Source of the DNA: Cyanidioschyzon merolae
Taxonomy: Eukaryota
Assembly: GCA_000091205.1 (NCBI GenBank)
Contig: AP006484.2
Direction: 5' to 3' (one strand)
Length of the DNA: 64,000 nucleotides
Every line of letters begins with the position of its first letter. The first letter of the stretch is position 1. The position numbers and the translations under genes are program-made. The notes beneath the pieces were generated by a model. The model was given only the letters and a program-made list of their open reading frames with translations, was not told the origin of the DNA and did no database searches. This document shows, piece after piece, positions 1 through 64,000 of this stretch.

Positions 1-350
1 AACTTTTCGCGAACTTTGAACGCAGAGAGTATGCACGTGCCGGTACCATCGCGCCAGAAGACGTTCGTTTGGCGGTTGGGGAACCACTTGAAGACCTCCC
101 GGCATCGTCAGGCCCGAAACTACGCGAACTTGGCTTGCCTATTAGCCTCCGTGGCGGCCGTCTCTTCTTGGATGTGATCGCTGGACCGGATAAGCACTTT
201 CTGATTTGCTCGAAAGGAGAGATTCTCAGCGCCGAGCAATGTGTTCTCCTGAGAATGCTCGGCATTCGATTGGCGACGGCTCGCCTTCATCTCCGTTACC
301 GTTGGGATGCAGAGCATTGCAAAGTGGAAGAGCTTGGCGACCAGGAGTAG
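1..350 (+). CDS. 3' end of a gene that starts upstream of the window; the C-terminal fragment resembles the MRT4 / ribosomal uL10 (P0-like) family
   Basis: The frame is open from base 3 to the stop at 348-350. The tail ...SAEQCVLLRMLGIRLATARLHLRYRWD resembles the MRT4/uL10 C-terminal block LEQAQLLRLFGVKMAEFKV..KWMWD. The call rests on a short partial region. Confidence 0.4.
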   Translation, partial: LFANFERREYARAGTIAPEDVRLAVGEPLEDLPASSGPKLRELGLPISLRGGRLFLDVIAGPDKHFLICSKGEILSAEQCVLLRMLGIRLATARLHLRYRWDAEHCKVEELGDQE

Positions 351-1673
351 TTCACGGTCTTGAACGCGGTAACGTGGGATTCTAGCCCAAACTTTGAGAG
401 AAACGGTTCTTCGAGACACGATATATATGCGAAACTGCTGGTGCGTCGTTTCACAATGTAGGCGCAGTGTCTGCCGGAAGCAATGCGCGCACGCTCACAA
501 CGAGAAGCACCTGGGGTCGGTAAGGAAACAAAATCAGCCGGTTTACGGTGGATTATTTACTCGTGTACAACCTTGTGGATCGTTCGTTACGCAGCGGTTC
601 TGTATTTTCTCACGCAACGAATGTTCGCGGTATCTGGAAGACTCCACATATTACCCTGCTGATCGAATGTGATCTGAATCCTGTCGTCCTACGATTCGCT
701 TTCTGGTCGTGAATGCTCCGCGTTCTCGTGCATGCATGGTAGCGTAGCATATGAGTTTGATCTTTCTTCTGGGAAGCAGCTTCCATCGACAGATGCCATT
801 CTGCCTGTCAATGAAAATGAAGCAGAACGGCTCTTTTGCCTGGACTTTATATAGCATGCCTCCTTGGTTCGTGGCGAGCTCCACCCGCGTAGAGGAGCAT
901 TTCCACTAGCGCCGTAGCTTGTACTCAGAAGCAAGGAGCGCCTGTGGAGAGCTATTTCTCGAGTTCCCAGGATCGCTTTTGGACGAAAACTCCGCCAATT
1001 CGGCCTACGGAGGCACGCGAAGCAGACCCTGTCCCATCTGATGAAACCGAGTTATCGGATCGTCCACTTCCGTCATGGATGGACTTTTCGAGCCAGGCGG
1101 CCGAGCCCCGGATTCGATTCAAGAGCAAAACTCTTATCTATGTTTAAAGATGCGGCGGAGCATGACTCGGTTTCACGGAGTATCACGCGTGCCCATTATC
1201 AGACTAGGGAACCCTGGATGATGGAACCAGTACGAACGCTCACTCTAGAGCGCTTTGGTAAAAGCGGCGATCAATTGACTTGCGCACACGGTGACCGTGG
1301 AACCACACAGAACCGCAGCAGGTGCGCGTTTGGTGCCGCTGAGCAGTCTACGTTCTCGGGTCCAACACCACGAGTCCCATGAACAAGAGTAGCCTCAACG
1401 GCGGGGTTGCTGTTCTCAATTCTTGTCACGCGTCTTCGCATGACTTGTCCTGAATCGATGCTTGGTATCTGTACAGATATCCTGTCTGTGCCAGAAAACA
1501 CCAGTGCTCCGTCACCAAACGTCGGTGGCGCGCCTAAAGTCGCCACTTTGAGGTTCGCACCGTTCCCCACGGAGACGGCGTCAGGCACCGGCTTCCGACG
1601 CTGCAATCCAGCCAGACTCGCGATCTCGAAGGGAGGTTCGTCTTGCTTTCCGTGCTCGCCTGTGCAAAAGGTG

Positions 1674-1781
1674 CGGTGAGGACGAGATTCGAACTCGCGC
1701 GCTCAAAGAGCATGTACTTAGCAGGCACACCCGTTAACCATGGCGGTACTTCTGATACAGAAGTATCTCCGGCACCTCACC
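1674..1781 (-). tRNA. tRNA-Ser (anticodon GCU), type II, interrupted by a 26-nt intron in the D-loop
   Basis: On the minus strand the acceptor pairs perfectly over 7 bp (GGTGAGG with CCTCACC) and a G discriminator follows. The T-arm is GCGAG-TTCGAAT-CTCGT. The anticodon stem-loop is TGTGC-CTGCTAA-GTACA with U33 and A37, giving anticodon GCT. The variable hairpin is TGCTCTTTGAGCG. The exons align to canonical eukaryotic tRNA-Ser-GCU (TGCCGGAG / TGGTTAACGGG), but 26 nt (ATACTTCTGTATCAGAAGTACCGCCA, plus-strand 1741-1766, containing an 8-bp hairpin) sit between D-loop positions ~15/16. Confidence 0.65.
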
Positions 1782-1889
1782 GTTAAGTCCTGGGGACCTG
1801 TGCGCAAAACCATATATATACACCCAGATCGCGCGCGATTGGCATCGGCATGATGCGCGTCGCCGGTGGTGATGCTAAGCGCTGCCGGC

Positions 1890-2762
1890 TTACGCATTCG
1901 AGCACTTTACATTAGCTTGATCGAAAATATGGTCGGCCCATTTCTGGTAGCCGACCTCATTTGGATGCACTCCATCAAGGTGCGAGAAAAGTGCCGTAGG
2001 CGCTTCTCCATTCGTCGACAAGGCGGGTATATAACGCACGCGATCTCCAAAACGAGCGGCAACGCGACGCTTCGCGCTGTCGTACTGCTCTGCCACGAAT
2101 GCTAACATGGAACGAAGCGGCTCCATTTGGAATTTGGGGACGTGTTCGATCATGGAACCGTTCACAGCGGGAAGCAAAATGGAGCAATCTGGTGAGAGGC
2201 GGAGGGTTTTGCGCGCGGCCCCTATAAGCGCCGCGAGCCCCTCTTCAAAAGCTGACGGTGAGTACGAACGCCAGGCTCGCTTCCAATCGTTAACCCCACA
2301 AAGAATCACAACCATGTCTATCTTTCGCGCTGGCTCTGGTTCTTGATTGACTTCACGGGATGCGCGCGGCAGTACATGCTCAACCAGGTCCCGCACGGAA
2401 GCTCCGGTCATCCCAACAGCATGCCATTCCACCGGCGCAGATAGCGTACTCGCCAAGCGCTTCGCGAGCCTTCGTGCGAGCACCGGCCCCCCGTGAATGC
2501 AGTTTGTTCCGGGGTTCGACTGGCACGTGCAACCAACGCCAGTCACGAGGCTGTCACCCAGAAACACAACAACACGGGGCACACCCTGTTGGTGAACGCT
2601 CTCTAGGCCGTGGCTCGGACCTCGACACTCTGGTGGCGATCTATATGTCCAGGCAAGTGTTGCTGCCTGTCCTGCTCCAACTGCAGCGATTCCAGAGATT
2701 CCCACCACGAGCGCGCGACAAACACTAGAGAAACGGACAAAAACGCCACCTGCTACCGGCAT
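1890..2762 (-). CDS. SGNH/GDSL-family hydrolase (esterase/lipase-like)
   Basis: Block I is VVVFLGDSLVTGVG with the Ser nucleophile, block III is VILCGVNDW, and block V is HLDGVHPN (DxxH). The ORF is 290 aa. Confidence 0.7.
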   Translation of the reverse strand: MPVAGGVFVRFSSVCRALVVGISGIAAVGAGQAATLAWTYRSPPECRGPSHGLESVHQQGVPRVVVFLGDSLVTGVGCTCQSNPGTNCIHGGPVLARRLAKRLASTLSAPVEWHAVGMTGASVRDLVEHVLPRASREVNQEPEPARKIDMVVILCGVNDWKRAWRSYSPSAFEEGLAALIGAARKTLRLSPDCSILLPAVNGSMIEHVPKFQMEPLRSMLAFVAEQYDSAKRRVAARFGDRVRYIPALSTNGEAPTALFSHLDGVHPNEVGYQKWADHIFDQANVKCSNA

Positions 2763-2923
2763 TCACAGGGTAGAGGTCGCAGGTGCGCGACGGATGAGCT
2801 CTGAGAATAGAGCACCTCTCAGACAGGAGCCACACACTCTCGATATTTGGAGCCTGCTTTTACTGTTCCACTTCAAACTCCTCGCTATGTCGCCATTCCG
2901 GTTTCAAGGTAAACAGGTTTTAT

Positions 2924-2953
2924 CGCTGTTGCTGTTGCTGCTGCTGCTGCTGC
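2924..2953. repeat. (CTG/CTGTTG)n trinucleotide microsatellite
   Basis: The run gctgttgctgttgctgctgctgctgctgcg reads as poly-Leu in the artefactual ORF 2794-3072. Confidence 0.8.
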
Positions 2954-3941
2954 GTTGGTGGTGTACGCTACACCGATCCCCAGCATCGCATCGCATCCAG
3001 TTGCCCGTCGATTCGGACACAGCGCTTGATCCGCAGCGGAGCGCGCACGCCATGTGCGTCGCGCATCGGTGATGCAGCCGATCTTCTCTCAGTACATCCG
3101 GGAGAAAGTACCGGTCGTGTAATTTGAAGACAGCGTGCAGCGTGATGGTCGCTTTCCTGAATGCCAGGATCCATTGTACAAGATGGGATCCACTGTCCAT
3201 GGAAGAGTTCTGTCAAACGAGAAAACCGGCAGTGTCTAGAACGCCCTGCGCATGCGCTCGGGATCAGCAGTGCGTGGCGGATTTGGCATGCCGGCGTGTG
3301 CGAACGCGCGATGGTGATCGCCTCTGTGCACGGGAGTCGGCAGACCTGACGCTCGTGTGGCTGCACATTCGGTGATGCCGAGGAGCGTGCTTGTCGGGCA
3401 AAAAGAACCTTAGACTAGGACGCGTAGCTGGTGATGTACAGGAGTGAGCCTGTTACAGCAGAAACGAAATCTCGGGGACTCGTGGCTTTTGGACGGCGCG
3501 GCGTGTGCTGCCGGCCGGGGCATTCCGCTCAAGTCAGGAGCACTCTGCCGCCGTTATACATTGCGGTATTGCAAGAATATATGATAGAGACGAGCCGGCT
3601 CCGAAATCATGGTCTCACCATACGCGAGAACGATCAAAAAGAATGCATACCCGAAAAAAGTCATCCATGCGTGCAACGCTGTATTCGCGAGTCTCTCAAG
3701 TGTGACGCATGAGTAGAACAGGTGATCGATGCTCGGCGCCGCGTGAACGGCGAAGCGGCGTCGAATGGCACAGGGTCACGAAACGTTGGCATCAACGTGA
3801 CAGGCTGTCGTCCATGCGTGTGTCCATACGTGCGCGCATGCATGCGCGTCTGTCGATGCAGACACGTGCATTCGAAAGCGCCCATATTTCATTTTCGAGT
3901 GTTCTTGTGAAACTTTACCTGCAGGGTTCTTCACCTTCTTC

Positions 3942-4517
3942 ATGTCTCGCATTTACCTACCAAGCATGGAAATGATAAGCCAGCACCTAGATGACGATCC
4001 ACAACTCGAGGAGCCCAAGGACGCATTTCTCCTCACATGGCCAGATGCAAGCTCGAGTGCGAAACCGACGCCGAGTCTGCCGACAGGCGCTCGAGCTCCG
4101 AAAGCTGCACGTGATCGAGAAAACGCAGAGCATGCCATTGAGGCGCCATTACCGAAGAGAAACATGCCTGTCGAGTCCCACGGAGCATGCGAAAAGCACT
4201 GGCAACAACTGACTCTGCAAGTTGAGCGGCTCCAGGCGGATCTCAACTTACTCGAGGGAAACTTTCTGTGCCTCCATCAACAGCTGAGCGGTGTGCTGGA
4301 GCGGATGGATGAACTTGCCGCTGAGAGCCAGGCGAATCCAATATGTACCCCATGGGTACCAGACCCAGTTGGGAGCCTACACCCAACTGAATTCCATCTT
4401 ACGCCGCTGCAAAGCAGCCCATCTGACAGCGGCTCTTCTGCGGATGTTGAATCCACGCTTGCTCCAGAGATGTCTGCGCACTGCAGACAACAAGATGCAG
4501 ACAACTCGTTGAATTAG
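3942..4517 (+). CDS. hypothetical protein with a short coiled-coil segment
   Basis: The ORF is 191 aa and has a heptad-like stretch QQLTLQVERLQADLNLLEGNFLCLHQQLSGVLERMDEL. No recognisable domain was found. Confidence 0.3.
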   Translation: MSRIYLPSMEMISQHLDDDPQLEEPKDAFLLTWPDASSSAKPTPSLPTGARAPKAARDRENAEHAIEAPLPKRNMPVESHGACEKHWQQLTLQVERLQADLNLLEGNFLCLHQQLSGVLERMDELAAESQANPICTPWVPDPVGSLHPTEFHLTPLQSSPSDSGSSADVESTLAPEMSAHCRQQDADNSLN

Positions 4518-4680
4518 GGCAATCATCCAGCATGCAACCTTGTCCATGGAGCAAACAGGGATTCGAGTCGTCGGGAAGGACTTCATAGGATGCTATGGCG
4601 ATAGTCCCACGGGAGCGCTTCCGATCGCATCTGTCAGTCTAAACATTTTCCGTAGCGGCATGAACGAGCCGACTCGTTCG

Positions 4681-5571
4681 CTAGAGTGCAAAACGCTCAA
4701 AGGCTAACACCGAAATCCCCGGACCGATAGCTTCGCGCACTGTTCGCTGTCGACTGCGAGAGCGTTCGTCGGCAGAGTCGGTAACAAGCACTTGGTCCAG
4801 GAGACAGCGCTCAGCGATGAACGCTTCGAACTTGACACTTCTGCGCTGGGGAGGCGAAGCGTTCGCGGCACCCAATTGCCGAGGAGCGCGGAACGCTTCA
4901 TCTTCCGCAGGCATCAGGCTTTCGTAGACGGACGGCTCGATATCGGCCGCGGAAACGTACTGCGGATTCATTGCAGCGATATGCATTGCAACCTGTCGGC
5001 CGAGTGGCGACGGTGCCGAGCAAGCAACCAAAACACCAACGCGTGCGTGATTATGCAAATAGGAATATATTCGACCGTCCCGAAACGTGTCCGGTACTTG
5101 CAAACGGATGCCCCGGTGGACTGTGAGATTCTCGTCAGTCTTTGCGACCGCTTCTCGTAGCTCGTCGCGCAATGCCTCAAGCAGCTCCTGTACATTGGTT
5201 ACCGCTCCGCGCAGGAGCAGCTCTAGTCCGCGCTGACTAACACGTTGGACGACAGGCAACTGGTGCACAAAGTCCGTCTCGGAACGGATCTCTACCATGG
5301 CACCGCACCGTTGATCAGGTGCGACCTCCAGTGCAATGAGCCCACTCCTCGTGCTGCGCTGCGCTTTCTTTCGCATCACGGTCTCTGCGTAGCTTGACAA
5401 AAGCCCCAGTGCTGCGTCCAGCTTGCCGTCACACCGTTCTAATGCCTTTTTACACTCCATAACCGGGGCACCCGTCAGGTCACGAAGCTGACGGATGGAG
5501 GCTGCATTCCAGTTCGGGCTGGAGCTTAACCAGCGCCTGCCAATGTGCAGGAGAAACTGCGACCTAACCAT
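4681..5571 (-). CDS. tsf: elongation factor Ts, organellar (mitochondrial-type)
   Basis: The N-terminal UBA-like EF-Ts signature IRQLRDLTGAPVMECKKALERCDGKLDAALGLL matches EF-Ts LRERTGAGMMDCKKAL.. A basic presequence-like N-terminus MVRSQFLLHIGRRWLSS precedes it. The ORF is 296 aa. Confidence 0.8.
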   Translation of the reverse strand: MVRSQFLLHIGRRWLSSSPNWNAASIRQLRDLTGAPVMECKKALERCDGKLDAALGLLSSYAETVMRKKAQRSTRSGLIALEVAPDQRCGAMVEIRSETDFVHQLPVVQRVSQRGLELLLRGAVTNVQELLEALRDELREAVAKTDENLTVHRGIRLQVPDTFRDGRIYSYLHNHARVGVLVACSAPSPLGRQVAMHIAAMNPQYVSAADIEPSVYESLMPAEDEAFRAPRQLGAANASPPQRRSVKFEAFIAERCLLDQVLVTDSADERSRSRQRTVREAIGPGISVLAFERFAL

Positions 5572-6065
5572 GTTTCAAAAGAAACACTCCCCGAATCAGC
5601 GCCGAACTAAGAAGCGTGCTCAAGTGTGCGTGATCGAGGTTCGAAACAAACCCGGAACGCCCGCTGCGGTACAGTTCCTCGTGCAACTGCGCGCGAAACG
5701 CTTCTCCCGGATGTGCGGGTTGCTTTGAACTGCGAACAACCGAGCGTAGGTTCCCGGCTTCGTTCCGGGCGATCTACGCGAACCGGTTTCCGTGACTCTA
5801 CCGGGCACCTCTTTTCGAGACACGAAACAGCTATCACCGGAAATAAGCGTCGACCTTTTCTAGAAAAGGGCCGGCAGTGACCCGATCTTGCGGTGGAACG
5901 GGCTCGTGAGGCGAGCGCTCTAGCGCCGTGTTCAAGCCTTCTGTCGCTGGCGGACTTGAAGCTGCAGGCGCGCTTTGTGTGGGTTCTTTGCGCAGAGCAC
6001 GTCAGCGTCAGGACGCGCTGTAGAGCTGTTTTCCATAGAAACAGTTCTAGAGTCAAACCGCAGCG

Positions 6066-7460
6066 TTGCCGCGGCGACAGCTCTGGGGTAACTGGGGGCA
6101 CCGCGGTTCGTGCGCTCCCGTGACGTCTGGCGACTGCGTCCTATTTAGGGAAAAAGTACACGAATCAGAACAACCAAACGCCATGACAGGCACAAGGCCT
6201 TGTTCTGAAGAAAACGGCGCAGTCTCCAACGCTTCCTCCGAGACATACGCGAACCTTGATGGGCCATGGGGCTTTGCGATGCCATCGGGGACCCTCGAAC
6301 AGGCTAACTACATGCAACAGTACAGCCAGCTGTACTTTTGTCGTCTGGCAGAAATGCGCAACTTTTACAGCACCTATACAGATATCACGCGAGTTGCGAT
6401 CTCGCAGCTGAACCCCGTTCAGACGCAATGGGTTGTGGGCATCATTTTCAAGCAGATGCCCTTGAAACCCTCGATCCTCAAGAGCTATGCCGACGACATC
6501 ATGCTCACCGTCCCTGAACTGCGTCTCCTGAACTACACATCTGGTGATGATCGCGTATACGTTGAGGACGAGACTGGTCGTATCGAGTGCGTGTTCCACC
6601 CCGAAGACCGCAAACATGATGTCGTCACGGGAATGGTCATTGCGCTGCAAGGGCTGGTAGGCGCGGACGGGCTCTTTCGCGTGAACGAGATCCGACTGCC
6701 GATGCATCCCGCACCGATACCACTGCCTTGTTCGGGACAATCCGCAAAACAGTATATCTGCTTCCTGTCTGGGGTTGATGTTCGCACGCCGGCGGCACAG
6801 CTCTTCCTCGACTACGTTACAGGCTGCCTTGGCGCCGATACCGTCCAACTCGGGGCATGCATGCGAGTGATCGTCGCTGGAAACCTTCGAGGCGAACGAT
6901 CCTTACTCGACCTTTTCCTGAAGACGCTTGCCGAGCACGTGCCCGTGGACCTTATGCCCGGCGAGGAGGACCCCGTGCATGCGGCCTTCCCGCAACAGCC
7001 ATGGCATCGACTCCTGCTTCCCCAGAGCGCCTCGCAGGACGATGCACAGAATCGACTCGTTCGCTGCAGTAATCCGCATGCATTTCAAATCAATGGTTGT
7101 CTCTTCCTGGGAACATCCGGACAGAATGTGAAGAATTTCTGCCGCTTCTCGCGAGTTCGCAACGAACTCGAGGCGCTCCAACGACTTCTCGAATGTGGAC
7201 ATCTCGCACCGACTTGTCCGGATACCATGGCCTGCGTCCCGCGAGGCGACCACGACCCCCTCGTTATCCGCGAGGTTCCGCACGTGCTTTTCACTGGCAA
7301 CGCGGATACCTTCAGGTACCAACAGCGTGTGTTCGGGGCAGCTCGAAACGCAGGGACGGCAGCGCCTGTGACGTTGCTGACGGTTCCACGTTTTGATGCG
7401 ACCGGCACTGCAGTGCTGCTCGCACTGCCTGAATTAACGCCGACGACTTTACAGTTTTAA
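6066..7460 (+). CDS. POLD2: DNA polymerase delta small (B) subunit, POLD2/Pol31 family
   Basis: RCSNPHAFQINGCLFLGTSGQNVKNF, LQRLLECGHLAPTCPDTMACVPRGDHDP, EVPHVLFTGNADTF and LLTVPRFDATGTAVL align block for block with human POLD2 (FLGTSGQNVSDIF, TAPDTLGCYPFYKTDPF, CPHVYFCGNTPSF, LLVTVPDFSATQTA). The true start may be the internal Met at 6183. Confidence 0.9.
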   Translation: MPRRQLWGNWGHRGSCAPVTSGDCVLFREKVHESEQPNAMTGTRPCSEENGAVSNASSETYANLDGPWGFAMPSGTLEQANYMQQYSQLYFCRLAEMRNFYSTYTDITRVAISQLNPVQTQWVVGIIFKQMPLKPSILKSYADDIMLTVPELRLLNYTSGDDRVYVEDETGRIECVFHPEDRKHDVVTGMVIALQGLVGADGLFRVNEIRLPMHPAPIPLPCSGQSAKQYICFLSGVDVRTPAAQLFLDYVTGCLGADTVQLGACMRVIVAGNLRGERSLLDLFLKTLAEHVPVDLMPGEEDPVHAAFPQQPWHRLLLPQSASQDDAQNRLVRCSNPHAFQINGCLFLGTSGQNVKNFCRFSRVRNELEALQRLLECGHLAPTCPDTMACVPRGDHDPLVIREVPHVLFTGNADTFRYQQRVFGAARNAGTAAPVTLLTVPRFDATGTAVLLALPELTPTTLQF

Positions 7461-7471
7461 ATACCCTGTAC

Positions 7472-9217
7472 ATGGTTGCCGAATCGAACGGCTTGTACCT
7501 AGGTCTTGATCTGAGCACGCAATCGCTTGATGCGGTGGTTATCGACCTCGATGACGCCCTGGAAAGCGCCTTCGAAGCGAGTGTGAACTTTGAGACAGAC
7601 CTACCACACTACGGCACGAAGAGCGGGTTTATCTACGACCCGGAGAGCAAGCGTGCGGTGGCACCGACGCTCATGTTTGCCGAGGCGCTCGAACTTGTGC
7701 TCGAAAGACTACGGAGTGCTAAGTGCCCGTTCGAACGCATTAGAGCAGTTTCGGTGTCTGCGCAGCAGCACGGCTCTGTGTATTGGCAGAGGCCTCCGCA
7801 CCTGCCGGATACCGAGAAAGACAGCCAGAAGTCGCTGGTCGCCTGTCTGCAAGAGCCAACGACTGCCTTTGCGGTGCCGTTCAGCCCTATATGGGCGGAC
7901 GCCTCGACAACTGCAGCTTGTAGAGCGATTGAGGCTGCGTATCCTGGTGGAGCGAGGCAACTCGCCCGCGACACCGGTTCCCGTGCCTATGAGCGATACA
8001 CTGCCGCGCAGGTGGTGAACCTCGCGCTCCATCAACCAGCGGCATATCGGCAGACGCAGCGGATTCAAGTTATATCGGCGGGTATGGTATCGATATTGTG
8101 CGGCAACTGGTGTGCCGAGGATGTCGCTGATGCGAGCGGAACGCTGTGGCTGCAGCTAGGTGCGCTGCGGCCGCGCTGGGCTCCCAAAGCGCTCGCTGCA
8201 ACCGAGCAGGCTGCGGGACTCGAGTCCGGCACCTTGCATGGAAAGTTAGCAGAATCACCAGTGCTCTCGTTCACAGCCGCTGGACCAATCGCTCCGTACT
8301 TCTGTCATCGTTTCGGTTTCCGCCCCGAGTGCTTGGTCGTGACTGGAACTGGTGACAATCCCTCATCGGCAGCAGGCCTGGCTATGCGACTGGGTGATGT
8401 GTGTATATCGCTGGGTACTTCGGATACGGCTTTCGGGCGCACGAGCTCATGCGAACCCCAGTTGTTTGGTCACGTTTTTCGCAGCTCACTTGATCCGCTC
8501 GCGTACATGCCGATTCTCGTGTTCTCGAACGGTTCGCTCACCCGTGAGCGCATTCGGGGCCCAGATCGCTCCTGGGAGGACTTTGACGCCTCGCTGGAAC
8601 GCACACCGGCGGGAAACCAGGGCCTCCTAGCACTGCTTACATTTGTGGATGAGATTCTTCCTCGCTTACCTGCCGGTCTGATGTACTTTGCCCAGATCGA
8701 AACGGAATCGACCAGCTCGGCACTCGCGGAGCTGAAACTGGCCCTGCTTCGCCCCGAGGACGTTGCATCACACGATGCCGTTGTTCGTGCTGTGGTAGAG
8801 CAGCGAGCGCTTGCAATCCGCTACTATGGAGAGCGCATCGGGTTACCTTTCCCACCGCAACGTGTTCTGCTCACAGGTGGTGCTTCTCAGTCGCGGGGCA
8901 TCCGAAAAGTGATTGCGGATGTGCTGGGTGCCCCTGTTTATGTTTTGGAACGTGGCAAAGCATCCTTGGATGCGCACGTGACCCCATGGAACACGGCTGC
9001 TCGCGGGGCTGCCCTGCGTGCCGCTTATGTGCAACGCGGTGAACAACAGGAGTTTGCTGACTGGGCTTCAAGCATTCATGCAGTGCGGTATCGCCGGGTT
9101 GCGGAGCCCAATCCCGATGCGTTCCAACTCTACACGAGTGTTATGTTGCCTGCATATGCTCGGTTTGAGGCACTGGTGGATGCGCAGTCTCGAACTGGGC
9201 CAGTTTCCTCCGCGTGA
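7472..9217 (+). CDS. XYLB: xylulose kinase (FGGY carbohydrate kinase family)
   Basis: SVSAQQHGSVYW, FSPIWADASTTAACRAIEAAYPG, DTGSRAYERYTAAQV, VTGTGDNPSSAAGL, SLGTSDT, VFSNGSLTRERIR and LTGGASQSRGIRKVIADVLGAPVYV are collinear with human XYLB. The ORF is 581 aa. Confidence 0.92.
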   Translation: MVAESNGLYLGLDLSTQSLDAVVIDLDDALESAFEASVNFETDLPHYGTKSGFIYDPESKRAVAPTLMFAEALELVLERLRSAKCPFERIRAVSVSAQQHGSVYWQRPPHLPDTEKDSQKSLVACLQEPTTAFAVPFSPIWADASTTAACRAIEAAYPGGARQLARDTGSRAYERYTAAQVVNLALHQPAAYRQTQRIQVISAGMVSILCGNWCAEDVADASGTLWLQLGALRPRWAPKALAATEQAAGLESGTLHGKLAESPVLSFTAAGPIAPYFCHRFGFRPECLVVTGTGDNPSSAAGLAMRLGDVCISLGTSDTAFGRTSSCEPQLFGHVFRSSLDPLAYMPILVFSNGSLTRERIRGPDRSWEDFDASLERTPAGNQGLLALLTFVDEILPRLPAGLMYFAQIETESTSSALAELKLALLRPEDVASHDAVVRAVVEQRALAIRYYGERIGLPFPPQRVLLTGGASQSRGIRKVIADVLGAPVYVLERGKASLDAHVTPWNTAARGAALRAAYVQRGEQQEFADWASSIHAVRYRRVAEPNPDAFQLYTSVMLPAYARFEALVDAQSRTGPVSSA

Positions 9218-9718
9218 ACAGTGTTGTGATTCAGGTGGAGGGCGACGAGCTCGGCTGCGACGGCGTCAGTTCGGGATACTGCACAACACCGCAGACTTAG
9301 TGAAGGGAAGAGATTGCGAGTTTACCTCGGCGATGACTCTCGTCCTGTGCGAGTTTGTCTCCGAGTTCCGGCGGACACGCTGTGTTCCAACTTTTGTTCA
9401 GAGCGCAGCGTTTCCGCGCTCGTTAGAAACTAGGTGCTGAATACCTTGTCTTATGCAAAGCGCGTGCAGAGATTCGGAGACCAGCACCGAGCTATGGAAA
9501 GTCTCACTTGCGTGCATGCGGGCGGGCATTCGAGCGGCAACGTCAGCCGAGCGCTACTTCAACCGAGCGCTTCCAGAAAACCTGGAATCCGTGCGACCAT
9601 ACAGTCTTATGTGACCCTGTTTCAGATAGCGCTTTTTCGCTCAGACGAGAACGTGGATCAGCTGACTGCGTCCCGTTGCAATAAAGCGTTGAACACGAAT
9701 AATGACGTCACGAGTTAA

Positions 9719-9745
9719 CTAGCCAGCCAGCCAGTCAGTCAGTCA

Positions 9746-9801
<56 letters not shown>

Positions 9802-9802
9802 A
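9719..9802. repeat. (CCAG)n tetranucleotide microsatellite, about 20 units, with CCAGT variants at the 5' side
   Basis: It is read directly from the sequence. The minus-strand ORF 9735-10064 translates it as GWLAGWLAGWLA, which is an artefact. Confidence 0.9.
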
Positions 9803-9840
9803 CTGGACCAGTGCCGCAGCCATCTCCTGCTTCGAAAAGG

Positions 9841-11619
9841 CTATGCCTTTTTGACTGTTGACTCGCGCGCGAGTGCAGCGCTTCCCCGCGGATCCAGCAG
9901 AACGACATCATTGACGGTGACCGCGTGGCTGAGCACCGGGCTTCCATGCATAGCTTCCGCGTCCGTGGAAACGGGTGCCCCAGAGGCTCCACCGGCGCCG
10001 CCAAAGCGCATTGCAGCTGCTCGCCACAGACTCTGATAGAGATTTGCATAGGCCGCTCTTTCACTCTGAGTTGAGAAGAAACAAATCGTAGCTGAAGCCA
10101 TCGTCCAAGTGAAATAGCGCCATAAGCTGGCTTCTTCGGACGGTGTGCAGAGCGCCCTGTCCCAGGAAATGGCGTAAAAGTCGTAGGCCAGCCACGTGGA
10201 TGCTACCAATCGCAAAAAACTGATCATCACATAATGCTTCAAGCTCGAATCAGGGCGTGGCGAGTGCATATAACTAGCCGCGCTTATCAGCACGGACTCA
10301 CGGAGCAAAAGGCGAATGCACTGTGTGATCCACAACAACGAATACGTCGCCGCAATCATGCATTGAACGAACCCGAAGCGCAAAACGCTCGCCAATCTCG
10401 CGATGTGCTGCGTATCACCACGAAGCAGCAACTGCGACAGAAACAGAACGAATCCAAGCAAACCAAACACCAGGTTTCCCATCGCTTCCACCGCACTGGT
10501 CGTTGCCTGCTGCGCATATCGGGTGACGATTGCTCCAGCGAGGCTCACGGTCAGAAGCAACGCCAGGAACTGCAGGACGCCAACCATCAGTTGCGAAGTG
10601 AGCTGCCACCAGCTCGCGTCCCGGTTCAACCCTCGCCCGTGCAACATCGGAGGGTCCGCGGGCGCAGGCAACTGTGCGCCCAGGTGCGCGTCTCGTGTGT
10701 CGGAGGCGGTCGCTTCTAGCGCGCTGTTGATTGCAGTCGACCCGCCGTGGCCCGAAAACTCGTTACGACAATGCTGTAAAAGTGACTCGAGCGCACGCTT
10801 CTCTTCGGCGCATTCCTGTCGGGCGACGTTGACTGCCGCCTTGCAGGATGCATCGTTCTCTGTTACCCGCCATTGATCACGGGGACCGGCCGCAGCGAAA
10901 AGCGCTTGGCGCAGATCACCTGCTTGCTTTAGCAAGCTATCTCTTTCGCGGGCTACGCGACCCAGTTGGTCTTGTAGCATCAACTCTCGGTCGCGGAGCG
11001 CCTTATACTCGAATCGAAGTTCCGAAACGTTCGCAACATCGGGGTCGAAAAAAAGATTCTTGATCACAATCGATCCAACGCGGGTGTCCTTTACCAGGGA
11101 AATGATAGGCCTCTCTGGACGCTCTGTGAGGAACGCGTGCCAGTCGCCGAAACCGTAGTCCAACTCGTGTCGTCGCTCAAGCTCCGCACGTTGCTGCTCG
11201 GGCGGAAGTTTCGCCTTCTGCAAGCGAGACAGCGCTCCACGTTGTCCTTGTTCCAAGCGAGCTGAGACTGTTTCAGCCTCACTCGCTATGCCGAAAACCG
11301 TCTTGGGTAGCGTGTCGGAGCCAGTGGCACCGCGTTCACCGACGCTCGCTGGTGAGCTCCCAGTTGCTGGCAGCAACACCACAAGCAAAAGCAACAATAG
11401 GAAAGAGGTCAACGTCAAGCAGTGCCAAGATGCGGGTGTGAAAATATGTCGCGTGCGCCCAGGCTGCACCATTGGTGGGAGGCAAGACCCCGAGAACCCG
11501 CTCCTGCTGAAGAGAATGAGCTCAACAATCCAAAATCGAGTTGCGCGAAGAATTCGGCTCACGACGTCGATGATAGGCGAACAAATGGGGGCGTTGGCGG
11601 CGGCGTACCGTCCGTCCAA
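9841..11619 (-). CDS. hypothetical multi-pass membrane protein with a central coiled-coil segment
   Basis: The ORF is 592 aa. Hydrophobic helices occur near the N-terminus (LLLLLLVVLLPA) and in the C-terminal third (VGVLQFLALLLTVSLAGAIV, LVFGLLGFVLFLSQLLL, and others). A charged heptad region (ELERRHELD...RELMLQDQLGRVARERDSLLKQAGDLRQAL) lies between them. No family was recognised. Confidence 0.45.
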   Translation of the reverse strand: MDGRYAAANAPICSPIIDVVSRILRATRFWIVELILFSRSGFSGSCLPPMVQPGRTRHIFTPASWHCLTLTSFLLLLLLVVLLPATGSSPASVGERGATGSDTLPKTVFGIASEAETVSARLEQGQRGALSRLQKAKLPPEQQRAELERRHELDYGFGDWHAFLTERPERPIISLVKDTRVGSIVIKNLFFDPDVANVSELRFEYKALRDRELMLQDQLGRVARERDSLLKQAGDLRQALFAAAGPRDQWRVTENDASCKAAVNVARQECAEEKRALESLLQHCRNEFSGHGGSTAINSALEATASDTRDAHLGAQLPAPADPPMLHGRGLNRDASWWQLTSQLMVGVLQFLALLLTVSLAGAIVTRYAQQATTSAVEAMGNLVFGLLGFVLFLSQLLLRGDTQHIARLASVLRFGFVQCMIAATYSLLWITQCIRLLLRESVLISAASYMHSPRPDSSLKHYVMISFLRLVASTWLAYDFYAISWDRALCTPSEEASLWRYFTWTMASATICFFSTQSERAAYANLYQSLWRAAAMRFGGAGGASGAPVSTDAEAMHGSPVLSHAVTVNDVVLLDPRGSAALARESTVKKA

Positions 11620-12065
11620 ACGGTCGGTGGCAACGGATGGGCAGTGTCCAGTTTGGGCATCGACGATCTGTCAATATTGTCTAGTTGTGGGGCTATCGCA
11701 CTTGGCAGCGCATGCAGATCGCAGCGCGCGCTCAGCGGCAACACGTTTTCCTGTTCAGTTGCAGGGACGTGTTCGAAGCGCTGGTGGCGTTTTGCAGTTT
11801 AACGGCGAGAATGTTCTGCAGCTATTGTAGAATTCAGTGGAACAGATCTATGTTGCTAACGTTTGCGTACATCATCATGTTTGAGTTTCTTCTTATTGGT
11901 ATTGTCATCGCCGTTTGAGGGATATGTCTGTAACTGTTTTTTTTTTCTGGAATGAGCTGTGATCTCCAGCTTTACAGAAGCAGGTCGTTCGTTTCCCTTC
12001 AGCTCTGCTATGCGCAGTCCACGGGTGCCGATGGTAGCGATAATGTCCCGGCATTGTGGCATGCG

Positions 12066-12830
12066 GTTGTTGTCGACGCATTAGATGCACAGGCGTAAGT
12101 TGCGACCTATGCTCTGCCTGCTATTTTCATCTTATTTGTATGCATCCTCGGTGCCGTCGTCTCAACACTGACACCTGACAGCGGTCAGGTACTCTCAAGC
12201 ACCTATGGATCTGCGCCCTCCGAACGCTGCACTATGGTGCGTGAACGCCTCCTTTATCGCTCGATGCACGCCCTTGACGGGTACAGAAAGCTCTGCATCG
12301 ATGCCGTCCTCGGTTTCCGCGCCCGATGCAGTACCGTATGCTACCAGGCTTGTTCTGCTCGATACGCTCGGAGAGTACTCCGTATGTTGCACGTGCAAGC
12401 GCGCGCTGTTCCATTCCATGGAGGATCTGTGGAAGGCGACAAATCTATGACGAAATAAAGCATCAGAAGAAAAATCGAGGCTGGAGTCTATGTCGAGAAA
12501 TCGCGATCCGTGTACATGCCGCACTCGTAAAGCGATACCGCACTCTCCGCTGGATGCGGTCCGCGCGATGACTCATGCCAAAGTCCAAGAATCGTTTCGA
12601 TGCGAACCGAAAGGACGAGAGCCCGCAGTACCTTATATTATGAGAAGGATCGCGGTACTGTGGAATCCAGTCTTGTCGATGTTCACAAAGATAGGGAAAT
12701 CTGTCTTCGGAATGAAATCTATTATTTGACGCGACAAGTCCTGGGAACTCTCAGCATGAGCTTGTGAACAAGTCTTCGAAAGACAACGCGGTGCACGATC
12801 ACTCGTCAATCCAGCTGTGCGCATTGCTGT
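12066..12830 (-). mobile_element. copy 1 of a ~750-bp non-autonomous repeat derived from a Tc1/mariner-like DDE transposase
   Basis: DNA-level similarity to 19030-19800 and 53420-54130 runs along the whole length. For example gttgtcgacgcattagatgcacaggcg matches gttgatgtcgacgcatttgatgcgcaggca, and gcatgagcttgtgaacaagtcttcgaaagacaacgcgg matches gcatgagcttgtgaacaagtcgtcgaggtacgacaacgcg. Minus-frame remnants carry the first DDE block (FVNIDKTGF, compare Tc1 SDESKF). Confidence 0.55.
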
Positions 12831-13125
12831 GCGCTCCAGTTGCCTTGAACTACAAAGATCTTAATCTTGAAGAATCTCTGATTTGGGCATGATACATGTA
12901 CGGAAGGCAGAATAGTCGAGGCCTGCACACATCTATGTCAGTGAAACAAGAACGCTTTACGAGCATGGAGGGAAAATATATATTCACTCACAGAGGCCTT
13001 CGAATCTTCTTCAACCGGCGGCCTGCTTTCTGTTTCAGCTTCTCCTGACTCACTTCGAGCTTCAGAGGCTGCCCCATAAGATTGGATCGCGTAAGCTCAT
13101 CGGGTCTCGTCTCCAGCACCGCATA

Positions 13126-13560
13126 TCATCTGAGCCTGATGGCGGCGTTGAAGTCACAATTCATGAACTCCATGCGTCCGCTGCAGCCGGTTGAACGCCT
13201 CAATGCATGGATTGATAGAACACGTGCCCTCTGCGTCACCATAGTCCCGCCACCTGCTTCTTCTACTGCTTCGTCAGCTGCTCTTCCTCGCATGATCGTC
13301 CGTGAGAAGAGCATGTTTTTGTTTATCTTCCAGAAGCTGGCGGTGATGGACCTCCAGGATTCCCAACTTTCACGTCCGTACCTTTCCCTTAGATATTGTA
13401 CTCTGAAAATAAACGCAGTTTGAATGCGTCTGCTATAAACGGAGAAAAAGCATTTGATGACATGCACTTGACTGTGGAACGCAATGGAGGTGAAAGGCTC
13501 TAAAAACGGTTCGTGAAAAATCGCAATGGCACCAACGGAGCGCTCGATCCTGTGTCCCAA
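13126..13560 (-). pseudogene. C-terminal fragment of a TnpB/Fanzor-like (RuvC-III) nuclease gene
   Basis: The minus-strand translation ends ...RMEFMNCDFNAAIRLR. That is the D-x-D-x-NAA-x-N-I RuvC-III motif seen in the larger copies at 34409-34612, 45051-45719 and 46744-47097. It is only a short fragment. Confidence 0.45.
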
Positions 13561-13585
13561 AGTAACTTGATACGGTGCAGAACTG

Positions 13586-14653
13586 ATGACGCGCCTTTAT
13601 GGCGGAAAACTGGGACTTGAGCTTTGTTTCCAGAGCTACCTCGGCAGTGGCTTTGCCTTGCCTAGCACTTTCGAAAAGAGGCCAGTGCAGTGCTGTGGTC
13701 AACCTGGAAAGACGACTCGGAAGCTGCTCCAGTCTCGTGTACGACGAACTAGGACGACTCAGGCTCGCCGCGGACCACACGGACAGTGGCCCGACAATCG
13801 ACTAGCAGAGTTTGCGACCAAGTCAGGTAAGCAGCGCCCCATCTTTGTTCCAGTCGCTTCAGCTGTGCCGCCAGCACCGGAATACGCCGTCCCGGGCACG
13901 GTCTATCTCGTGGGGGCCGGCCCCGGCGCCTACGAGCTGCTCACGCTACGGGCGTGCAGCCTGCTACGCACAGCCGACGTGGTTCTATACGATGATCTCG
14001 CCCAGGGCTTGATAAGCGAAGAACTTTGGAATCGCTTGAATCGTAACAATCCGCCATCGCTAACGCTTTGTGTCGGCAAGCAAAGGTACAAGCAGCGCGA
14101 AATCAATGAGTTGATGGTGCATCAAGCCAAGAACCTGAACCGAAGTGTGCTACGCCTGAAGTGCGGTGATCCCAGTCTCTTTGGCCGTTTGCACGAGGAA
14201 GTCGCCGCATTACGCGAGTCCCAGATCCCTTACGTGGTGGTTCCCGGTGTGTCGTCGTGTACGGCGGCACCGATCGCAGCGGGGATTTTTCTCACGGAAC
14301 GGCAACACGGACGCAGTGTGTTGTTGCTCAGCGGCCATGACGCTTCAGAGATTCCATATGAAGCAGCCGCTTGCGCTGCGGACACGCTTGTGCTCCTCAT
14401 GGTCGGCAGGAATTTAAGTGCTGTGGCTGCAAGGCTCCTCGACCAGCTGTCGCCCAATGTGCCCGTGGCGCTCTGTAGCACAGTCGATGGCCTTCAGTGG
14501 AGAGGCACGCTTCAGGCGGCGGCCACTGGCGAGGCTACACAATTTCTTGTAGATGCAAAAACAGGAGAACTAAGGACAACAGTCGCAGTCATCGGAGCAG
14601 TTGTTCAGGACATCACTAGTCCCGGCCAAATCGCGGGCGTGTTTCAGACATGA
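13586..14653 (+). CDS. uroporphyrinogen-III C-methyltransferase (SUMT; siroheme/tetrapyrrole methylase) with an N-terminal extension
   Basis: GTVYLVGAGPGAYELLTLRACSLLRTADVVLYDDLA is the SAM-binding GxGxG of class III tetrapyrrole methylases. LKCGDPSLFGR is the GDP(S/F)xFG motif. The catalytic domain is preceded by about 95 aa that read as a possible transit peptide. Confidence 0.85.
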   Translation: MTRLYGGKLGLELCFQSYLGSGFALPSTFEKRPVQCCGQPGKTTRKLLQSRVRRTRTTQARRGPHGQWPDNRLAEFATKSGKQRPIFVPVASAVPPAPEYAVPGTVYLVGAGPGAYELLTLRACSLLRTADVVLYDDLAQGLISEELWNRLNRNNPPSLTLCVGKQRYKQREINELMVHQAKNLNRSVLRLKCGDPSLFGRLHEEVAALRESQIPYVVVPGVSSCTAAPIAAGIFLTERQHGRSVLLLSGHDASEIPYEAAACAADTLVLLMVGRNLSAVAARLLDQLSPNVPVALCSTVDGLQWRGTLQAAATGEATQFLVDAKTGELRTTVAVIGAVVQDITSPGQIAGVFQT

Positions 14654-17437
14654 GGCTGTCGTCGGGCATTGCATCTGCAGAAGAGGGCTCCAACGGGTGA
14701 ATTTACCATTTTGCGAACCGATTGGTGGCAAATGCCGCATTCTGCAACCAAAGGAGTGGCTCCGGAGCTTTCGCAAGAGAATATGCCATATAGCGTACCG
14801 ATTCTTGGGGAATTGTGCGCCCGGCAACACAAAGCGTTACCGGGACGCGGATCAAGCATATCCCGGGACCGGAGCTGCCCAATAGTTGGGAGCATCATTA
14901 TAGGCTTCTGCGAGAATAGTGGTTGCTCGTCAAATTTGGGGAATATGGGAACGGGGTGGTGCAGACACTGGTTCAGGTACCTGTCGAGTTCGCGAATCGT
15001 GCCTCTCTGAGGCGCGTTCATTGCCAAGCCGGGAATACTCGTTTTCAAGGACGAAACATCGAGTTTATCTGTAGCAATTGCAAAGCATTCAAACCTGTTC
15101 GGATGATTGTAACGCTGCCGCGCATGCGCCTGTTGGCTGTAGGTCGCCACTTGCAGTATCTGCGCAGAAAATAGAGCCCAAACACGAGATGCACTCGGAG
15201 CATGCGGGTGTGCTCGTAATCCGAGTCGTCCTATTGAACGAGCGCAGTGTGTGATTGCAAGTCGCCACTCTGAGGACTGAGCTGCCCTCGGGCGGGATGG
15301 ATTGAACGACGCCAAGTTTCGCTCGTTGAAGTCCTTGTTGTTTTGACGCATTAGATTCTTCTGCGTGGTGCGAGCGCTGTTCTTGCAAAATACCGAGAAT
15401 GCGAACCAGTGCTCGCCAGGCGCTTGCGTCTCGCTGCGGACCCCTGACGGAGACGATCTCGATGTGTAAAGTGAATGCTTGCAGCATAGACAGCTCTAGA
15501 CGCGAGTATGGAGAAATAAGCGACAAGACCTACAAACCTACTTGAACCCAAAGCGATCGTTCATCGATCAACCGATCATTCAGTGTGACGGGGGTATCTA
15601 TACGGCATGCGTTACTGATTTCTTCGACCCCGAGGTGCTGCCTGCTCAAAAGCCAACGAAACATCTGATCTTATGGGTAATGACGTGCACGCTTTTTTCG
15701 GGAAATATACTTCTTTATGTATGTGAGCGCATTCAAACTGGAGGCACGCCACAGGAAAAGCGATGTCGCAGAGAGTGCGCCAGCGCACAAAAGTGTCCAC
15801 GAAAAGTGCACGCTGCGCGATGTTCTCATGGTGCACGATCCATGATTCCAGACCGGACTCACCCAGAGTGGCAACCTCGCCGAAATATCAGGCTAGGCTC
15901 CACTGTTTCTACCCGGATGCTTCTACATCCGTCCAGCGCCAGGCCGGTATCTGATCAGAATCAGGTCATGGGGAGGACAGCAACGTGTGCATTGCGTTGG
16001 GGGCAAGCATTCACGGTAGCCTGCAGCAATAGGGGATGCTGCAGGATGCATACATCCAAAACAACTCCTCCTCATAGGCGAATGCCGTCCCCAACTAGGA
16101 GACAACTCCCAGATCGTTCAACGACTCTTTCGCGTTCAAGCAAACCCCGCGCTGTTCTCCACTACGAAACAATGGCTTGATCGAGCCAGCGACCTGCTGT
16201 GAGCGGGAATCGGTGCGGACTCCCAAGGTGGCACCCAATACGTCATAGCGCAAGTCGTCGGGCGAAAGGACGGCGTTGCCAGCTTCCCCAACGCGTCAAC
16301 TCGAAGCTATGCGCGATTCTGCATGCACTGACTGCAGAGATCCGTCGCTTTCTCGGAGCCTCGACCAGGAGGAAAATGCTTCTCCGAGCTCGATGGTATA
16401 CCGGAGAATACGGACGAAGGTCTGGGAACTTGTCGTGAGCAATGCCGAGAAAACAGCAAAGGTTCTCTCGTTGCTCCCACTGTCTTGCCGCTTTTGACGG
16501 AGCAGCGACATCCTTATCTGGATACAAACCCCCGAGCAGTCACCACACGCGTTGCTGCGGGCTTCTGTTTTGAGCCAATCCTATGAGAGGAAATCACCTC
16601 GCTCCCATGACCAGCACCTCCGTTGGGTACTGCACACGGCATGTGATGTGTTGCTGTATGGCGTTCGCGCCTGCCCTAGCCAGGCTGCCTCTTCACCAGA
16701 AGGGACAAAAGTGTACCACACAATGTTCGGGCCATCGAACCGCATACCGTTCCATTCTTTTGCTTTTTTTCTGATCGTGAGTTCGTATGAGCGTTTAGAG
16801 GAACCGTGGGATCCCCAAAAGCGCAATGATTATCGGCATCCGGGAAAGTGTTCACCATGCAGCCTCATTCGCTTCAGAGTCATGAGCCATCACCATCCAT
16901 TTTGCCGTTCTGGATCATGGTTCGTTCATATGATCCTCCGGGTACCGAGTGCCTTCCGTGTGCGTCCACGACGACGCCTGTAGCGGATATGCGCGGACTA
17001 GGCACATGGAGAAGGCCCAGCTTTTTCAGGCGGCCGCATCGATGAGGCAGGTGCGCCCAGCAGCCGATCGCTGTGGCAACGCGTCTCCTCAGGAAATTCA
17101 AATCGAGACGCAGTCGACGGGTGCGGACTTCGACACCCGCCGCCTGCAGACCGCGTCGGTTGCGATGCGTTCGCAGCGGCAGAGCGTTCGCTGCTGCCTC
17201 CAGGACGTGTGTTCATAAACTCGGGTCGAGGAAACTTGCAGTTGGGGCGCCCTGGGGTGGAAAACAGTTGTTTTGAAAAGTTTATAACCGTGGGTGTAAG
17301 TGCCGGCAGGGTCATCACTGACAGGTCTCGCAGGGGGCTTTGCAGCCGTTCCCAGTTCCGAGTAAGCCCGTTAGCAGGGACGCATCTGGTGCCTGCGGTG
17401 CGGTAGCGCTAGCGAAAACCCAGACAAGCAGGCATCT

Positions 17438-18232
17438 GTGCGCATTGATCATCTCTGTATGATGTCCCCTGTTTACTTGGGGTTTTTTGCCGCGTTCCCT
17501 GCGGTAACGATGCTGATAGACCTTTCAGTGCTGCTGCCCGGGCAGTGGCCGCCGCACGCGCTCGGTGCGCTGCGCAGCACACTCCACTGGTGGACGAGCA
17601 CCCACGACCCGCTCATGGGCCAAGCCCCTGTGTGGTTCAAAGCTATGACACTTGTAGAGGTTGCGATCATTCCTGGCTACAGTGCGCTCGCACTACGGTC
17701 CCTGGTCCGCAACTCATACCCGCCGTGGATGGTGCCGCTCACATTTATCTTTTCGACAGTTTGCGTCTACTCTGTGTTGCTCCTGGCCGCCGAAAATATC
17801 TATGGCCTGAAGCGGAACCTTCTGGACAAGGACGGGACGCCATGGTTGCTCGCGTATGCACCATTTGTGCTCATCCCGATGCTGTGGAGCAGGCACGTGC
17901 TGCAAGCAGTGGCGAATCACGGCAGGGCTGCGCCACCGGCCAAGGTACTCGCAGATCTTTCGAAGCGTCGCACGAACCGATCGACTGCTGGGCGAAAGGT
18001 GGAAGCGAATACACACACTGTAGCAAGGGAGCGCAGGAAAAAATCTCCCGCGTCTCTCACAAGCTCAACGAACACTGAGTCGAGCCATCGAGTAACACCC
18101 ACTGTACAAGAGGCTCGCTTGCTTGTCGGCGAGGCCGACATGCGGACTCCCATAACGACCCGCAGTGGAGCACAGGCCCGCAGAGCTCGTCGGAAAACGG
18201 CTGACGTTCCCGATACACACCAAGGAGCCTGA
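17438..18232 (+). CDS. TMEM97: TMEM97 / sigma-2 receptor-like EXPERA-domain membrane protein with a basic C-terminal tail
   Basis: YLGFFAAFPAVTMLIDLSVLLP, LHWWTSTHDPLMGQAPVWFKAMTLVEVAIIPGY and AYAPFVLIPMLWS are collinear with human TMEM97 ([67 protein letters not shown]). Confidence 0.78.
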   Translation: MRIDHLCMMSPVYLGFFAAFPAVTMLIDLSVLLPGQWPPHALGALRSTLHWWTSTHDPLMGQAPVWFKAMTLVEVAIIPGYSALALRSLVRNSYPPWMVPLTFIFSTVCVYSVLLLAAENIYGLKRNLLDKDGTPWLLAYAPFVLIPMLWSRHVLQAVANHGRAAPPAKVLADLSKRRTNRSTAGRKVEANTHTVARERRKKSPASLTSSTNTESSHRVTPTVQEARLLVGEADMRTPITTRSGAQARRARRKTADVPDTHQGA

Positions 18233-19029
18233 ATGCACCAGGCCATCGTAAGACGAACAGGACGCGTCGAGCACTGCGCAGTATAGGCGTTGCGTCGTGG
18301 ATGGAGCATGCTGCACGTTTGATCTTTTGTTCGCTACCAGACCATCGCAGGGCAGGTTCCAGAACGCACCACGATACACGCGAGCTGTATGAATGGGTTC
18401 CGAAGCCACGCACTGCTTTTTTTGGGAAATCTGGACCCCGAGAGAGCACTTTCGGTGCAGTGCTGCAGTACGACGTCTAGATTTGGAGTCTGCTGAAAGC
18501 TCAGCGCATCTAGCACAGGCACTTGTAAACTTTTCAAAGAAGTTTCATTTGCAAACATAAAGGCTGGCTTGCTCGACGGCATGAACTCTGGGCAAGGAGC
18601 TTCTGTGGATGAATGTGCCGTGTTCGGTCCTCAAAGTTGCTGATAGGGCAAAGTGCCGCAAACTTGCTTCCCTACCTTAATGAAAACGTGAAACTGCATC
18701 AAAATTACGGAGGGAAACGTCCACTCGCATGGCCCTCCGCGCTGCCGCGTGAAGCTCATGGTGTCCGTGCGATCGATTCTCGGGGCTCGAAATTCATTTC
18801 AGACCAAAACGGATCTGGTACCCGTAACAAATACGAGTCTAAGCACTAAAGTTTGGATCGCTTTCCACTGTAACCAACACCAACCGTCGCGAAATTTATC
18901 TGTGACTGTTTACTTTTCCTCTCTCGGATCACAGTCCTTGAATAAGTTGGTTACTCCATTTTGCTCCAAGCTCCTTTGCTAGCAAGCGAAGCATGGTGAT
19001 GTCAGCGTAAAAGTCTCGATTTCATTGCG

Positions 19030-19800
19030 TCCGGTTGATGTCGACGCATTTGATGCGCAGGCAAATATCGCGGTCAACGCATCGCTTGCGATTTCCATCT
19101 TCTTTGTCTACAGCGAACGTGCTCCCTTCCGACCGGTGACATATGGTTGTGGTCAGGTGATCGGATGTTTCCAGGAAACCGCGTCCTCCGAGGGCTGTTC
19201 TGTTGCTCTTCATAGCCTGCATCATCGCTCAGTACAAGCTCTTGACGAGTACAGAAGGCTCTCCCCGATGCCATGCACTGTTTCCGCGCCCGGTGCCATA
19301 CCCTAGAATCACGAGCTTCTTCTCTGAAATGCTGTTTGCGCGTACCCTCATTGCTGGACAAGCAGGCGGAAGCTGTTCCATTAGATACAGGATTTGTGGG
19401 ACGCAATCTTGCTTATGAAGAAAATGTGCTGGAAAGAAGACTCAGGGTGCAGAACAAGTCGAGAAATTTCATATCGTAAACTCTATTTTCATGCAAAGCG
19501 TCAACACATGCTCCTCTGGAAGCGATCGACGCGATAACAGAATTCCGTATCCAAGACTGGTCTGCATGCAAACACAAGTGACGGGAGCCTCTGGGAGCAT
19601 ATCTCTCGGGAAAAATATCTTGCTGCTTTTCAATGCCGTTTCGTGGATGGCCGCAGATAAAGGAGGATTTGTCTGCGAAACGGGATCCATCATTTGACGT
19701 TACAGGTTCAGCAGAATTCCGGCATGAGCTTGTGAACAAGTCGTCGAGGTACGACAACGCGTTTTTCCATCGTCAATCGAGCGGTGCGAAACACTGCGCC
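19030..19800 (-). mobile_element. copy 2 of the ~750-bp Tc1/mariner-derived repeat
   Basis: See 12066-12830. The minus ORF 19413-19757 carries FADKSSFICGHPRNG, a degenerate DE-first-Asp block. Confidence 0.55.
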
Positions 19801-20700
19801 TACGAATTGTCCTGAATCAGTAACATCCATAATTTGAAGTCAGCGTCCTCTTAGGATGCGCTACATAAAGAACGGAGAATAGTTGAGGCTTGCACGCATG
19901 AATGAAATTACGATATCGGGTAGGTTACGATTGTATATGCGATGGCATCGCCAGTTACCCTGAATCCGGTGAGGTAACGAAACCTGCCTGCAAAGCGTCG
20001 AACGTATCACTCCATAAATATGACCTAGAATCCTGTAATGAAACAAGCATCCAGAAGCTTTCTTTGTTAGTTTCCGAATTTCCGAGCCGTCCAGTTACTA
20101 AATATTTGGAAAGTCTCGATAAGCACGAGTGGAGCGGACAGTTCAGTGTTCCACTTGAATCTGACCCACATGCAGCAACAATGTCGGATGCCGAACGCAC
20201 ACAAAATCGCATGGAGTGTTGCCCCCATGAAGCAGCGCCTTCCAGCATCGCCACGAACTGCAACCTAGAAATACTAGCGCTTTGGCGATGCCTGCGTTTG
20301 GCCAGCCCTGTCACGAGTTGTCAAGTGCTGGACCTGATGCTTTCGACGTCCAGGTCGCCGCCTCGGAGCCGTGTGTGTCGAGCTTGGAGTGCCCGTGAGA
20401 GTCTCGACATTGCAGTGCGAGTCGCACAGTATTTGCCGACGCCCTATACGACTTAACTGTCCGAGCCACAATATCTCAGATGGACTGCAGCGGCTCGGGC
20501 AGGCGTCTCTGTTCTCCATGCATAGGTGAAGAAAGGCGGCATCGGCAGCGTCCGCAACGCTGACGAGGCATGGCGTCGGCGACATTTCCCACTCTCTGCC
20601 TGCTTATGCAATGACTGAAGTCTTTCACCTGTTCATGAACTCGTGCGACCCTGAGCCGATATCAGTTTTTATTCGATATTCTGATCAGGCTTGAACGTAA

Positions 20701-22320
20701 ATGCTGCAATCAATGAGTTTGGAAGCAAGGGTTCTTGAGACGCGGAAGAAGGGCGCGTCCAAACACGAGGTGTCCGTAGCTCGCGGGCGAAGCAACGCTG
20801 CTGCCGAAGCGACGCTGCAAACTGCACAGCATCCGTCACAACATGCCGTCCTGGCATACCAGTGCTTCGTGGCCCCGATGTCACCGCTGCGTCTGCAAAG
20901 AAACTCGGAGAATAGGACGCGGCGACTTTGCTCTGTAAGAACGAAGCGACGCTTCGGAAACACAGCGCAAAAGACACAGCGCCTCGAGATTCGTTCGACG
21001 GTGCCCAAGTCAGAGCAACCTGCTGTTCAATACAAAATAGTGGACGCTCTCATCGAGTCCAAAGTCGCAGAGCTTTATCCGCACTTTGCACAAGTTGATC
21101 GCCGAACCGCCTACCATCTAGGACGGATACTGCAGACATTCCGTGCACATCGCCTTGGTACACACCATTTTGCGAGCATCAACGGATACGGACACGGCGA
21201 CATAGGTCGAGACACTCTGGATGCCATCTATGCGGACCTCTTCGGTACAGAGGCGGCACTGGTGCGCGCACAGTTCTTCTCCGGGACGCATGCAATAGCC
21301 TCGTGTCTGTTCGGGGTCCTGCGCCCCGGAGATGAGATGCTTTCGATAAGCGGGAAACCCTACGATACCCTCGAAGAGGTCGTTGGCCTGCGACCCAGTG
21401 CCAATGGGGCTGGAGGCTCCCTTCGCGATTTCGGAATCGAATACCGAGAGCTGGAGCTCAGTGCATCCCACGGGAACATCCTCGATTGGGATGCGCTCGC
21501 CCAAGGAACCTGCTTCTCACCGAAAACCCGCCTGTGCTTGATCCAACGCTCCCGCGGATACGCCTGGCGACCGTCGATTTCCGTCAAGGATATCGTTCGT
21601 GCTGCTCGAATCATCAAGAGCCACCGGCCAGACATGATTGTTTTCGTCGATAATTGCTATGGCGAGTTTGTTGAGGAGTTCGAACCTACGAATCTTAGCG
21701 ACGACATTGACCTTATGGCAGGATCGCTGATCAAGAACCCTGGCGGGACCCTTGCGCTCGGCGGCGGTTACGTAGTGGGGCGTGCAGCGCTGGTCGCTGC
21801 CGCAGCTAACCGCCTCGCAGCACCGGGCGTCCACGGGGGCGCCACCTACAACCTTAATCGAGTCAACTATCAGGGCTTATTTTTGGCGCCTCAGATGGTA
21901 GGAGAGGCGCTCAAAGGGGCAATGTTAGTCGCTACTACGCTTCTTGAGCTCGGGTTTGAGGTATCGCCCATGCCGCCTCAATTCGGAGGAGAAGCAGCCC
22001 ATCGCACAGATATCATTCAGGCCGTTCGACTCGGCGCGCCCGAGCTGATTGTTGCCTTTGCTCGAGCGGTGCAGAAATGGTCCGCTGTAAGTGCATATGT
22101 CCAGCCTACAGCCGGTGCGACACCAGGTTATGAAGATCAGGTGATTTTCGCCGACGGCACCTTTATGGAAGGAAGTACGTTGGAGCTTAGCGCAGATGGG
22201 CCACTTCGTGAACCCTATGTTGTGTACGCACAAGGTGGCACGCACTGGACGCATTGGATTCATGTCTTGCGTGAGTTCGGCGCAGTACTAGATCAACAGC
22301 GCCACGTAAAACTAGGGTAA
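20701..22320 (+). CDS. PLP-dependent methionine gamma-lyase-like protein (PF06838, YnbB / 'aluminium resistance protein' family) with an ~140-aa N-terminal extension
   Basis: INGYGHGDIGRDTLDAIYADLFGTEAALVRAQFFSGTHAIASCLFGVLRPGDEMLSISGKPYDTLEEVVGL, IQRSRGYAWRPSISV, VFVDNCYGEFVEEFEP, AGSLIKNPGGTLA, YQGLFLAPQMVGEALKGA, PGYEDQVIFADGTFMEGSTLELSADGPLREPYVVYAQGG are near-diagnostic for this family, which is mostly bacterial. Confidence 0.82.
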   Translation: MLQSMSLEARVLETRKKGASKHEVSVARGRSNAAAEATLQTAQHPSQHAVLAYQCFVAPMSPLRLQRNSENRTRRLCSVRTKRRFGNTAQKTQRLEIRSTVPKSEQPAVQYKIVDALIESKVAELYPHFAQVDRRTAYHLGRILQTFRAHRLGTHHFASINGYGHGDIGRDTLDAIYADLFGTEAALVRAQFFSGTHAIASCLFGVLRPGDEMLSISGKPYDTLEEVVGLRPSANGAGGSLRDFGIEYRELELSASHGNILDWDALAQGTCFSPKTRLCLIQRSRGYAWRPSISVKDIVRAARIIKSHRPDMIVFVDNCYGEFVEEFEPTNLSDDIDLMAGSLIKNPGGTLALGGGYVVGRAALVAAAANRLAAPGVHGGATYNLNRVNYQGLFLAPQMVGEALKGAMLVATTLLELGFEVSPMPPQFGGEAAHRTDIIQAVRLGAPELIVAFARAVQKWSAVSAYVQPTAGATPGYEDQVIFADGTFMEGSTLELSADGPLREPYVVYAQGGTHWTHWIHVLREFGAVLDQQRHVKLG

Positions 22321-22848
22321 TGATCCACGGAACAGCATTCGCCAATGCATGATGAATCCCGAGCAACGCTGTGGCGTCCTGCGCGTCGAATTTACAATTT
22401 GCTGCTACATACTGGCGTTAAAACACCCTGGTTCAGGCATGATGATACGGGTTGCGCAGAGCCGCGATAACGCTGCGTGCAGCACCGAAAGTTGCAATCT
22501 CTGATTGAGGGCAAGCGAGGCGTCATCATCGACGACTGGGGCAGCGCTTGTGCGGGACCTCGAGATTCGCTTCAAGGCTTACATGCGCAGTGGGTTCCGG
22601 TGAAAGCGGCACCAAATCATGGAAGCTGCGCACTTGAAAAATTCACCTCATGGATGCAACTGAACCCTGCAGATGCCCAGGCGTTGCACTGAGCAACCTG
22701 GGAGTCATTTCGCTCGGCTCCGCTGCATAACCGCGTGCATCATCACGGTGGCGCAGAGTCGAGTCCAGTGCCAAAACCCTCGCCAACAGAACTTGTCCGT
22801 CGTGTTTTTTTTCACTGCGCACGCCCATGCCAACTAGCCGAGCAACGT

Positions 22849-23454
22849 CTACTGATCGAAAGACGAGCTACTTTCCAATAGCTCGTATGGGTTCACGTAG
22901 GAGTCAGTTCCGTAAATTGGTGGTTTATGCTGAACACTGTGACCCCCGCCATGAACCGCACCCGCCCCGTATATGAAAACGAACAGAACTCCCGACAAAA
23001 TCGAGAGGAAGAAAATGGACCCCACAACGAACAGCGCCTGCGAGCGCTCTTGCTGCGCCCTCACGTAGGTACGAACAGTCCGACCACCGCGTTCACGTCG
23101 CAACGGTGCCTCCAGAGCACTGTCCTTGGTCGGCGGCACACGCCCCGCGACGGGTGCCTCTTCGCTGCCGTATAGGTCCCGAACGCGCCGCCTCAGTGAC
23201 TCTAAAAGTGCGCTGTCTGAACCGTCCGGTTGGTCATCGGGCGAAATCGGGTTTTCAGGGCCATCTGGGAACGGTCCACTGGCTCGCAGTTTCCCAAGGC
23301 GACACGCAAACCGCTGACGCCCGAGGTACCGAGGACCAACGCGAGCAGCGCACGTACTAACACGAACAGTGTGACCCGTCTGTAGCAAGTGACGAGACGC
23401 AAAGGCAAACGCTGGCGCCCCACGAGCTGACACCGCCTCGTCTCTACGAAGCAT
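22849..23454 (-). CDS. hypothetical small protein with a single C-terminal transmembrane helix (tail-anchored-like)
   Basis: The ORF is 201 aa. It has a Pro/Arg-rich N-terminal half and one TM helix (LFVVGSIFFLSILSGVLFVFIYGAG). No family was recognised. Confidence 0.3.
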   Translation of the reverse strand: MLRRDEAVSARGAPAFAFASRHLLQTGHTVRVSTCAARVGPRYLGRQRFACRLGKLRASGPFPDGPENPISPDDQPDGSDSALLESLRRRVRDLYGSEEAPVAGRVPPTKDSALEAPLRRERGGRTVRTYVRAQQERSQALFVVGSIFFLSILSGVLFVFIYGAGAVHGGGHSVQHKPPIYGTDSYVNPYELLESSSSFDQ

Positions 23455-24198
23455 TTCCGCTCGTTTGCACGCTCAGGAGCACTAGCCCGAGCCTAAACCG
23501 ATGCTAGAATTGCGCACAATCTGGAAGCAAGCCGCGGATTGCGTGCTGCGGGCGTGCAGGGCGCATGTGGCTGCGCGTGCGCGTTGAAGCGCCTGAATTC
23601 CCCGTACTGCTCTCGTGTAGGCCTGGTGCAAAGGTCGTTAGAGGAGTCCCGGGGCACGTGCCTGGTGACCGGAAAGTGAACCCTTTCTCTGCCGCATTTT
23701 CAGCGAGAAGGGTTATAATTAGAGCGGTGAATTCTCGAGTGCAAGTAGTAGCACACCCTTTTCGTACATGTTTGTATATCTCCCATGTATTCAACAAAAG
23801 GAACACAGCATATAGATTGGAGAAAGGCCGTCTAGAGCTTCATTGAAATCACTGATAGCTTTCAAAGAAAGAGCGTTCCTCATCCAACCTGGCTATTCTA
23901 GGAGCGGCTGGGGATGAGCTGTCCTTCAAGTAGTTTCTATCCTGAAGTCCGTTCAATCAACATGGAACTTATCAACCGCTTTGTACGCGACTGTTCACTC
24001 GAGAATCCGATCCATTTCATGCCTTCTCGGAGAAATGCGTCCGAGGACACCACAGTATATGAAGTTTTCATGTCATGAATGTAAACGTTGACGATGAGAC
24101 TCGGATGCACAAAGGCACTCTTCCAGGCGAAAGCGGCGCGCGTTGAATAACGCACGATCGATTCCGTACTGAAATGCGAACGTTGGTGACAGCATGGA

Positions 24199-24501
24199 GT
24201 GATGGTCATCGCGCTTGATGAGACTTCATTCGGCCGAGACGGTAGGCCTGTATACTACTTTTCAAAATGGCGCAGATTGCTCTTCCCAAGGAGTTTACAG
24301 GCGAGCATGCCGACAACATCAGCTCCGGCTGCGGTGTCATCGCGTGGTCCGCCAGTAATCGACACACAGACAGGACCTTTCAACAGCTCATCCCTCATCG
24401 AAGCGAGTTTCATGGCTTCTCTCTCCGGAATTCTTCTCTCCTGGTGCCAGACAACGCCGCTTTCCAGCAACGCAAATGCTGTGGAGGAGTACCCAATGTA
24501 G
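24199..24501 (+). pseudogene. fragment of a Tc1/mariner-like DDE transposase
   Basis: ALDETSFGRDGRPVYYFSKWRR matches the Tc1 first-Asp block SDESKF..GSDGNSWVRR. It also matches the relics at 28169-28642 and 58970-59569. Confidence 0.45.
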
Positions 24502-27268
24502 ACTGGCGTTGAGCTGCTCCTTGTAACAGCCTATTCTCTCTGGTTGAAATGATCCCGCGTCTTTTCTGATGCCATATGCCATTTTGATGCCCAAGCATCA
24601 AAATACAAGCAGCTAGTGACCAGGACAAGATTTATCGATATAACGTTGTCTACCTTTACGAGAACGAAACTGGGTCGTTCCTCCTCTGCTTGTGCTCCGG
24701 TGCAAACGGGAAGACGCGCTACAGTCAGTAGACATGCTCGCAACGAAAGTGACGAAAAGGCACTGGAGGGTGAGTAAATTCATATGTGCACTGGAAAAAG
24801 AGAGCTCCTTTACCGCCGTCCATCCATTCCGTCTAAATCCCGAGATGCAAACCAGATAAAGAACATCGTGAACACATCCATGCACTCCGCCAAGCAACAG
24901 GGAAAAAGAACCCATCACGTAGCGAAAAGAAAGATCTTCCAGAATAGAGCACGAAAAGAAAAGGAAGGAGAAATTAACGAAGTGGGAAGATCAGCCTGTA
25001 ACCATTGTCGAATCCTCACACTGAAACACATCAACGGTCAGAATCATCCAAAGAGTAACATACAGGACGCTTTCATAGAAAATGCAGCTTCATGTTCGAG
25101 CATATTTCGTCTCGCTGTTTCCGCTTTGACGTACCATGTCAAGAAACTGTTTGTGCGTGTTCCATGCAACGGGCTGGCAACTGTCCACCTCAGCCTGGAA
25201 TCGTTGGATCTACCCGTCGCGTGATACCGCGAATGCTACTCGGGACAGAGGACACATGGCGGTATGACCGTTCGATCAGAGGTTTGGAAGCAAGCTCCCT
25301 TGGACCTCGATGATGCGTCGCTGCGCCACCTGGTCCATCAAAACTTTTACAGTGAAGGATTCAAAAAAACTGTCAAACCAAGCTCAAAAGCCATATCCAG
25401 GATGATGTCGAACGCTTCTCGAGGCGCAGCCTTTGGGCTTTGTATAAATTGTACCCTCTCGTTACTGTTCCAGAAAAGTAGGGACAGATAGAAAGGATTC
25501 TTTGGCATGTCGACGGAGGCAAATGACGAGTTGGTTGCTGTTGAACTTGAGTTCGTGGAGAGGACGGGCGAATGCCGCTACAGGCGCGAGAGTCGCTCAA
25601 GTCATGCTAGCTCATCGCATGTCGACCGCCTCCGGACCGATCGATGTCTTTACTAAAAGACAGTTGGAGCATAAGCGCTGCCTTGCGTGCCTCTGGCGCA
25701 ACGACGTTTTCCTGAACACAGCGCTCCAGAGCAAAACAGATCCCTTCACCGAATCCGAGTGCCCGAGCCTCCTCGAGCGCCTTTCCGTTGTGACTACAAA
25801 TATCCCATCATGGCCAACTATATTACCGTAGGAGCTTCAGTACTGCATGGCCGTTTCCGTGATTTACGTCTAATCTGGGCGGGCAATCAGGAAACTTTCG
25901 AAAGACTTTGTAAAGAGGGCTAGCTGTGTGCGTCCGGGGTTCCTCGTATTCGGGGGAGAAGTGGAGCGCATTACACAGGAACCAGGGAACCCGACGACAC
26001 ATCATTGAGCATGAACTTCGTGAAACTTGCGCATGAATCAACAGATGAGGTTCATTTTCAGCAGTTCAAAGTACATGAAAAGAAAGAATTTTCTATGACC
26101 ATGGATCCCAGGTTGTCGAGCACCATGGCCGACGCCGTCCCTCTGAACCAAGAGGTGAGACGCGAAGACCCGAATGGGAACCAGGTGAAGCTGCTCAACT
26201 TTCCCAGGGCTTGGCATTATCGGGAATTGGGTATGGTGGACGCCCGGAAGCATGCCAACAACCGGAATGGCGTCGCGGTCCATCTGGACGCTGTGCGCGT
26301 CATATCGAGCTGAGCGCGGTGCTCTGTACGCTTCATTTAGGGCATACATGGGCGTCCAAATGGATGCTGCAGACGCTTTTTGGCGGGAGTCCTTGAGACC
26401 GCGCTTGAGGCACCAATTTTTTCGCATGTACGGAGGCGAGAAAGGTGCATCCGCGAACTTGTTCAATGACGTGGAGAAGGAAATGACCAATACGTCGTGA
26501 AGTTTTGTGGTAGTCTAAGGCACTTGACTCTCTGTAGAGCGCAACTGCCGCACTCCTACTCGCTTGGAAAGAGAGTGCGACGCCGACGGGAACCGATTCC
26601 GTACGACTCCCATCGAAGCAATTCGGACGACACACACACACACATCACGAGCACTGGTGCTCGCCGGAGCACATTGAAAAGAATAGGATGAAAAGGGTTG
26701 AAGACACGAAATGCTTTGCGGTAAGCTAAGCGAACGTCAGACGACAACGCAGTTCAAGATGAGAGGCTTCGTATGGTGCGATTTCACAAACAACAATGCG
26801 CCCAAGCATATCTGGTCAGATAACTGAACGTTTTTGTCAGAATACAGAAATTTGGCGGGCTTCCGGAGCGTCAAGCAGTTTCGAGTTGGGCGAAGTTTCC
26901 AGAGAATCGCTCAGTAACCAGTGTGAACATTTTGCTGACAAGTTGTAGATTTGCAATGACCCGTAACAATGGCGTGGCGAATGGACAGTGGGTTTTCGCC
27001 AAGAGCTGGGTACTGGGATTGCGTGGGTCAGCCATCCAGCAAATCTGGAGCACCGCGCATGTCCATCGGGATAGATTTAATCTTGTCATCTGGTAGAAGG
27101 TAATCGAGATCCGTGATTCGATGTTACTGAGTATGCATTGCTCCACGGTCACTCTGTGGCACACCGGAAAGGAGCTTGCCGGCGTCGACGAACTCTCAGA
27201 GGAAATGCAGTTCCAGTTGTCTTTCGACGAAATTTCATAATACATATGGCATTGTCTCGGCGATGGAG

Positions 27269-27674
27269 TCATTGAAACAAACACGTTCTACGAAAATGAA
27301 AGGCAAATAAACATACCCACTTATCGGCGTCTCTCCGGCTTATTTTTGACCAGCTGACTGCTATCGGCTTCAGTTTCTCCATGCACGCTGCGAGCACCAG
27401 AGCCTGTCCCACAAGGTTTGCTCGCATCAGGTCCCTAGGTCTCGTCTTGAGCAGCCCAGATCGTCTGATGTTGATGTCGGCGTTGGAGTCTGGGTTCACG
27501 CACTCCATGCGTTTCCTTGCGCTGGTTGAGCACAGCAATGGAAGGATTCATCGGACTCGCACCCCCTGCGCGAATACACTCTCATCATCGCCTCGTCGGG
27601 CAAACACCTTTACTCACCTGGCATCCCGCTTCTTAGTTTGTTTTGTCACTTGCTCTTCTTCGCTCGATCGTTGA
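27269..27674 (-). pseudogene. C-terminal fragment of a TnpB/Fanzor-like nuclease (RuvC-III block)
   Basis: The minus ORF 27269-27538 reads MECVNPDSNADINIRRSGLLKTRPRDLMRANLVGQ. Compare copy D, EYVNRDFNAAINIRRCAVIERRPPELARENFVGQP. It lies directly downstream of, and on the same strand as, the transposase relic at 28098-28700. Confidence 0.5.
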
Positions 27675-28097
27675 TGAGAAAACTATTCTTCGTTTTTTCC
27701 GGCAGCCGGCGATAGCGGCCCTACGGGATCCTCGGCTTCTATGTGCATACACTTCCTTGGAATTTCTATTTCTTCAAATGAATGCAGTTCATTATGCCCT
27801 TAGATAAGGAACTTCCCGGAGGCAGAGGAACTTGTGGAAGAACGACGAAGTGTACCCTGGTGTCACCATGCTGAAACCTGCAGCGATTCGCCCAGTGCAG
27901 CGATCACCACGTTTTTCAATTGGAAACACTCCTTCGATGGGGTAGAGCAACGGGAAGTACCAAGAAGTGAAAACCTGCTCGTCCCCGATAGATTCGACGA
28001 AAGTTCGAATGCAAGGAGAATGGTGAAATGCCACCTTTTCGAATAGAAGAACGTCGCCAAACGTTAGGGAAAATCCTTCAACGATTCGGAAAAGAGG

Positions 28098-28700
28098 GTG
28101 CTACTGTATGCACCTTCTCTACGAGCGAAACTGAGGTCGCCAAATGAATCCACTGCAGCTAGAAGAGATCACGATATCCTCGTTCTCTTCGAGCTCGACC
28201 GTACACACAACGGGCTCCACATCCGCAGGTATCCATATATGCTCCGTTCGGTTCCTCCGAAGGAAGTCGCATCGACTGGAAAACCAAACCGACGTTCCTC
28301 TGCTTCATACCGATCGCTGACTTCAAGGAACGCTGTCGTTGCGATTTCTCTTGAAGATGGCCAAGCTTGAACTACGACTTTTTTGCGAATGTATCCCAGT
28401 GTTTTCAGGACAACACGGACAAGATGTTGAGAAAGAGAGAAGCCCGTGGCGTCTATCATCGTCACTTTTGCTTTCAGTAAAAAAATCAATGGGTCGTTTT
28501 CTAGCATCGACTGCAAGCAGTCTTTGAGAATATCGGTTCTCGACGCAGAGCGCTTCCACTTTCTATCGGTGTTCCTTAACCATCTGAGAAAGGTGGTATA
28601 ATTGACCTGAATGAGGAAGGCAGTCCTCCCTGCACTGTTCAATAAAGAATATATATCATGCAGTCATTTCGACTCCGATACATGCGGTACAGTGCATAGT
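28098..28700 (-). pseudogene. Tc1/mariner-like DDE transposase relic
   Basis: The minus ORF 28169-28642 has an HTH-like N-terminus (GRTAFLIQVNYTTFLRWLRNTDRKWKR) and a DDE block (FGFPVDATSFGGTERSIYGYLRMWSP). It is homologous to 58617-59569 (WRTAFLVQLSCTAILRWSRNSYRTKNLRP and FVFPVDDTSHGRDGERVKGYSRRWSP). Confidence 0.55.
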
Positions 28701-28949
28701 GGCTTCGATGGTCTGCTATACATTACGAAAAAGCATTCGATTACTCGCAGCGGCCGAGTCACAGTACTGAGTTGAGAGACTAATCCAGCAGGTATGCGGT
28801 GGAGGCTGCAGGCAAGTTGCTCGATTCACATCTATTTTCGCAAACCGTGACCAAAACAACGCCGGGAGCGCCAGCGTATGACCCAGCTAGCTTTACAAAA
28901 GTATCCGGCTGCACTCTGTTGGTGAACGCTATTCAGGAAACGTTTAACC

Positions 28950-30053
28950 GTGGGCACGGTCAAGAGAACTGAACCAGCGCAGCTACGTAAGGCACTAGGG
29001 ACCTATGAGCTTGTGAGCATTAGTGCTGCAGCTCAAGTTGCGTGCACTTTTGTCCGAAACTCGCCTAGAACAAAGTTAGTCTTGCGCTCTAATCTCTACG
29101 AGAGCGCAGAGTCCACACTCACAAGAGGCAGCATGTACGCTTCCGAGACTGCCTCAACGCAGGGGCTTCCTGCACTGGAGCTGGATCCGGAGGAGCTGCT
29201 GGCACAGGTACAGCTGCTTCGCGCCGCGGTTGAGGGTTCTCGTCGAGAGTCCCGCGAGCTCGTAGGCGCTCTAGAGCGAGAGCGGCGTTTGAACTTGGAA
29301 ATGCGTCAAAGATTCGAAAGACAGTTCGCTGCTGTATCGGACCAGCTTCTGCAGCTGAACCACTTGCAAAAGGAGTCGGAAGCCTTGCTTCAAAGTTTAC
29401 AGGAGCAGCTGAACGAGGCCGAGTTGCAAAAAAATGCAGCCCAGCGGGAGCTCGCGTGTGTGCAACGACAACTGAGCCTAGCACGGGCAGAGGCAGACGC
29501 GGGGAAGCGTGTCCTAACCACGATCGCTGAAAAAGAGGCGTTGCTGCGTAAGACATCACAAGCGAACGCTGACTTGCAACAGATCGTCATGCACTTGCAG
29601 GCTGAGCTCCGTAATTCAGAACTACAACCGTCAACGTCGAATGCTTCTGAGGAGCGGCTTCACGAGGCCGAAATACCTTCGTTGGCTGACCGCGATGCAT
29701 ATCAGACGTTGCAACAAACGATTGAGAAACTGTCCGCGGAGCGTGACATGTGGTACCACGAATGCGCCCGCGCCAAGGAGGAATCGCTTCGCTTGCAACA
29801 GGATGCAGAGCGGCTTCGCGGGCTTCTTGACGAGCAACAGCGCGTCCATACCACTACCCAGACGTTGCTGCAGGATCGGCACTTGCTCATGCGTCGCATT
29901 ATTGCAGCACTTGCAGAGAAGTATCTCATGGAGAAACTACCTAATCAACACTACACCCAGGAAATAGATTCGTCCCCGTTTCAAGCACGTGGAGGAACCT
30001 CTGTACAAGAAGCCCATAAGCATGAAAGATTGCGTCGAGCGCGGTCTTTTTAG
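28950..30053 (+). CDS. coiled-coil protein (hypothetical)
   Basis: The ORF is 367 aa and is dominated by heptad-repeat, Q/E/L/R-rich sequence (LQSLQEQLNEAELQKNAAQRELACVQRQLSLARAEADAGKR...). There is no enzymatic motif. Confidence 0.5.
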   Translation: MGTVKRTEPAQLRKALGTYELVSISAAAQVACTFVRNSPRTKLVLRSNLYESAESTLTRGSMYASETASTQGLPALELDPEELLAQVQLLRAAVEGSRRESRELVGALERERRLNLEMRQRFERQFAAVSDQLLQLNHLQKESEALLQSLQEQLNEAELQKNAAQRELACVQRQLSLARAEADAGKRVLTTIAEKEALLRKTSQANADLQQIVMHLQAELRNSELQPSTSNASEERLHEAEIPSLADRDAYQTLQQTIEKLSAERDMWYHECARAKEESLRLQQDAERLRGLLDEQQRVHTTTQTLLQDRHLLMRRIIAALAEKYLMEKLPNQHYTQEIDSSPFQARGGTSVQEAHKHERLRRARSF

Positions 30054-30610
30054 GGCGCTGCAGAGGTCAGCCAGCGCCGCAACTCCGAAAACGGAATACT
30101 AACTATCACATAAATAGTCCCATGAATCTACTTCTCATGATGTGCAGCACATCGCTTATGGATCGGCTTTAGGCCAGAGCATCCTGGACCTTGAGTTTCG
30201 AGATTCTTCGAGGGCTCTGTCCCTTTGTCTACCATGCACCATTGCGGCACGTTTTGCGTCCTGCAGAATTGCGCGTATGCGGCGTCGCAGTGTGAACTGC
30301 AAAAGCCTGCCATCGCAGAGATCGCCATGCACGATTCAGTGGAAATCAGGAGCACGCTCTTGTACGAGCAGCTTCGATGGTCAGCGAGTGAGCTTATTAC
30401 AGGCAATGGCTTGCCTGGATGCCGGCACACATTCACTGATCCCATCGGAGAGCACTCATATCCGAGTATCGAGCACTGAAGATGAGACCAGTGGCACTCC
30501 GCCAATGGATGCCGCATTGGTGGCCCTGTAAAGTGGTAGATAATGCAGGTACTTGAATGGAAATCGCGCTTGAGCATCTACAACGGGTCGAGCGCCCCCA
30601 TGGCCGTTCC

Positions 30611-31546
30611 TCATGACGTACCCAAATCATGGATACGGATGGGGTCAAAATAAGGGCGTTGCTGTGCAAGAGCAGCGCCTAAGTTTTGCCACCATTCCGG
30701 GAGAAGCGTCCGAGCGATCATACGGAACCATGGAGTCAAAGTGTCCGCCTGGTGCTGTAACAATTTGTAGATATCTTCCCGTGTGCATGCTTTCACTGCG
30801 GCGACCTCGTTGGCATTCGGCTCTACGCGCAATCCAGTGCCCGTACTGCCGTCCAGCACGACTTTCTTGCGTGCAAAGAGGATATAGTCGACTTCGTGCT
30901 CGCCCCAAGCGGTATTTGTACGACAAACAGCCCTATATCGGATGCGTGTCAAGTATGAAAGGTCGTCAGGATGGAGACCGGTCAGGCCAAGTTCTTGTTG
31001 AAGCTTTCTCAACGCAGCACGTTTCACGCCAAGCACCGGGTCCGAGACGTTGCACTCGTCCGGGTTGAAGAGAGGGTGCGAGCAGCAGGTGTTCGCCCAC
31101 AGCAGAGGAAACGTGACCTTTGTTGCCGCTCGCTGCTGCAGAATCAAGCGGTTGTCTTCGTCGAAGAGAAAAACCGAGAAAGCTCTGTGCAAAGGTAGGT
31201 TATTCGAGACGAGATGGGCGTCCGCTTTGGAACAGCGTCCGATGACCCGGTCTTCAGCGTCTGTGAGGATGAGCTCTTCCGCAAGCAGAGCCCGTTGTAC
31301 TTCATCTATTCCAGATATCTGAGCTTCCATTCCCAAATAGGATCCTGTGGAGCTCTTTGGATCGAAAAAAGTGCCCCAGAGTCTGCGGAACACCAGACCC
31401 CGACGATACATATGCACATTGCGCGCTAGAAGGTGCGAATGGATTTGCTCCAGCGCTCGACTTGGCAGCGATGGACAGCGATCCATGGCGGGCGTCAGCG
31501 CTGGCGTGCATATTTTTTTCGATGACAAAATGTTTCCATGGACCAT
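30611..31546 (-). CDS. IDI1: isopentenyl-diphosphate delta-isomerase, type I (Nudix fold)
   Basis: [41 protein letters not shown] and [15 protein letters not shown] plus [19 protein letters not shown] are collinear with human IDI1 ([74 protein letters not shown]). The core is preceded by an N-terminal extension of roughly 70 aa. Confidence 0.92.
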   Translation of the reverse strand: [311 protein letters not shown]

Positions 31547-32722
31547 GGATTCCAGATTGTGGGATGGATGGATGGATCTTGGCTATCGGCAAAGCGTCTT
31601 CCATAATGCAGCCTATCTCCAAATTCCATTATTTATGCTTCCTATAGGGTCTGCTGGTCGTTTTGTATATTCTATCGTGTGGCAAGTGCCTGCCTTGCTG
31701 CACCCGCAATAGCGCTAATACCGCTGGTGCAGATGCGTCACGGGGACAGATCGGCTTTGCCATACGACTGAGAGCGTCGCCCCGAGGCATGGAGCACCCA
31801 ACTCGAGTTCGGCTTTCGTTATCATTCTGGGCGCCTGCAAGCTCCGCAGCTAGACCTACTGCCTGCGACAGCGCGAAGCGATGTATTAGGAGTCCATCAG
31901 GATCGGCGCGATACCCAGATGCAGACTACCTGCTCCTAGTCCCGGAGTATCCTGCGTTGCGGAAGAGTCGCTCAGATCTCGCTAATGCACCTACCATTAG
32001 ATAGAGCCTGAAGCACTAGCCTGGCGGACTCGTTCGGCTCGCGGGACCTCTCGCCAGGAAGGTAAACTTTCGAAGATACGGAAACCTTTTCCCGTTTTTA
32101 AGGTTTACCATAAAGAAAGAAAAAAATTGTTATCTCGTTGCTGGTTATTGATTAGTCTCTGCACTTTGCTCTATGTAGCGTGGTCGATACGCGCACCTCC
32201 ATATCTGGCAGGCATGAGAAACAACGCGCTTTTCGCCTTTGATTGTGCATACGATCCTGACAGTTCGCCGGCTTGGTGACCTGACGGGCAAGTTGTATTT
32301 GCGTTGAAATAGTAGCAAATCATGTGTTTCATATTAATTGTTTTTCAACACTCAAGTGAGTGTATTCCAGTGATATTTCGCACGTCATAGAAGACGCGTT
32401 CAACGGGCGTTCTTTTTCAAGCAAAAAGGAAAATTATGGACATGGAATTCGGGCATCCGGGGGAGCGGGGGGCGGTGTCGCCTGCTGCGGAAAATACATA
32501 TGGAAAACAGTGCCGAGCAGTGCGGAACAGGAAAAGGCAGAGAAGCAGAAGAAGGGGGCCAGACGCCAAAGGCTGCAAGAAAGACGACGGAGCGACGAGA
32601 TAGTAGTGAAGGCCTCTCTTCATAGACATATCAAGGATCTGCTCAAGAAAAAAATGCAAGAGACCATCAGGAACCGCATCGAATCTTAATCCGTGAGTAT
32701 TATTAAGACTTTTTAAGGACTG

Positions 32723-34612
32723 ATGCATTTGGTGAAGGAGGTGTATCGCGACGTGACGAACAGCACAACAGCCGAGGTTCCCGAAGAATTTTCGAACAAG
32801 ACCATCATCTGCCACCTGTTGCTTGGCGCCGGGGAAAAGTCGAGGAGAAGCGAGCGATTACATGCCCTCCACGACAAATACACCAAGTACCGCTCCAGCG
32901 GTAATCTATACAGGGGAGACTTGCGTATTTATGAATACGGAGCGATGAAGTACCTCACGAATCTGAAGCACCATATGATCGTGAACCTCGAATGTTTCAT
33001 GACAAGCGACGTGTTTGCACAATGCCCGGGCCTCTCTCCTGAGGAAAGAGATGGGCCATCATCGACAGCATCACAAACGATTGTCGCGATGAACAGGAGA
33101 TTGAATTTGTCGACGGGCAGACATCACGCAGGAGAAAGAATGAAGCTTCTGTAATGCATTCGGTTGTACAAGAGAACCGTGCGGTTCTGGGGCTGGCGAA
33201 TCCAGCGGAAAATGTATTAGATGTAAAAAAGATAAAAATAGATTTTATCCCCTCATCTTGCGCTATTTCGCGTTTTTGGACCTAGAACCCGAACACAAAG
33301 CGGAGATGGAGCTGGTGGTGAGAAAAAATGAAGAGTCGCAGAAACGGAGGGCTTTCCTACTGAAGAAGCGCTTCGATGTTGTTGCGATATTCAAGATCAA
33401 GTGGCTCTTTGTGACAATCGACTCCAGCATCCTTCATGCCGTCATGAAGGAGACCAGTCGAGAGTTCGACGTGAGCAAATAGGAAATCACGGGTGAAAAC
33501 CGGGAGACTCATTGGAAGAAATTTTTCGATTTCAAACGTCTCAACAGGAGCAAGAAAAAGGTACTCTCGGGGATGATCGAAAGCGATGGGGTATCGATAT
33601 CTGTACACTATAGGCGCTTGAGGGCGGATCGTCCTGTTCCATCTTTGTTGTCGTCCTCGGCGAAGCATGAATATAAGAAGGATATAGATCCTGCGACGCA
33701 CGAGGTGCATGAGAACGACTGTGTCGTCGGAATCGACTGAGGGAACACGAATATTATCACCATCGCTGCATCTAGTTGTGGGGAAAATGATATCAACGAC
33801 AACTTACGGCGGAAAGGCGTGCAACTTTTAAATTACTAGAGAGCGAGATACTACCGGGAATCTGGGATAATCAATGCGAGGAAAAAAGTGAGACATGGAA
33901 TGCATGAGTGAAAGAGCACCTAGAAGCGATCAGCAAGGTGACGAGCAGCGGAGCGGACTCGCAAGCTTTTTGGGGATTCGTGAAAGTTCGCGCTGCTCAT
34001 TGGGAGGTGCTATGGAAAGAATATACAAAGCCCCGGTTGGCTTATCCACAGATGAAGCTGCACTGTGGGAAGCAGCGTGCATTCGACAACTTCTTCGATG
34101 AATTGAGCGCCCTCAAAGAGGAAAAGAGTCAGAGGTTCATAGTAGCTTATCGAGCAGGACGCTGGGTATTCGGAAAAGGGTTTTCACCCGCTCCACCCGC
34201 ATGAATGTACAAGGAGTGCGCATACCGTATTGCCACGACACCAATGGAAGAATTCCGAACGTCATACACACACCACGAGTCGGGGTGTGCATTCCAGCGG
34301 GTCGAGATGGAAAAGTGTCAGAGGAGCCCTGCATCCATAGAAAAGTACGGAGCGCTGACGGAAGAGCAAATGGAATAGAGGGCACGATTTAGAGGACTTG
34401 ATGCTTGCGTGAGTACAACCAACGAAAAGAATCAAATGGAGTTTGTGAACCAAGACTTTAATGCCGCTATCAATATAAGGAGATGCGCAGTGCCGGAGAA
34501 CAGACCTGCAGAGCTGATGAGAGAAAATCTTTGTGGGGTAGCCTCTGGGGGTAGAGTTGCACAAGGAGAAGTTGAAACCAGTAGTAGGGGGCTGTCAAAA
34601 AAAGACCGGTAG
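32723..34612 (+). pseudogene. TnpB/Fanzor-like (OMEGA-type RuvC + zinc-finger nuclease) gene, copy A, broken by frameshifts and an in-frame stop; the 5' boundary is uncertain and may reach ~32360
   Basis: The ORF fragments 33258-33482, 33895-34204, 34201-34392 and 34409-34612 are collinear with copies C and D. The RuvC-I-like block DCVVGID*GNTNIITIAA (~33720-33770) has a TGA inside GIDxG. The central block is MKEHLEAISKVTSSGADSQAFW...GKQRAFDNFFDELSALKEEKSQRFIVAY. The RuvC-III block is NQDFNAAINIRRCAVPENRPAELMRENLCG. A basic NLS-like segment KQKKGARRQRLQERRR lies upstream (32360-32689). Confidence 0.55.
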
Positions 34613-35556
34613 GCGTCTGCACATCAGTCGGTAGAAATATATAGTCTATGGCAGTCCGTATGCCACTCGCCACCACATTGCACCGGTTATGCAGCGTATG
34701 CCAATTGAAAGCCATTCGCTTCATATATGTATGCATCGGCACGTATGTATCAAATTGCTATTATTACGTGAAACTTCTGTTGAAGCTGATACGGATTTGC
34801 CAGCGACGAGTGCGCACTGTACGCAGTCTTCATGGGAACTCTGCGTCAATGCTTTGAGCTTCAGAGACATGCAATGCGCTAAGCGTCAGGGGTCTCGCAA
34901 GTACACGATCGAGGAGGTATCCGAGTGTCCACGCTGCATCGCAAGAACGCGATGCGCGACAATGCGGTTCATCTTGCGCTGAAGCACACATAAAAAATGT
35001 TTTCGGAACCAGAACGCGCAAAAGCGCGATCGGTGACCGACCGAAGGTCGTTTCTTACGCATCGAGTAGAGACCAAGACGCTGGATCATAAATTGGACCG
35101 TGGAGGAAAACGCCTCAGTCGAAGATTGACCTACTTCGAATGTCGCACCCGAAATCTGTTCTCCGAGCAGGGGAGCGATGCCTACTCAAAGAGTCTATGG
35201 CGCAGAGCAACGCTGTTTCAACCGAAACAGCGCTGCAGGCAGCGTTGTTGAAAACTGAGGCCGGCAAGGGCGAAGCATTCGAAGAGACACGCATCGCTGT
35301 GCAGCTCAGTGAATCTTTACAGTGACGGGAATCGGAAACTCAGGTTTGCCTGCACGTGCCTCGTTCGGCGACTTGCACTTTGTTCACCGGGAAATGCCCA
35401 TCCAGGCGTGCGCGTCGACCACAGAAAAAGGCGCTTTCCAGACGGCTGCAAAGTCCATGCAGACTCTGTGGGCTTGAACTGCGCGCAACTTCGGGGCTGT
35501 GTAATCTCGGGAGAGTCGGCGATGAAGCGCTCATCAATCGCGCGGTCCAATCGCCG

Positions 35557-38500
35557 TCATGAGCACGTACGCATATCGTTTCTGGTTGCACTCGCAGCAT
35601 CCACAAACGGTACATCCGGATTCAGAAACGGGTGCGCGAGCAACTCGGGGATGCTGGCCCTTCGAACGGGATCCCGCTGCAGACAACGTCGTAGCGTATC
35701 CATGAGCGCTGCGGCCGATGCCTCCGAGCCTATGCCCTGGATCCCAGCCACAGGCGGGTACGCAATGTCGTACGTCGGGTCCGTGATGCAGCGGAGCTTT
35801 TGAATCACGTTCAGGTGTGAGAATGGCGTGCGGCCGTACACCATTTGGTACAGGATGCAGCCGAGTGACCAGATGTCACTGGGGCGTCCCAGCTTGTAGC
35901 GGCGCCGCGAGGGAGCCGCCGCCGTCTCGCCGCTGGCGCCAGCGGAAGCTGCCTCGTTGGTATCCAGAATTGCCTCAGGGGACATGTAGTTCAGGGTACC
36001 CACCTGACTCTCGCGGACAATGTTGGTGGTGTCGTTCTGAATCGCCTTGGCGATGCCAAAGTCAATGAGCTTCAGGACACCCTCAACGAAAAGAAAGTTG
36101 GCTGGCTTGAGGTCGGAGTGCACGATGCGCTCTTCATGAATGGTATGAACCGCTTCCAGCATCTGCTGCCAGTAGAGACGCAGAAAGTTCGCATGCAAGG
36201 GTCGTCCAGCGTTGCGCAGTAACAGCCTCGCGAGGTCAATCTCGCCATACTCCATGACGAGGTAAATGAGACCAGCGTGCTCGCGCACCTCCGAAGCGAT
36301 CAGCTGGATGATATTGTCGCGGCCGCGGAGGCGCTGCAGCAACGCAATCTCGTTGCAGTAGCTCCGGAGCGTCTCGCGATCGGCCTTGCGGATGCGAATG
36401 CGTTTCAGCGCGAAAATCTTCCGGGTTCGCGCGCACATCACCTTGAACACCTTGGAAGATCCCCCACGCCCGACGATTTCTAGCTTGATGTACGGGTATC
36501 CACCAACGTGCACCACAGTGTCGGCGAGGCTTGGCGGTAGGCTCAGCAGGCTCGTGCCGTCACCACCGTCAGATGGAGCCACATTCTCCTTCCCAGCGTC
36601 CAGGCGTCGCAGCGGTCGACGGGGCGCCGCTGCAGCCTCAGCAACTGCCGATCCCTGCACGGCAACAGGGCCGTCGACGGAGCGCTGCATCCCGCGGGGC
36701 TGTTGCGCTGTCGGTGCGTGCGCTTCTCGCGCTGCGGGTGCCACGCACGCACCTGTTCTGATGGACACGTGTCCTGCTGATGCATCGTTTCCCGCGCATC
36801 GTCGCGATTTGCTGTCGATCGGGTTCGATGCCGCGGCAGCCGGGCGCTCATCCGGCGCCGCCTGGGTACCATCAGGCACACCAGCAGGCACATTACGAGA
36901 TATAATGTGAGGCGCTTGACTGGCTTCGGGGTCGCCTTGAGCGCGCTGCATCGGCCAGCGATCGGTCGTCGAGGATTGCCGGGCCGGCACCGCATCCACT
37001 GCGAGTTCGATTGCCTGTGGCGACTGCCGGAGACGCGTCCACGGCGGGGGTGTCGTCGAGGCAGCCGGATCCCGGTCGATGCGCGGTGATGAGAGCGCCG
37101 CCTCTGCACCGCCTGCAGCGTCGAGGGCAGTGCGAGCGCGATGCTCATCGCGAGACGCTTGGTGCGGTGGTGAGAGCGTGGCGCGCTGCTCTGGAGCAGT
37201 CTCCACGGAGCGATGCCAAGACATGGCTGTCGCTGGGGCGTCCTCATCTGGCGGTGGAATGCCGGCACCAGTGCCGGTCGCGGTGCTGAACCCGGTCAGT
37301 GCGGCTGGGTCGAGCGCGGTGGCGAGCCCCGCACCAGATGGTGCCTTGCCAACCCGCGCAGCAGGCTGTAACACATCCGCCGTGATCGTCAGCAGAGAGG
37401 CGGCATCGGGCGCGTCGGCGCTGTGGCCGCTGCTATGGTGCGCGCTGCGCACCACTTCTGGCACGGCGTTTTCAGGGTCCGATGACGCGCACAGCCAGAA
37501 ACACGTGCCGCGCATAAACTGCTCAGCTGCCTCTCGCCGAGCAGCTGCCTCCTCTTCGAGCTTTCGCGCCTTGCGCTCGTTTCCCAATCGCCGCTCGAAA
37601 CGCGCCCATAGCTCGCAGATGCGCGGGTCATGCTCGCCAATGCGCTCTGCTTTCAGGTAGCGAAAAGTATCTCGTAGCTCCTCGGCGTCCTCCTGCTCTG
37701 TGAGTGCCATTTGAAAGCGGACGGCTCCCAGCCAGAGCTCGACATAGTCGCTGTTTCGTCGGTGGCCTCGCGCAGGCACCGCCCGCGTTGCCCGTTCATA
37801 GAGCCGCTGCAGGAGGCGCAACACTGCACGCGCCCTGGCGTCGGTGGTGGGGGTACGCGGTGGCATCCCGCTCGGCAGGAGTGCCCGCTCCAGCGACTGC
37901 AGGAAAGACAGCCAAGTACTCGGACACGACGGCCGCGCGGCGAGTGTCCGCAGGTGCGTGGTGTCGGCACGGGCGAGCGCAGTCTCCAGCGCCTCGAACG
38001 CATATTCCCGATACGCTGGTGGAACCAGAGTCAGAGGCGAGGATCCGAACACCTCGCGGAACGTTGCAGTCCAAGACGCGCTCGGCAACGCGCTCAAGGT
38101 GCGTGGATGCGGCGCTACGGCTGCAGGTGTCTCTGTGCGCTGCGCTTGCGGCGACGTAGCCCCTGGGTCGACTGGTGCCGGTATCAGGTGATCTGCGGCA
38201 TCGCCTCCTGTGCCGACGGCCGCCACAACGTGCAAGCGCAGTAGCGGCGGCGTCATCAGGCCCTCGGCGCTTCGCGTCGGTGAGCACGGCGAGCGCGAAG
38301 CACTGCTGTGCGTCTGCTCCGCCGACTGGCGACGACCTCGAAGCTGCTGAACGCGTAGGCGCAACTTCTCCAGGGTCTCTCGTGTCGGGCGCTTCAGGTG
38401 ACTCGAAGCCGATGTCTCGCTCGTCGCGCTGCTGGCCTGGTCGGGTGCCTGCGCATACGCGTCCGTCGCCACTGCGTCCAGCTGTCCCGCACGGCGGTTT

Positions 38501-38730
38501 AACGCTTGCTTCGACCCCAAAACCCACTTTTCCGAGTCGCTGGCCTCGGGAGTCGCATCACGGCCGCCTGACATGTAGAAATCAAAGCCAAAGCGACGAG
38601 CGGTTGCCGCCTTGCCGGAGCCAGAGCTGCCGCAACGACCTAGAGAGCGACACAAGGGCACTGCTGCTGTGGACGCGGGCCACAGCGCTTCTGCTCCGCC
38701 CCGATAGCGGGCGTTCAAAATTTCGGGCAA
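35557..38730 (-). CDS. MPS1: Mps1/TTK-family dual-specificity protein kinase (spindle-checkpoint kinase), with the kinase domain at the C-terminus
   Basis: YIKLEIVGRGGSSKVFKV...LKRIRIRKADRETLRSYCNEIALLQRL, IVHSDLKPANFLFVEGVLKLIDFGIAKAIQNDTTNIVRESQVGTLNYMSPEAI, DIWSLGCILYQMVYGRTPF and IPELLAHPF match the human TTK kinase domain almost motif for motif. The ORF is 1057 aa, with a long low-complexity Ala/Pro/Arg-rich N-terminal region. Confidence 0.9.
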   Translation of the reverse strand: MPEILNARYRGGAEALWPASTAAVPLCRSLGRCGSSGSGKAATARRFGFDFYMSGGRDATPEASDSEKWVLGSKQALNRRAGQLDAVATDAYAQAPDQASSATSETSASSHLKRPTRETLEKLRLRVQQLRGRRQSAEQTHSSASRSPCSPTRSAEGLMTPPLLRLHVVAAVGTGGDAADHLIPAPVDPGATSPQAQRTETPAAVAPHPRTLSALPSASWTATFREVFGSSPLTLVPPAYREYAFEALETALARADTTHLRTLAARPSCPSTWLSFLQSLERALLPSGMPPRTPTTDARARAVLRLLQRLYERATRAVPARGHRRNSDYVELWLGAVRFQMALTEQEDAEELRDTFRYLKAERIGEHDPRICELWARFERRLGNERKARKLEEEAAARREAAEQFMRGTCFWLCASSDPENAVPEVVRSAHHSSGHSADAPDAASLLTITADVLQPAARVGKAPSGAGLATALDPAALTGFSTATGTGAGIPPPDEDAPATAMSWHRSVETAPEQRATLSPPHQASRDEHRARTALDAAGGAEAALSSPRIDRDPAASTTPPPWTRLRQSPQAIELAVDAVPARQSSTTDRWPMQRAQGDPEASQAPHIISRNVPAGVPDGTQAAPDERPAAAASNPIDSKSRRCAGNDASAGHVSIRTGACVAPAAREAHAPTAQQPRGMQRSVDGPVAVQGSAVAEAAAAPRRPLRRLDAGKENVAPSDGGDGTSLLSLPPSLADTVVHVGGYPYIKLEIVGRGGSSKVFKVMCARTRKIFALKRIRIRKADRETLRSYCNEIALLQRLRGRDNIIQLIASEVREHAGLIYLVMEYGEIDLARLLLRNAGRPLHANFLRLYWQQMLEAVHTIHEERIVHSDLKPANFLFVEGVLKLIDFGIAKAIQNDTTNIVRESQVGTLNYMSPEAILDTNEAASAGASGETAAAPSRRRYKLGRPSDIWSLGCILYQMVYGRTPFSHLNVIQKLRCITDPTYDIAYPPVAGIQGIGSEASAAALMDTLRRCLQRDPVRRASIPELLAHPFLNPDVPFVDAASATRNDMRTCS

Positions 38731-39664
38731 TCGATGCAGGCGCTCACGACATCATGAACATTCTAGAACGTAATTGTACAGAGCAAACATATGCCCGCAG
38801 CGGGACGCGTTCCATCATTCCTGTCCGATATCGCCGATACCGTGCGCGAACACGCCCGGATACCAGCGCACCGACGTGTGCTCCACCGCAGATGCGCTCA
38901 CGCTGTACCGACTCCAGAACGGTTTTTCTTTAAACAACGACAGCTTCGTGGAGCCAGCGACCTGCCGAGTGCCGGACGTTCACCGAACGACACCTCGATT
39001 GCGAACAGGAGGTAGCGCGTACCCCAATAGCCGGTATCCATAGCACGTCACAGCTACCTGTAGGGCGTCGAAGGCGCATCCCTTGGGGGCATACGCACAA
39101 CTGGCAGTACGGATGCACGTATGCATACGGCCGTCGATAGAGGCACGTCGATCACGTCCATTGCATCGAAGGATGGGCCGATCCGTGTACGTGCAGGTAA
39201 CGCGCACATTCTGTACCTTGGGCGAGAGCGCCTCAAAGCGACATGCGCTGGGCGACAGCACGGCGTGTTCGCAGTGTCGTGACTACCACGGATGTGCTTG
39301 CAATGACACCGCGCGACGACTAAAGCGCATCCGCCCAGTTCGCAGCGATTATCCGCAAGCAGCCTCTGATGTCGGCGGGCACCCAAATTTTCGCAAAACG
39401 CGCAATACGTCCTCCAAATCACTGTTGCCTGTTGGCGGCGTCTCGATGGCGACAAGGATGGAACTGGTACGCTTCGATCTGACGGGGCGGATGCATCTGC
39501 CCGGAGACGGAATGCAGGACACCACTGCGGGACCCAGGTCCCGGGCACGCTCTATGGACTTTGTCGAAACACGTGAGCGAACGTCCAGAAATGTTTATTA
39601 AAGTCACACGAGGTGCTGCACAGGTACGCAGCTCGAGGTCGATGCCGCCATGCACGTCTCGTCC

Positions 39665-40387
39665 TCAATCCGAATCCGATGGTGCGTCGCGGGACTCGGC
39701 ATCAGGGTGCAGGCTCACGCCGGTGATCCGGTGCCGCCGAAGCGTTTTCGCAAGGCGCTCCAATGAAAAGCGCACTCCAGCGCGGCCCGCAATGACCCAC
39801 TCGCCCAGACCGGCAAAGGTGCGCACGACCTGTTGGTTCCGGATCAGCAGAATCGATGGTAGGACCTGGACGCCGAGCCGCTCGCACATGGACGGAAACC
39901 GTTCCGCCTCAGCGACCCAAAAGCGCGTCTCCAGATGCTGCTGTGCCAGGGAACGCAACGCGTGTGCGAGCGCATCCTGCAGCGGCTGGGTTTCGGGCGC
40001 TGTTCGCAAACGCCAAAACACGCCAACAACGCGCTCTGAGGATCGGCAGGCCTCGAGGAGCGCCTCCTCGTCATCAAGTTCATGCAGCCTACCATGCCCG
40101 AGCGCGCACCATCGGGAGCGCGCAGCCGCTGCTCGCTTCAGCGCCTCCAGACGACGCTCGCGCAGCGCTTCGAGCTCGGGGTCCGTCTCGGTCGTCGTCG
40201 CAGAAGCGCCGAAAGAGGCGCCGCGCTCCTGCTCCCGAAGCTCCCCGTCCAGGATAGCCTCCACACGCTCGGCAACTGCCTCGACAACACGCTGCACTGC
40301 GCTTTGGGAGCCAGTCGCAGGCTCTTTCCGGGCAAATCCCTGCGTGCCCCCGAGCGCTGCCACACTCGACGACTGCGACGTCGGCAT
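39665..40387 (-). CDS. TXNDC9: thioredoxin-fold phosducin-like protein (TXNDC9 / PhLP3 / Plp1 family)
   Basis: VVGVFWRL...LRSLAQQHLETRFWVAEAERFPSMCERLGVQVLPSILLIRNQQVV parallels human TXNDC9 [35 protein letters not shown]. An acidic coiled N-terminus precedes it. Confidence 0.7.
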   Translation of the reverse strand: MPTSQSSSVAALGGTQGFARKEPATGSQSAVQRVVEAVAERVEAILDGELREQERGASFGASATTTETDPELEALRERRLEALKRAAAARSRWCALGHGRLHELDDEEALLEACRSSERVVGVFWRLRTAPETQPLQDALAHALRSLAQQHLETRFWVAEAERFPSMCERLGVQVLPSILLIRNQQVVRTFAGLGEWVIAGRAGVRFSLERLAKTLRRHRITGVSLHPDAESRDAPSDSD

Positions 40388-41109
40388 GGCTCCAGTTTCG
40401 ACAGCACCTTGGCCGTTGTTGCGTTGCTTCCCACGCCCGAGCGCTGATCAGTGTCAAACAGGCACGCTGTGACACCCTGGTGCTCCGAGCACCAACGCAG
40501 GTACCGCCTACTGGTGCCAGACGATCAAAAAAGTCCCGAGTCACCACACACCGCCCTCTGATCACAGCGCCTGCCTCTAAGCGTCGACGCTGCCTTCTCG
40601 AGTTGCCGGTGTGAGTAGCCCCAAGTTGCCGCTAGAGCACACTCACAAGTCCGTGGAATCCTATAGACGGCGCTCTTACGGGAACACTCCACAGACGCGG
40701 CAGTGATGGCCGTACGCGCGCATCCGCTGCACGTTCGATTTTACCATCGCATGCAGGATGTGCACACTGGGGTGCGGGGTGCCCGCTTCAGAATCGCCCC
40801 TCGCTGGACACGGGCAGAAGATGGCCGTCTGTACACCTAGCGCCGCGGATCTCGGTGTACGCCGTCGAGCGCTGCGCGCCAGTACAGTACAGGTCGCACT
40901 GGGAACGCATCTTGGAGCGAATCAACCTTCTCGTGAGAGCATCTGCATAAAGCTACGTCTTGAGTTTCGTAACCAATTGGTTAAGGCCTCCGCTCAACAG
41001 TCAGCGACAAATCATGCTTTTGCGAGTCCTCCGGAGAATAAGCTGCAGAAAAATATGCACGAACAGCGGCATGATATGCAAAATGGTTCCGCGTGGAAGC
41101 GTTCTTTGA

Positions 41110-44100
41110 TTACCCGAAAAGAACAGCTACACCTTCCAGCGCAGTATCGTCGTCACCATTGATCGATTCATCTTCAAGATCCATGGTATACAACTGTGTC
41201 CGCTTTTTCCAACTCTGCAGTAGCCTTACCGAAAGCGGCCTGTGCTTCTGGGACGCCATCTTCGATGAGGGGAACGCCATCGCAGCTTCGTTCAACTGCG
41301 TGCTCGCCCCGTGATTGAAGCTGCGTCTCACAGCCACGTTACCAAGAGCTCGCATACGCTCGCCACCATTTTCGCCGGGAAACATCGAGGCGTTCGGATG
41401 CTTACTAGGGAGCTCGCTCGTAGTGAAACATGCCGGACTGAAGCCACGCCTGTAGAGTTCATCGTTGACTGCGGCGTGCACCTTTCGCACGTCTTCGGGG
41501 CGGCTGTACCATCTCTCGTCTGTCAAGGCCCTAGCGATCGAGTTTTCCAACTGCAGTAGCGACTCCGTGTCTATTGCCAAATAGCCCTCCGCCGGGTGTA
41601 TCCAGAAGCTCAAGTGCTTTCGCAGGAACGCGAAAGCTTTCCGAGACGCACTCTCAAAATGCCAGTCCAGACACTTGCGCAAAAAATCTCGGGCCCAATT
41701 GAATAACTGCACGCGTCGGCTGCAGCTTTCGAGCTTCAGCATCGCGACAGCTAACTCGACGAGCGCAACAGCGGCTTGGTCAAAAGCTTCGTTTGCGGAA
41801 GATGCTTCGTTCGCGTGGGGAGCGCCATGGAGAACCTCATCCATCGTACTGGATTCCTCATCGGAAACCTCTTCATAAGCAAGTTGACCAATGCGTTCAG
41901 CAGTTGCCCGCAACAGCGGTAACCAGATCTCCGTCACATCAGTTTCCCAGATATCACTGCCCTGGTGTGCTTGTGCCTCGCATTGGAGCAGAGTCTTCAT
42001 CACGTGACGCACAATGAGGGCTAGATACTCGATGTCAACTTGAGGAATCCCTCTTAGACAGATTTCTCGATAAAATTTCAGGGCATCCGGATCAGGATCG
42101 AGCGCAAGCATCCGCTGGAAGAGAAGCAGGCCTCGTGCGGAGATGTGAATGAACGAACGACGCGTTTTCAGCAACTCCTTTCGGTGCTGCCTGGAGTCGG
42201 CGATCGCCTCAGGAAGCAATCCGGCTCTGAGCATCCATTCCATGACCAACCGGTACCACTGAGCGATCTCGATTCGAGAAGGGGCAAGCACTGAAATGTC
42301 TCCACGACCATCAGGGCGTAGGCTGAATAAATGGTTCAGAGCAGCTACCATTTGAGGAAGCGTCGTTGGGAGCAGTTCTCCAAACATGACGGTTTGCTTC
42401 CATATGCTATGTTTCATGCTTACGCTTAGCATTTGTTCAAACAAGGTCAAAAGTTGAAGAAGACAGGTGCGATTGGTGTCTGCATCAGCTGAGGGTGCCA
42501 AGAAAGCTATAAGGAAGCGTTCCGGATCTCGAAGGACTTCGTGCTGAAGAGCCATTGTTTTCCAGATTCCCAAGGTCTCCTCTAAAAGCGCGTTCAAAAC
42601 AGGTATGCTCTTTTCCGGAGAGTCGAGAGAACACACGATAACTGGAACGCACTTCAAAAGCGAGCATCGAGCTGGAAAGGGCATCGGTGCCTCACGCAGC
42701 GCTTGTTGGATGGACGGCAGCAGTACTTGTGCGCCCGAAACTGTTTCGCTCCCTTCTGACCGCAAGAGAAGCGCTAAGATTCCTCTACACAGAGCGTCAA
42801 ACCACTTTTCCCTCCGATGCAAGCCCATTGCAGACCACCGAGCATGCTCTGTGCATGGTAGCTGTTGGATACGCTCAAGCACTCGCAGTGCCGCTTGTAT
42901 GGTGCGTATCTGTGCGCCTTCGATTCTGGCGAGCAGCGGGGCACACCCGAAAAAAACATGCAAAATCATATGAATCTTATTGGCATCTTGGTCCAGGTCA
43001 AGCGTATCCACCATGCTCAGGACAAACTCAACTCGTTCACCAAGCTGCAGAACTTGAGTCAGTCGAGCGTTTTCCTCGCCTCCAACCTCAGAGCTAGCGC
43101 CTCGCGAGGATGTCTTAGAAACCCCTGGAGGTTTCGAAACACCAGATCCTCGTCCAAGGCTCGGAAGCAATGGCGCGAGGACCTCACTCATTGTGAAAAA
43201 CATTACTTCTCGTGTCTCATCTAACAGCATTTCGATAAACAAGGCTGATTCGGCATCGCTTGGGTACTGCCCGTTTCGAACAGAAAGCAGTCCCCTCCAG
43301 AAACTATGCAAATGTGCCGGCTCTTCGCGAAAGCAGAATTGCTCCATGACCGGGCCTGTGCTTCTGCGATTTCTGTGGCAATCCATGCGGTCTACAGCAC
43401 GCGTAACGACCCAGTCCAGACACGCATCTCGCCAATTCTGACAGATTTTTCGAAGAAAATCTCGCGTTCGACTCCTCAGAGACGAATTCAGTTTTGGCTG
43501 CTCAGCGTTGCGCGACAGAACAAAACTCATGAGGCGCCAGCGCGGATCATTTGCGTCCAAGACCGAATTTTCCACGATATCCTTTCCTGTGAACAAATAG
43601 GCAGGTAGGCTTGTGTCCATGCAGCACCGCATCCACGCCGCATCGAGCAGCACAACGACGCACTGCGCGGTGAGAACCGTCTTCAGCACCTGATCGCGGC
43701 AACAAAAAGCCAGCGCAAGTTCTGCAATCGAGGCCCACGGGTGGCTCACTAGTCGCCCTAACAGAAGTATGAATGATGACCATATTGCAGGGCGTTCTTG
43801 CAGATGAGTGAGCGTCGACTCGAACGCGAGAAAAGTGAGTTCTATGACCGCTTGAAGCAAAGATAGCCTTTCCTCCCATCTGATCGGAGCATCTATGAGC
43901 AATCCGACGTCACCTGTATATGCTTCGTCGAAACATATGACGAAGCTTATAAGTGTTTCCAAGAGAGAGCCCAGCACGTCACGCTGCTTCGGCAGCATCG
44001 GCTGTGCCCTGGTGATCCAGCAACCGAGCGCTTCGATGGCTAACCAGTCGTAATCTGCACAAGCTACAAGCCGGTCTCCAAACATTTGTTCAAATCTCCG

Positions 44101-45069
44101 CCTGAGAAACAGCACCAGGCTTGTCGGTACGTCCGCCTCCAACAGAAGCTCGACTGGAAAACCTTCCAACAGCTTCAACAGAAGCTGAAGCGATGCCCTA
44201 AATGCCGGTCCGGGGTCCGTGAATTCGCAGCGTAACATATGGAGCGCCACAAGAACGATACGGCTGCCTTCCTGCACAAGACGCTCACCGATCGCATCAG
44301 CAGTCAGCTGAACAGTTGCCGCGCCTGCTGACTGACGTATTCCCGTCTCTTCAGCCACTGCGGATAAGATTTCTTCAATTATCGTAGAGAAAATCTCCAT
44401 AGATTCAGCGCTTTCCAGAGGACTTCCGAGCAAATGATCCAGTACCCGAGAACCATAGCTGCTCTCCCAATACTGCACCACAATTCGAGCGAGAAACTGG
44501 GCGACCTTTCTCCGCTCTCCACAAGAAAATGCTCTCTTTCCAGCTGCTAGTGTGCCATGGCAGTGATTCCATAACTCAACTGCAAAAGCGCAGAGCGTCT
44601 GACACATATCCAGGGTGTCCGTACGCGCGCTTAGAGCCTCAGCCTGCGAACGCTCGATAAGGTCGACCAACAGCTGAAACCCATACTGTACAGCGGCCGT
44701 TTCCACTACTCTAGCAAAGTTCGAGTCTGCATCTGGAACAGCAGATCGTGTCAAACTTTCATAGCATAGATTAGCTGCTATGAGGTCCCGTCCCAGCGCG
44801 AAAATCGTGTCTGCGGAGAAAAACTTTGACACATTACAGAGGAACGTATGGGCTTGTCTGCGGCTCTCTCCGGTGCTTTTTCCCCAGTGCAGCACTGCCA
44901 GAGCTGAAACAACTTCCGCCGTAAGATCAGACGCCATTTCCGTTGCAAATCCAGAAATAGTCCCCTTGGCGCTCAGAAGCCACGCAGCCACCACCGCTGT
45001 TCTAAAGTGGAACGACGTCGCGCGCGTACAGTAGTTGCGAGAAGCCCGCCCTAGACCGGACGTCTCCAA
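41110..45069 (-). CDS. large HEAT/ARM-repeat protein, karyopherin-beta (importin/exportin)-like; the start is probably at the internal Met near 44937
   Basis: The ORF is 1319 aa and helical-repeat throughout. An importin-beta N-terminal-like segment (DLTAEVVSALAVLHWGKSTGESRRQAHTFLCNVSKFFSADTIFALGRDLI) resembles the exportin IBN_N pattern. The first ~44 codons of the ORF track entry read through the 3' end of the Fanzor-like copy C, so translation more plausibly starts at MASDLTAEVV. Confidence 0.6.
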   Translation of the reverse strand: METSGLGRASRNYCTRATSFHFRTAVVAAWLLSAKGTISGFATEMASDLTAEVVSALAVLHWGKSTGESRRQAHTFLCNVSKFFSADTIFALGRDLIAANLCYESLTRSAVPDADSNFARVVETAAVQYGFQLLVDLIERSQAEALSARTDTLDMCQTLCAFAVELWNHCHGTLAAGKRAFSCGERRKVAQFLARIVVQYWESSYGSRVLDHLLGSPLESAESMEIFSTIIEEILSAVAEETGIRQSAGAATVQLTADAIGERLVQEGSRIVLVALHMLRCEFTDPGPAFRASLQLLLKLLEGFPVELLLEADVPTSLVLFLRRRFEQMFGDRLVACADYDWLAIEALGCWITRAQPMLPKQRDVLGSLLETLISFVICFDEAYTGDVGLLIDAPIRWEERLSLLQAVIELTFLAFESTLTHLQERPAIWSSFILLLGRLVSHPWASIAELALAFCCRDQVLKTVLTAQCVVVLLDAAWMRCCMDTSLPAYLFTGKDIVENSVLDANDPRWRLMSFVLSRNAEQPKLNSSLRSRTRDFLRKICQNWRDACLDWVVTRAVDRMDCHRNRRSTGPVMEQFCFREEPAHLHSFWRGLLSVRNGQYPSDAESALFIEMLLDETREVMFFTMSEVLAPLLPSLGRGSGVSKPPGVSKTSSRGASSEVGGEENARLTQVLQLGERVEFVLSMVDTLDLDQDANKIHMILHVFFGCAPLLARIEGAQIRTIQAALRVLERIQQLPCTEHARWSAMGLHRREKWFDALCRGILALLLRSEGSETVSGAQVLLPSIQQALREAPMPFPARCSLLKCVPVIVCSLDSPEKSIPVLNALLEETLGIWKTMALQHEVLRDPERFLIAFLAPSADADTNRTCLLQLLTLFEQMLSVSMKHSIWKQTVMFGELLPTTLPQMVAALNHLFSLRPDGRGDISVLAPSRIEIAQWYRLVMEWMLRAGLLPEAIADSRQHRKELLKTRRSFIHISARGLLLFQRMLALDPDPDALKFYREICLRGIPQVDIEYLALIVRHVMKTLLQCEAQAHQGSDIWETDVTEIWLPLLRATAERIGQLAYEEVSDEESSTMDEVLHGAPHANEASSANEAFDQAAVALVELAVAMLKLESCSRRVQLFNWARDFLRKCLDWHFESASRKAFAFLRKHLSFWIHPAEGYLAIDTESLLQLENSIARALTDERWYSRPEDVRKVHAAVNDELYRRGFSPACFTTSELPSKHPNASMFPGENGGERMRALGNVAVRRSFNHGASTQLNEAAMAFPSSKMASQKHRPLSVRLLQSWKKRTQLYTMDLEDESINGDDDTALEGVAVLFG

Positions 45070-46072
45070 CTGATGTGCAGACGCCTCCCAGTGCTTTTGA
45101 AGCGGCCACCCACTACTGCTTCCAACTGTTTCTCATATAGTTCAACTTTTAGAGGTTGTCCAACAAAGTTCTCTTGTGTAAGCTCTGGAGGTCTTCTCTC
45201 CAGCACCGCACAATTCCTTATATTGGTTGCGGCGTTAAAATCTCGATCCACGAGCTCCATCCGTTTCTTGCCATCACTCCCTGTACTTACCAATGCAAGT
45301 AGCCCATGAACTTTCGCTCTCCTTTCCATTTGCCCCTCCGTCAGCGGTCCATACTTTTCTACATCCTCAGGGCTCCTCTGGCACTTTTCTATCTCCACCC
45401 TCAGGAGTGTACAGCCCAGCTCGTGGTGTGTGTAGGACGTTCGAAACTCATCTACAGGTATCGCAACAAAACGTCTTGCGCACTCATTGCACGTTCTTGT
45501 TGACGGAACTGATGTACACCCTGTTTGGGTCTTCCATTGCCCTACTCCGTACGCTACTACGAGTCTCTGACTTTCATCCTCCTTAAGGGCACTCAACTGA
45601 TTGAAAAAGTTGGCAAATGCCCGCTGCTTCCCACAGTACAGAATCATACGCAGACGAATCCATCGATTCCTTGTATACTCCTCCCACAGCGCATCACAAT
45701 GCGCAATGTGAACTTCCATAAACTCCCGAAAAAAGCTTTAAAGTCCGCTCCTCGGCTCGTCACCTCGCTCATAGCTTCCAGGTGCTCTTTCACTCCTGCA
45801 TTCCACATCTCAATTTTCTTCCTCGCATTCATGATTTCCGATTCTCGATAGTATCTTGCTCTCGAGAATCTCAACAGGCGCATGTCTTTCTGACGTAAGT
45901 TGCAGTTCGTACCATCTTCCGCGCGCGTGGGTACTGCGATGGTTATGATATATGTGTTCCCGGGCTCTGCACCAACGACAAAGTCGTTATCTGGCACCTC
46001 CTGCGTCGCGGGACCCGCCTCCTTCTCATGTTCATGACTCGCCGCACCAACGACGAAATCGTTCTTCTGCAC
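45051..46072 (-). pseudogene. TnpB/Fanzor-like nuclease gene, copy C (N-terminally truncated; the C-terminal 222 aa are still one ORF)
   Basis: The minus ORF 45051-45719 has a zinc-finger/RuvC-III tail (TCNECARRFVAIPVDEFRTSYTHHELGCTL...MELVDRDFNAATNIRNCAVLERRPPELTQENFVGQP). The upstream ORF 45644-46072 has a duplicated RuvC-I-like block (DFVVGAEPGNTYIITIAV) in which the Asp of GIDxG reads Glu. Confidence 0.6.
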
Positions 46073-46167
46073 TTTCTGCGTCGTAGGATCCGCCTCCTTC
46101 TCATCTACACGCTTCGTCGCGGGCGAAGCCGAATGCAGACCAGAAGGCGAGCCCTACCGCGCAGGAG

Positions 46168-47097
46168 GTGCAGAAGAACGATTTCGTCGTTGATGCGAAC
46201 CCCGGGAACACGAATATCATACCCATCGCAGCACCCAAGTATAGGGAAGATGCTAACACCGGCAACTTACGTCAGAAAGACATGCGTTTGGTGAAGCCCT
46301 CAAGGGCTAGATATTACCGAGAATCGGGAATCATGAATGCATGGAAGAAAATTGAGACGTGAAACGCAGGAATGAAAGAGCACCTAGAAGCTATGAGCGA
46401 GAAGACGCGCCGAGGAGCGGACTTTCGGGCTTTTCTGAAATTCATGGAAGTTTGTGTTGCTCATTGGAAGGCGCTGTGGGAAGAATATACAAAGCCCCGG
46501 TGGGCCCGTCTGCGTATGAACTCGTACAGTGGGAAGCAGCATGCATTCGCGAACTTTTTCAATCAGTTTAGCGCTCTCAAGGAGAATGAAAGTCAGAGGC
46601 TCGTAGTAGCATACGAAGCATAGAGCTCGGCGTCGAAAAAAGGGTGTAGGCGATCTCCAACGACAAGAACGTACAAAGAGTGCGCATGCCGTTTCGTCAC
46701 GATACCGATAGATGAGTTCCGAGCGTCGTATACAAACCACAAATTGGGGTGCACGCTTCAGAGGGTCGAGATGGCAAAGTGCCAGCGGAGCCCTGAGGAT
46801 ATGAAAAAGTACAGAGGGCCGACGGAAGAGCAAATGGAAAGGAGGGCGAGACTTCGAGGATGGCTTGCACTAGTGAGTTCAACTACCAATGGCGAGAAAC
46901 GCATGGAGTATGTGAACCGAGATTTTAATGCCGCTATCAATATAAGGAGATGTGCGGTGATAGAAAGAAGACCACCAGAGTTGGCACGAGAGAATTTCGT
47001 GGGGCAACCTTTCAAAGTGGGACTATATGAGAAACAGTTTGAACCAGTTGTGAGTGAGCGGTACAAAAAGACTGGGAGGCGTCTGCTCATCAATTAG
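46168..47097 (+). pseudogene. TnpB/Fanzor-like nuclease gene, copy D (head-to-head with copy C; frameshifted)
   Basis: 46168-46362 has RuvC-I-like FVVDANPGNTNIIPIAA, where the Asp position reads Asn. 46372-46623 has MKEHLEAMSEKTRRGADFRAF...GKQHAFANFFNQFSALKENESQRLVVAYEA. 46744-47097 has FVTIPIDEFRASYTNHKLGCTLQRVEMAKCQRSPED...MEYVNRDFNAAINIRRCAVIERRPPELARENFVGQP. Confidence 0.6.
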
Positions 47098-47144
47098 ATA
47101 TAGCTTGTTCCGGTCGGGTTTCCCGCCGCTACTGTGTACTGCCG

Positions 47145-50100
47145 GTGACGTTCGACTTTCGAACAGCGTTCGTTGTCGTGGGTGGTTTTCGTGAGTGCAA
47201 AATGGCTTTTTGCGATTTGAGTGTCTTCACGACGGAACTGTCGTGCGCTACAGGTAATGCACGTCTTCGCAGTCGCCAGGCAACCCTGTTCACCTTGAAG
47301 GGTCGCGTTCACAGGACTGCGTCGGATCTTCGCAGGACTCACAAAATCAGTCGTTTGGTGAGCATGAACGTTAGCGAAACACTCACAAGCACCAAAGCTG
47401 TTCAAAATTTGGAGCCATTAGGCACCAAAGAGAGCGTCCTGGATGCTGCAGTCTCGGCGAAAAAAGTCCAAGCTCCGGGCACCGCAGCACTTTACTTTGC
47501 TTACGGCAGCAATATGTGCCCCCGAGTACTGGGACCCGACACTGATCTTCTCTATTTGTTGCGACGAATATCGTCGTCGTCCTGGGAAACCGGAGAGCCG
47601 GCCGTACTGGAAGGGTTCAGCCTTGAGTTCAGCTGCCCTGGCGTGGAAGCCCTCGGAGAACCAGCATTCGCCAACATTGTGCCTGCCGTCGAGGCCAATT
47701 CTGGTGCACCCCGTGAGCAGTATGATACAGAGGTTCACGGTGTTTTGTTTCGATTGACACAAGCAGAATTAGACCGCATCCTATTATCGGAAGGGGTCGG
47801 GTTAGGGCGCCAGCGCGTCGTCAACGTCACAGTACGCACCTACCGCAACGTACTCTATGAAAATGTCAAGACAGTCGCGTATGTATCATGGGAGATACGG
47901 AATCCACAAAAGCCCTCGTCACGTTACCTCGAGCTCATCCTGGAAGGCGCTAATTACTTTCACTTGGATATTCGGTATGTTCGAACGCTTCTGCGCAAGG
48001 CCTCCGGTGAGTACACCTCTGCCGCGCTCCCAGCCACGAATAATATTCAGAGCGACATGGTGAAAATGCTTCAGGACATACAGGTTCCCCAACAGATTGT
48101 GGCGTTTTATCAAGAAATGCACCACCTCAAGGGAACGGTTCGATTCATCATGCCTCCGATGCTTGACGAGAGCTCACGGGCGACTAGGCCGCTGTTGCTG
48201 TTCTTCCCCGGCCTAGATGGCACTGGCATCAGTATTGCTACACAGCTTAGAATGTTTCAGTCAAAATATGATGTTCGCATTTTGGTGATTCCTCGGGACA
48301 ACCGAATGCCGCTGGATGAATTAGGGAACACAATTCTGGATTGTTTGGAGTGCCTCTGGAAACAAAAGACAGAGGTACTGATGTCGAAAGAGGTATCGCA
48401 CGAGCCTCAGGTTGCACCGGATGTTCTCGCTGAGAGCATGGGCTGCTTATTGTGGTTTGAGTGTGTAAGAGCTTTTCGCAGACGAGCGAATCTCAAATGC
48501 GGCGCTGTTGACCCCTGCGAAAGCCCTACTCGCGCTCTGGCAAGGCACGTCATGCTGGTGAACCCAGCAACTAGTTTCAGCAAATCAGCTCTCGCTCCAG
48601 TTTGGGAAAATATCTCTGCATTACCCGACCCCGTTTACCACGTTGCTCCGTACATATTTAGCCCTATTCTGATCGATCTGCTCCAGCTTTTGGCAGAGCC
48701 CAGTATGGCGTTTCAGTCACTCCAGCGAATGGGTGTCCTCCGCGAAATCTTGCCCAAGGAGACGCTCCGTCATCGGGTGCGACTCATTCGCGACTTTCGC
48801 TATGCAGCCGATGACTTTGCGGCTGCAGCAGAGTACGGTGCTGAGCAATACACAATCGCAGTTGCAGCGAATGATGCTCTGCTGCCCTCTCTAGCAGAAT
48901 CAGAGAGTCTCCTTGGAAAGCTTACGCTGCCTTTTCTCGAAATTCAAAAAACGGGGGTCCGGAGGATGAGTAGCCTTCCTGCTACTGTTGTTCGGTACGT
49001 TGCAACTCAAGGTGGGCACGCGCTGCTCCAGTCGGGGAGCTTCGATGCTTACCAGCAGCTCATGGTTAAGGCTGAACGCGCACATGATCGCATTCGAAGA
49101 GGTCTTTTGGAACGAATACCCAAAGCTGCGAAAGATTCACATACCCGTTCGTCTCCGAGCCAGCATACAACGGACGTCACCGACAAAACAATGGGCTCAG
49201 GTTTCGTAACTGAAACCCTCGACAACGACCAAACACTTGTTGCCAGGTCGCCAACAAATGGACAGCTGGATCGATATGCGATACGGCAGAGGACTGGCTC
49301 GTCCGTGCGGGATTCAACCACGGGCTCACGGTTTTTCCCGAGGAACAAGTTCGCGCTCGGCGAGACGCGGTGGCAGCTTCAACGACAGAGGCGTCTGCTT
49401 TCGCCAATTTTTCTGGATTTCGACAAGGTACCCTTATCATCATCAACGCGTCCGGTTCTGTTTGTTGGAAATCATACCCGTTTGGGGCTCATCGATTTAC
49501 CATTTCTGATTGACCAAGTCTGGAAGAGCCGGGGTGTATTCGTGCGGGGTCTGGCACATCCCATTATATTCGCGATGCAGCAGCGGGGTCAGTCTCAATG
49601 GGAAAGTGCGGGAGATCGGCAGCGCACGCGAGCCCGCGACTTTGCGACGAATCTCGCTGCACTAGGCGCTGTATCTGTATCACCGCGAACGGTTTACAGT
49701 CTCCTTCGGAACGGCGACTCTTTATTGCTTTTCCCAGGCGGCGCCCGTGAAGCATATAAGAGACGTGGCGAAAATAATCAAATTTTTTGGCCGAAGGATG
49801 AAGAGTTTGTGAGACTTTGTGCACGCCTCGATGCTGTTATTGTGCCTTTTGCCTCTTTTGGCCCTGATGACAGCTTCGACGTCGTGGCGGACGGAGAAGA
49901 ACTCTTGAACGTACCTTTTCTGGGCGGCTTTATTCGCAATCAGTTTGAAAGAATGGGTGTTCGCGCTGATATTGTGCGTGCTTGGCGCTCGCCGCTTTCC
50001 GAGCAGCCCTCTGATGCGGCGATCGCAGACCTGTTGATCCCGCTGCTGCGACCGCGGCCGCCACTGCGACTCTACTTCCAGTTTTTCGATCCGGTATATC

Positions 50101-50324
50101 CCGATGCATCCCTTGTAAGAGATCGGCAACGAGCGCAGAGCATCTATGAGGACATCCGCTCTACAGTCGCGAATGGTTTGCGTCATCTCGAATGCATCGC
50201 CAAAAGACAGGACGCATACCTCCATTTTCATCAGCGTTTCCTGTACGAAAGCCTTCATCAGGGTGCACAGGCACCAACACTGACACCCTGGTCCACTGTA
50301 GATGCGCATTTGCTGCTGGACTGA
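47145..50324 (+). CDS. three-domain fusion: GGCT-like (gamma-glutamyl cyclotransferase / AIG2 fold) + alpha/beta-hydrolase + PES/ELT-type (phytyl-ester-synthase-like) acyltransferase
   Basis: The N-terminal domain has ALYFAYGSNMCPRVLG ... EVHGVLFRLTQAELDRILLSEGVGLG ... YRNVLYENVKTVAYV (GGCT hallmark YFAYGSN and the downstream v-w-GV/L-D-EG pattern). The middle domain has RPLLLFFPGLDGTGISIATQLRMF...DVRILVIPRD (lipase/esterase of plant PES/ELT proteins). The C-terminal domain PVLFVGNHTRLGLIDLPFLI...LLLFPGGAREAYKRRGENNQIFWPKDEEFVRLCARLDAVIVPFASFGPDDSFD matches Arabidopsis PES LLYPGGVREALHRKGEEYKLFWPEQSEFVRMA..GAKIVPFGVVGEDD. The ORF is 1059 aa, and the first ~100 aa may be a targeting sequence. 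Confidence 0.82.
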   Translation: MTFDFRTAFVVVGGFRECKMAFCDLSVFTTELSCATGNARLRSRQATLFTLKGRVHRTASDLRRTHKISRLVSMNVSETLTSTKAVQNLEPLGTKESVLDAAVSAKKVQAPGTAALYFAYGSNMCPRVLGPDTDLLYLLRRISSSSWETGEPAVLEGFSLEFSCPGVEALGEPAFANIVPAVEANSGAPREQYDTEVHGVLFRLTQAELDRILLSEGVGLGRQRVVNVTVRTYRNVLYENVKTVAYVSWEIRNPQKPSSRYLELILEGANYFHLDIRYVRTLLRKASGEYTSAALPATNNIQSDMVKMLQDIQVPQQIVAFYQEMHHLKGTVRFIMPPMLDESSRATRPLLLFFPGLDGTGISIATQLRMFQSKYDVRILVIPRDNRMPLDELGNTILDCLECLWKQKTEVLMSKEVSHEPQVAPDVLAESMGCLLWFECVRAFRRRANLKCGAVDPCESPTRALARHVMLVNPATSFSKSALAPVWENISALPDPVYHVAPYIFSPILIDLLQLLAEPSMAFQSLQRMGVLREILPKETLRHRVRLIRDFRYAADDFAAAAEYGAEQYTIAVAANDALLPSLAESESLLGKLTLPFLEIQKTGVRRMSSLPATVVRYVATQGGHALLQSGSFDAYQQLMVKAERAHDRIRRGLLERIPKAAKDSHTRSSPSQHTTDVTDKTMGSGFVTETLDNDQTLVARSPTNGQLDRYAIRQRTGSSVRDSTTGSRFFPRNKFALGETRWQLQRQRRLLSPIFLDFDKVPLSSSTRPVLFVGNHTRLGLIDLPFLIDQVWKSRGVFVRGLAHPIIFAMQQRGQSQWESAGDRQRTRARDFATNLAALGAVSVSPRTVYSLLRNGDSLLLFPGGAREAYKRRGENNQIFWPKDEEFVRLCARLDAVIVPFASFGPDDSFDVVADGEELLNVPFLGGFIRNQFERMGVRADIVRAWRSPLSEQPSDAAIADLLIPLLRPRPPLRLYFQFFDPVYPDASLVRDRQRAQSIYEDIRSTVANGLRHLECIAKRQDAYLHFHQRFLYESLHQGAQAPTLTPWSTVDAHLLLD

Positions 50325-53300
50325 TGCTTACAAGTTGCTTGAAAGGAACGTCAGCATGTGGCGCTCCCAAGATAGCTTCCTTCTCGGGCATCGGCGGCGA
50401 TGCACCTCATTTTCTCTCCGGAAATCGGATACCCACTGGAAGCGGGCATTGCGGCGCCGTTTCATATGCGCTTGCACAGGTGCAAGCGCGGCGACTTGTG
50501 TGCAGGCACAATATGCTGCCGTGCACGCACGTGCACGCTTGCATCTGTTCTTTCTGAGGCTGAAGGACGTTGACATGAACCAGGGATACTCCATGGTGCG
50601 CTTGATATCGACGTGCTCGCCTCGATGAACAGCCGCACACCGCTCTGATCTGCAGGCGGGCACGTTGCGCATCGAAGCATGCTCATCGCTCAGTAATGTC
50701 GATTGATGGAGCGTGGTTATCGGTTACGAATTTCCACGGAAAACAGTACTCGGTTGGACTGCAAGGCGCTTTAGCGTCACAGGAATGCTGACCGTACTTT
50801 ACATGTACTCTGCACCTGGTGGTGTACATCCATTGCTCTCTCTCCTCGCAGCCGCGTCGTCCAGGTGGAGACCTCAGCGTTTTAGCTCAATGCCGACACT
50901 GTGTAGTAAATGATCATTTTGAAAAGTTGCTCAACACAAAGCCGCCGGGCGCTCCGGAACAACAGCACATTACCGTGTTGATTGAATCGTTTACAGCTCG
51001 ATGGCGAAAATGGTTGCAAGCATCGTTTCAGGGGGAATCACACCATGGCGAGCAGCTCGCAGTCGATATTCTCGCCACACGACAATTGATCAGCTTATCG
51101 TACACCACTTAGAGCAGCCGTATCTGTTAATGACGCATCTGCTCTACCAGTTTTTGCGCACACCGGCGTGCGTAATGCATGTTTATCGTCCTGAACGCAT
51201 CGATGGGAATCGTACAGGATAGATTCTTGCATTCGTTGTACGCTCTCGTCGAGGACCTAGAGCGCAACGCTTACGACCTGCAGTACGTTCAGCGCCATAG
51301 GCTAACACCAAGCGACGCAAGCTATCGGTCATTCCTTTTTCCATATCATTGAACGATCTGGTTGATGCTTGCTACAGTGCAAACGGAACCGTCGGCTACC
51401 AGAGCGCTATCATGTCCACCTGTCAGGGATAATCCGCAGTAGCCACCACAACTCTTGTCTCCTGCTTCCGAATGAATCGTATAAAAGCATGTGACTCTGC
51501 TCGATTCGGCGCTGAGCGTGTCGAACTGAGTTCTAATGTCGTCATGCAGCGTTTCGGGACGCCTCATGACAACCATCATGCCCAGCTCCCTATGAGACCG
51601 TGCCCTGGAAAGTTGAGCCGCTCCATCTTGTTTCCGTTCGGGTTATGGTTTCGTCGTTTTAATTAAGAGTTATAGGGACCGCTCCAATGTCCTGGATCCC
51701 AGGATCTTCGCCCATAAGGAAGTCTTTCTCTTCATTTAAAGTGAGTGGTTGCGAACAAGCATGGTTGCTTGACTCAGGTCTAGGTTCCACGAATGGCTTG
51801 CAGACTGGTTTTACTTCGGTCTCGATGATATCTGTGAGATTCGTTCCATTTCCTCCATGGACACGTGAAATCCTGAAGGAGCTTCGCCAATGCTCTTCGT
51901 GAAGTTGGTCGAACGCCTCGTAGTCGTTCGCTGAGACCAGCTCATCCTTCGACTTCTCCTTTACTTGGCCGAATAGTATGAAAGTAGCCACCATACTCTG
52001 CATCTGTTTTTTCCTAGTGACTCATACGTTCTCGGAGGGAGATGGGGCTGAATCTCATCTTCTCCACGCAAGTATTTCATGTTCATTAAGCATCCTTTCG
52101 AAACCTTCTACGTCGCGAGGGGGCGCACGCACCGGAGCGGGTCTCTCCGCTCCCTGCCGCGCACGAGCAGAGAAGAAACAAAGCAGTTTAGGGTTGGTGA
52201 AAGTAGTAGAGTTCAAGTCGTCAAAGAATGATTTGCGGAAGAACGTTGGAATGGTTGCGAACTATTCTTTTATGGGCCCGTGAGCTTAGAGATAGCTTTC
52301 GACATCAACGCAGACACTCTCGACAGTAATTGGGAGAACGTACTTGCACAAAGAGCAGGTCGACGCCACTAGCAGCTGCGTTCTGCTTGACCGCTTATGA
52401 ACAGTAGAAGTTGTCGCTGTCAAAGGTTATGATAGAGGAGCATGGGATGAGGAAGCCATGAAGAGCTTCACAGAAGGATGAAGCATCTAGTGATGTCGAT
52501 TGTTTCACGATCTGGAGGCCACATCACGATTAAATTGCCGCTGGTGCTGATATTGTCGGTATTGCGAGCTTATTGCTCATTTTTGAATACTGGTTTGGCC
52601 CATTTTCAGTACTCATGTACAGGTCTACCATTCTTGCCGCCAAAAGTCTCATCGGGTGAGAGGAGCACCATTCCATCTCGCATGAGGCGTTCGCATTTCA
52701 GAAGGATATGCTTCGTGTGTTGCTCAACACGACGCAGTCTCCAAGACAAACATGTTTTTCATCTTTGCATCTCCGCGGCTCACCAGCACAGTTCTAAATA
52801 AAGGCACGGAAACTTGGTATCCTGTGGCAACTTTGGCAAAGTATCCTTCAGAGGAAATGGAGTGGAAGGGAATGGTGAGGATACTGTCTTACAGGTAGAG
52901 TTTGATAGGTTCTGTTTGCGGTGCACGATGTCCATGATAAGGACTGCGAGAAAGAGCAAGAAAACTCACCTGGCAGGCAAACTTGACTGAATTGCACAAG
53001 TAATGCTGCTCTGTTGCGAGCCAGCAGTAACATCCCAAAGTCGTTCCAAACCGTCCAGCAATCCGTAGGACACATACGTGCCGTCAAATACCTGCGATGA
53101 AGACAACCAAATATGTTCGTACTGGCGCAGGCGTTCCGGAATGCACTGCCATGACTGTAAGGCACGTGCACAGCATCCTGCACAAACAACATGGTAAGCA
53201 TAAAATGGAACCGTTTCACTAACTGAAGTGAACACTGCAAAGTTTGTTCCTCGTCCAGCTGCCGGCAACATCAGCCTTTGCTGACCTTTTCCATAATTGT

Positions 53301-53419
53301 TTCGATTTCCTTTTACTGATTTCCAGCTTCAAATAAAGCGGCCTCTCCTGTCCTGACAACTCCGTTGTCAGCAGTTGAAGGGTGCAAATAGCGGCGTTTA
53401 ACTCGCCTTTTCATAGCTT

Positions 53420-54130
53420 CTGGTTAATTTTGAAGCATTTCACGCACAGGCGAAATTTATTCTCTACACTGCACGTGCTTTTTTCATCATGTTTAGATAA
53501 CGCCTTGGCGCACCGTTTGCAGCTGTGAAACATCGATACGGCCAAGTGTTCCCATACATCCACTACAAATCCTCCTCCGGACGGTGCTCTGCGGCGCGCG
53601 AATCCTTGCTTCATCACTTTTAAAGTCCTTAACAGTGTAGACCACCTGGATGCCCTCTGTTTCAGCACCCAGTGCCGCGCGCCTGGATCATGGGCTCCCT
53701 CTGAGCATTCCCCTCGGCAAGTTTGCTGTGTGCTGTACGTGCAAGCGCATATTGCTCTATTCGATGGAGGATTTGTGGAACGCGATTTCACCCATTCTAA
53801 ACCAATTTCCGGAAGGTAAGTCCAGAGTGGAGAACAGATCGAGAACTTTGGATCTGTCTACGCTTCTTTCTTGCGAGGCTGGGACGCACCTTCCACGGGA
53901 AGCTATCTCAATTACGTCTTAAGTCCATTCCACGGCTCTTCTCCATAAAAAACAGAAGAACCGCAAGCTTCCGGGATCATGTCCTGTGAAAGCATCACGC
54001 AAGAGCCGAAAGCATTTTCGTATACAGCCAGAAAAAGAGAAGCATATCTTTATCAGGTAAAATCAGTTATTGGCATAACGGGTTTTTTGAAAGTTCGAGA
54101 TGAGCTTGAGACCATGTCGCCAAGGAGCGG
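53420..54130 (-). mobile_element. copy 3 of the ~750-bp Tc1/mariner-derived repeat
   Basis: It matches copies 1 and 2 at both ends and internally (ctgtacgtgcaagcgcatattgctctattcgatggaggatttgtggaacgcg versus ...gttgcacgtgcaagcgcgcgctgttccattccatggaggatctgtggaaggcg). This is the most diverged copy. Confidence 0.45.
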
Positions 54131-55080
54131 CTTCGGGCTTTTTCTTTCCTCGTAAATCCGGCGACACGAATTGTCCCGCCAACGAGTGCGTTGAAATAGA
54201 AAGTTCGAAAGCTGAGAGCACGCATGATCTGTGCAAGCGACTCGTGAGGAACGAGGAAAACAGGACATTTTTTGGAACAAATTGTTTAGTATTATAGGTT
54301 ATTTTACGAGCCCTTGCTCGAGCGCGTCGCGAATCATCTTGATGACGGGAAGGCATCGAATTCCGGTGGCGGAGACTCGAGGAAGTCACCCCGCATACCT
54401 GATGCAGAATTTGGAAACTGCATTTTAGTTCGTGACCTCCTACAGCAGCACATCGAAGACAACTGCGGCGGATCTAAAAATCATTCGAGCAAAATACCAC
54501 AAGTCACGAACATCGTGATTAGTTCTGTGTTTCATTTCCATTTGACACTGATGTAGCCACGCACCGTTGCTCGCTTCACAGAAGGGGGCGTAGCTCGTGT
54601 CGTCCGCTAGCTCCAGTGCGAGAATGCCCAGTGGGTCCAACGCCAGTCGGCACGCAAGGCTTGTAAGCGAGAAAAGAGTCACTCTGCTGGTGAATTTACA
54701 CCGAGGCCAGAAGAACCGCCCTCATGCGGTGACTGCTGTGGAAAAAAAGGTCCAGACCCTGGCACTACGCTGATACCTCACCGATCCCTGTCGAGCATCC
54801 GTCACACCGTCGCACATAGAAACTGACCGGCACACGCACCTCAGATCGTACAGGAACGGGAACAAGTAGAACCGGATGGATCTCCAGGCATTCGAACGAG
54901 CACCTACATCCAGCGGCACTGCGGCGCAAGGCACATGACTTGAACAGCGAACCCGAAGCGCACGAGTGCACCATGCTTGAAATAGTCATTTTGTTCATGG
55001 TTACTTTGCAGGCTCATGATTCCTTTTGCCGATCGCTGCGTGACTCGGTTATACAGAGAATGCTAGACCGTCTTTTTTAT

Positions 55081-58000
55081 TCACTGAAGACCAAAGCCCT
55101 GCGCATTCTTTATCGCTGTGTCCAGCATTGCACGCATTTTCTCTCGAGACGAGTAATCCGGCAAAAGCAAAACGTTGAAGCACGTATGCGCAGTCGGTAA
55201 TCGGTCTGTGTCTGCACCTGCTCGCTGGATAACAAAGTGCAGTTTGCCCAGGCCACCCACCGGGGCGCGGTCGGAGCCAGTGACAAAGGCTAGTAACCTG
55301 CGCCGATCATCCTCCTTCATGTTGTCGTGAACAATGGACCAAAACCACCGAACAGCCAGCGACTCCGACGTGTATCCACCTTCGTATTTGGTGACGCGCT
55401 CAAGAGCGTGAAAATCAAGTTCTGGTTCACCTCGAACGACAATCTCCAGTTCGTCTGGCGAAAACAGCATGAGCGCTACGCCCCGGGAAAGCATCATCGA
55501 AAATCCCGCCGCGAACGCGTCAAACTGTTCGCGAACAGAGTCAACGAGGAGATATCTGGCATATAATCGCACGAACTCTTGCCTATTTTCTCTCGTGACA
55601 GGAATATTTCGGCCATTCGGAACAAGATCGTAAGTGCGGATTTCGCCCCAGTAGTTATAATCAATGGAGAAGGTCAAACCGAAAACGTCCTCGACAGGCT
55701 CCTTGCCTTCGTACGCCAGCAGCTGCTGTAGCGACTGCGCTACTCGCGGAAAAGCGTCTCGGAGGTCCGCTACGTCCACCGACATACCTAGCAGGCGCTT
55801 GTACAAAATCGGTGGAAAATGCACTTCGAGTATGATGCCGTTGTAAACAGCCAGCCCGATCAGCAACCCAACGAGCATGAATTCGATCTTGGATTCAAAG
55901 CTGTGGGGATTAAACCATATGTATCTCGTCTCGGCGTCGTACTGAAACATCCCGTAATCGGGCGATAGGAGTTTCTCCATGAGCATCATCATGTACTCCT
56001 TGCGAACGCCACCTTCATCGACAGCCGGTTCACCAATGAACTCAACGCGAAGCGGTTTCAACAAATCCCGCGAATCTAGAGATCGGATGCAGACCAGCGT
56101 ATCACTCACGATGTGCTCTCGCCGCACCCTCAGCACGCAGAAGGTGTCAGCTCCGAGCGGCTGCCCGATGATTCCAAAAGGCATCGGCAAAACGTGCTGG
56201 AAAAATGCTTGCATTTGCTCCGAATGCTGTGTGACGCGTGCTTCCTCGTGGAGAATGCGTGCTTTCGCTGCCTGATCGATGAGAAACGGAGCATCCTTGC
56301 AGAATGAGAAGCTCTCGGGGGCTCGACGCCAACGTTCATAGTCAGTCCAAAGGTCGACTATATTCGAAACTGCATCATTATAGAAAACAGTCCGCGGGAG
56401 GCGGTCACCAGCCGCTCGGTGGACTAGTTCCAGAAATTTCGCCGCAGTGATCGTCGCCTGCGATACGCGCTTCGTTGCCCGCAGAGATATAGATATCAGA
56501 TCATTCATCGGTGTTACAAAGCGCTGGATAATCAGCTCTGCTGGAGCCTCCCGCAGCGAGTTAACCACTCGTTCCAAGGCGCCCGTGGTGCAACGCATCA
56601 ACAAGCTCAGTGCGCGCGATAGAAGTGCCGGTGAGCGGTTCTGTGCGTCTGCGTCCGCAAAGATAGGATTCTGAATCAGCGCCAGCATCGCTAGAGCTGC
56701 CTCGGGATACCTACGAGCGGTAGGATCTCGACCGCAGGCTTCTCGTGCATCCACGGGCGGACGATGTTGAACAGGAAAAGGTGGCGTCCAGAGAACGCTC
56801 TCGTTGAACGTCGATGACACATTCGGAGCTTCAGTGTACTCTTGCAGCATCTTGGCATCACCCATTGCCAGGATCGCCAGATACACTTGCTCTCTCGCCA
56901 GGTTATAGAGTGTTGCCTTGGATCTCTGGGGCGTTGCATAGAATCGCTCCACTGCACGCAAATCTATCGAAGGCGCTGGTGAGCCTTTCTGTAAGAATGG
57001 CGAGCCCCTGGGTGCCAGCGGGCGATACACAGGTATCGGCACTTGGCGATCGCTCGGACATACGACGCCGTACGTTCGATTACCGCTCGCACTTACGCCG
57101 CACCAGATAAGCTTCCCGGCATCTGACGCAAGGCTGAGAAGGTTTCTAGTCGCGCCAGCCAGGTGCTCTCCGTCTTCGCTTTCTGGATCGACTTGCAAAG
57201 CAGCTACACGTAAACGAGGCGCCTGGATAGGCAGTGGACGGAGCTTGTCGGAGACGTCACCGTCACCAAGCTGACCCGACTCGCCTGCGCCCCAAGCATA
57301 GAGGGTCCCCTCGGCATCAAGGGCGAGCGAGTGGGAGTCGCCTGCCGCTATAGCGACAATATGTTTGTCAACCAGCGGGCCGTGCACAACGGTCACTGTG
57401 GATATGTCTGCCGTAGAACCATGGCCTAGCTGACCGTTGCGTCCACCACCAACGGAAACGACCTTTCCCGATGCCGTGAGAATCAATGTGTGACGGGCAC
57501 CACATGCGACGTCTACGTAAACGTCATTCGGAAGGGCCAGCGGCACTCTCGTGGGCTGCAGAACAAATGCTGCTCCGTTGGTTGCGGCTGGGTTACCTAG
57601 CTGACCATCTCGGTTGTCTCCAAATGTGAAACACGATCCCGATGAAGTAATCAGCGCAACGTGATACGCACCAGAGGCAATCCTGCACACAGGTTGACCG
57701 TAGAGAGCGTGAATACGCCTTATATTCGTGAGTATGCTGGGCTTTGTCGACACAGTGCCGTCCGGGTTAGTTTCGGCAGGATTGGGGTTCCCTCCAAGGA
57801 AGCATTCGCCCGCCCAGCTGAGCGCCAAAAAGTGATGCCGTCCGGCGGCTACTTGCACGATCTTGTAGTCCCCGAGTTCAGAGACGCGATCGATTTGCAC
57901 CCTACCTTCTTCAGACTGCAGAATATAGTAAAGTGACCCATCGCGCCCTACAGCAAAAGCCACGTGCGCACTGCACGCTACTGAAACGCACTCCGTGGGC

Positions 58001-58437
58001 AGAGCCAACCGCGCCGGGGTCCCCGACTCACTGAGGAAAAACAAGGTACCCGGGCGCGTGAGCACAACCGTAAAATTTGTACCACCCACCGCGTATACTG
58101 GCTCAGGAATGGAGGCTAGAGCCCACTCAGTGGAGCTCGAGAAAGGAGGCTGCAGACGCGGAACTGCAACTACGTTGCCCAGGGACACCGCTCCCCAGAC
58201 GAGGAGGTGCGTTAGCAGCGGTTCGGTCTGGGGCCACTGCACAGTTGCAGCACATGACGCTTCCCCGCGCTCGATTTCAGAATCAGAAACAGACAGACAA
58301 GGCGTCGTCTGCTCCGTAACGCCCTGCGGGGCCGCTTCCGACTCGTCTCCGGAGCTCTGCTTTCGAGCTGCTCCTTCACTACGCTGCTCTGGGTCGGTCA
58401 AGAAAGGTTTTTCGTCCATTACACCTAAATGATGCAC
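55081..58437 (-). CDS. HERC-type E3 ubiquitin ligase (N-terminal RCC1-like repeats + C-terminal HECT domain)
   Basis: Multiple RCC1 blades are present (GRHHFLALSWAGECFLGG, GAYHVALITSSGSCFTFGDNRDGQLG, CGARHTLILTASGKVVSVGGGRNGQLGHG, AAGDSHSLALDAEGTLYAWGAGESGQLGDG). The HECT C-lobe has the catalytic-Cys motif LPTAHTCFNVLLLPDYSSREKMRAMLDTAIKNAQGFGLQ at the C-terminus. The ORF is 1118 aa. Confidence 0.88.
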   Translation of the reverse strand: MHHLGVMDEKPFLTDPEQRSEGAARKQSSGDESEAAPQGVTEQTTPCLSVSDSEIERGEASCAATVQWPQTEPLLTHLLVWGAVSLGNVVAVPRLQPPFSSSTEWALASIPEPVYAVGGTNFTVVLTRPGTLFFLSESGTPARLALPTECVSVACSAHVAFAVGRDGSLYYILQSEEGRVQIDRVSELGDYKIVQVAAGRHHFLALSWAGECFLGGNPNPAETNPDGTVSTKPSILTNIRRIHALYGQPVCRIASGAYHVALITSSGSCFTFGDNRDGQLGNPAATNGAAFVLQPTRVPLALPNDVYVDVACGARHTLILTASGKVVSVGGGRNGQLGHGSTADISTVTVVHGPLVDKHIVAIAAGDSHSLALDAEGTLYAWGAGESGQLGDGDVSDKLRPLPIQAPRLRVAALQVDPESEDGEHLAGATRNLLSLASDAGKLIWCGVSASGNRTYGVVCPSDRQVPIPVYRPLAPRGSPFLQKGSPAPSIDLRAVERFYATPQRSKATLYNLAREQVYLAILAMGDAKMLQEYTEAPNVSSTFNESVLWTPPFPVQHRPPVDAREACGRDPTARRYPEAALAMLALIQNPIFADADAQNRSPALLSRALSLLMRCTTGALERVVNSLREAPAELIIQRFVTPMNDLISISLRATKRVSQATITAAKFLELVHRAAGDRLPRTVFYNDAVSNIVDLWTDYERWRRAPESFSFCKDAPFLIDQAAKARILHEEARVTQHSEQMQAFFQHVLPMPFGIIGQPLGADTFCVLRVRREHIVSDTLVCIRSLDSRDLLKPLRVEFIGEPAVDEGGVRKEYMMMLMEKLLSPDYGMFQYDAETRYIWFNPHSFESKIEFMLVGLLIGLAVYNGIILEVHFPPILYKRLLGMSVDVADLRDAFPRVAQSLQQLLAYEGKEPVEDVFGLTFSIDYNYWGEIRTYDLVPNGRNIPVTRENRQEFVRLYARYLLVDSVREQFDAFAAGFSMMLSRGVALMLFSPDELEIVVRGEPELDFHALERVTKYEGGYTSESLAVRWFWSIVHDNMKEDDRRRLLAFVTGSDRAPVGGLGKLHFVIQRAGADTDRLPTAHTCFNVLLLPDYSSREKMRAMLDTAIKNAQGFGLQ

Positions 58438-58616
58438 AAAAACCGATAAGACTTTATTTGGAGCTTCCCAATGCTTTTCAGTACCTTAACGATAACTCCT
58501 GAGACCCTCAGGAACATGACATTCCAAGGTATTTCCGACTCATCACCCCAAGGTACGCTTGATCTCATTTCTCGCGCTTCGGTAAACTTCGCGGCTTTCG
58601 ATGAGCGCCGATCGCG

Positions 58617-59570
58617 ATGGATGCCCTAACGAAGGCAGTCTGGATGGTTATCGTCATTCAACTCAATTCTGTTTCACACTGCTGTGTGGATTCGTATGCG
58701 TTTTCGGAATTTGTAACAGGCGATCGACATCACGATGCAATGTACCCTATGGATTGTAGACGAATTGCCAGTCGGATGTATTTATCACTGAACAGCGCAT
58801 GGAGGACTGCATTCCTCGTGCAGCTCAGCTGTACCGCGATACTTAGATGGTCGAGGAACTCTTACAGAACCAAGAACCTGCGCCCCATTGTAAAAAACTG
58901 ATATTCTCGAAGACTAATTTCGGTCGATGGCGGAGAACGACGTGTCGTTGAGTTCAATGAAAAGCAAGAATGGACGATAGTAGCCATCATTGTCGTCTCT
59001 GTAGTCCAGCAGCTTGTTCGTGTAGATCTGAAAACACTGGGATACAAGCGCCAACAAGAGTCCTGGTCCACGCACGGCTATCTTCCACCGAAATCGAAAA
59101 GACAGTGTTCCTGGAACGTTCTGGTCGGCACGATACGGGGATTCGTCAGTTCGTTTTCCCGGTCGATGATACTTCCCACGGACGAGACGGTGAGCGCGTT
59201 AAAGGGTATTCGAGGAGATGGAGTCCGTTCACTGTACGATCGAACTCGTGGATAGCGACCACGTCCTGTGTTCTGGCTGCAGTAGACTCAAGTTGCGGCC
59301 TCAGTTTCGCTTGTACAGAAGGTTCATCCAACCGCATCCACTTTGCCGAATCATTGAAGACTTTCCCTGATGTCTGGCGAAGTTCTTCTACTACACAACG
59401 TTGTATTTCTCAATTCCCCATGCGTTTGAGCTTTTACCGATTCTTTTGGAAAACAGCAGCTTTTTATTCCTCCGTACACTCCGTGGTGGGGGTCCACGGA
59501 AGGGCATTTTTTGTGCAAAGTAATATTCGCTGCACTGGGAAAGTCGCTAAAGCGTTCAGCGCAAGGTGAC
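58617..59570 (+). pseudogene. Tc1/mariner-like DDE transposase relic (HTH + DDE blocks)
   Basis: The ORFs 58617-58901 and 58970-59569 are homologous to the relic at 28098-28700. They carry the first DDE block FVFPVDDTSHGRDGERVKGYSRRWSP. See that entry. Confidence 0.55.
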
Positions 59571-59879
59571 GCCAAGGTACATTCCGTCTTTCTTCCGCAA
59601 GTCCTTCTCCCCCGGGAAGGTCCTCACGTAAGAGTAGAAAGAAGTGCGTTCATTGTAAAGAAACAAAAACCCGAGGAAAAGTATTGAGAAGCAAGTCGGG
59701 GATCCCGGAGGCTTGGTGTCGCCGGATTTCCACAAAAAAAAATGTGAAAATCCTCTCCTCGCCGACCATCGAGCGAAGAAGAGCGAGTGACGAAGAGGAA
59801 GAAGAAATGTATTGGGGGATATGCAAGAAAAGATGTTTGTCCAACGGTACGATGACGAGACTGTAATGGCACAGAGGGC

Positions 59880-60070
59880 ACGAGTTCTATGAATCCTTGC
59901 ATCGATGAGTTCCACCGGAGGCAATAAATACATAGAGCTCTTGAATCGGAACTTCAGTGCTGCCATCAACATTAGGAGATGTGCGATCCTGAAGACGAGG
60001 CTCAAAGAGCTGATGCGATCCAACACCATGGGATAGCCTCTCAGGTTCGAATTGTGCCAGGATAAACTAA
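59880..60070 (+). pseudogene. C-terminal fragment of a TnpB/Fanzor-like nuclease (RuvC-III block), immediately downstream of the Tc1-like relic on the same strand
   Basis: The plus-strand translation ...YIELLNRNFSAAINIRRCAILKTRLKELMRSN has the same DxNAAxNIRRCA block as the other copies. The ORF 59556-60164 listed on the minus strand is its antisense. Confidence 0.45.
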
Positions 60071-61549
60071 AAGCAATAGCGGGCGGCCGGTCGAGAAAGG
60101 CTGGCAGGTGTCTGTGAATGGACACGTATTTACCATCCACGTTCGTGAGACATTTTTGTTTCACTGAAATTCATGTTTTTTGCACACACAAGCACACGCT
60201 GCGTCATTCGATAGAAAATTATCGGAAAGCGATGTTGTCCAAAACGGAATAAATGACGGGAGCAAAAACCAGACCCGAGAACGAGTCGAGAAACTGCGAT
60301 TCGTTAATGCTCCCCTCGTGTTAAGCGCTGATGCACCCTTCACCGTTAGCGATCACCTCGACGCCGCAATTCCCAACTCAAGACCAATCTCGATGCAAAC
60401 AGAACAGGAGGGAGCCTCTGCAAGCATATCCCTTTAGAGTTATTATGCAGCTTTTGAGTGCCGTTTGGTGCATAGCCATGAATGGACGCGTATTTTTCTG
60501 ACGAATTGAATCAATCATTTAACGTGACAAGTTTCGAGAACCTCCGGCTTGAGCTCGTAAACAAGCCGCCAATAAACTTAGTCGAGTATGCATTCTCGCC
60601 AATCCAGCGGCGCGAAATGCTGCCCCCACATATTGTCTTGAAGCACCAAGATCGAAAACTTGAAGCATGGGTGATTTGAATAGGCGACACGTAAGGAGTG
60701 GAGAGGACCATATACTAATACACTAGAATCGGGTACTTATTCCCATTATTTTACGAAATCTTGTCCGATTGCGTCGAAATCCACCTTGACTCCGGTGCAG
60801 TAACAAATTCCAGCAGCAAAGCATCAAACGAGCCACCGCGAAAAGACGTCTGAGAATGCTCGAATTCCTTTGATTTCGTAAGGCGTAATTGCTGCACCTC
60901 GAATTCCAAGTGTATATAGTTCTATAAGATAAATAGGAAAGAACTGATCCGCTGGAACAACGTGAACAACTCAGTGTTCCGTTTTTTTCTGACACAGGTG
61001 TTGTCCCCTCTGAGGAGATCATGGGAGCCCGCCCCTTCTCTGCCACGAAACAGCACGATCGCGGTGTCACGCATGAATCGCCAAATGGCGCGCATCTTCG
61101 CCTTGCTGAAGCGTGCATGGTTCAGGTGCGCTCTCTGGGTCTGCATCCCAGCAACTTGAGGGACTTCTACGGCGATAGAGCGTCTCATGGATGCTTGTGC
61201 AAGACACAAGCGCTTAAGGAGACTCGATAATGTCCAGTCAGGTAGTTTTGGACCGGATGAGAGCCTTAGAGGAGTGCGTGAAACGCGCGAGTCTGTGTCC
61301 ACTGGACAGAGGCCTTTGCACTTTAAACTGCCTCGAAATCGGGAAGCTCGAAGTCTCATTATCGCGCAGAATCGTCTTGAAAGCTCCTTGGGTTCAGTGC
61401 AGGTTTCTCGCAAGGACTTGAGCTCAGCTTCTGCGCTTCAGCACGGCCGCTACACGCTTCGGCGGAATCGCGGCCGCGTGCGGTACGCTGACCAGCAGTC
61501 CTCTTCAGAGGAGGTCGCGAGCTCTTCAAATGAGTCTTCCCGAGTGGAA

Positions 61550-64000
61550 ATGAAATATGCAAGGACCAAAAGATCGAGAAGAACCATGCGTAAGTGGTCT
61601 CAAGGTTTCAGCGAGCCTCAGACTCGCCGACGACGTGCGACGTGGAACTCGTCGGACAGCTCTTACGAACCGCAAGAATCTGGGAGGCGCACAGGTAGGC
61701 GGAAAGCTCGAGACTCTTCTGATCTGATTGATAATGAATGTACTTCGAGCGAGGAGGTTAACGCGATGTTCGCTGAGGCGGAAGAGAAGGAACTTGCAGA
61801 AGAGGAAGAGCTCGAGAAACAGATGGAGCGCGAGCATATTGTAGTATCTAGCAGTGACGGTTCGTCGCAGGAATCAGATGACCCTGAAGATGACGATTTC
61901 AAATACCTTGAGCCGCGACGATCCAGGCTGAGAGCGCGACATACGATGATATCGGCAAAACCTGCATTGTCCGCAAGTGGAGCGGAGGCTTGTAGGGAGC
62001 CCCCCTCCGTGGAAAGAGGCACAAAAGGAGGATCAAACAAGACTATAAGAGAGCTCAATACCAGGACAGAACGAGCGTTTGGAGTGAATCCACTGCTTCG
62101 TAGCTTTTCTCGCTCTCGCCCTGTGGACTTGGACTCCGACTCAGACGCTGTGGATCTCGACGAACACACATGGGGTGAACGCGAACGTCGCCGCCTTATC
62201 TCCTCCAAGAACAGTATACAGCCCGTCAACATGGAGCTAGGCGGTACAACGAGTGGTAGCCTCGCCGGAAGGAGCCCCTTTCGTGGTGTCTCTTCAGAGA
62301 ATACGGGTAAGGCTGCTGTTGAACCGGTGAAGATAGACCCAACGCTTAGCTGGGAGCAGATTGGAGGTCTGGACGACTACATTCGAGCGCTCAAAGAAAT
62401 GATTGTTTTACCACTTCTGTATCCCGAGGTCTTTGAGCAGTTCAAGCTGGAGCCACCGAAAGGCGTGCTGTTTCACGGACCTCCTGGCACTGGCAAGACT
62501 TTGATGGCTCGTGTCCTTGCAGCAGCATGCGCGGCAGGTACACGAACTCCAGTAGCATTTTTTATGCGGAACGGTGCAGACTGCCTCTCCAAGTGGGTCG
62601 GAGAAGCGGAACGCCAGCTGAGATTAACCTTTGAGGCGGCCAAATCACACCAGCCAGCGATTATTTTTTTCGACGAAATAGACGGCCTTGCTCCAGTACG
62701 GTCCAGCAAACAAGACCAGATTCATTCGAGCATCGTCTCGACGCTGCTAGGCCTCATGGATGGGTTGGACGCCCGTGGGCAGATCATTGTTATCGGAGCG
62801 ACGAATCGCATCGACGCTGTGGATCCAGCACTACGACGCCCTGGTCGTTTCGATCGTGAATTCGTCTTCAGTTTGCCGAACACCGCAGCCCGCAGACGGA
62901 TACTTGAAATACATACCCGTGACTGGATGGAGCCGCCCCCGCGAGAACTGCTAGATAGCCTGGCAAAGCACACTGCGGGTTATTGCGGTGCGGATCTGAA
63001 AGCGCTCTGCTCTGAGGCTGCCCTTTATGCTCTGCGGCGTCGGTATCCTCAAATATACAATTCGGTGGAAAAGTTACTCATTGATCCACGACGAGTCCAG
63101 GTAGGTGAAAGCGATTTCATCAGTGCGATGTCCATGGTCGTACCGACTGCACACCGCTCTTTGCGCGTTTTTGGTCGACCGCTCGACAAGGAGCAATCCA
63201 TCCTCCTTGGCCACGAGCTGGAAATGATTGTACAGCGCACTCGTGAAATGAGCATGCGTTCTCTGTCAGGCAAAGGAGGGCGGTTGCTGATTTATGGTGC
63301 CCCAGGAAATGGACAGACGATACTGGGGCAAGCCCTACTGCACGAAATGGAGGATCGTGTTCTGTATACCATGGATTTGCCCTCTCTGGTTGCCGATGCG
63401 TCGGCTCGTACACCAGAAGAGGCACTTGTAACGACGTTTCGTGAAGCATTGCGATGCCCGGCTGCTGTCATGTATATACCGCACCTCGAGCTATGGGCAG
63501 GGCAACATCGAGAATTCCTACGGAGTTTGTTGCTCGTGAATTTACGGGACCTACATCGAGACTCGCCTCTCTTTGTGTTCGCGACTGCGGAAACTGACCG
63601 GGATTTGCTTTTAGCAACTCAAGAATCCGCGTCGCTAACAAGATGCGATGATGAAGTCGAACCGGACCTCGCAGAGATCTGTGAATTCTTTGTGGCAGAG
63701 AGCGACGCTGCATACTTTGTAGGGAGTCCACCAGAACATGCGCGTCGGCGCCTGTTCGAACCCCTGATCCAGCAAGCAGCATCACCACCGAGCTGTGAGG
63801 CGGACTCGCGCGAAGCCGCCACCGTCGACCCGCAGGTGCTTGAGGAACTACCGCGCGCACCCATTCCTAATTCCCCAAAAGCAAATCCGCGAGAAAAAGA
63901 TCGTCTCATACAGCGCGAGGAACGCACTCTTCGCGAACTGCGACTTCTTATGCGTGACTTTGTGGAGCGCCTTCTTTCCGATCGAAAGTATAAGCCATTT
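61550..64000 (+). CDS. ATAD2: ATAD2/Yta7-family tandem-AAA+ ATPase (chromatin-associated); 5' portion, the ORF runs off the window
   Basis: The AAA1 domain IDPTLSWEQIGGLDDYIRALKEMIVLPLLYPEVFEQFKLEPPKGVLFHGPPGTGKTLMARVLA...FFMRNGADCLSKWVGEAERQLRLTFEAAKSHQPAIIFFDEIDGLAPVRSSKQDQIHSSIVSTLLGLMDGLDARGQIIVIGATNRIDAVDPALRRPGRFDREFVFSLPN is near-identical in motif order to human ATAD2. The degenerate AAA2 (LLIYGAPGNGQT) follows. An acidic Ser/Asp/Glu-rich N-terminal region precedes them. The frame is open from 61247, with the first ATG at 61550 and no stop before 64000. Confidence 0.9.
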   Translation, partial: MKYARTKRSRRTMRKWSQGFSEPQTRRRRATWNSSDSSYEPQESGRRTGRRKARDSSDLIDNECTSSEEVNAMFAEAEEKELAEEEELEKQMEREHIVVSSSDGSSQESDDPEDDDFKYLEPRRSRLRARHTMISAKPALSASGAEACREPPSVERGTKGGSNKTIRELNTRTERAFGVNPLLRSFSRSRPVDLDSDSDAVDLDEHTWGERERRRLISSKNSIQPVNMELGGTTSGSLAGRSPFRGVSSENTGKAAVEPVKIDPTLSWEQIGGLDDYIRALKEMIVLPLLYPEVFEQFKLEPPKGVLFHGPPGTGKTLMARVLAAACAAGTRTPVAFFMRNGADCLSKWVGEAERQLRLTFEAAKSHQPAIIFFDEIDGLAPVRSSKQDQIHSSIVSTLLGLMDGLDARGQIIVIGATNRIDAVDPALRRPGRFDREFVFSLPNTAARRRILEIHTRDWMEPPPRELLDSLAKHTAGYCGADLKALCSEAALYALRRRYPQIYNSVEKLLIDPRRVQVGESDFISAMSMVVPTAHRSLRVFGRPLDKEQSILLGHELEMIVQRTREMSMRSLSGKGGRLLIYGAPGNGQTILGQALLHEMEDRVLYTMDLPSLVADASARTPEEALVTTFREALRCPAAVMYIPHLELWAGQHREFLRSLLLVNLRDLHRDSPLFVFATAETDRDLLLATQESASLTRCDDEVEPDLAEICEFFVAESDAAYFVGSPPEHARRRLFEPLIQQAASPPSCEADSREAATVDPQVLEELPRAPIPNSPKANPREKDRLIQREERTLRELRLLMRDFVERLLSDRKYKPF

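Follow-up and report, generated by a model that had tools for sequence, protein, structure and literature searches.

In characterised Fanzor/TnpB systems, the 3′ end of the element encodes an outward-reading ω-RNA. Fanzor1 structures have been solved for the Fz1 proteins of Parasitella parasitica (9cf0), Spizellomyces punctatus (8gkh), and Guillardia theta (9cer). The CMe-1A family of Cyanidioschyzon merolae was described in 2013, with ~150 copies that match a ~3-kb consensus at ~80% identity each and that lack TIRs and a defined TSD (Bao & Jurka, Mobile DNA 4:12; PMC3627910). Here, we analysed a window of 64,000 nt that matches C. merolae 10D chromosome 2 in GenBank. Positions 44988-47178 of the window constitute a 2.2-kb quasi-palindrome with ~75% complementary arms, and both arms are 5′-truncated copies of one transposon family (arm C on the minus strand and arm D on the plus strand). 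This family shares with CMe-1A the C. merolae host, the multi-copy state, and a TnpB/Fanzor-like protein with D-E-D motifs. Judged by host, copy divergence, length, and Fanzor1 coding fit, the arms belong to CMe-1A, an assignment made by the published description and not by alignment to the consensus. The CMe-1A paper (PMC3627910) does not contain the present locus, a head-to-head pair, the intrinsic 75-nt coding array, or a position preference relative to genes. The locus represents a known transposon family and not a new kind of system.

A sequence-only reading of the window had recognised the arms as Fanzor relics, and this identification was upheld by 67 to 80% protein identity to a family whose wider profile matches the solved Fanzor1 structures. 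A profile built from 41 relatives, among them protein P0119 of the C. merolae element, matched 9cf0 (E = 2.3e-20), 8gkh (8.2e-11), and 9cer (1.1e-6), while single-sequence and narrow-family profile searches did not reach Fanzor1 structures. The homology is at the profile level and covers the REC-to-RuvC region, with the family and the characterised proteins aligning at DPG(R/N) (RuvC-I), DEFRT(S/T) (RuvC-II), and RD.NAA.N (RuvC-III). None of the RuvC D-E-D residues (D484, E656, and D725 in P0119) varies across the 41-sequence alignment. Neither the relic ORFs nor the family proteins from C. merolae gave a Pfam match to a TnpB-type domain (OrfB_Zn_ribbon or Cas12f1-like TNB) or to any other model; PF07282 matched one distant relative at E = 0.0023 and 18.5 bits, below the cut-off of 26.3, and the precomputed annotation of family proteins listed only DUF8286. 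Family copies are ~77 to 85% alike in pairwise comparison, and the element has a length of ~2.75 to 3 kb (at least 2.75 kb); hot-spring metagenomes contain 265 close relatives. Its ORF carries two to six 25-aa units of the form KHEEKKEAxPATQEVxDNDFVVGA N-terminal to RuvC-I, and its ~130-nt conserved 3′ terminus, where an ω-RNA would be encoded, showed no covariation in RNAalifold and only sub-threshold generic hairpin matches in Rfam.

Unlike the characterised Fanzor1 proteins, arms C and D are dead. Both lack ~1.6 kb of 5′ sequence and with it the N-terminal half of the protein, and the RuvC-I Asp is mutated in each (Table 1). Arm C contains one frameshift, which splits the coding region into ORFs at 45644-46072 and 45051-45719; arm D has stayed in one reading frame, which is interrupted by stops at 46360 and 46621 ahead of the normal stop at 47095. 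The arms are relics of Fanzor1 members that encode nothing functional. Relative to a near-full-length element (L083), blastn identity was 81.5% for arm C (46121-44988 against reference positions 2697-3825) and 78.1% for arm D (46161-47163 against 2814-3813), and the conceptual protein of arm C was 78 to 80% identical to family members. A 28-nt stretch of arm C is a probable conversion tract.

Comparison of the locus with its own reverse complement confirmed an inverted similarity far above chance level: blastn aligned 44995-47168 over 2,190 nt with 75.0% identity (E = 0). A repeat search resolved two pairs of inverted arms, 44990-45732/46431-47173 (743 nt, 75% complementary) and 45731-46023/46142-46434 (293 nt, 80% complementary), and the longest perfect run between the arms was 25 nt. 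The copies had been described as facing each other across ~95 bp; this gap is absent, as an ungapped symmetry scan placed the axis on base 46120 with no true spacer and with 41 of the 60 flanking pairs complementary. Positions 46072 and 46168, which had been taken as copy ends, are both ORF ends. The symmetry centre coincides with the motif at the boundary between 75-nt repeat units (…TTCGTCGTTGGTGCGGCGAAGC…), a partly self-complementary sequence. As single-stranded DNA, 46020-46220 folded into a central hairpin of −58.9 kcal/mol (z = −9.7), and strong folding was confined to the central ~150 nt of the palindrome.

The head-to-head arrangement with equivalent truncation points just upstream of RuvC-I, which had also been proposed, held for both copies, and the two inner ends lie within an array of 75-nt tandem repeats that belongs to the family ORF itself. 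Arm C carries two repeat units and arm D carries one, and the arm lengths differ by exactly one 75-nt unit. The single unit of arm D (D-1) is 81% identical to unit C-2 and 76% identical to unit C-1. All other copies with a visible 5′ part (L083, L086, L087, L089, and copy B) reach at least reference position 1076-1088 and are longer, so arms C and D were secondarily truncated; the contigs of L084 and L095 start within the element. At the outer side, both arms end at the canonical 3′ terminus of the element, where independent copies elsewhere stop aligning, and the outer ~65 to 80 nt past each stop codon are common to copies at unrelated loci. Each arm therefore possesses its own complete 3′ terminus, and terminus alignment with copies at other loci revealed no duplicated host flank in the arms. 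With a looser terminal motif, arm C may reach ~44974 and arm D ~47191. Several other family copies share the position and orientation of the arms relative to start codons.

Table 1. Coordinates of the features of the quasi-palindrome and its borders (positions refer to the window)
Feature	Position	Strand	Evidence or remark
Non-element leader of CMB066C	44938..44987	-	50 nt; ~36 nt if the looser terminal motif is element
Arm C, dead 5′-truncated Fanzor1 (CMe-1A), 3′ ~1.13 kb	44988..46119	-	blastn, protein identity, terminus alignment
Non-coding 3′ terminus of arm C	44988..45050	-	conserved block …CTACTGTAC…CGTTCCACTTTAGAACAGCGGTGGTGG; common to copies at unrelated loci
RuvC-III motif of arm C, DRDFNAA	45228-45248	-	translation
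RuvC-II motif of arm C, VDEFRTS	45435..45455	-	translation, 41-sequence alignment
RuvC-I motif of arm C, VVGAEPGNT	45953..45979	-	Asp of consensus GADPGNT changed to Glu
Two 75-nt repeat units of arm C	45969-46043 and 46044-46118 (45969..46118)	-	repeat search, family alignment
Symmetry centre, GCTTCG-TCGCGGG-CGAAGC	46111..46129	.	symmetry scan, sequence, central hairpin fold
Arm D, dead 5′-truncated Fanzor1 (CMe-1A) copy	46121..47178	+	blastn, translation, terminus alignment
Single 75-nt repeat unit of arm D	46122..46196	+	pairs across the axis with the distal arm C unit, 84% complementary
RuvC-I motif of arm D, VVDANPGNT	46186..46212	+	catalytic Asp changed to Asn
RuvC-II motif of arm D, IDEFRAS	46708..46728	+	translation, 41-sequence alignment
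RuvC-III motif of arm D, NRDFNAA	46915-46935	+	translation, 41-sequence alignment
Non-coding 3′ terminus of arm D	47098..47178	+	…CTACTGTGT…CGTTCGACTTTCGAACAGCGTTCGTTG; terminus alignment
Non-element leader of the BAM78883.1 gene	47179..47201	+	23 nt; ~10 nt if the looser terminal motif is element

The arms take up essentially the whole spacer of a divergent gene pair, as had been suggested, and their outward ends lie close to the two start codons. In GenBank, the minus-strand gene CMB066C (BAM78882.1, 1,275 aa) starts with the ATG at 44937 (44937-44935), and the gene for the plus-strand protein BAM78883.1 (1,040 aa) starts with the ATG at 47202. The gene 5′ ends originally placed at 45069 (TTG) and 47145 (GTG) are artefacts of an ORF listing that allowed alternative start codons. 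The prediction that CMB066C really starts at Met 44937 agreed with the GenBank record and with outgroup orthologues, which align from residue 4-5 of CMB066C. Similarly, the 5′ extension of the long minus-strand ORF had been interpreted as read-through of the arm C terminus, and the codons from 45069 to ~44988 are indeed element sequence. The non-coding 3′ terminus of arm C falls within this spurious extension, and GTG 47145 lies within the arm D terminus, where it begins a spurious extension of the plus-strand ORF.

The divergent gene pair is kept at the outgroup loci L090 (Cyanidiococcus) and L091/L092, with ATGs ~200 nt apart and no Fanzor match within ±10 kb of the pair; the insertion is therefore lineage-specific. 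Three wild haplotypes (L001, L081, and L082; 99.1 to 99.5% identical) all carry the same structure as the window. Among the four haplotypes, the palindrome differs only by SNPs and one 3-nt indel at 46097-46099, and SNPs and indels occur directly beside the symmetry axis. No intermediate state with a single or double full-length copy at the locus was found, and the databases contained no lineage between 99% and 57% identity. The related genomes gave no sign of instability of the palindrome. Like other palindromes formed by transposon pairs, the locus has its exact symmetry axis in a short self-complementary motif, and its middle part folds strongly when single-stranded; here, however, the arms are 75% alike with short perfect runs, and rearranged alleles are absent from the four haplotypes. 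A hairpin- or cruciform-driven rearrangement hotspot, as put forward before, is not upheld in that form, and the evidence for one is weak. Given the arm divergence and the 25-nt limit of perfect pairing, the palindrome is unlikely to extrude a cruciform along its full length today.

The sequence-only reading also implied an inverted duplication. If an old decayed relic beside one gene had been copied in inverted orientation long after its insertion, the head-to-head geometry and the equivalent truncation points would follow directly; yet arms C and D are 76.0% identical and no closer to each other than to unrelated, young copies (79 to 82% for C and ~77% for D). Changes exclusive to C and D were found at only 5 of 904 DNA sites, with 20 common to D and B and 8 common to C and B. 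At the protein level, C and D shared 4 derived residues of 305, a count equal to that for C-B and D-B. The repeat also lacks host flank, and we regard such a late duplication as highly improbable. The comparisons indicate that the arms are not sister copies; they speak against duplication of an aged copy and mildly favour two separate insertions. Relative to the young-copy consensus, arm D had accumulated 119 private changes vs 71 in arm C (p = 0.0006; range, 0.0006 to 0.013), an excess concentrated at both arm ends and not significant in the middle 540 columns (42 vs 52). Quartet bootstraps supported (C,young | D,B) at 62 to 99% and (C,D | …) at 0 to 20%. Both D and B are long-branched, and long-branch attraction could inflate their grouping; conversion, as in the 28-nt tract, could make C appear younger. 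In a three-taxon p-distance comparison with copy B alone, identities were 75% (C-D), 72% (C-B), and 73% (D-B), with roughly equal C and D branch lengths.

We tentatively favour, at somewhat less than an even chance, a history in which two independent sense-oriented CMe-1A insertions came first, a hairpin-mediated deletion then removed the centre, and the remainder decayed neutrally. Two copies would have inserted separately into the ~200-nt bidirectional spacer of CMB066C and the BAM78883.1 gene in the C. merolae lineage, each landing or surviving with its 3′ end toward the adjacent start codon, a few tens of nucleotides away. A deletion would then have shortened the long head-to-head pair by taking out the 5′ half of each copy together with whatever host DNA separated them; its endpoints would lie in the two inverted 75-nt arrays, where the units meet in the self-complementary motif CTTCG…CGAAG. 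This motif is the sole place where the inverted arrays share direct microhomology, and the base of a hairpin would join them there; such an event would explain both the spacer-less axis and the one-unit difference in arm length. Hairpin-mediated central deletions of long inverted repeats are established in studies of palindrome instability in bacteria, yeast, and mammals, and the locus may illustrate how a long inverted transposon pair is stabilised. This history requires three events, two insertions in one ~200-nt spacer and a symmetric deletion, and a single event making both arms is more parsimonious by event count. One 5′-truncated copy could have become a palindromic dimer at or near insertion, through fold-back (snap-back) synthesis or template switching at the unit-boundary hairpin or through integration of a pre-formed head-to-head dimer, and the arms would have decayed independently, with a 75-nt unit gained or lost. 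An exact spacer-less axis within a short natural inverted repeat is what a fold-back inverted duplication classically leaves behind, the scarcity of exclusive C and D changes fits duplication before decay, the similar branch lengths with copy B point the same way, and only one insertion in the 200-nt target is required. However, both outer ends are the canonical terminus, where a fold-back copy of chromosomal DNA need not stop, and no flank was duplicated. Arm D is more diverged than arm C from the young-copy consensus, the quartets place C with young copies and D with old copy B, which suggests different source sequences, the one-unit arm difference requires an extra event anyway, and no further palindromic dimer was found among 9 copies in ~150 kb of C. 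merolae sequence. On balance, we consider a one-step origin possible, if on the unlikely side.

After the deletion proposed in the two-insertion history, both arms would have decayed essentially neutrally. The SNP density of the arms (16 to 21 per kb) is at the level of neighbouring non-coding DNA (23.5 per kb) and twice that of coding DNA (8 to 9 per kb), which argues against selection having kept the palindrome as a functional unit, such as a bidirectional regulatory module, an insulator, or a hairpin RNA or DNA structure. A selected unit would fit its presence in all four haplotypes, the still strongly folding centre, and its place as the sole DNA upstream of two conserved genes; the short non-element leaders (Table 1) also contained no variable site among the four haplotypes, though only ~1.5 were expected. 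The arms have nevertheless diverged by 25% from each other, indels and SNPs lie immediately beside the axis, the outgroups manage with ~200 nt and no such element, and neither the sub-threshold Rfam hits nor the covariation-free 3′ terminus points to a conserved structure. Such selection is quite unlikely in our assessment.

It is well known in general that host genes can take their promoters and 5′ leaders from transposons. The present locus resembles such cases in that the element ends lie directly against the ATGs of two intact, conserved genes, where they have taken over most of the ancestral ~200-nt spacer. Only ~50 and 24 nt (possibly 36 and 10 nt) upstream of the two ATGs are non-element, compared to ~200 nt in total in the outgroups; it is therefore plausible that both host promoters and 5′ UTRs are transposon-derived, as had been proposed. 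The 3′-terminal sequences of the arms make up almost all DNA directly upstream of both ATGs and would thus provide the bulk of the promoter and leader sequence of the two genes. The finding is a modest one, a nucleotide-resolution view of how a known Fanzor1 family may have reshaped the ~200-bp promoter region shared by two divergent genes in a very compact eukaryotic genome. C. merolae can be transformed by homologous recombination.

In 5 of the 9 independent copies, a host ATG of the same sense follows the element 3′ end at a distance of ~7 to 115 nt. Three of the nine were not a blind choice (C and D constitute the finding, and L084 was picked for its read-through ORF); without these three, the count is 2 of 6 (p ~0.03 under a rough null of 3 to 5%). 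More speculatively, CMe-1A might be preferentially inserted or retained with its 3′ end less than ~100 nt upstream of same-sense host ATGs, where it would supply promoter and leader, and the palindrome would then represent a double occupancy of a bidirectional promoter trimmed via a hairpin. We hold this wider proposal to be doubtful. If true, it would make a Fanzor family a systematic promoter donor in a eukaryotic genome that ranks among the most compact, and a genome-wide location of 3′ ends upstream of same-sense ATGs would bear on Fanzor target choice or promoter donation. The use of a self-complementary motif within a coding tandem repeat as a palindrome junction could likewise matter more if it held genome-wide.

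Exact look-ups placed the window on chromosome 2 (457,013 bp) of Cyanidioschyzon merolae 10D. An extended inverted similarity between two relics, arm C and arm D, had been claimed and was confirmed: blastn of 44995-47168 against the reverse complement of this stretch gave a 2190-nt alignment with 75.0% identity (E = 0). In an ungapped symmetry scan the axis fell on base 46120, and 41 of the 60 flanking pairs were complementary. Since the axis sits on this base, within the central motif GCTTCG-TCGCGGG-CGAAGC, no real spacer separates the arms; the gap of ~95 bp described in the sequence-only reading was an artefact of ORF boundaries. The structure is real and well defined, and it is built from already known elements. 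Its supposed role as a rearrangement hotspot found little support: the longest perfect complementary run between the arms is 25 nt, and strong folding of single-stranded DNA was limited to the central 201 nt (-58.9 kcal/mol, z = -9.7). An Rfam search returned generic hairpin matches only, all of them sub-threshold.

Coordinates of the palindrome, the flanking genes and related features (window positions, except for loci L084-L089, which lie in other sequences)
Feature	Position	Strand	Details
Arm C	44988-46119	minus	3' end upstream of host ATG at 44937
Arm D	46121-47178	plus	3' end upstream of host ATG at 47202
Inverted-repeat pair	44990-45732/46431-47173		743 nt, 75% complementary (repeat search)
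Adjoining inverted-repeat pair	45731-46023/46142-46434		293 nt, 80% complementary (repeat search)
Tandem duplication	45969-46118		75 nt (repeat search)
CMB066C (BAM78882.1, 1275 aa)	ATG 44937	minus	GenBank look-up
Gene of BAM78883.1 (1040 aa)	ATG 47202	plus	GenBank look-up
Copy B, heavily decayed, apparently full-length CMe-1A Fanzor1	32179-34700	plus	~71% identical to other copies; many stops and frameshifts
MPS1-like kinase gene (BAM78880.1)	35557-38574	minus	
Weak Fanzor-like fragment	12991-13296	minus	tblastn
Weak Fanzor-like fragment	26086-26641	plus	tblastn
Weak Fanzor-like fragment	27362-27559	minus	tblastn
Weak Fanzor-like fragment	51142-51353	minus	tblastn
Weak Fanzor-like fragment	59857-60114	plus	tblastn
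Region of CMe-1A 3' end and host ATG, L084	2564-2690		
Region of CMe-1A 3' end and host ATG, L087	3467-3514		
Region of CMe-1A 3' end and host ATG, L089	11108-11264		
Region of CMe-1A 3' end and host ATG, L086	11670-12197		

Both arms are dead copies of the known CMe-1A Fanzor1 family, which has been reported from C. merolae with ~150 copies that are ~80% identical to a ~3-kb consensus, no TIRs and an undefined TSD (Bao & Jurka 2013, PMC3627910). That the arms are Fanzor relics was borne out by RuvC-like motifs in their conceptual translations and by the match of a family profile to solved Fanzor1 structures. The motifs read VVGAEPGNT, VDEFRTS and DRDFNAA in arm C (one frameshift) and VVDANPGNT, IDEFRAS and NRDFNAA in arm D (two in-frame stops). 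Searching for homologues of the three window copies recovered 265 close relatives, all metagenomic and the longest of 752 aa, and an exhaustive profile search gave 1,387 relatives, many of them of 600-700 aa. The D, E and D residues at the three RuvC motifs were invariant in an alignment of 41 relatives. The diverse 41-sequence profile matched the Fanzor1 proteins of Parasitella parasitica (9cf0, E = 2.3e-20), Spizellomyces punctatus (8gkh, 8.2e-11) and Guillardia theta (9cer, 1.1e-6). A PDB match was obtained only with this profile; searches with a single relic ORF, a 752-aa family member or a narrow family profile returned nothing relevant. No TnpB/Fanzor domain was detected by a Pfam scan of the relic ORFs and family proteins, and one distant relative gave a sub-threshold match only. 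An AlphaFold2 model of the protein P0119, built from a shallow alignment, was too poor for use of the fold (mean pLDDT 31.5). The element 3' terminus was screened for conserved structure of the omega-RNA type, and neither covariation nor an Rfam family was found.

Directly N-terminal to RuvC-I, the family ORF carries a variable array of ~2-6 copies of an acidic 75-nt (25-aa) unit (KHEEKKEAxPATQEVxDNDFVVGA; alignment A2 of proteins P0112-P0144), the boundaries of which are partly self-complementary. Both arms end inward within this array, arm C with two units and arm D with one (46122-46196), and their lengths differ by exactly 75 nt. The units are mutually 76-81% alike; unit-specific signatures were sought, and an anchor worked in one copy only. 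Relative to L083, a near-full-length copy used as reference (ref), arm C corresponds to ref 2697-3825 (window 46121 to 44988) and arm D to ref 2814-3813. Because every other copy with a visible 5' part (L083, L086, L087, L089 and B) reaches ref ~1076-1088, the truncation is atypical of the family, and a LINE-like tendency to 5' truncation was ruled out. The 5' flanks of three copies (L086 ~8940-8998, L087 ~936-996 and window ~32120-32179) were found to be alike (…AAATTGTTAT.TCGTTGC…AGTCTCTG…TAG). This likeness precedes the point from which they resemble the L083 copy, so the true 5' end of the element lies further upstream than in the L083-based reference, consistent with the published ~3-kb consensus.

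At the outer end, copies at unrelated loci resemble arm C up to ~44988-44992, and the similarity between the arms stops there too. Since independent copies cease to align at this point, the ~65-80 nt following the stop codons are element terminus, and a duplicated host flank was ruled out as the source of the ~70 nt of inter-arm similarity past the stop codons. A looser common motif, GTGG·TYTTYC, suggests that the element could end 10-15 nt further out.

The sequence-only reading had proposed a search for polymorphism of the palindrome in related genomes. Three wild haplotypes from metagenomes (L001, L081 and L082) carry it, with L001 being 99.5% identical over 17.7 kb and L081 and L082 99.1%. 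Further afield, the plus-strand gene has orthologues in Cyanidiococcus yangmingshanensis (57% identity), another lineage (54%) and Cyanidium caldarium (45%). The Cyanidium locus is rearranged; in the two former lineages the CMB066C orthologue is the divergent neighbour, the start codons are ~200 nt apart, and no Fanzor similarity was found within +/-10 kb. Because these outgroups keep a divergent spacer of ~200 nt without Fanzor, the comparison argues that the palindrome arose by insertion within the C. merolae lineage, in a bidirectional spacer that was ancestrally very small. Across the four haplotypes, SNP density per kb was 21.2 in arm C, 16.1 in arm D, 23.5 in neighbouring non-coding DNA and 8-9 in the coding regions of the two genes; the arms thus evolve about neutrally, given their resemblance to the non-coding DNA. 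Polymorphism beside the symmetry axis comprised a 3-nt deletion in L082 (46097-46099) and three SNPs in L081 (46182-46186). Within arm C, 10D differed from all three wild haplotypes at 11 positions in 28 nt (45075-45102). The 10D allele is consensus-like there and equals arm D over a 16-nt run (ACTGGGAGGCGTCTGC), and the patch resembles a short tract of gene conversion, perhaps from arm to arm, or else clustered mutation.

The origin of the arms was approached by comparing ~1 kb of DNA from eight copies. Arms C and D were 76.0% identical, while five young copies were 79-82% identical to C and ~77% to D, with B at ~71%. Duplication of an already aged relic, one form of the inverted duplication that the sequence-only reading implied, is excluded by the low C-D identity and by the small number of non-consensus alleles exclusive to C and D (five). 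At the protein level, C and D had 4 of 305 comparable sites in common as derived residues, and C-B and D-B likewise had 4 each. When measured against the young-copy consensus, private changes numbered 119 in D and 71 in C (p = 0.0006); the excess in D held across consensus thresholds and after CpG removal, and the excess D changes were clustered at the arm ends. Twenty non-consensus alleles were common to D and B where C had the young allele, versus eight for the reverse pattern, and quartet bootstraps gave 62-99% for (C,young | D,B) and 0-20% for groupings of C with D. These comparisons moderately favor two insertions from different source sequences, of which D would be the older; caveats are long-branch effects and gene conversion, such as the patch at 45075-45102 may reflect.

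We prefer a course in which two insertions were followed by a central deletion between two inverted 75-nt arrays, which would have left the spacer-less axis. The main rival is fold-back synthesis, which accounts for the same axis in a single event; an exact, spacer-less axis within a self-complementary motif would fit a hairpin-mediated process. Both outer ends coincide with the canonical element terminus, which speaks against fold-back copying of chromosomal DNA.

The positions 45069 and 47145, given in the sequence-only reading as the 5' limits of the two genes, are ORF limits produced by TTG/GTG extensions, and the annotated start codons lie at 44937 and 47202. In Pfam searches, CMB066C matched Xpo1 weakly, and AIG2_2 and acyltransferase domains were assigned to BAM78883.1. 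Non-element DNA upstream of the two ATGs amounts to at most ~50 nt (44937) and ~24 nt (47202). From this geometry, the element termini putatively constitute most of the present promoter and leader sequence of both genes. A literature search for C. merolae transcription start site data and Fanzor insertion preferences found nothing usable. The locus is an instructive but ordinary example of transposon relics that appear to have remodelled a bidirectional promoter, and it offers one testable lead.

This lead, not yet a result, is a possible preference in the position and orientation of element 3' ends. In five of nine independent copies (L084, L087, L089 and both arms), a same-sense host ATG follows the 3' end after ~7-115 nt; in L086 it follows after ~520 nt, and the pattern is not seen in B, L083 and L095. 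With the chance rate taken as 3-5%, a rough null from window gene spacing, leaving out the three non-blindly chosen of the five gave two of six copies (p about 0.03). The JGI gene call P0126 runs across the element terminus and on into the host gene. Just past the terminus, ATGTCTTCC or a close variant recurs (L087 3500-3525, L084 ~2686 and L086 ~11690) and in two of the three copies supplies the first residues (Met-Ser-Ser) of the host protein as called; it may reflect chance, belong to the element terminus or mark a preferred target.

Elsewhere in the window, copy B and the MPS1 kinase gene converge, and the region at 32-35 kb combines low GC with a strong GC/AT skew. The five weak Fanzor-like fragments, with 30-45% amino acid identity to copy C, may be either much older relics or members of a second, more divergent Fanzor family, and transposon debris seems to make up most of the gene-poor stretches of the window. 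The block at 36000-41000 is GC-rich (61-67% GC versus 47-58% elsewhere in the window). The kinase BAM78880.1 shares a 90%-identity cluster with a paralogue encoded on the same chromosome (BAM78916.1, 1006 aa), and a recent segmental duplication is suggested.
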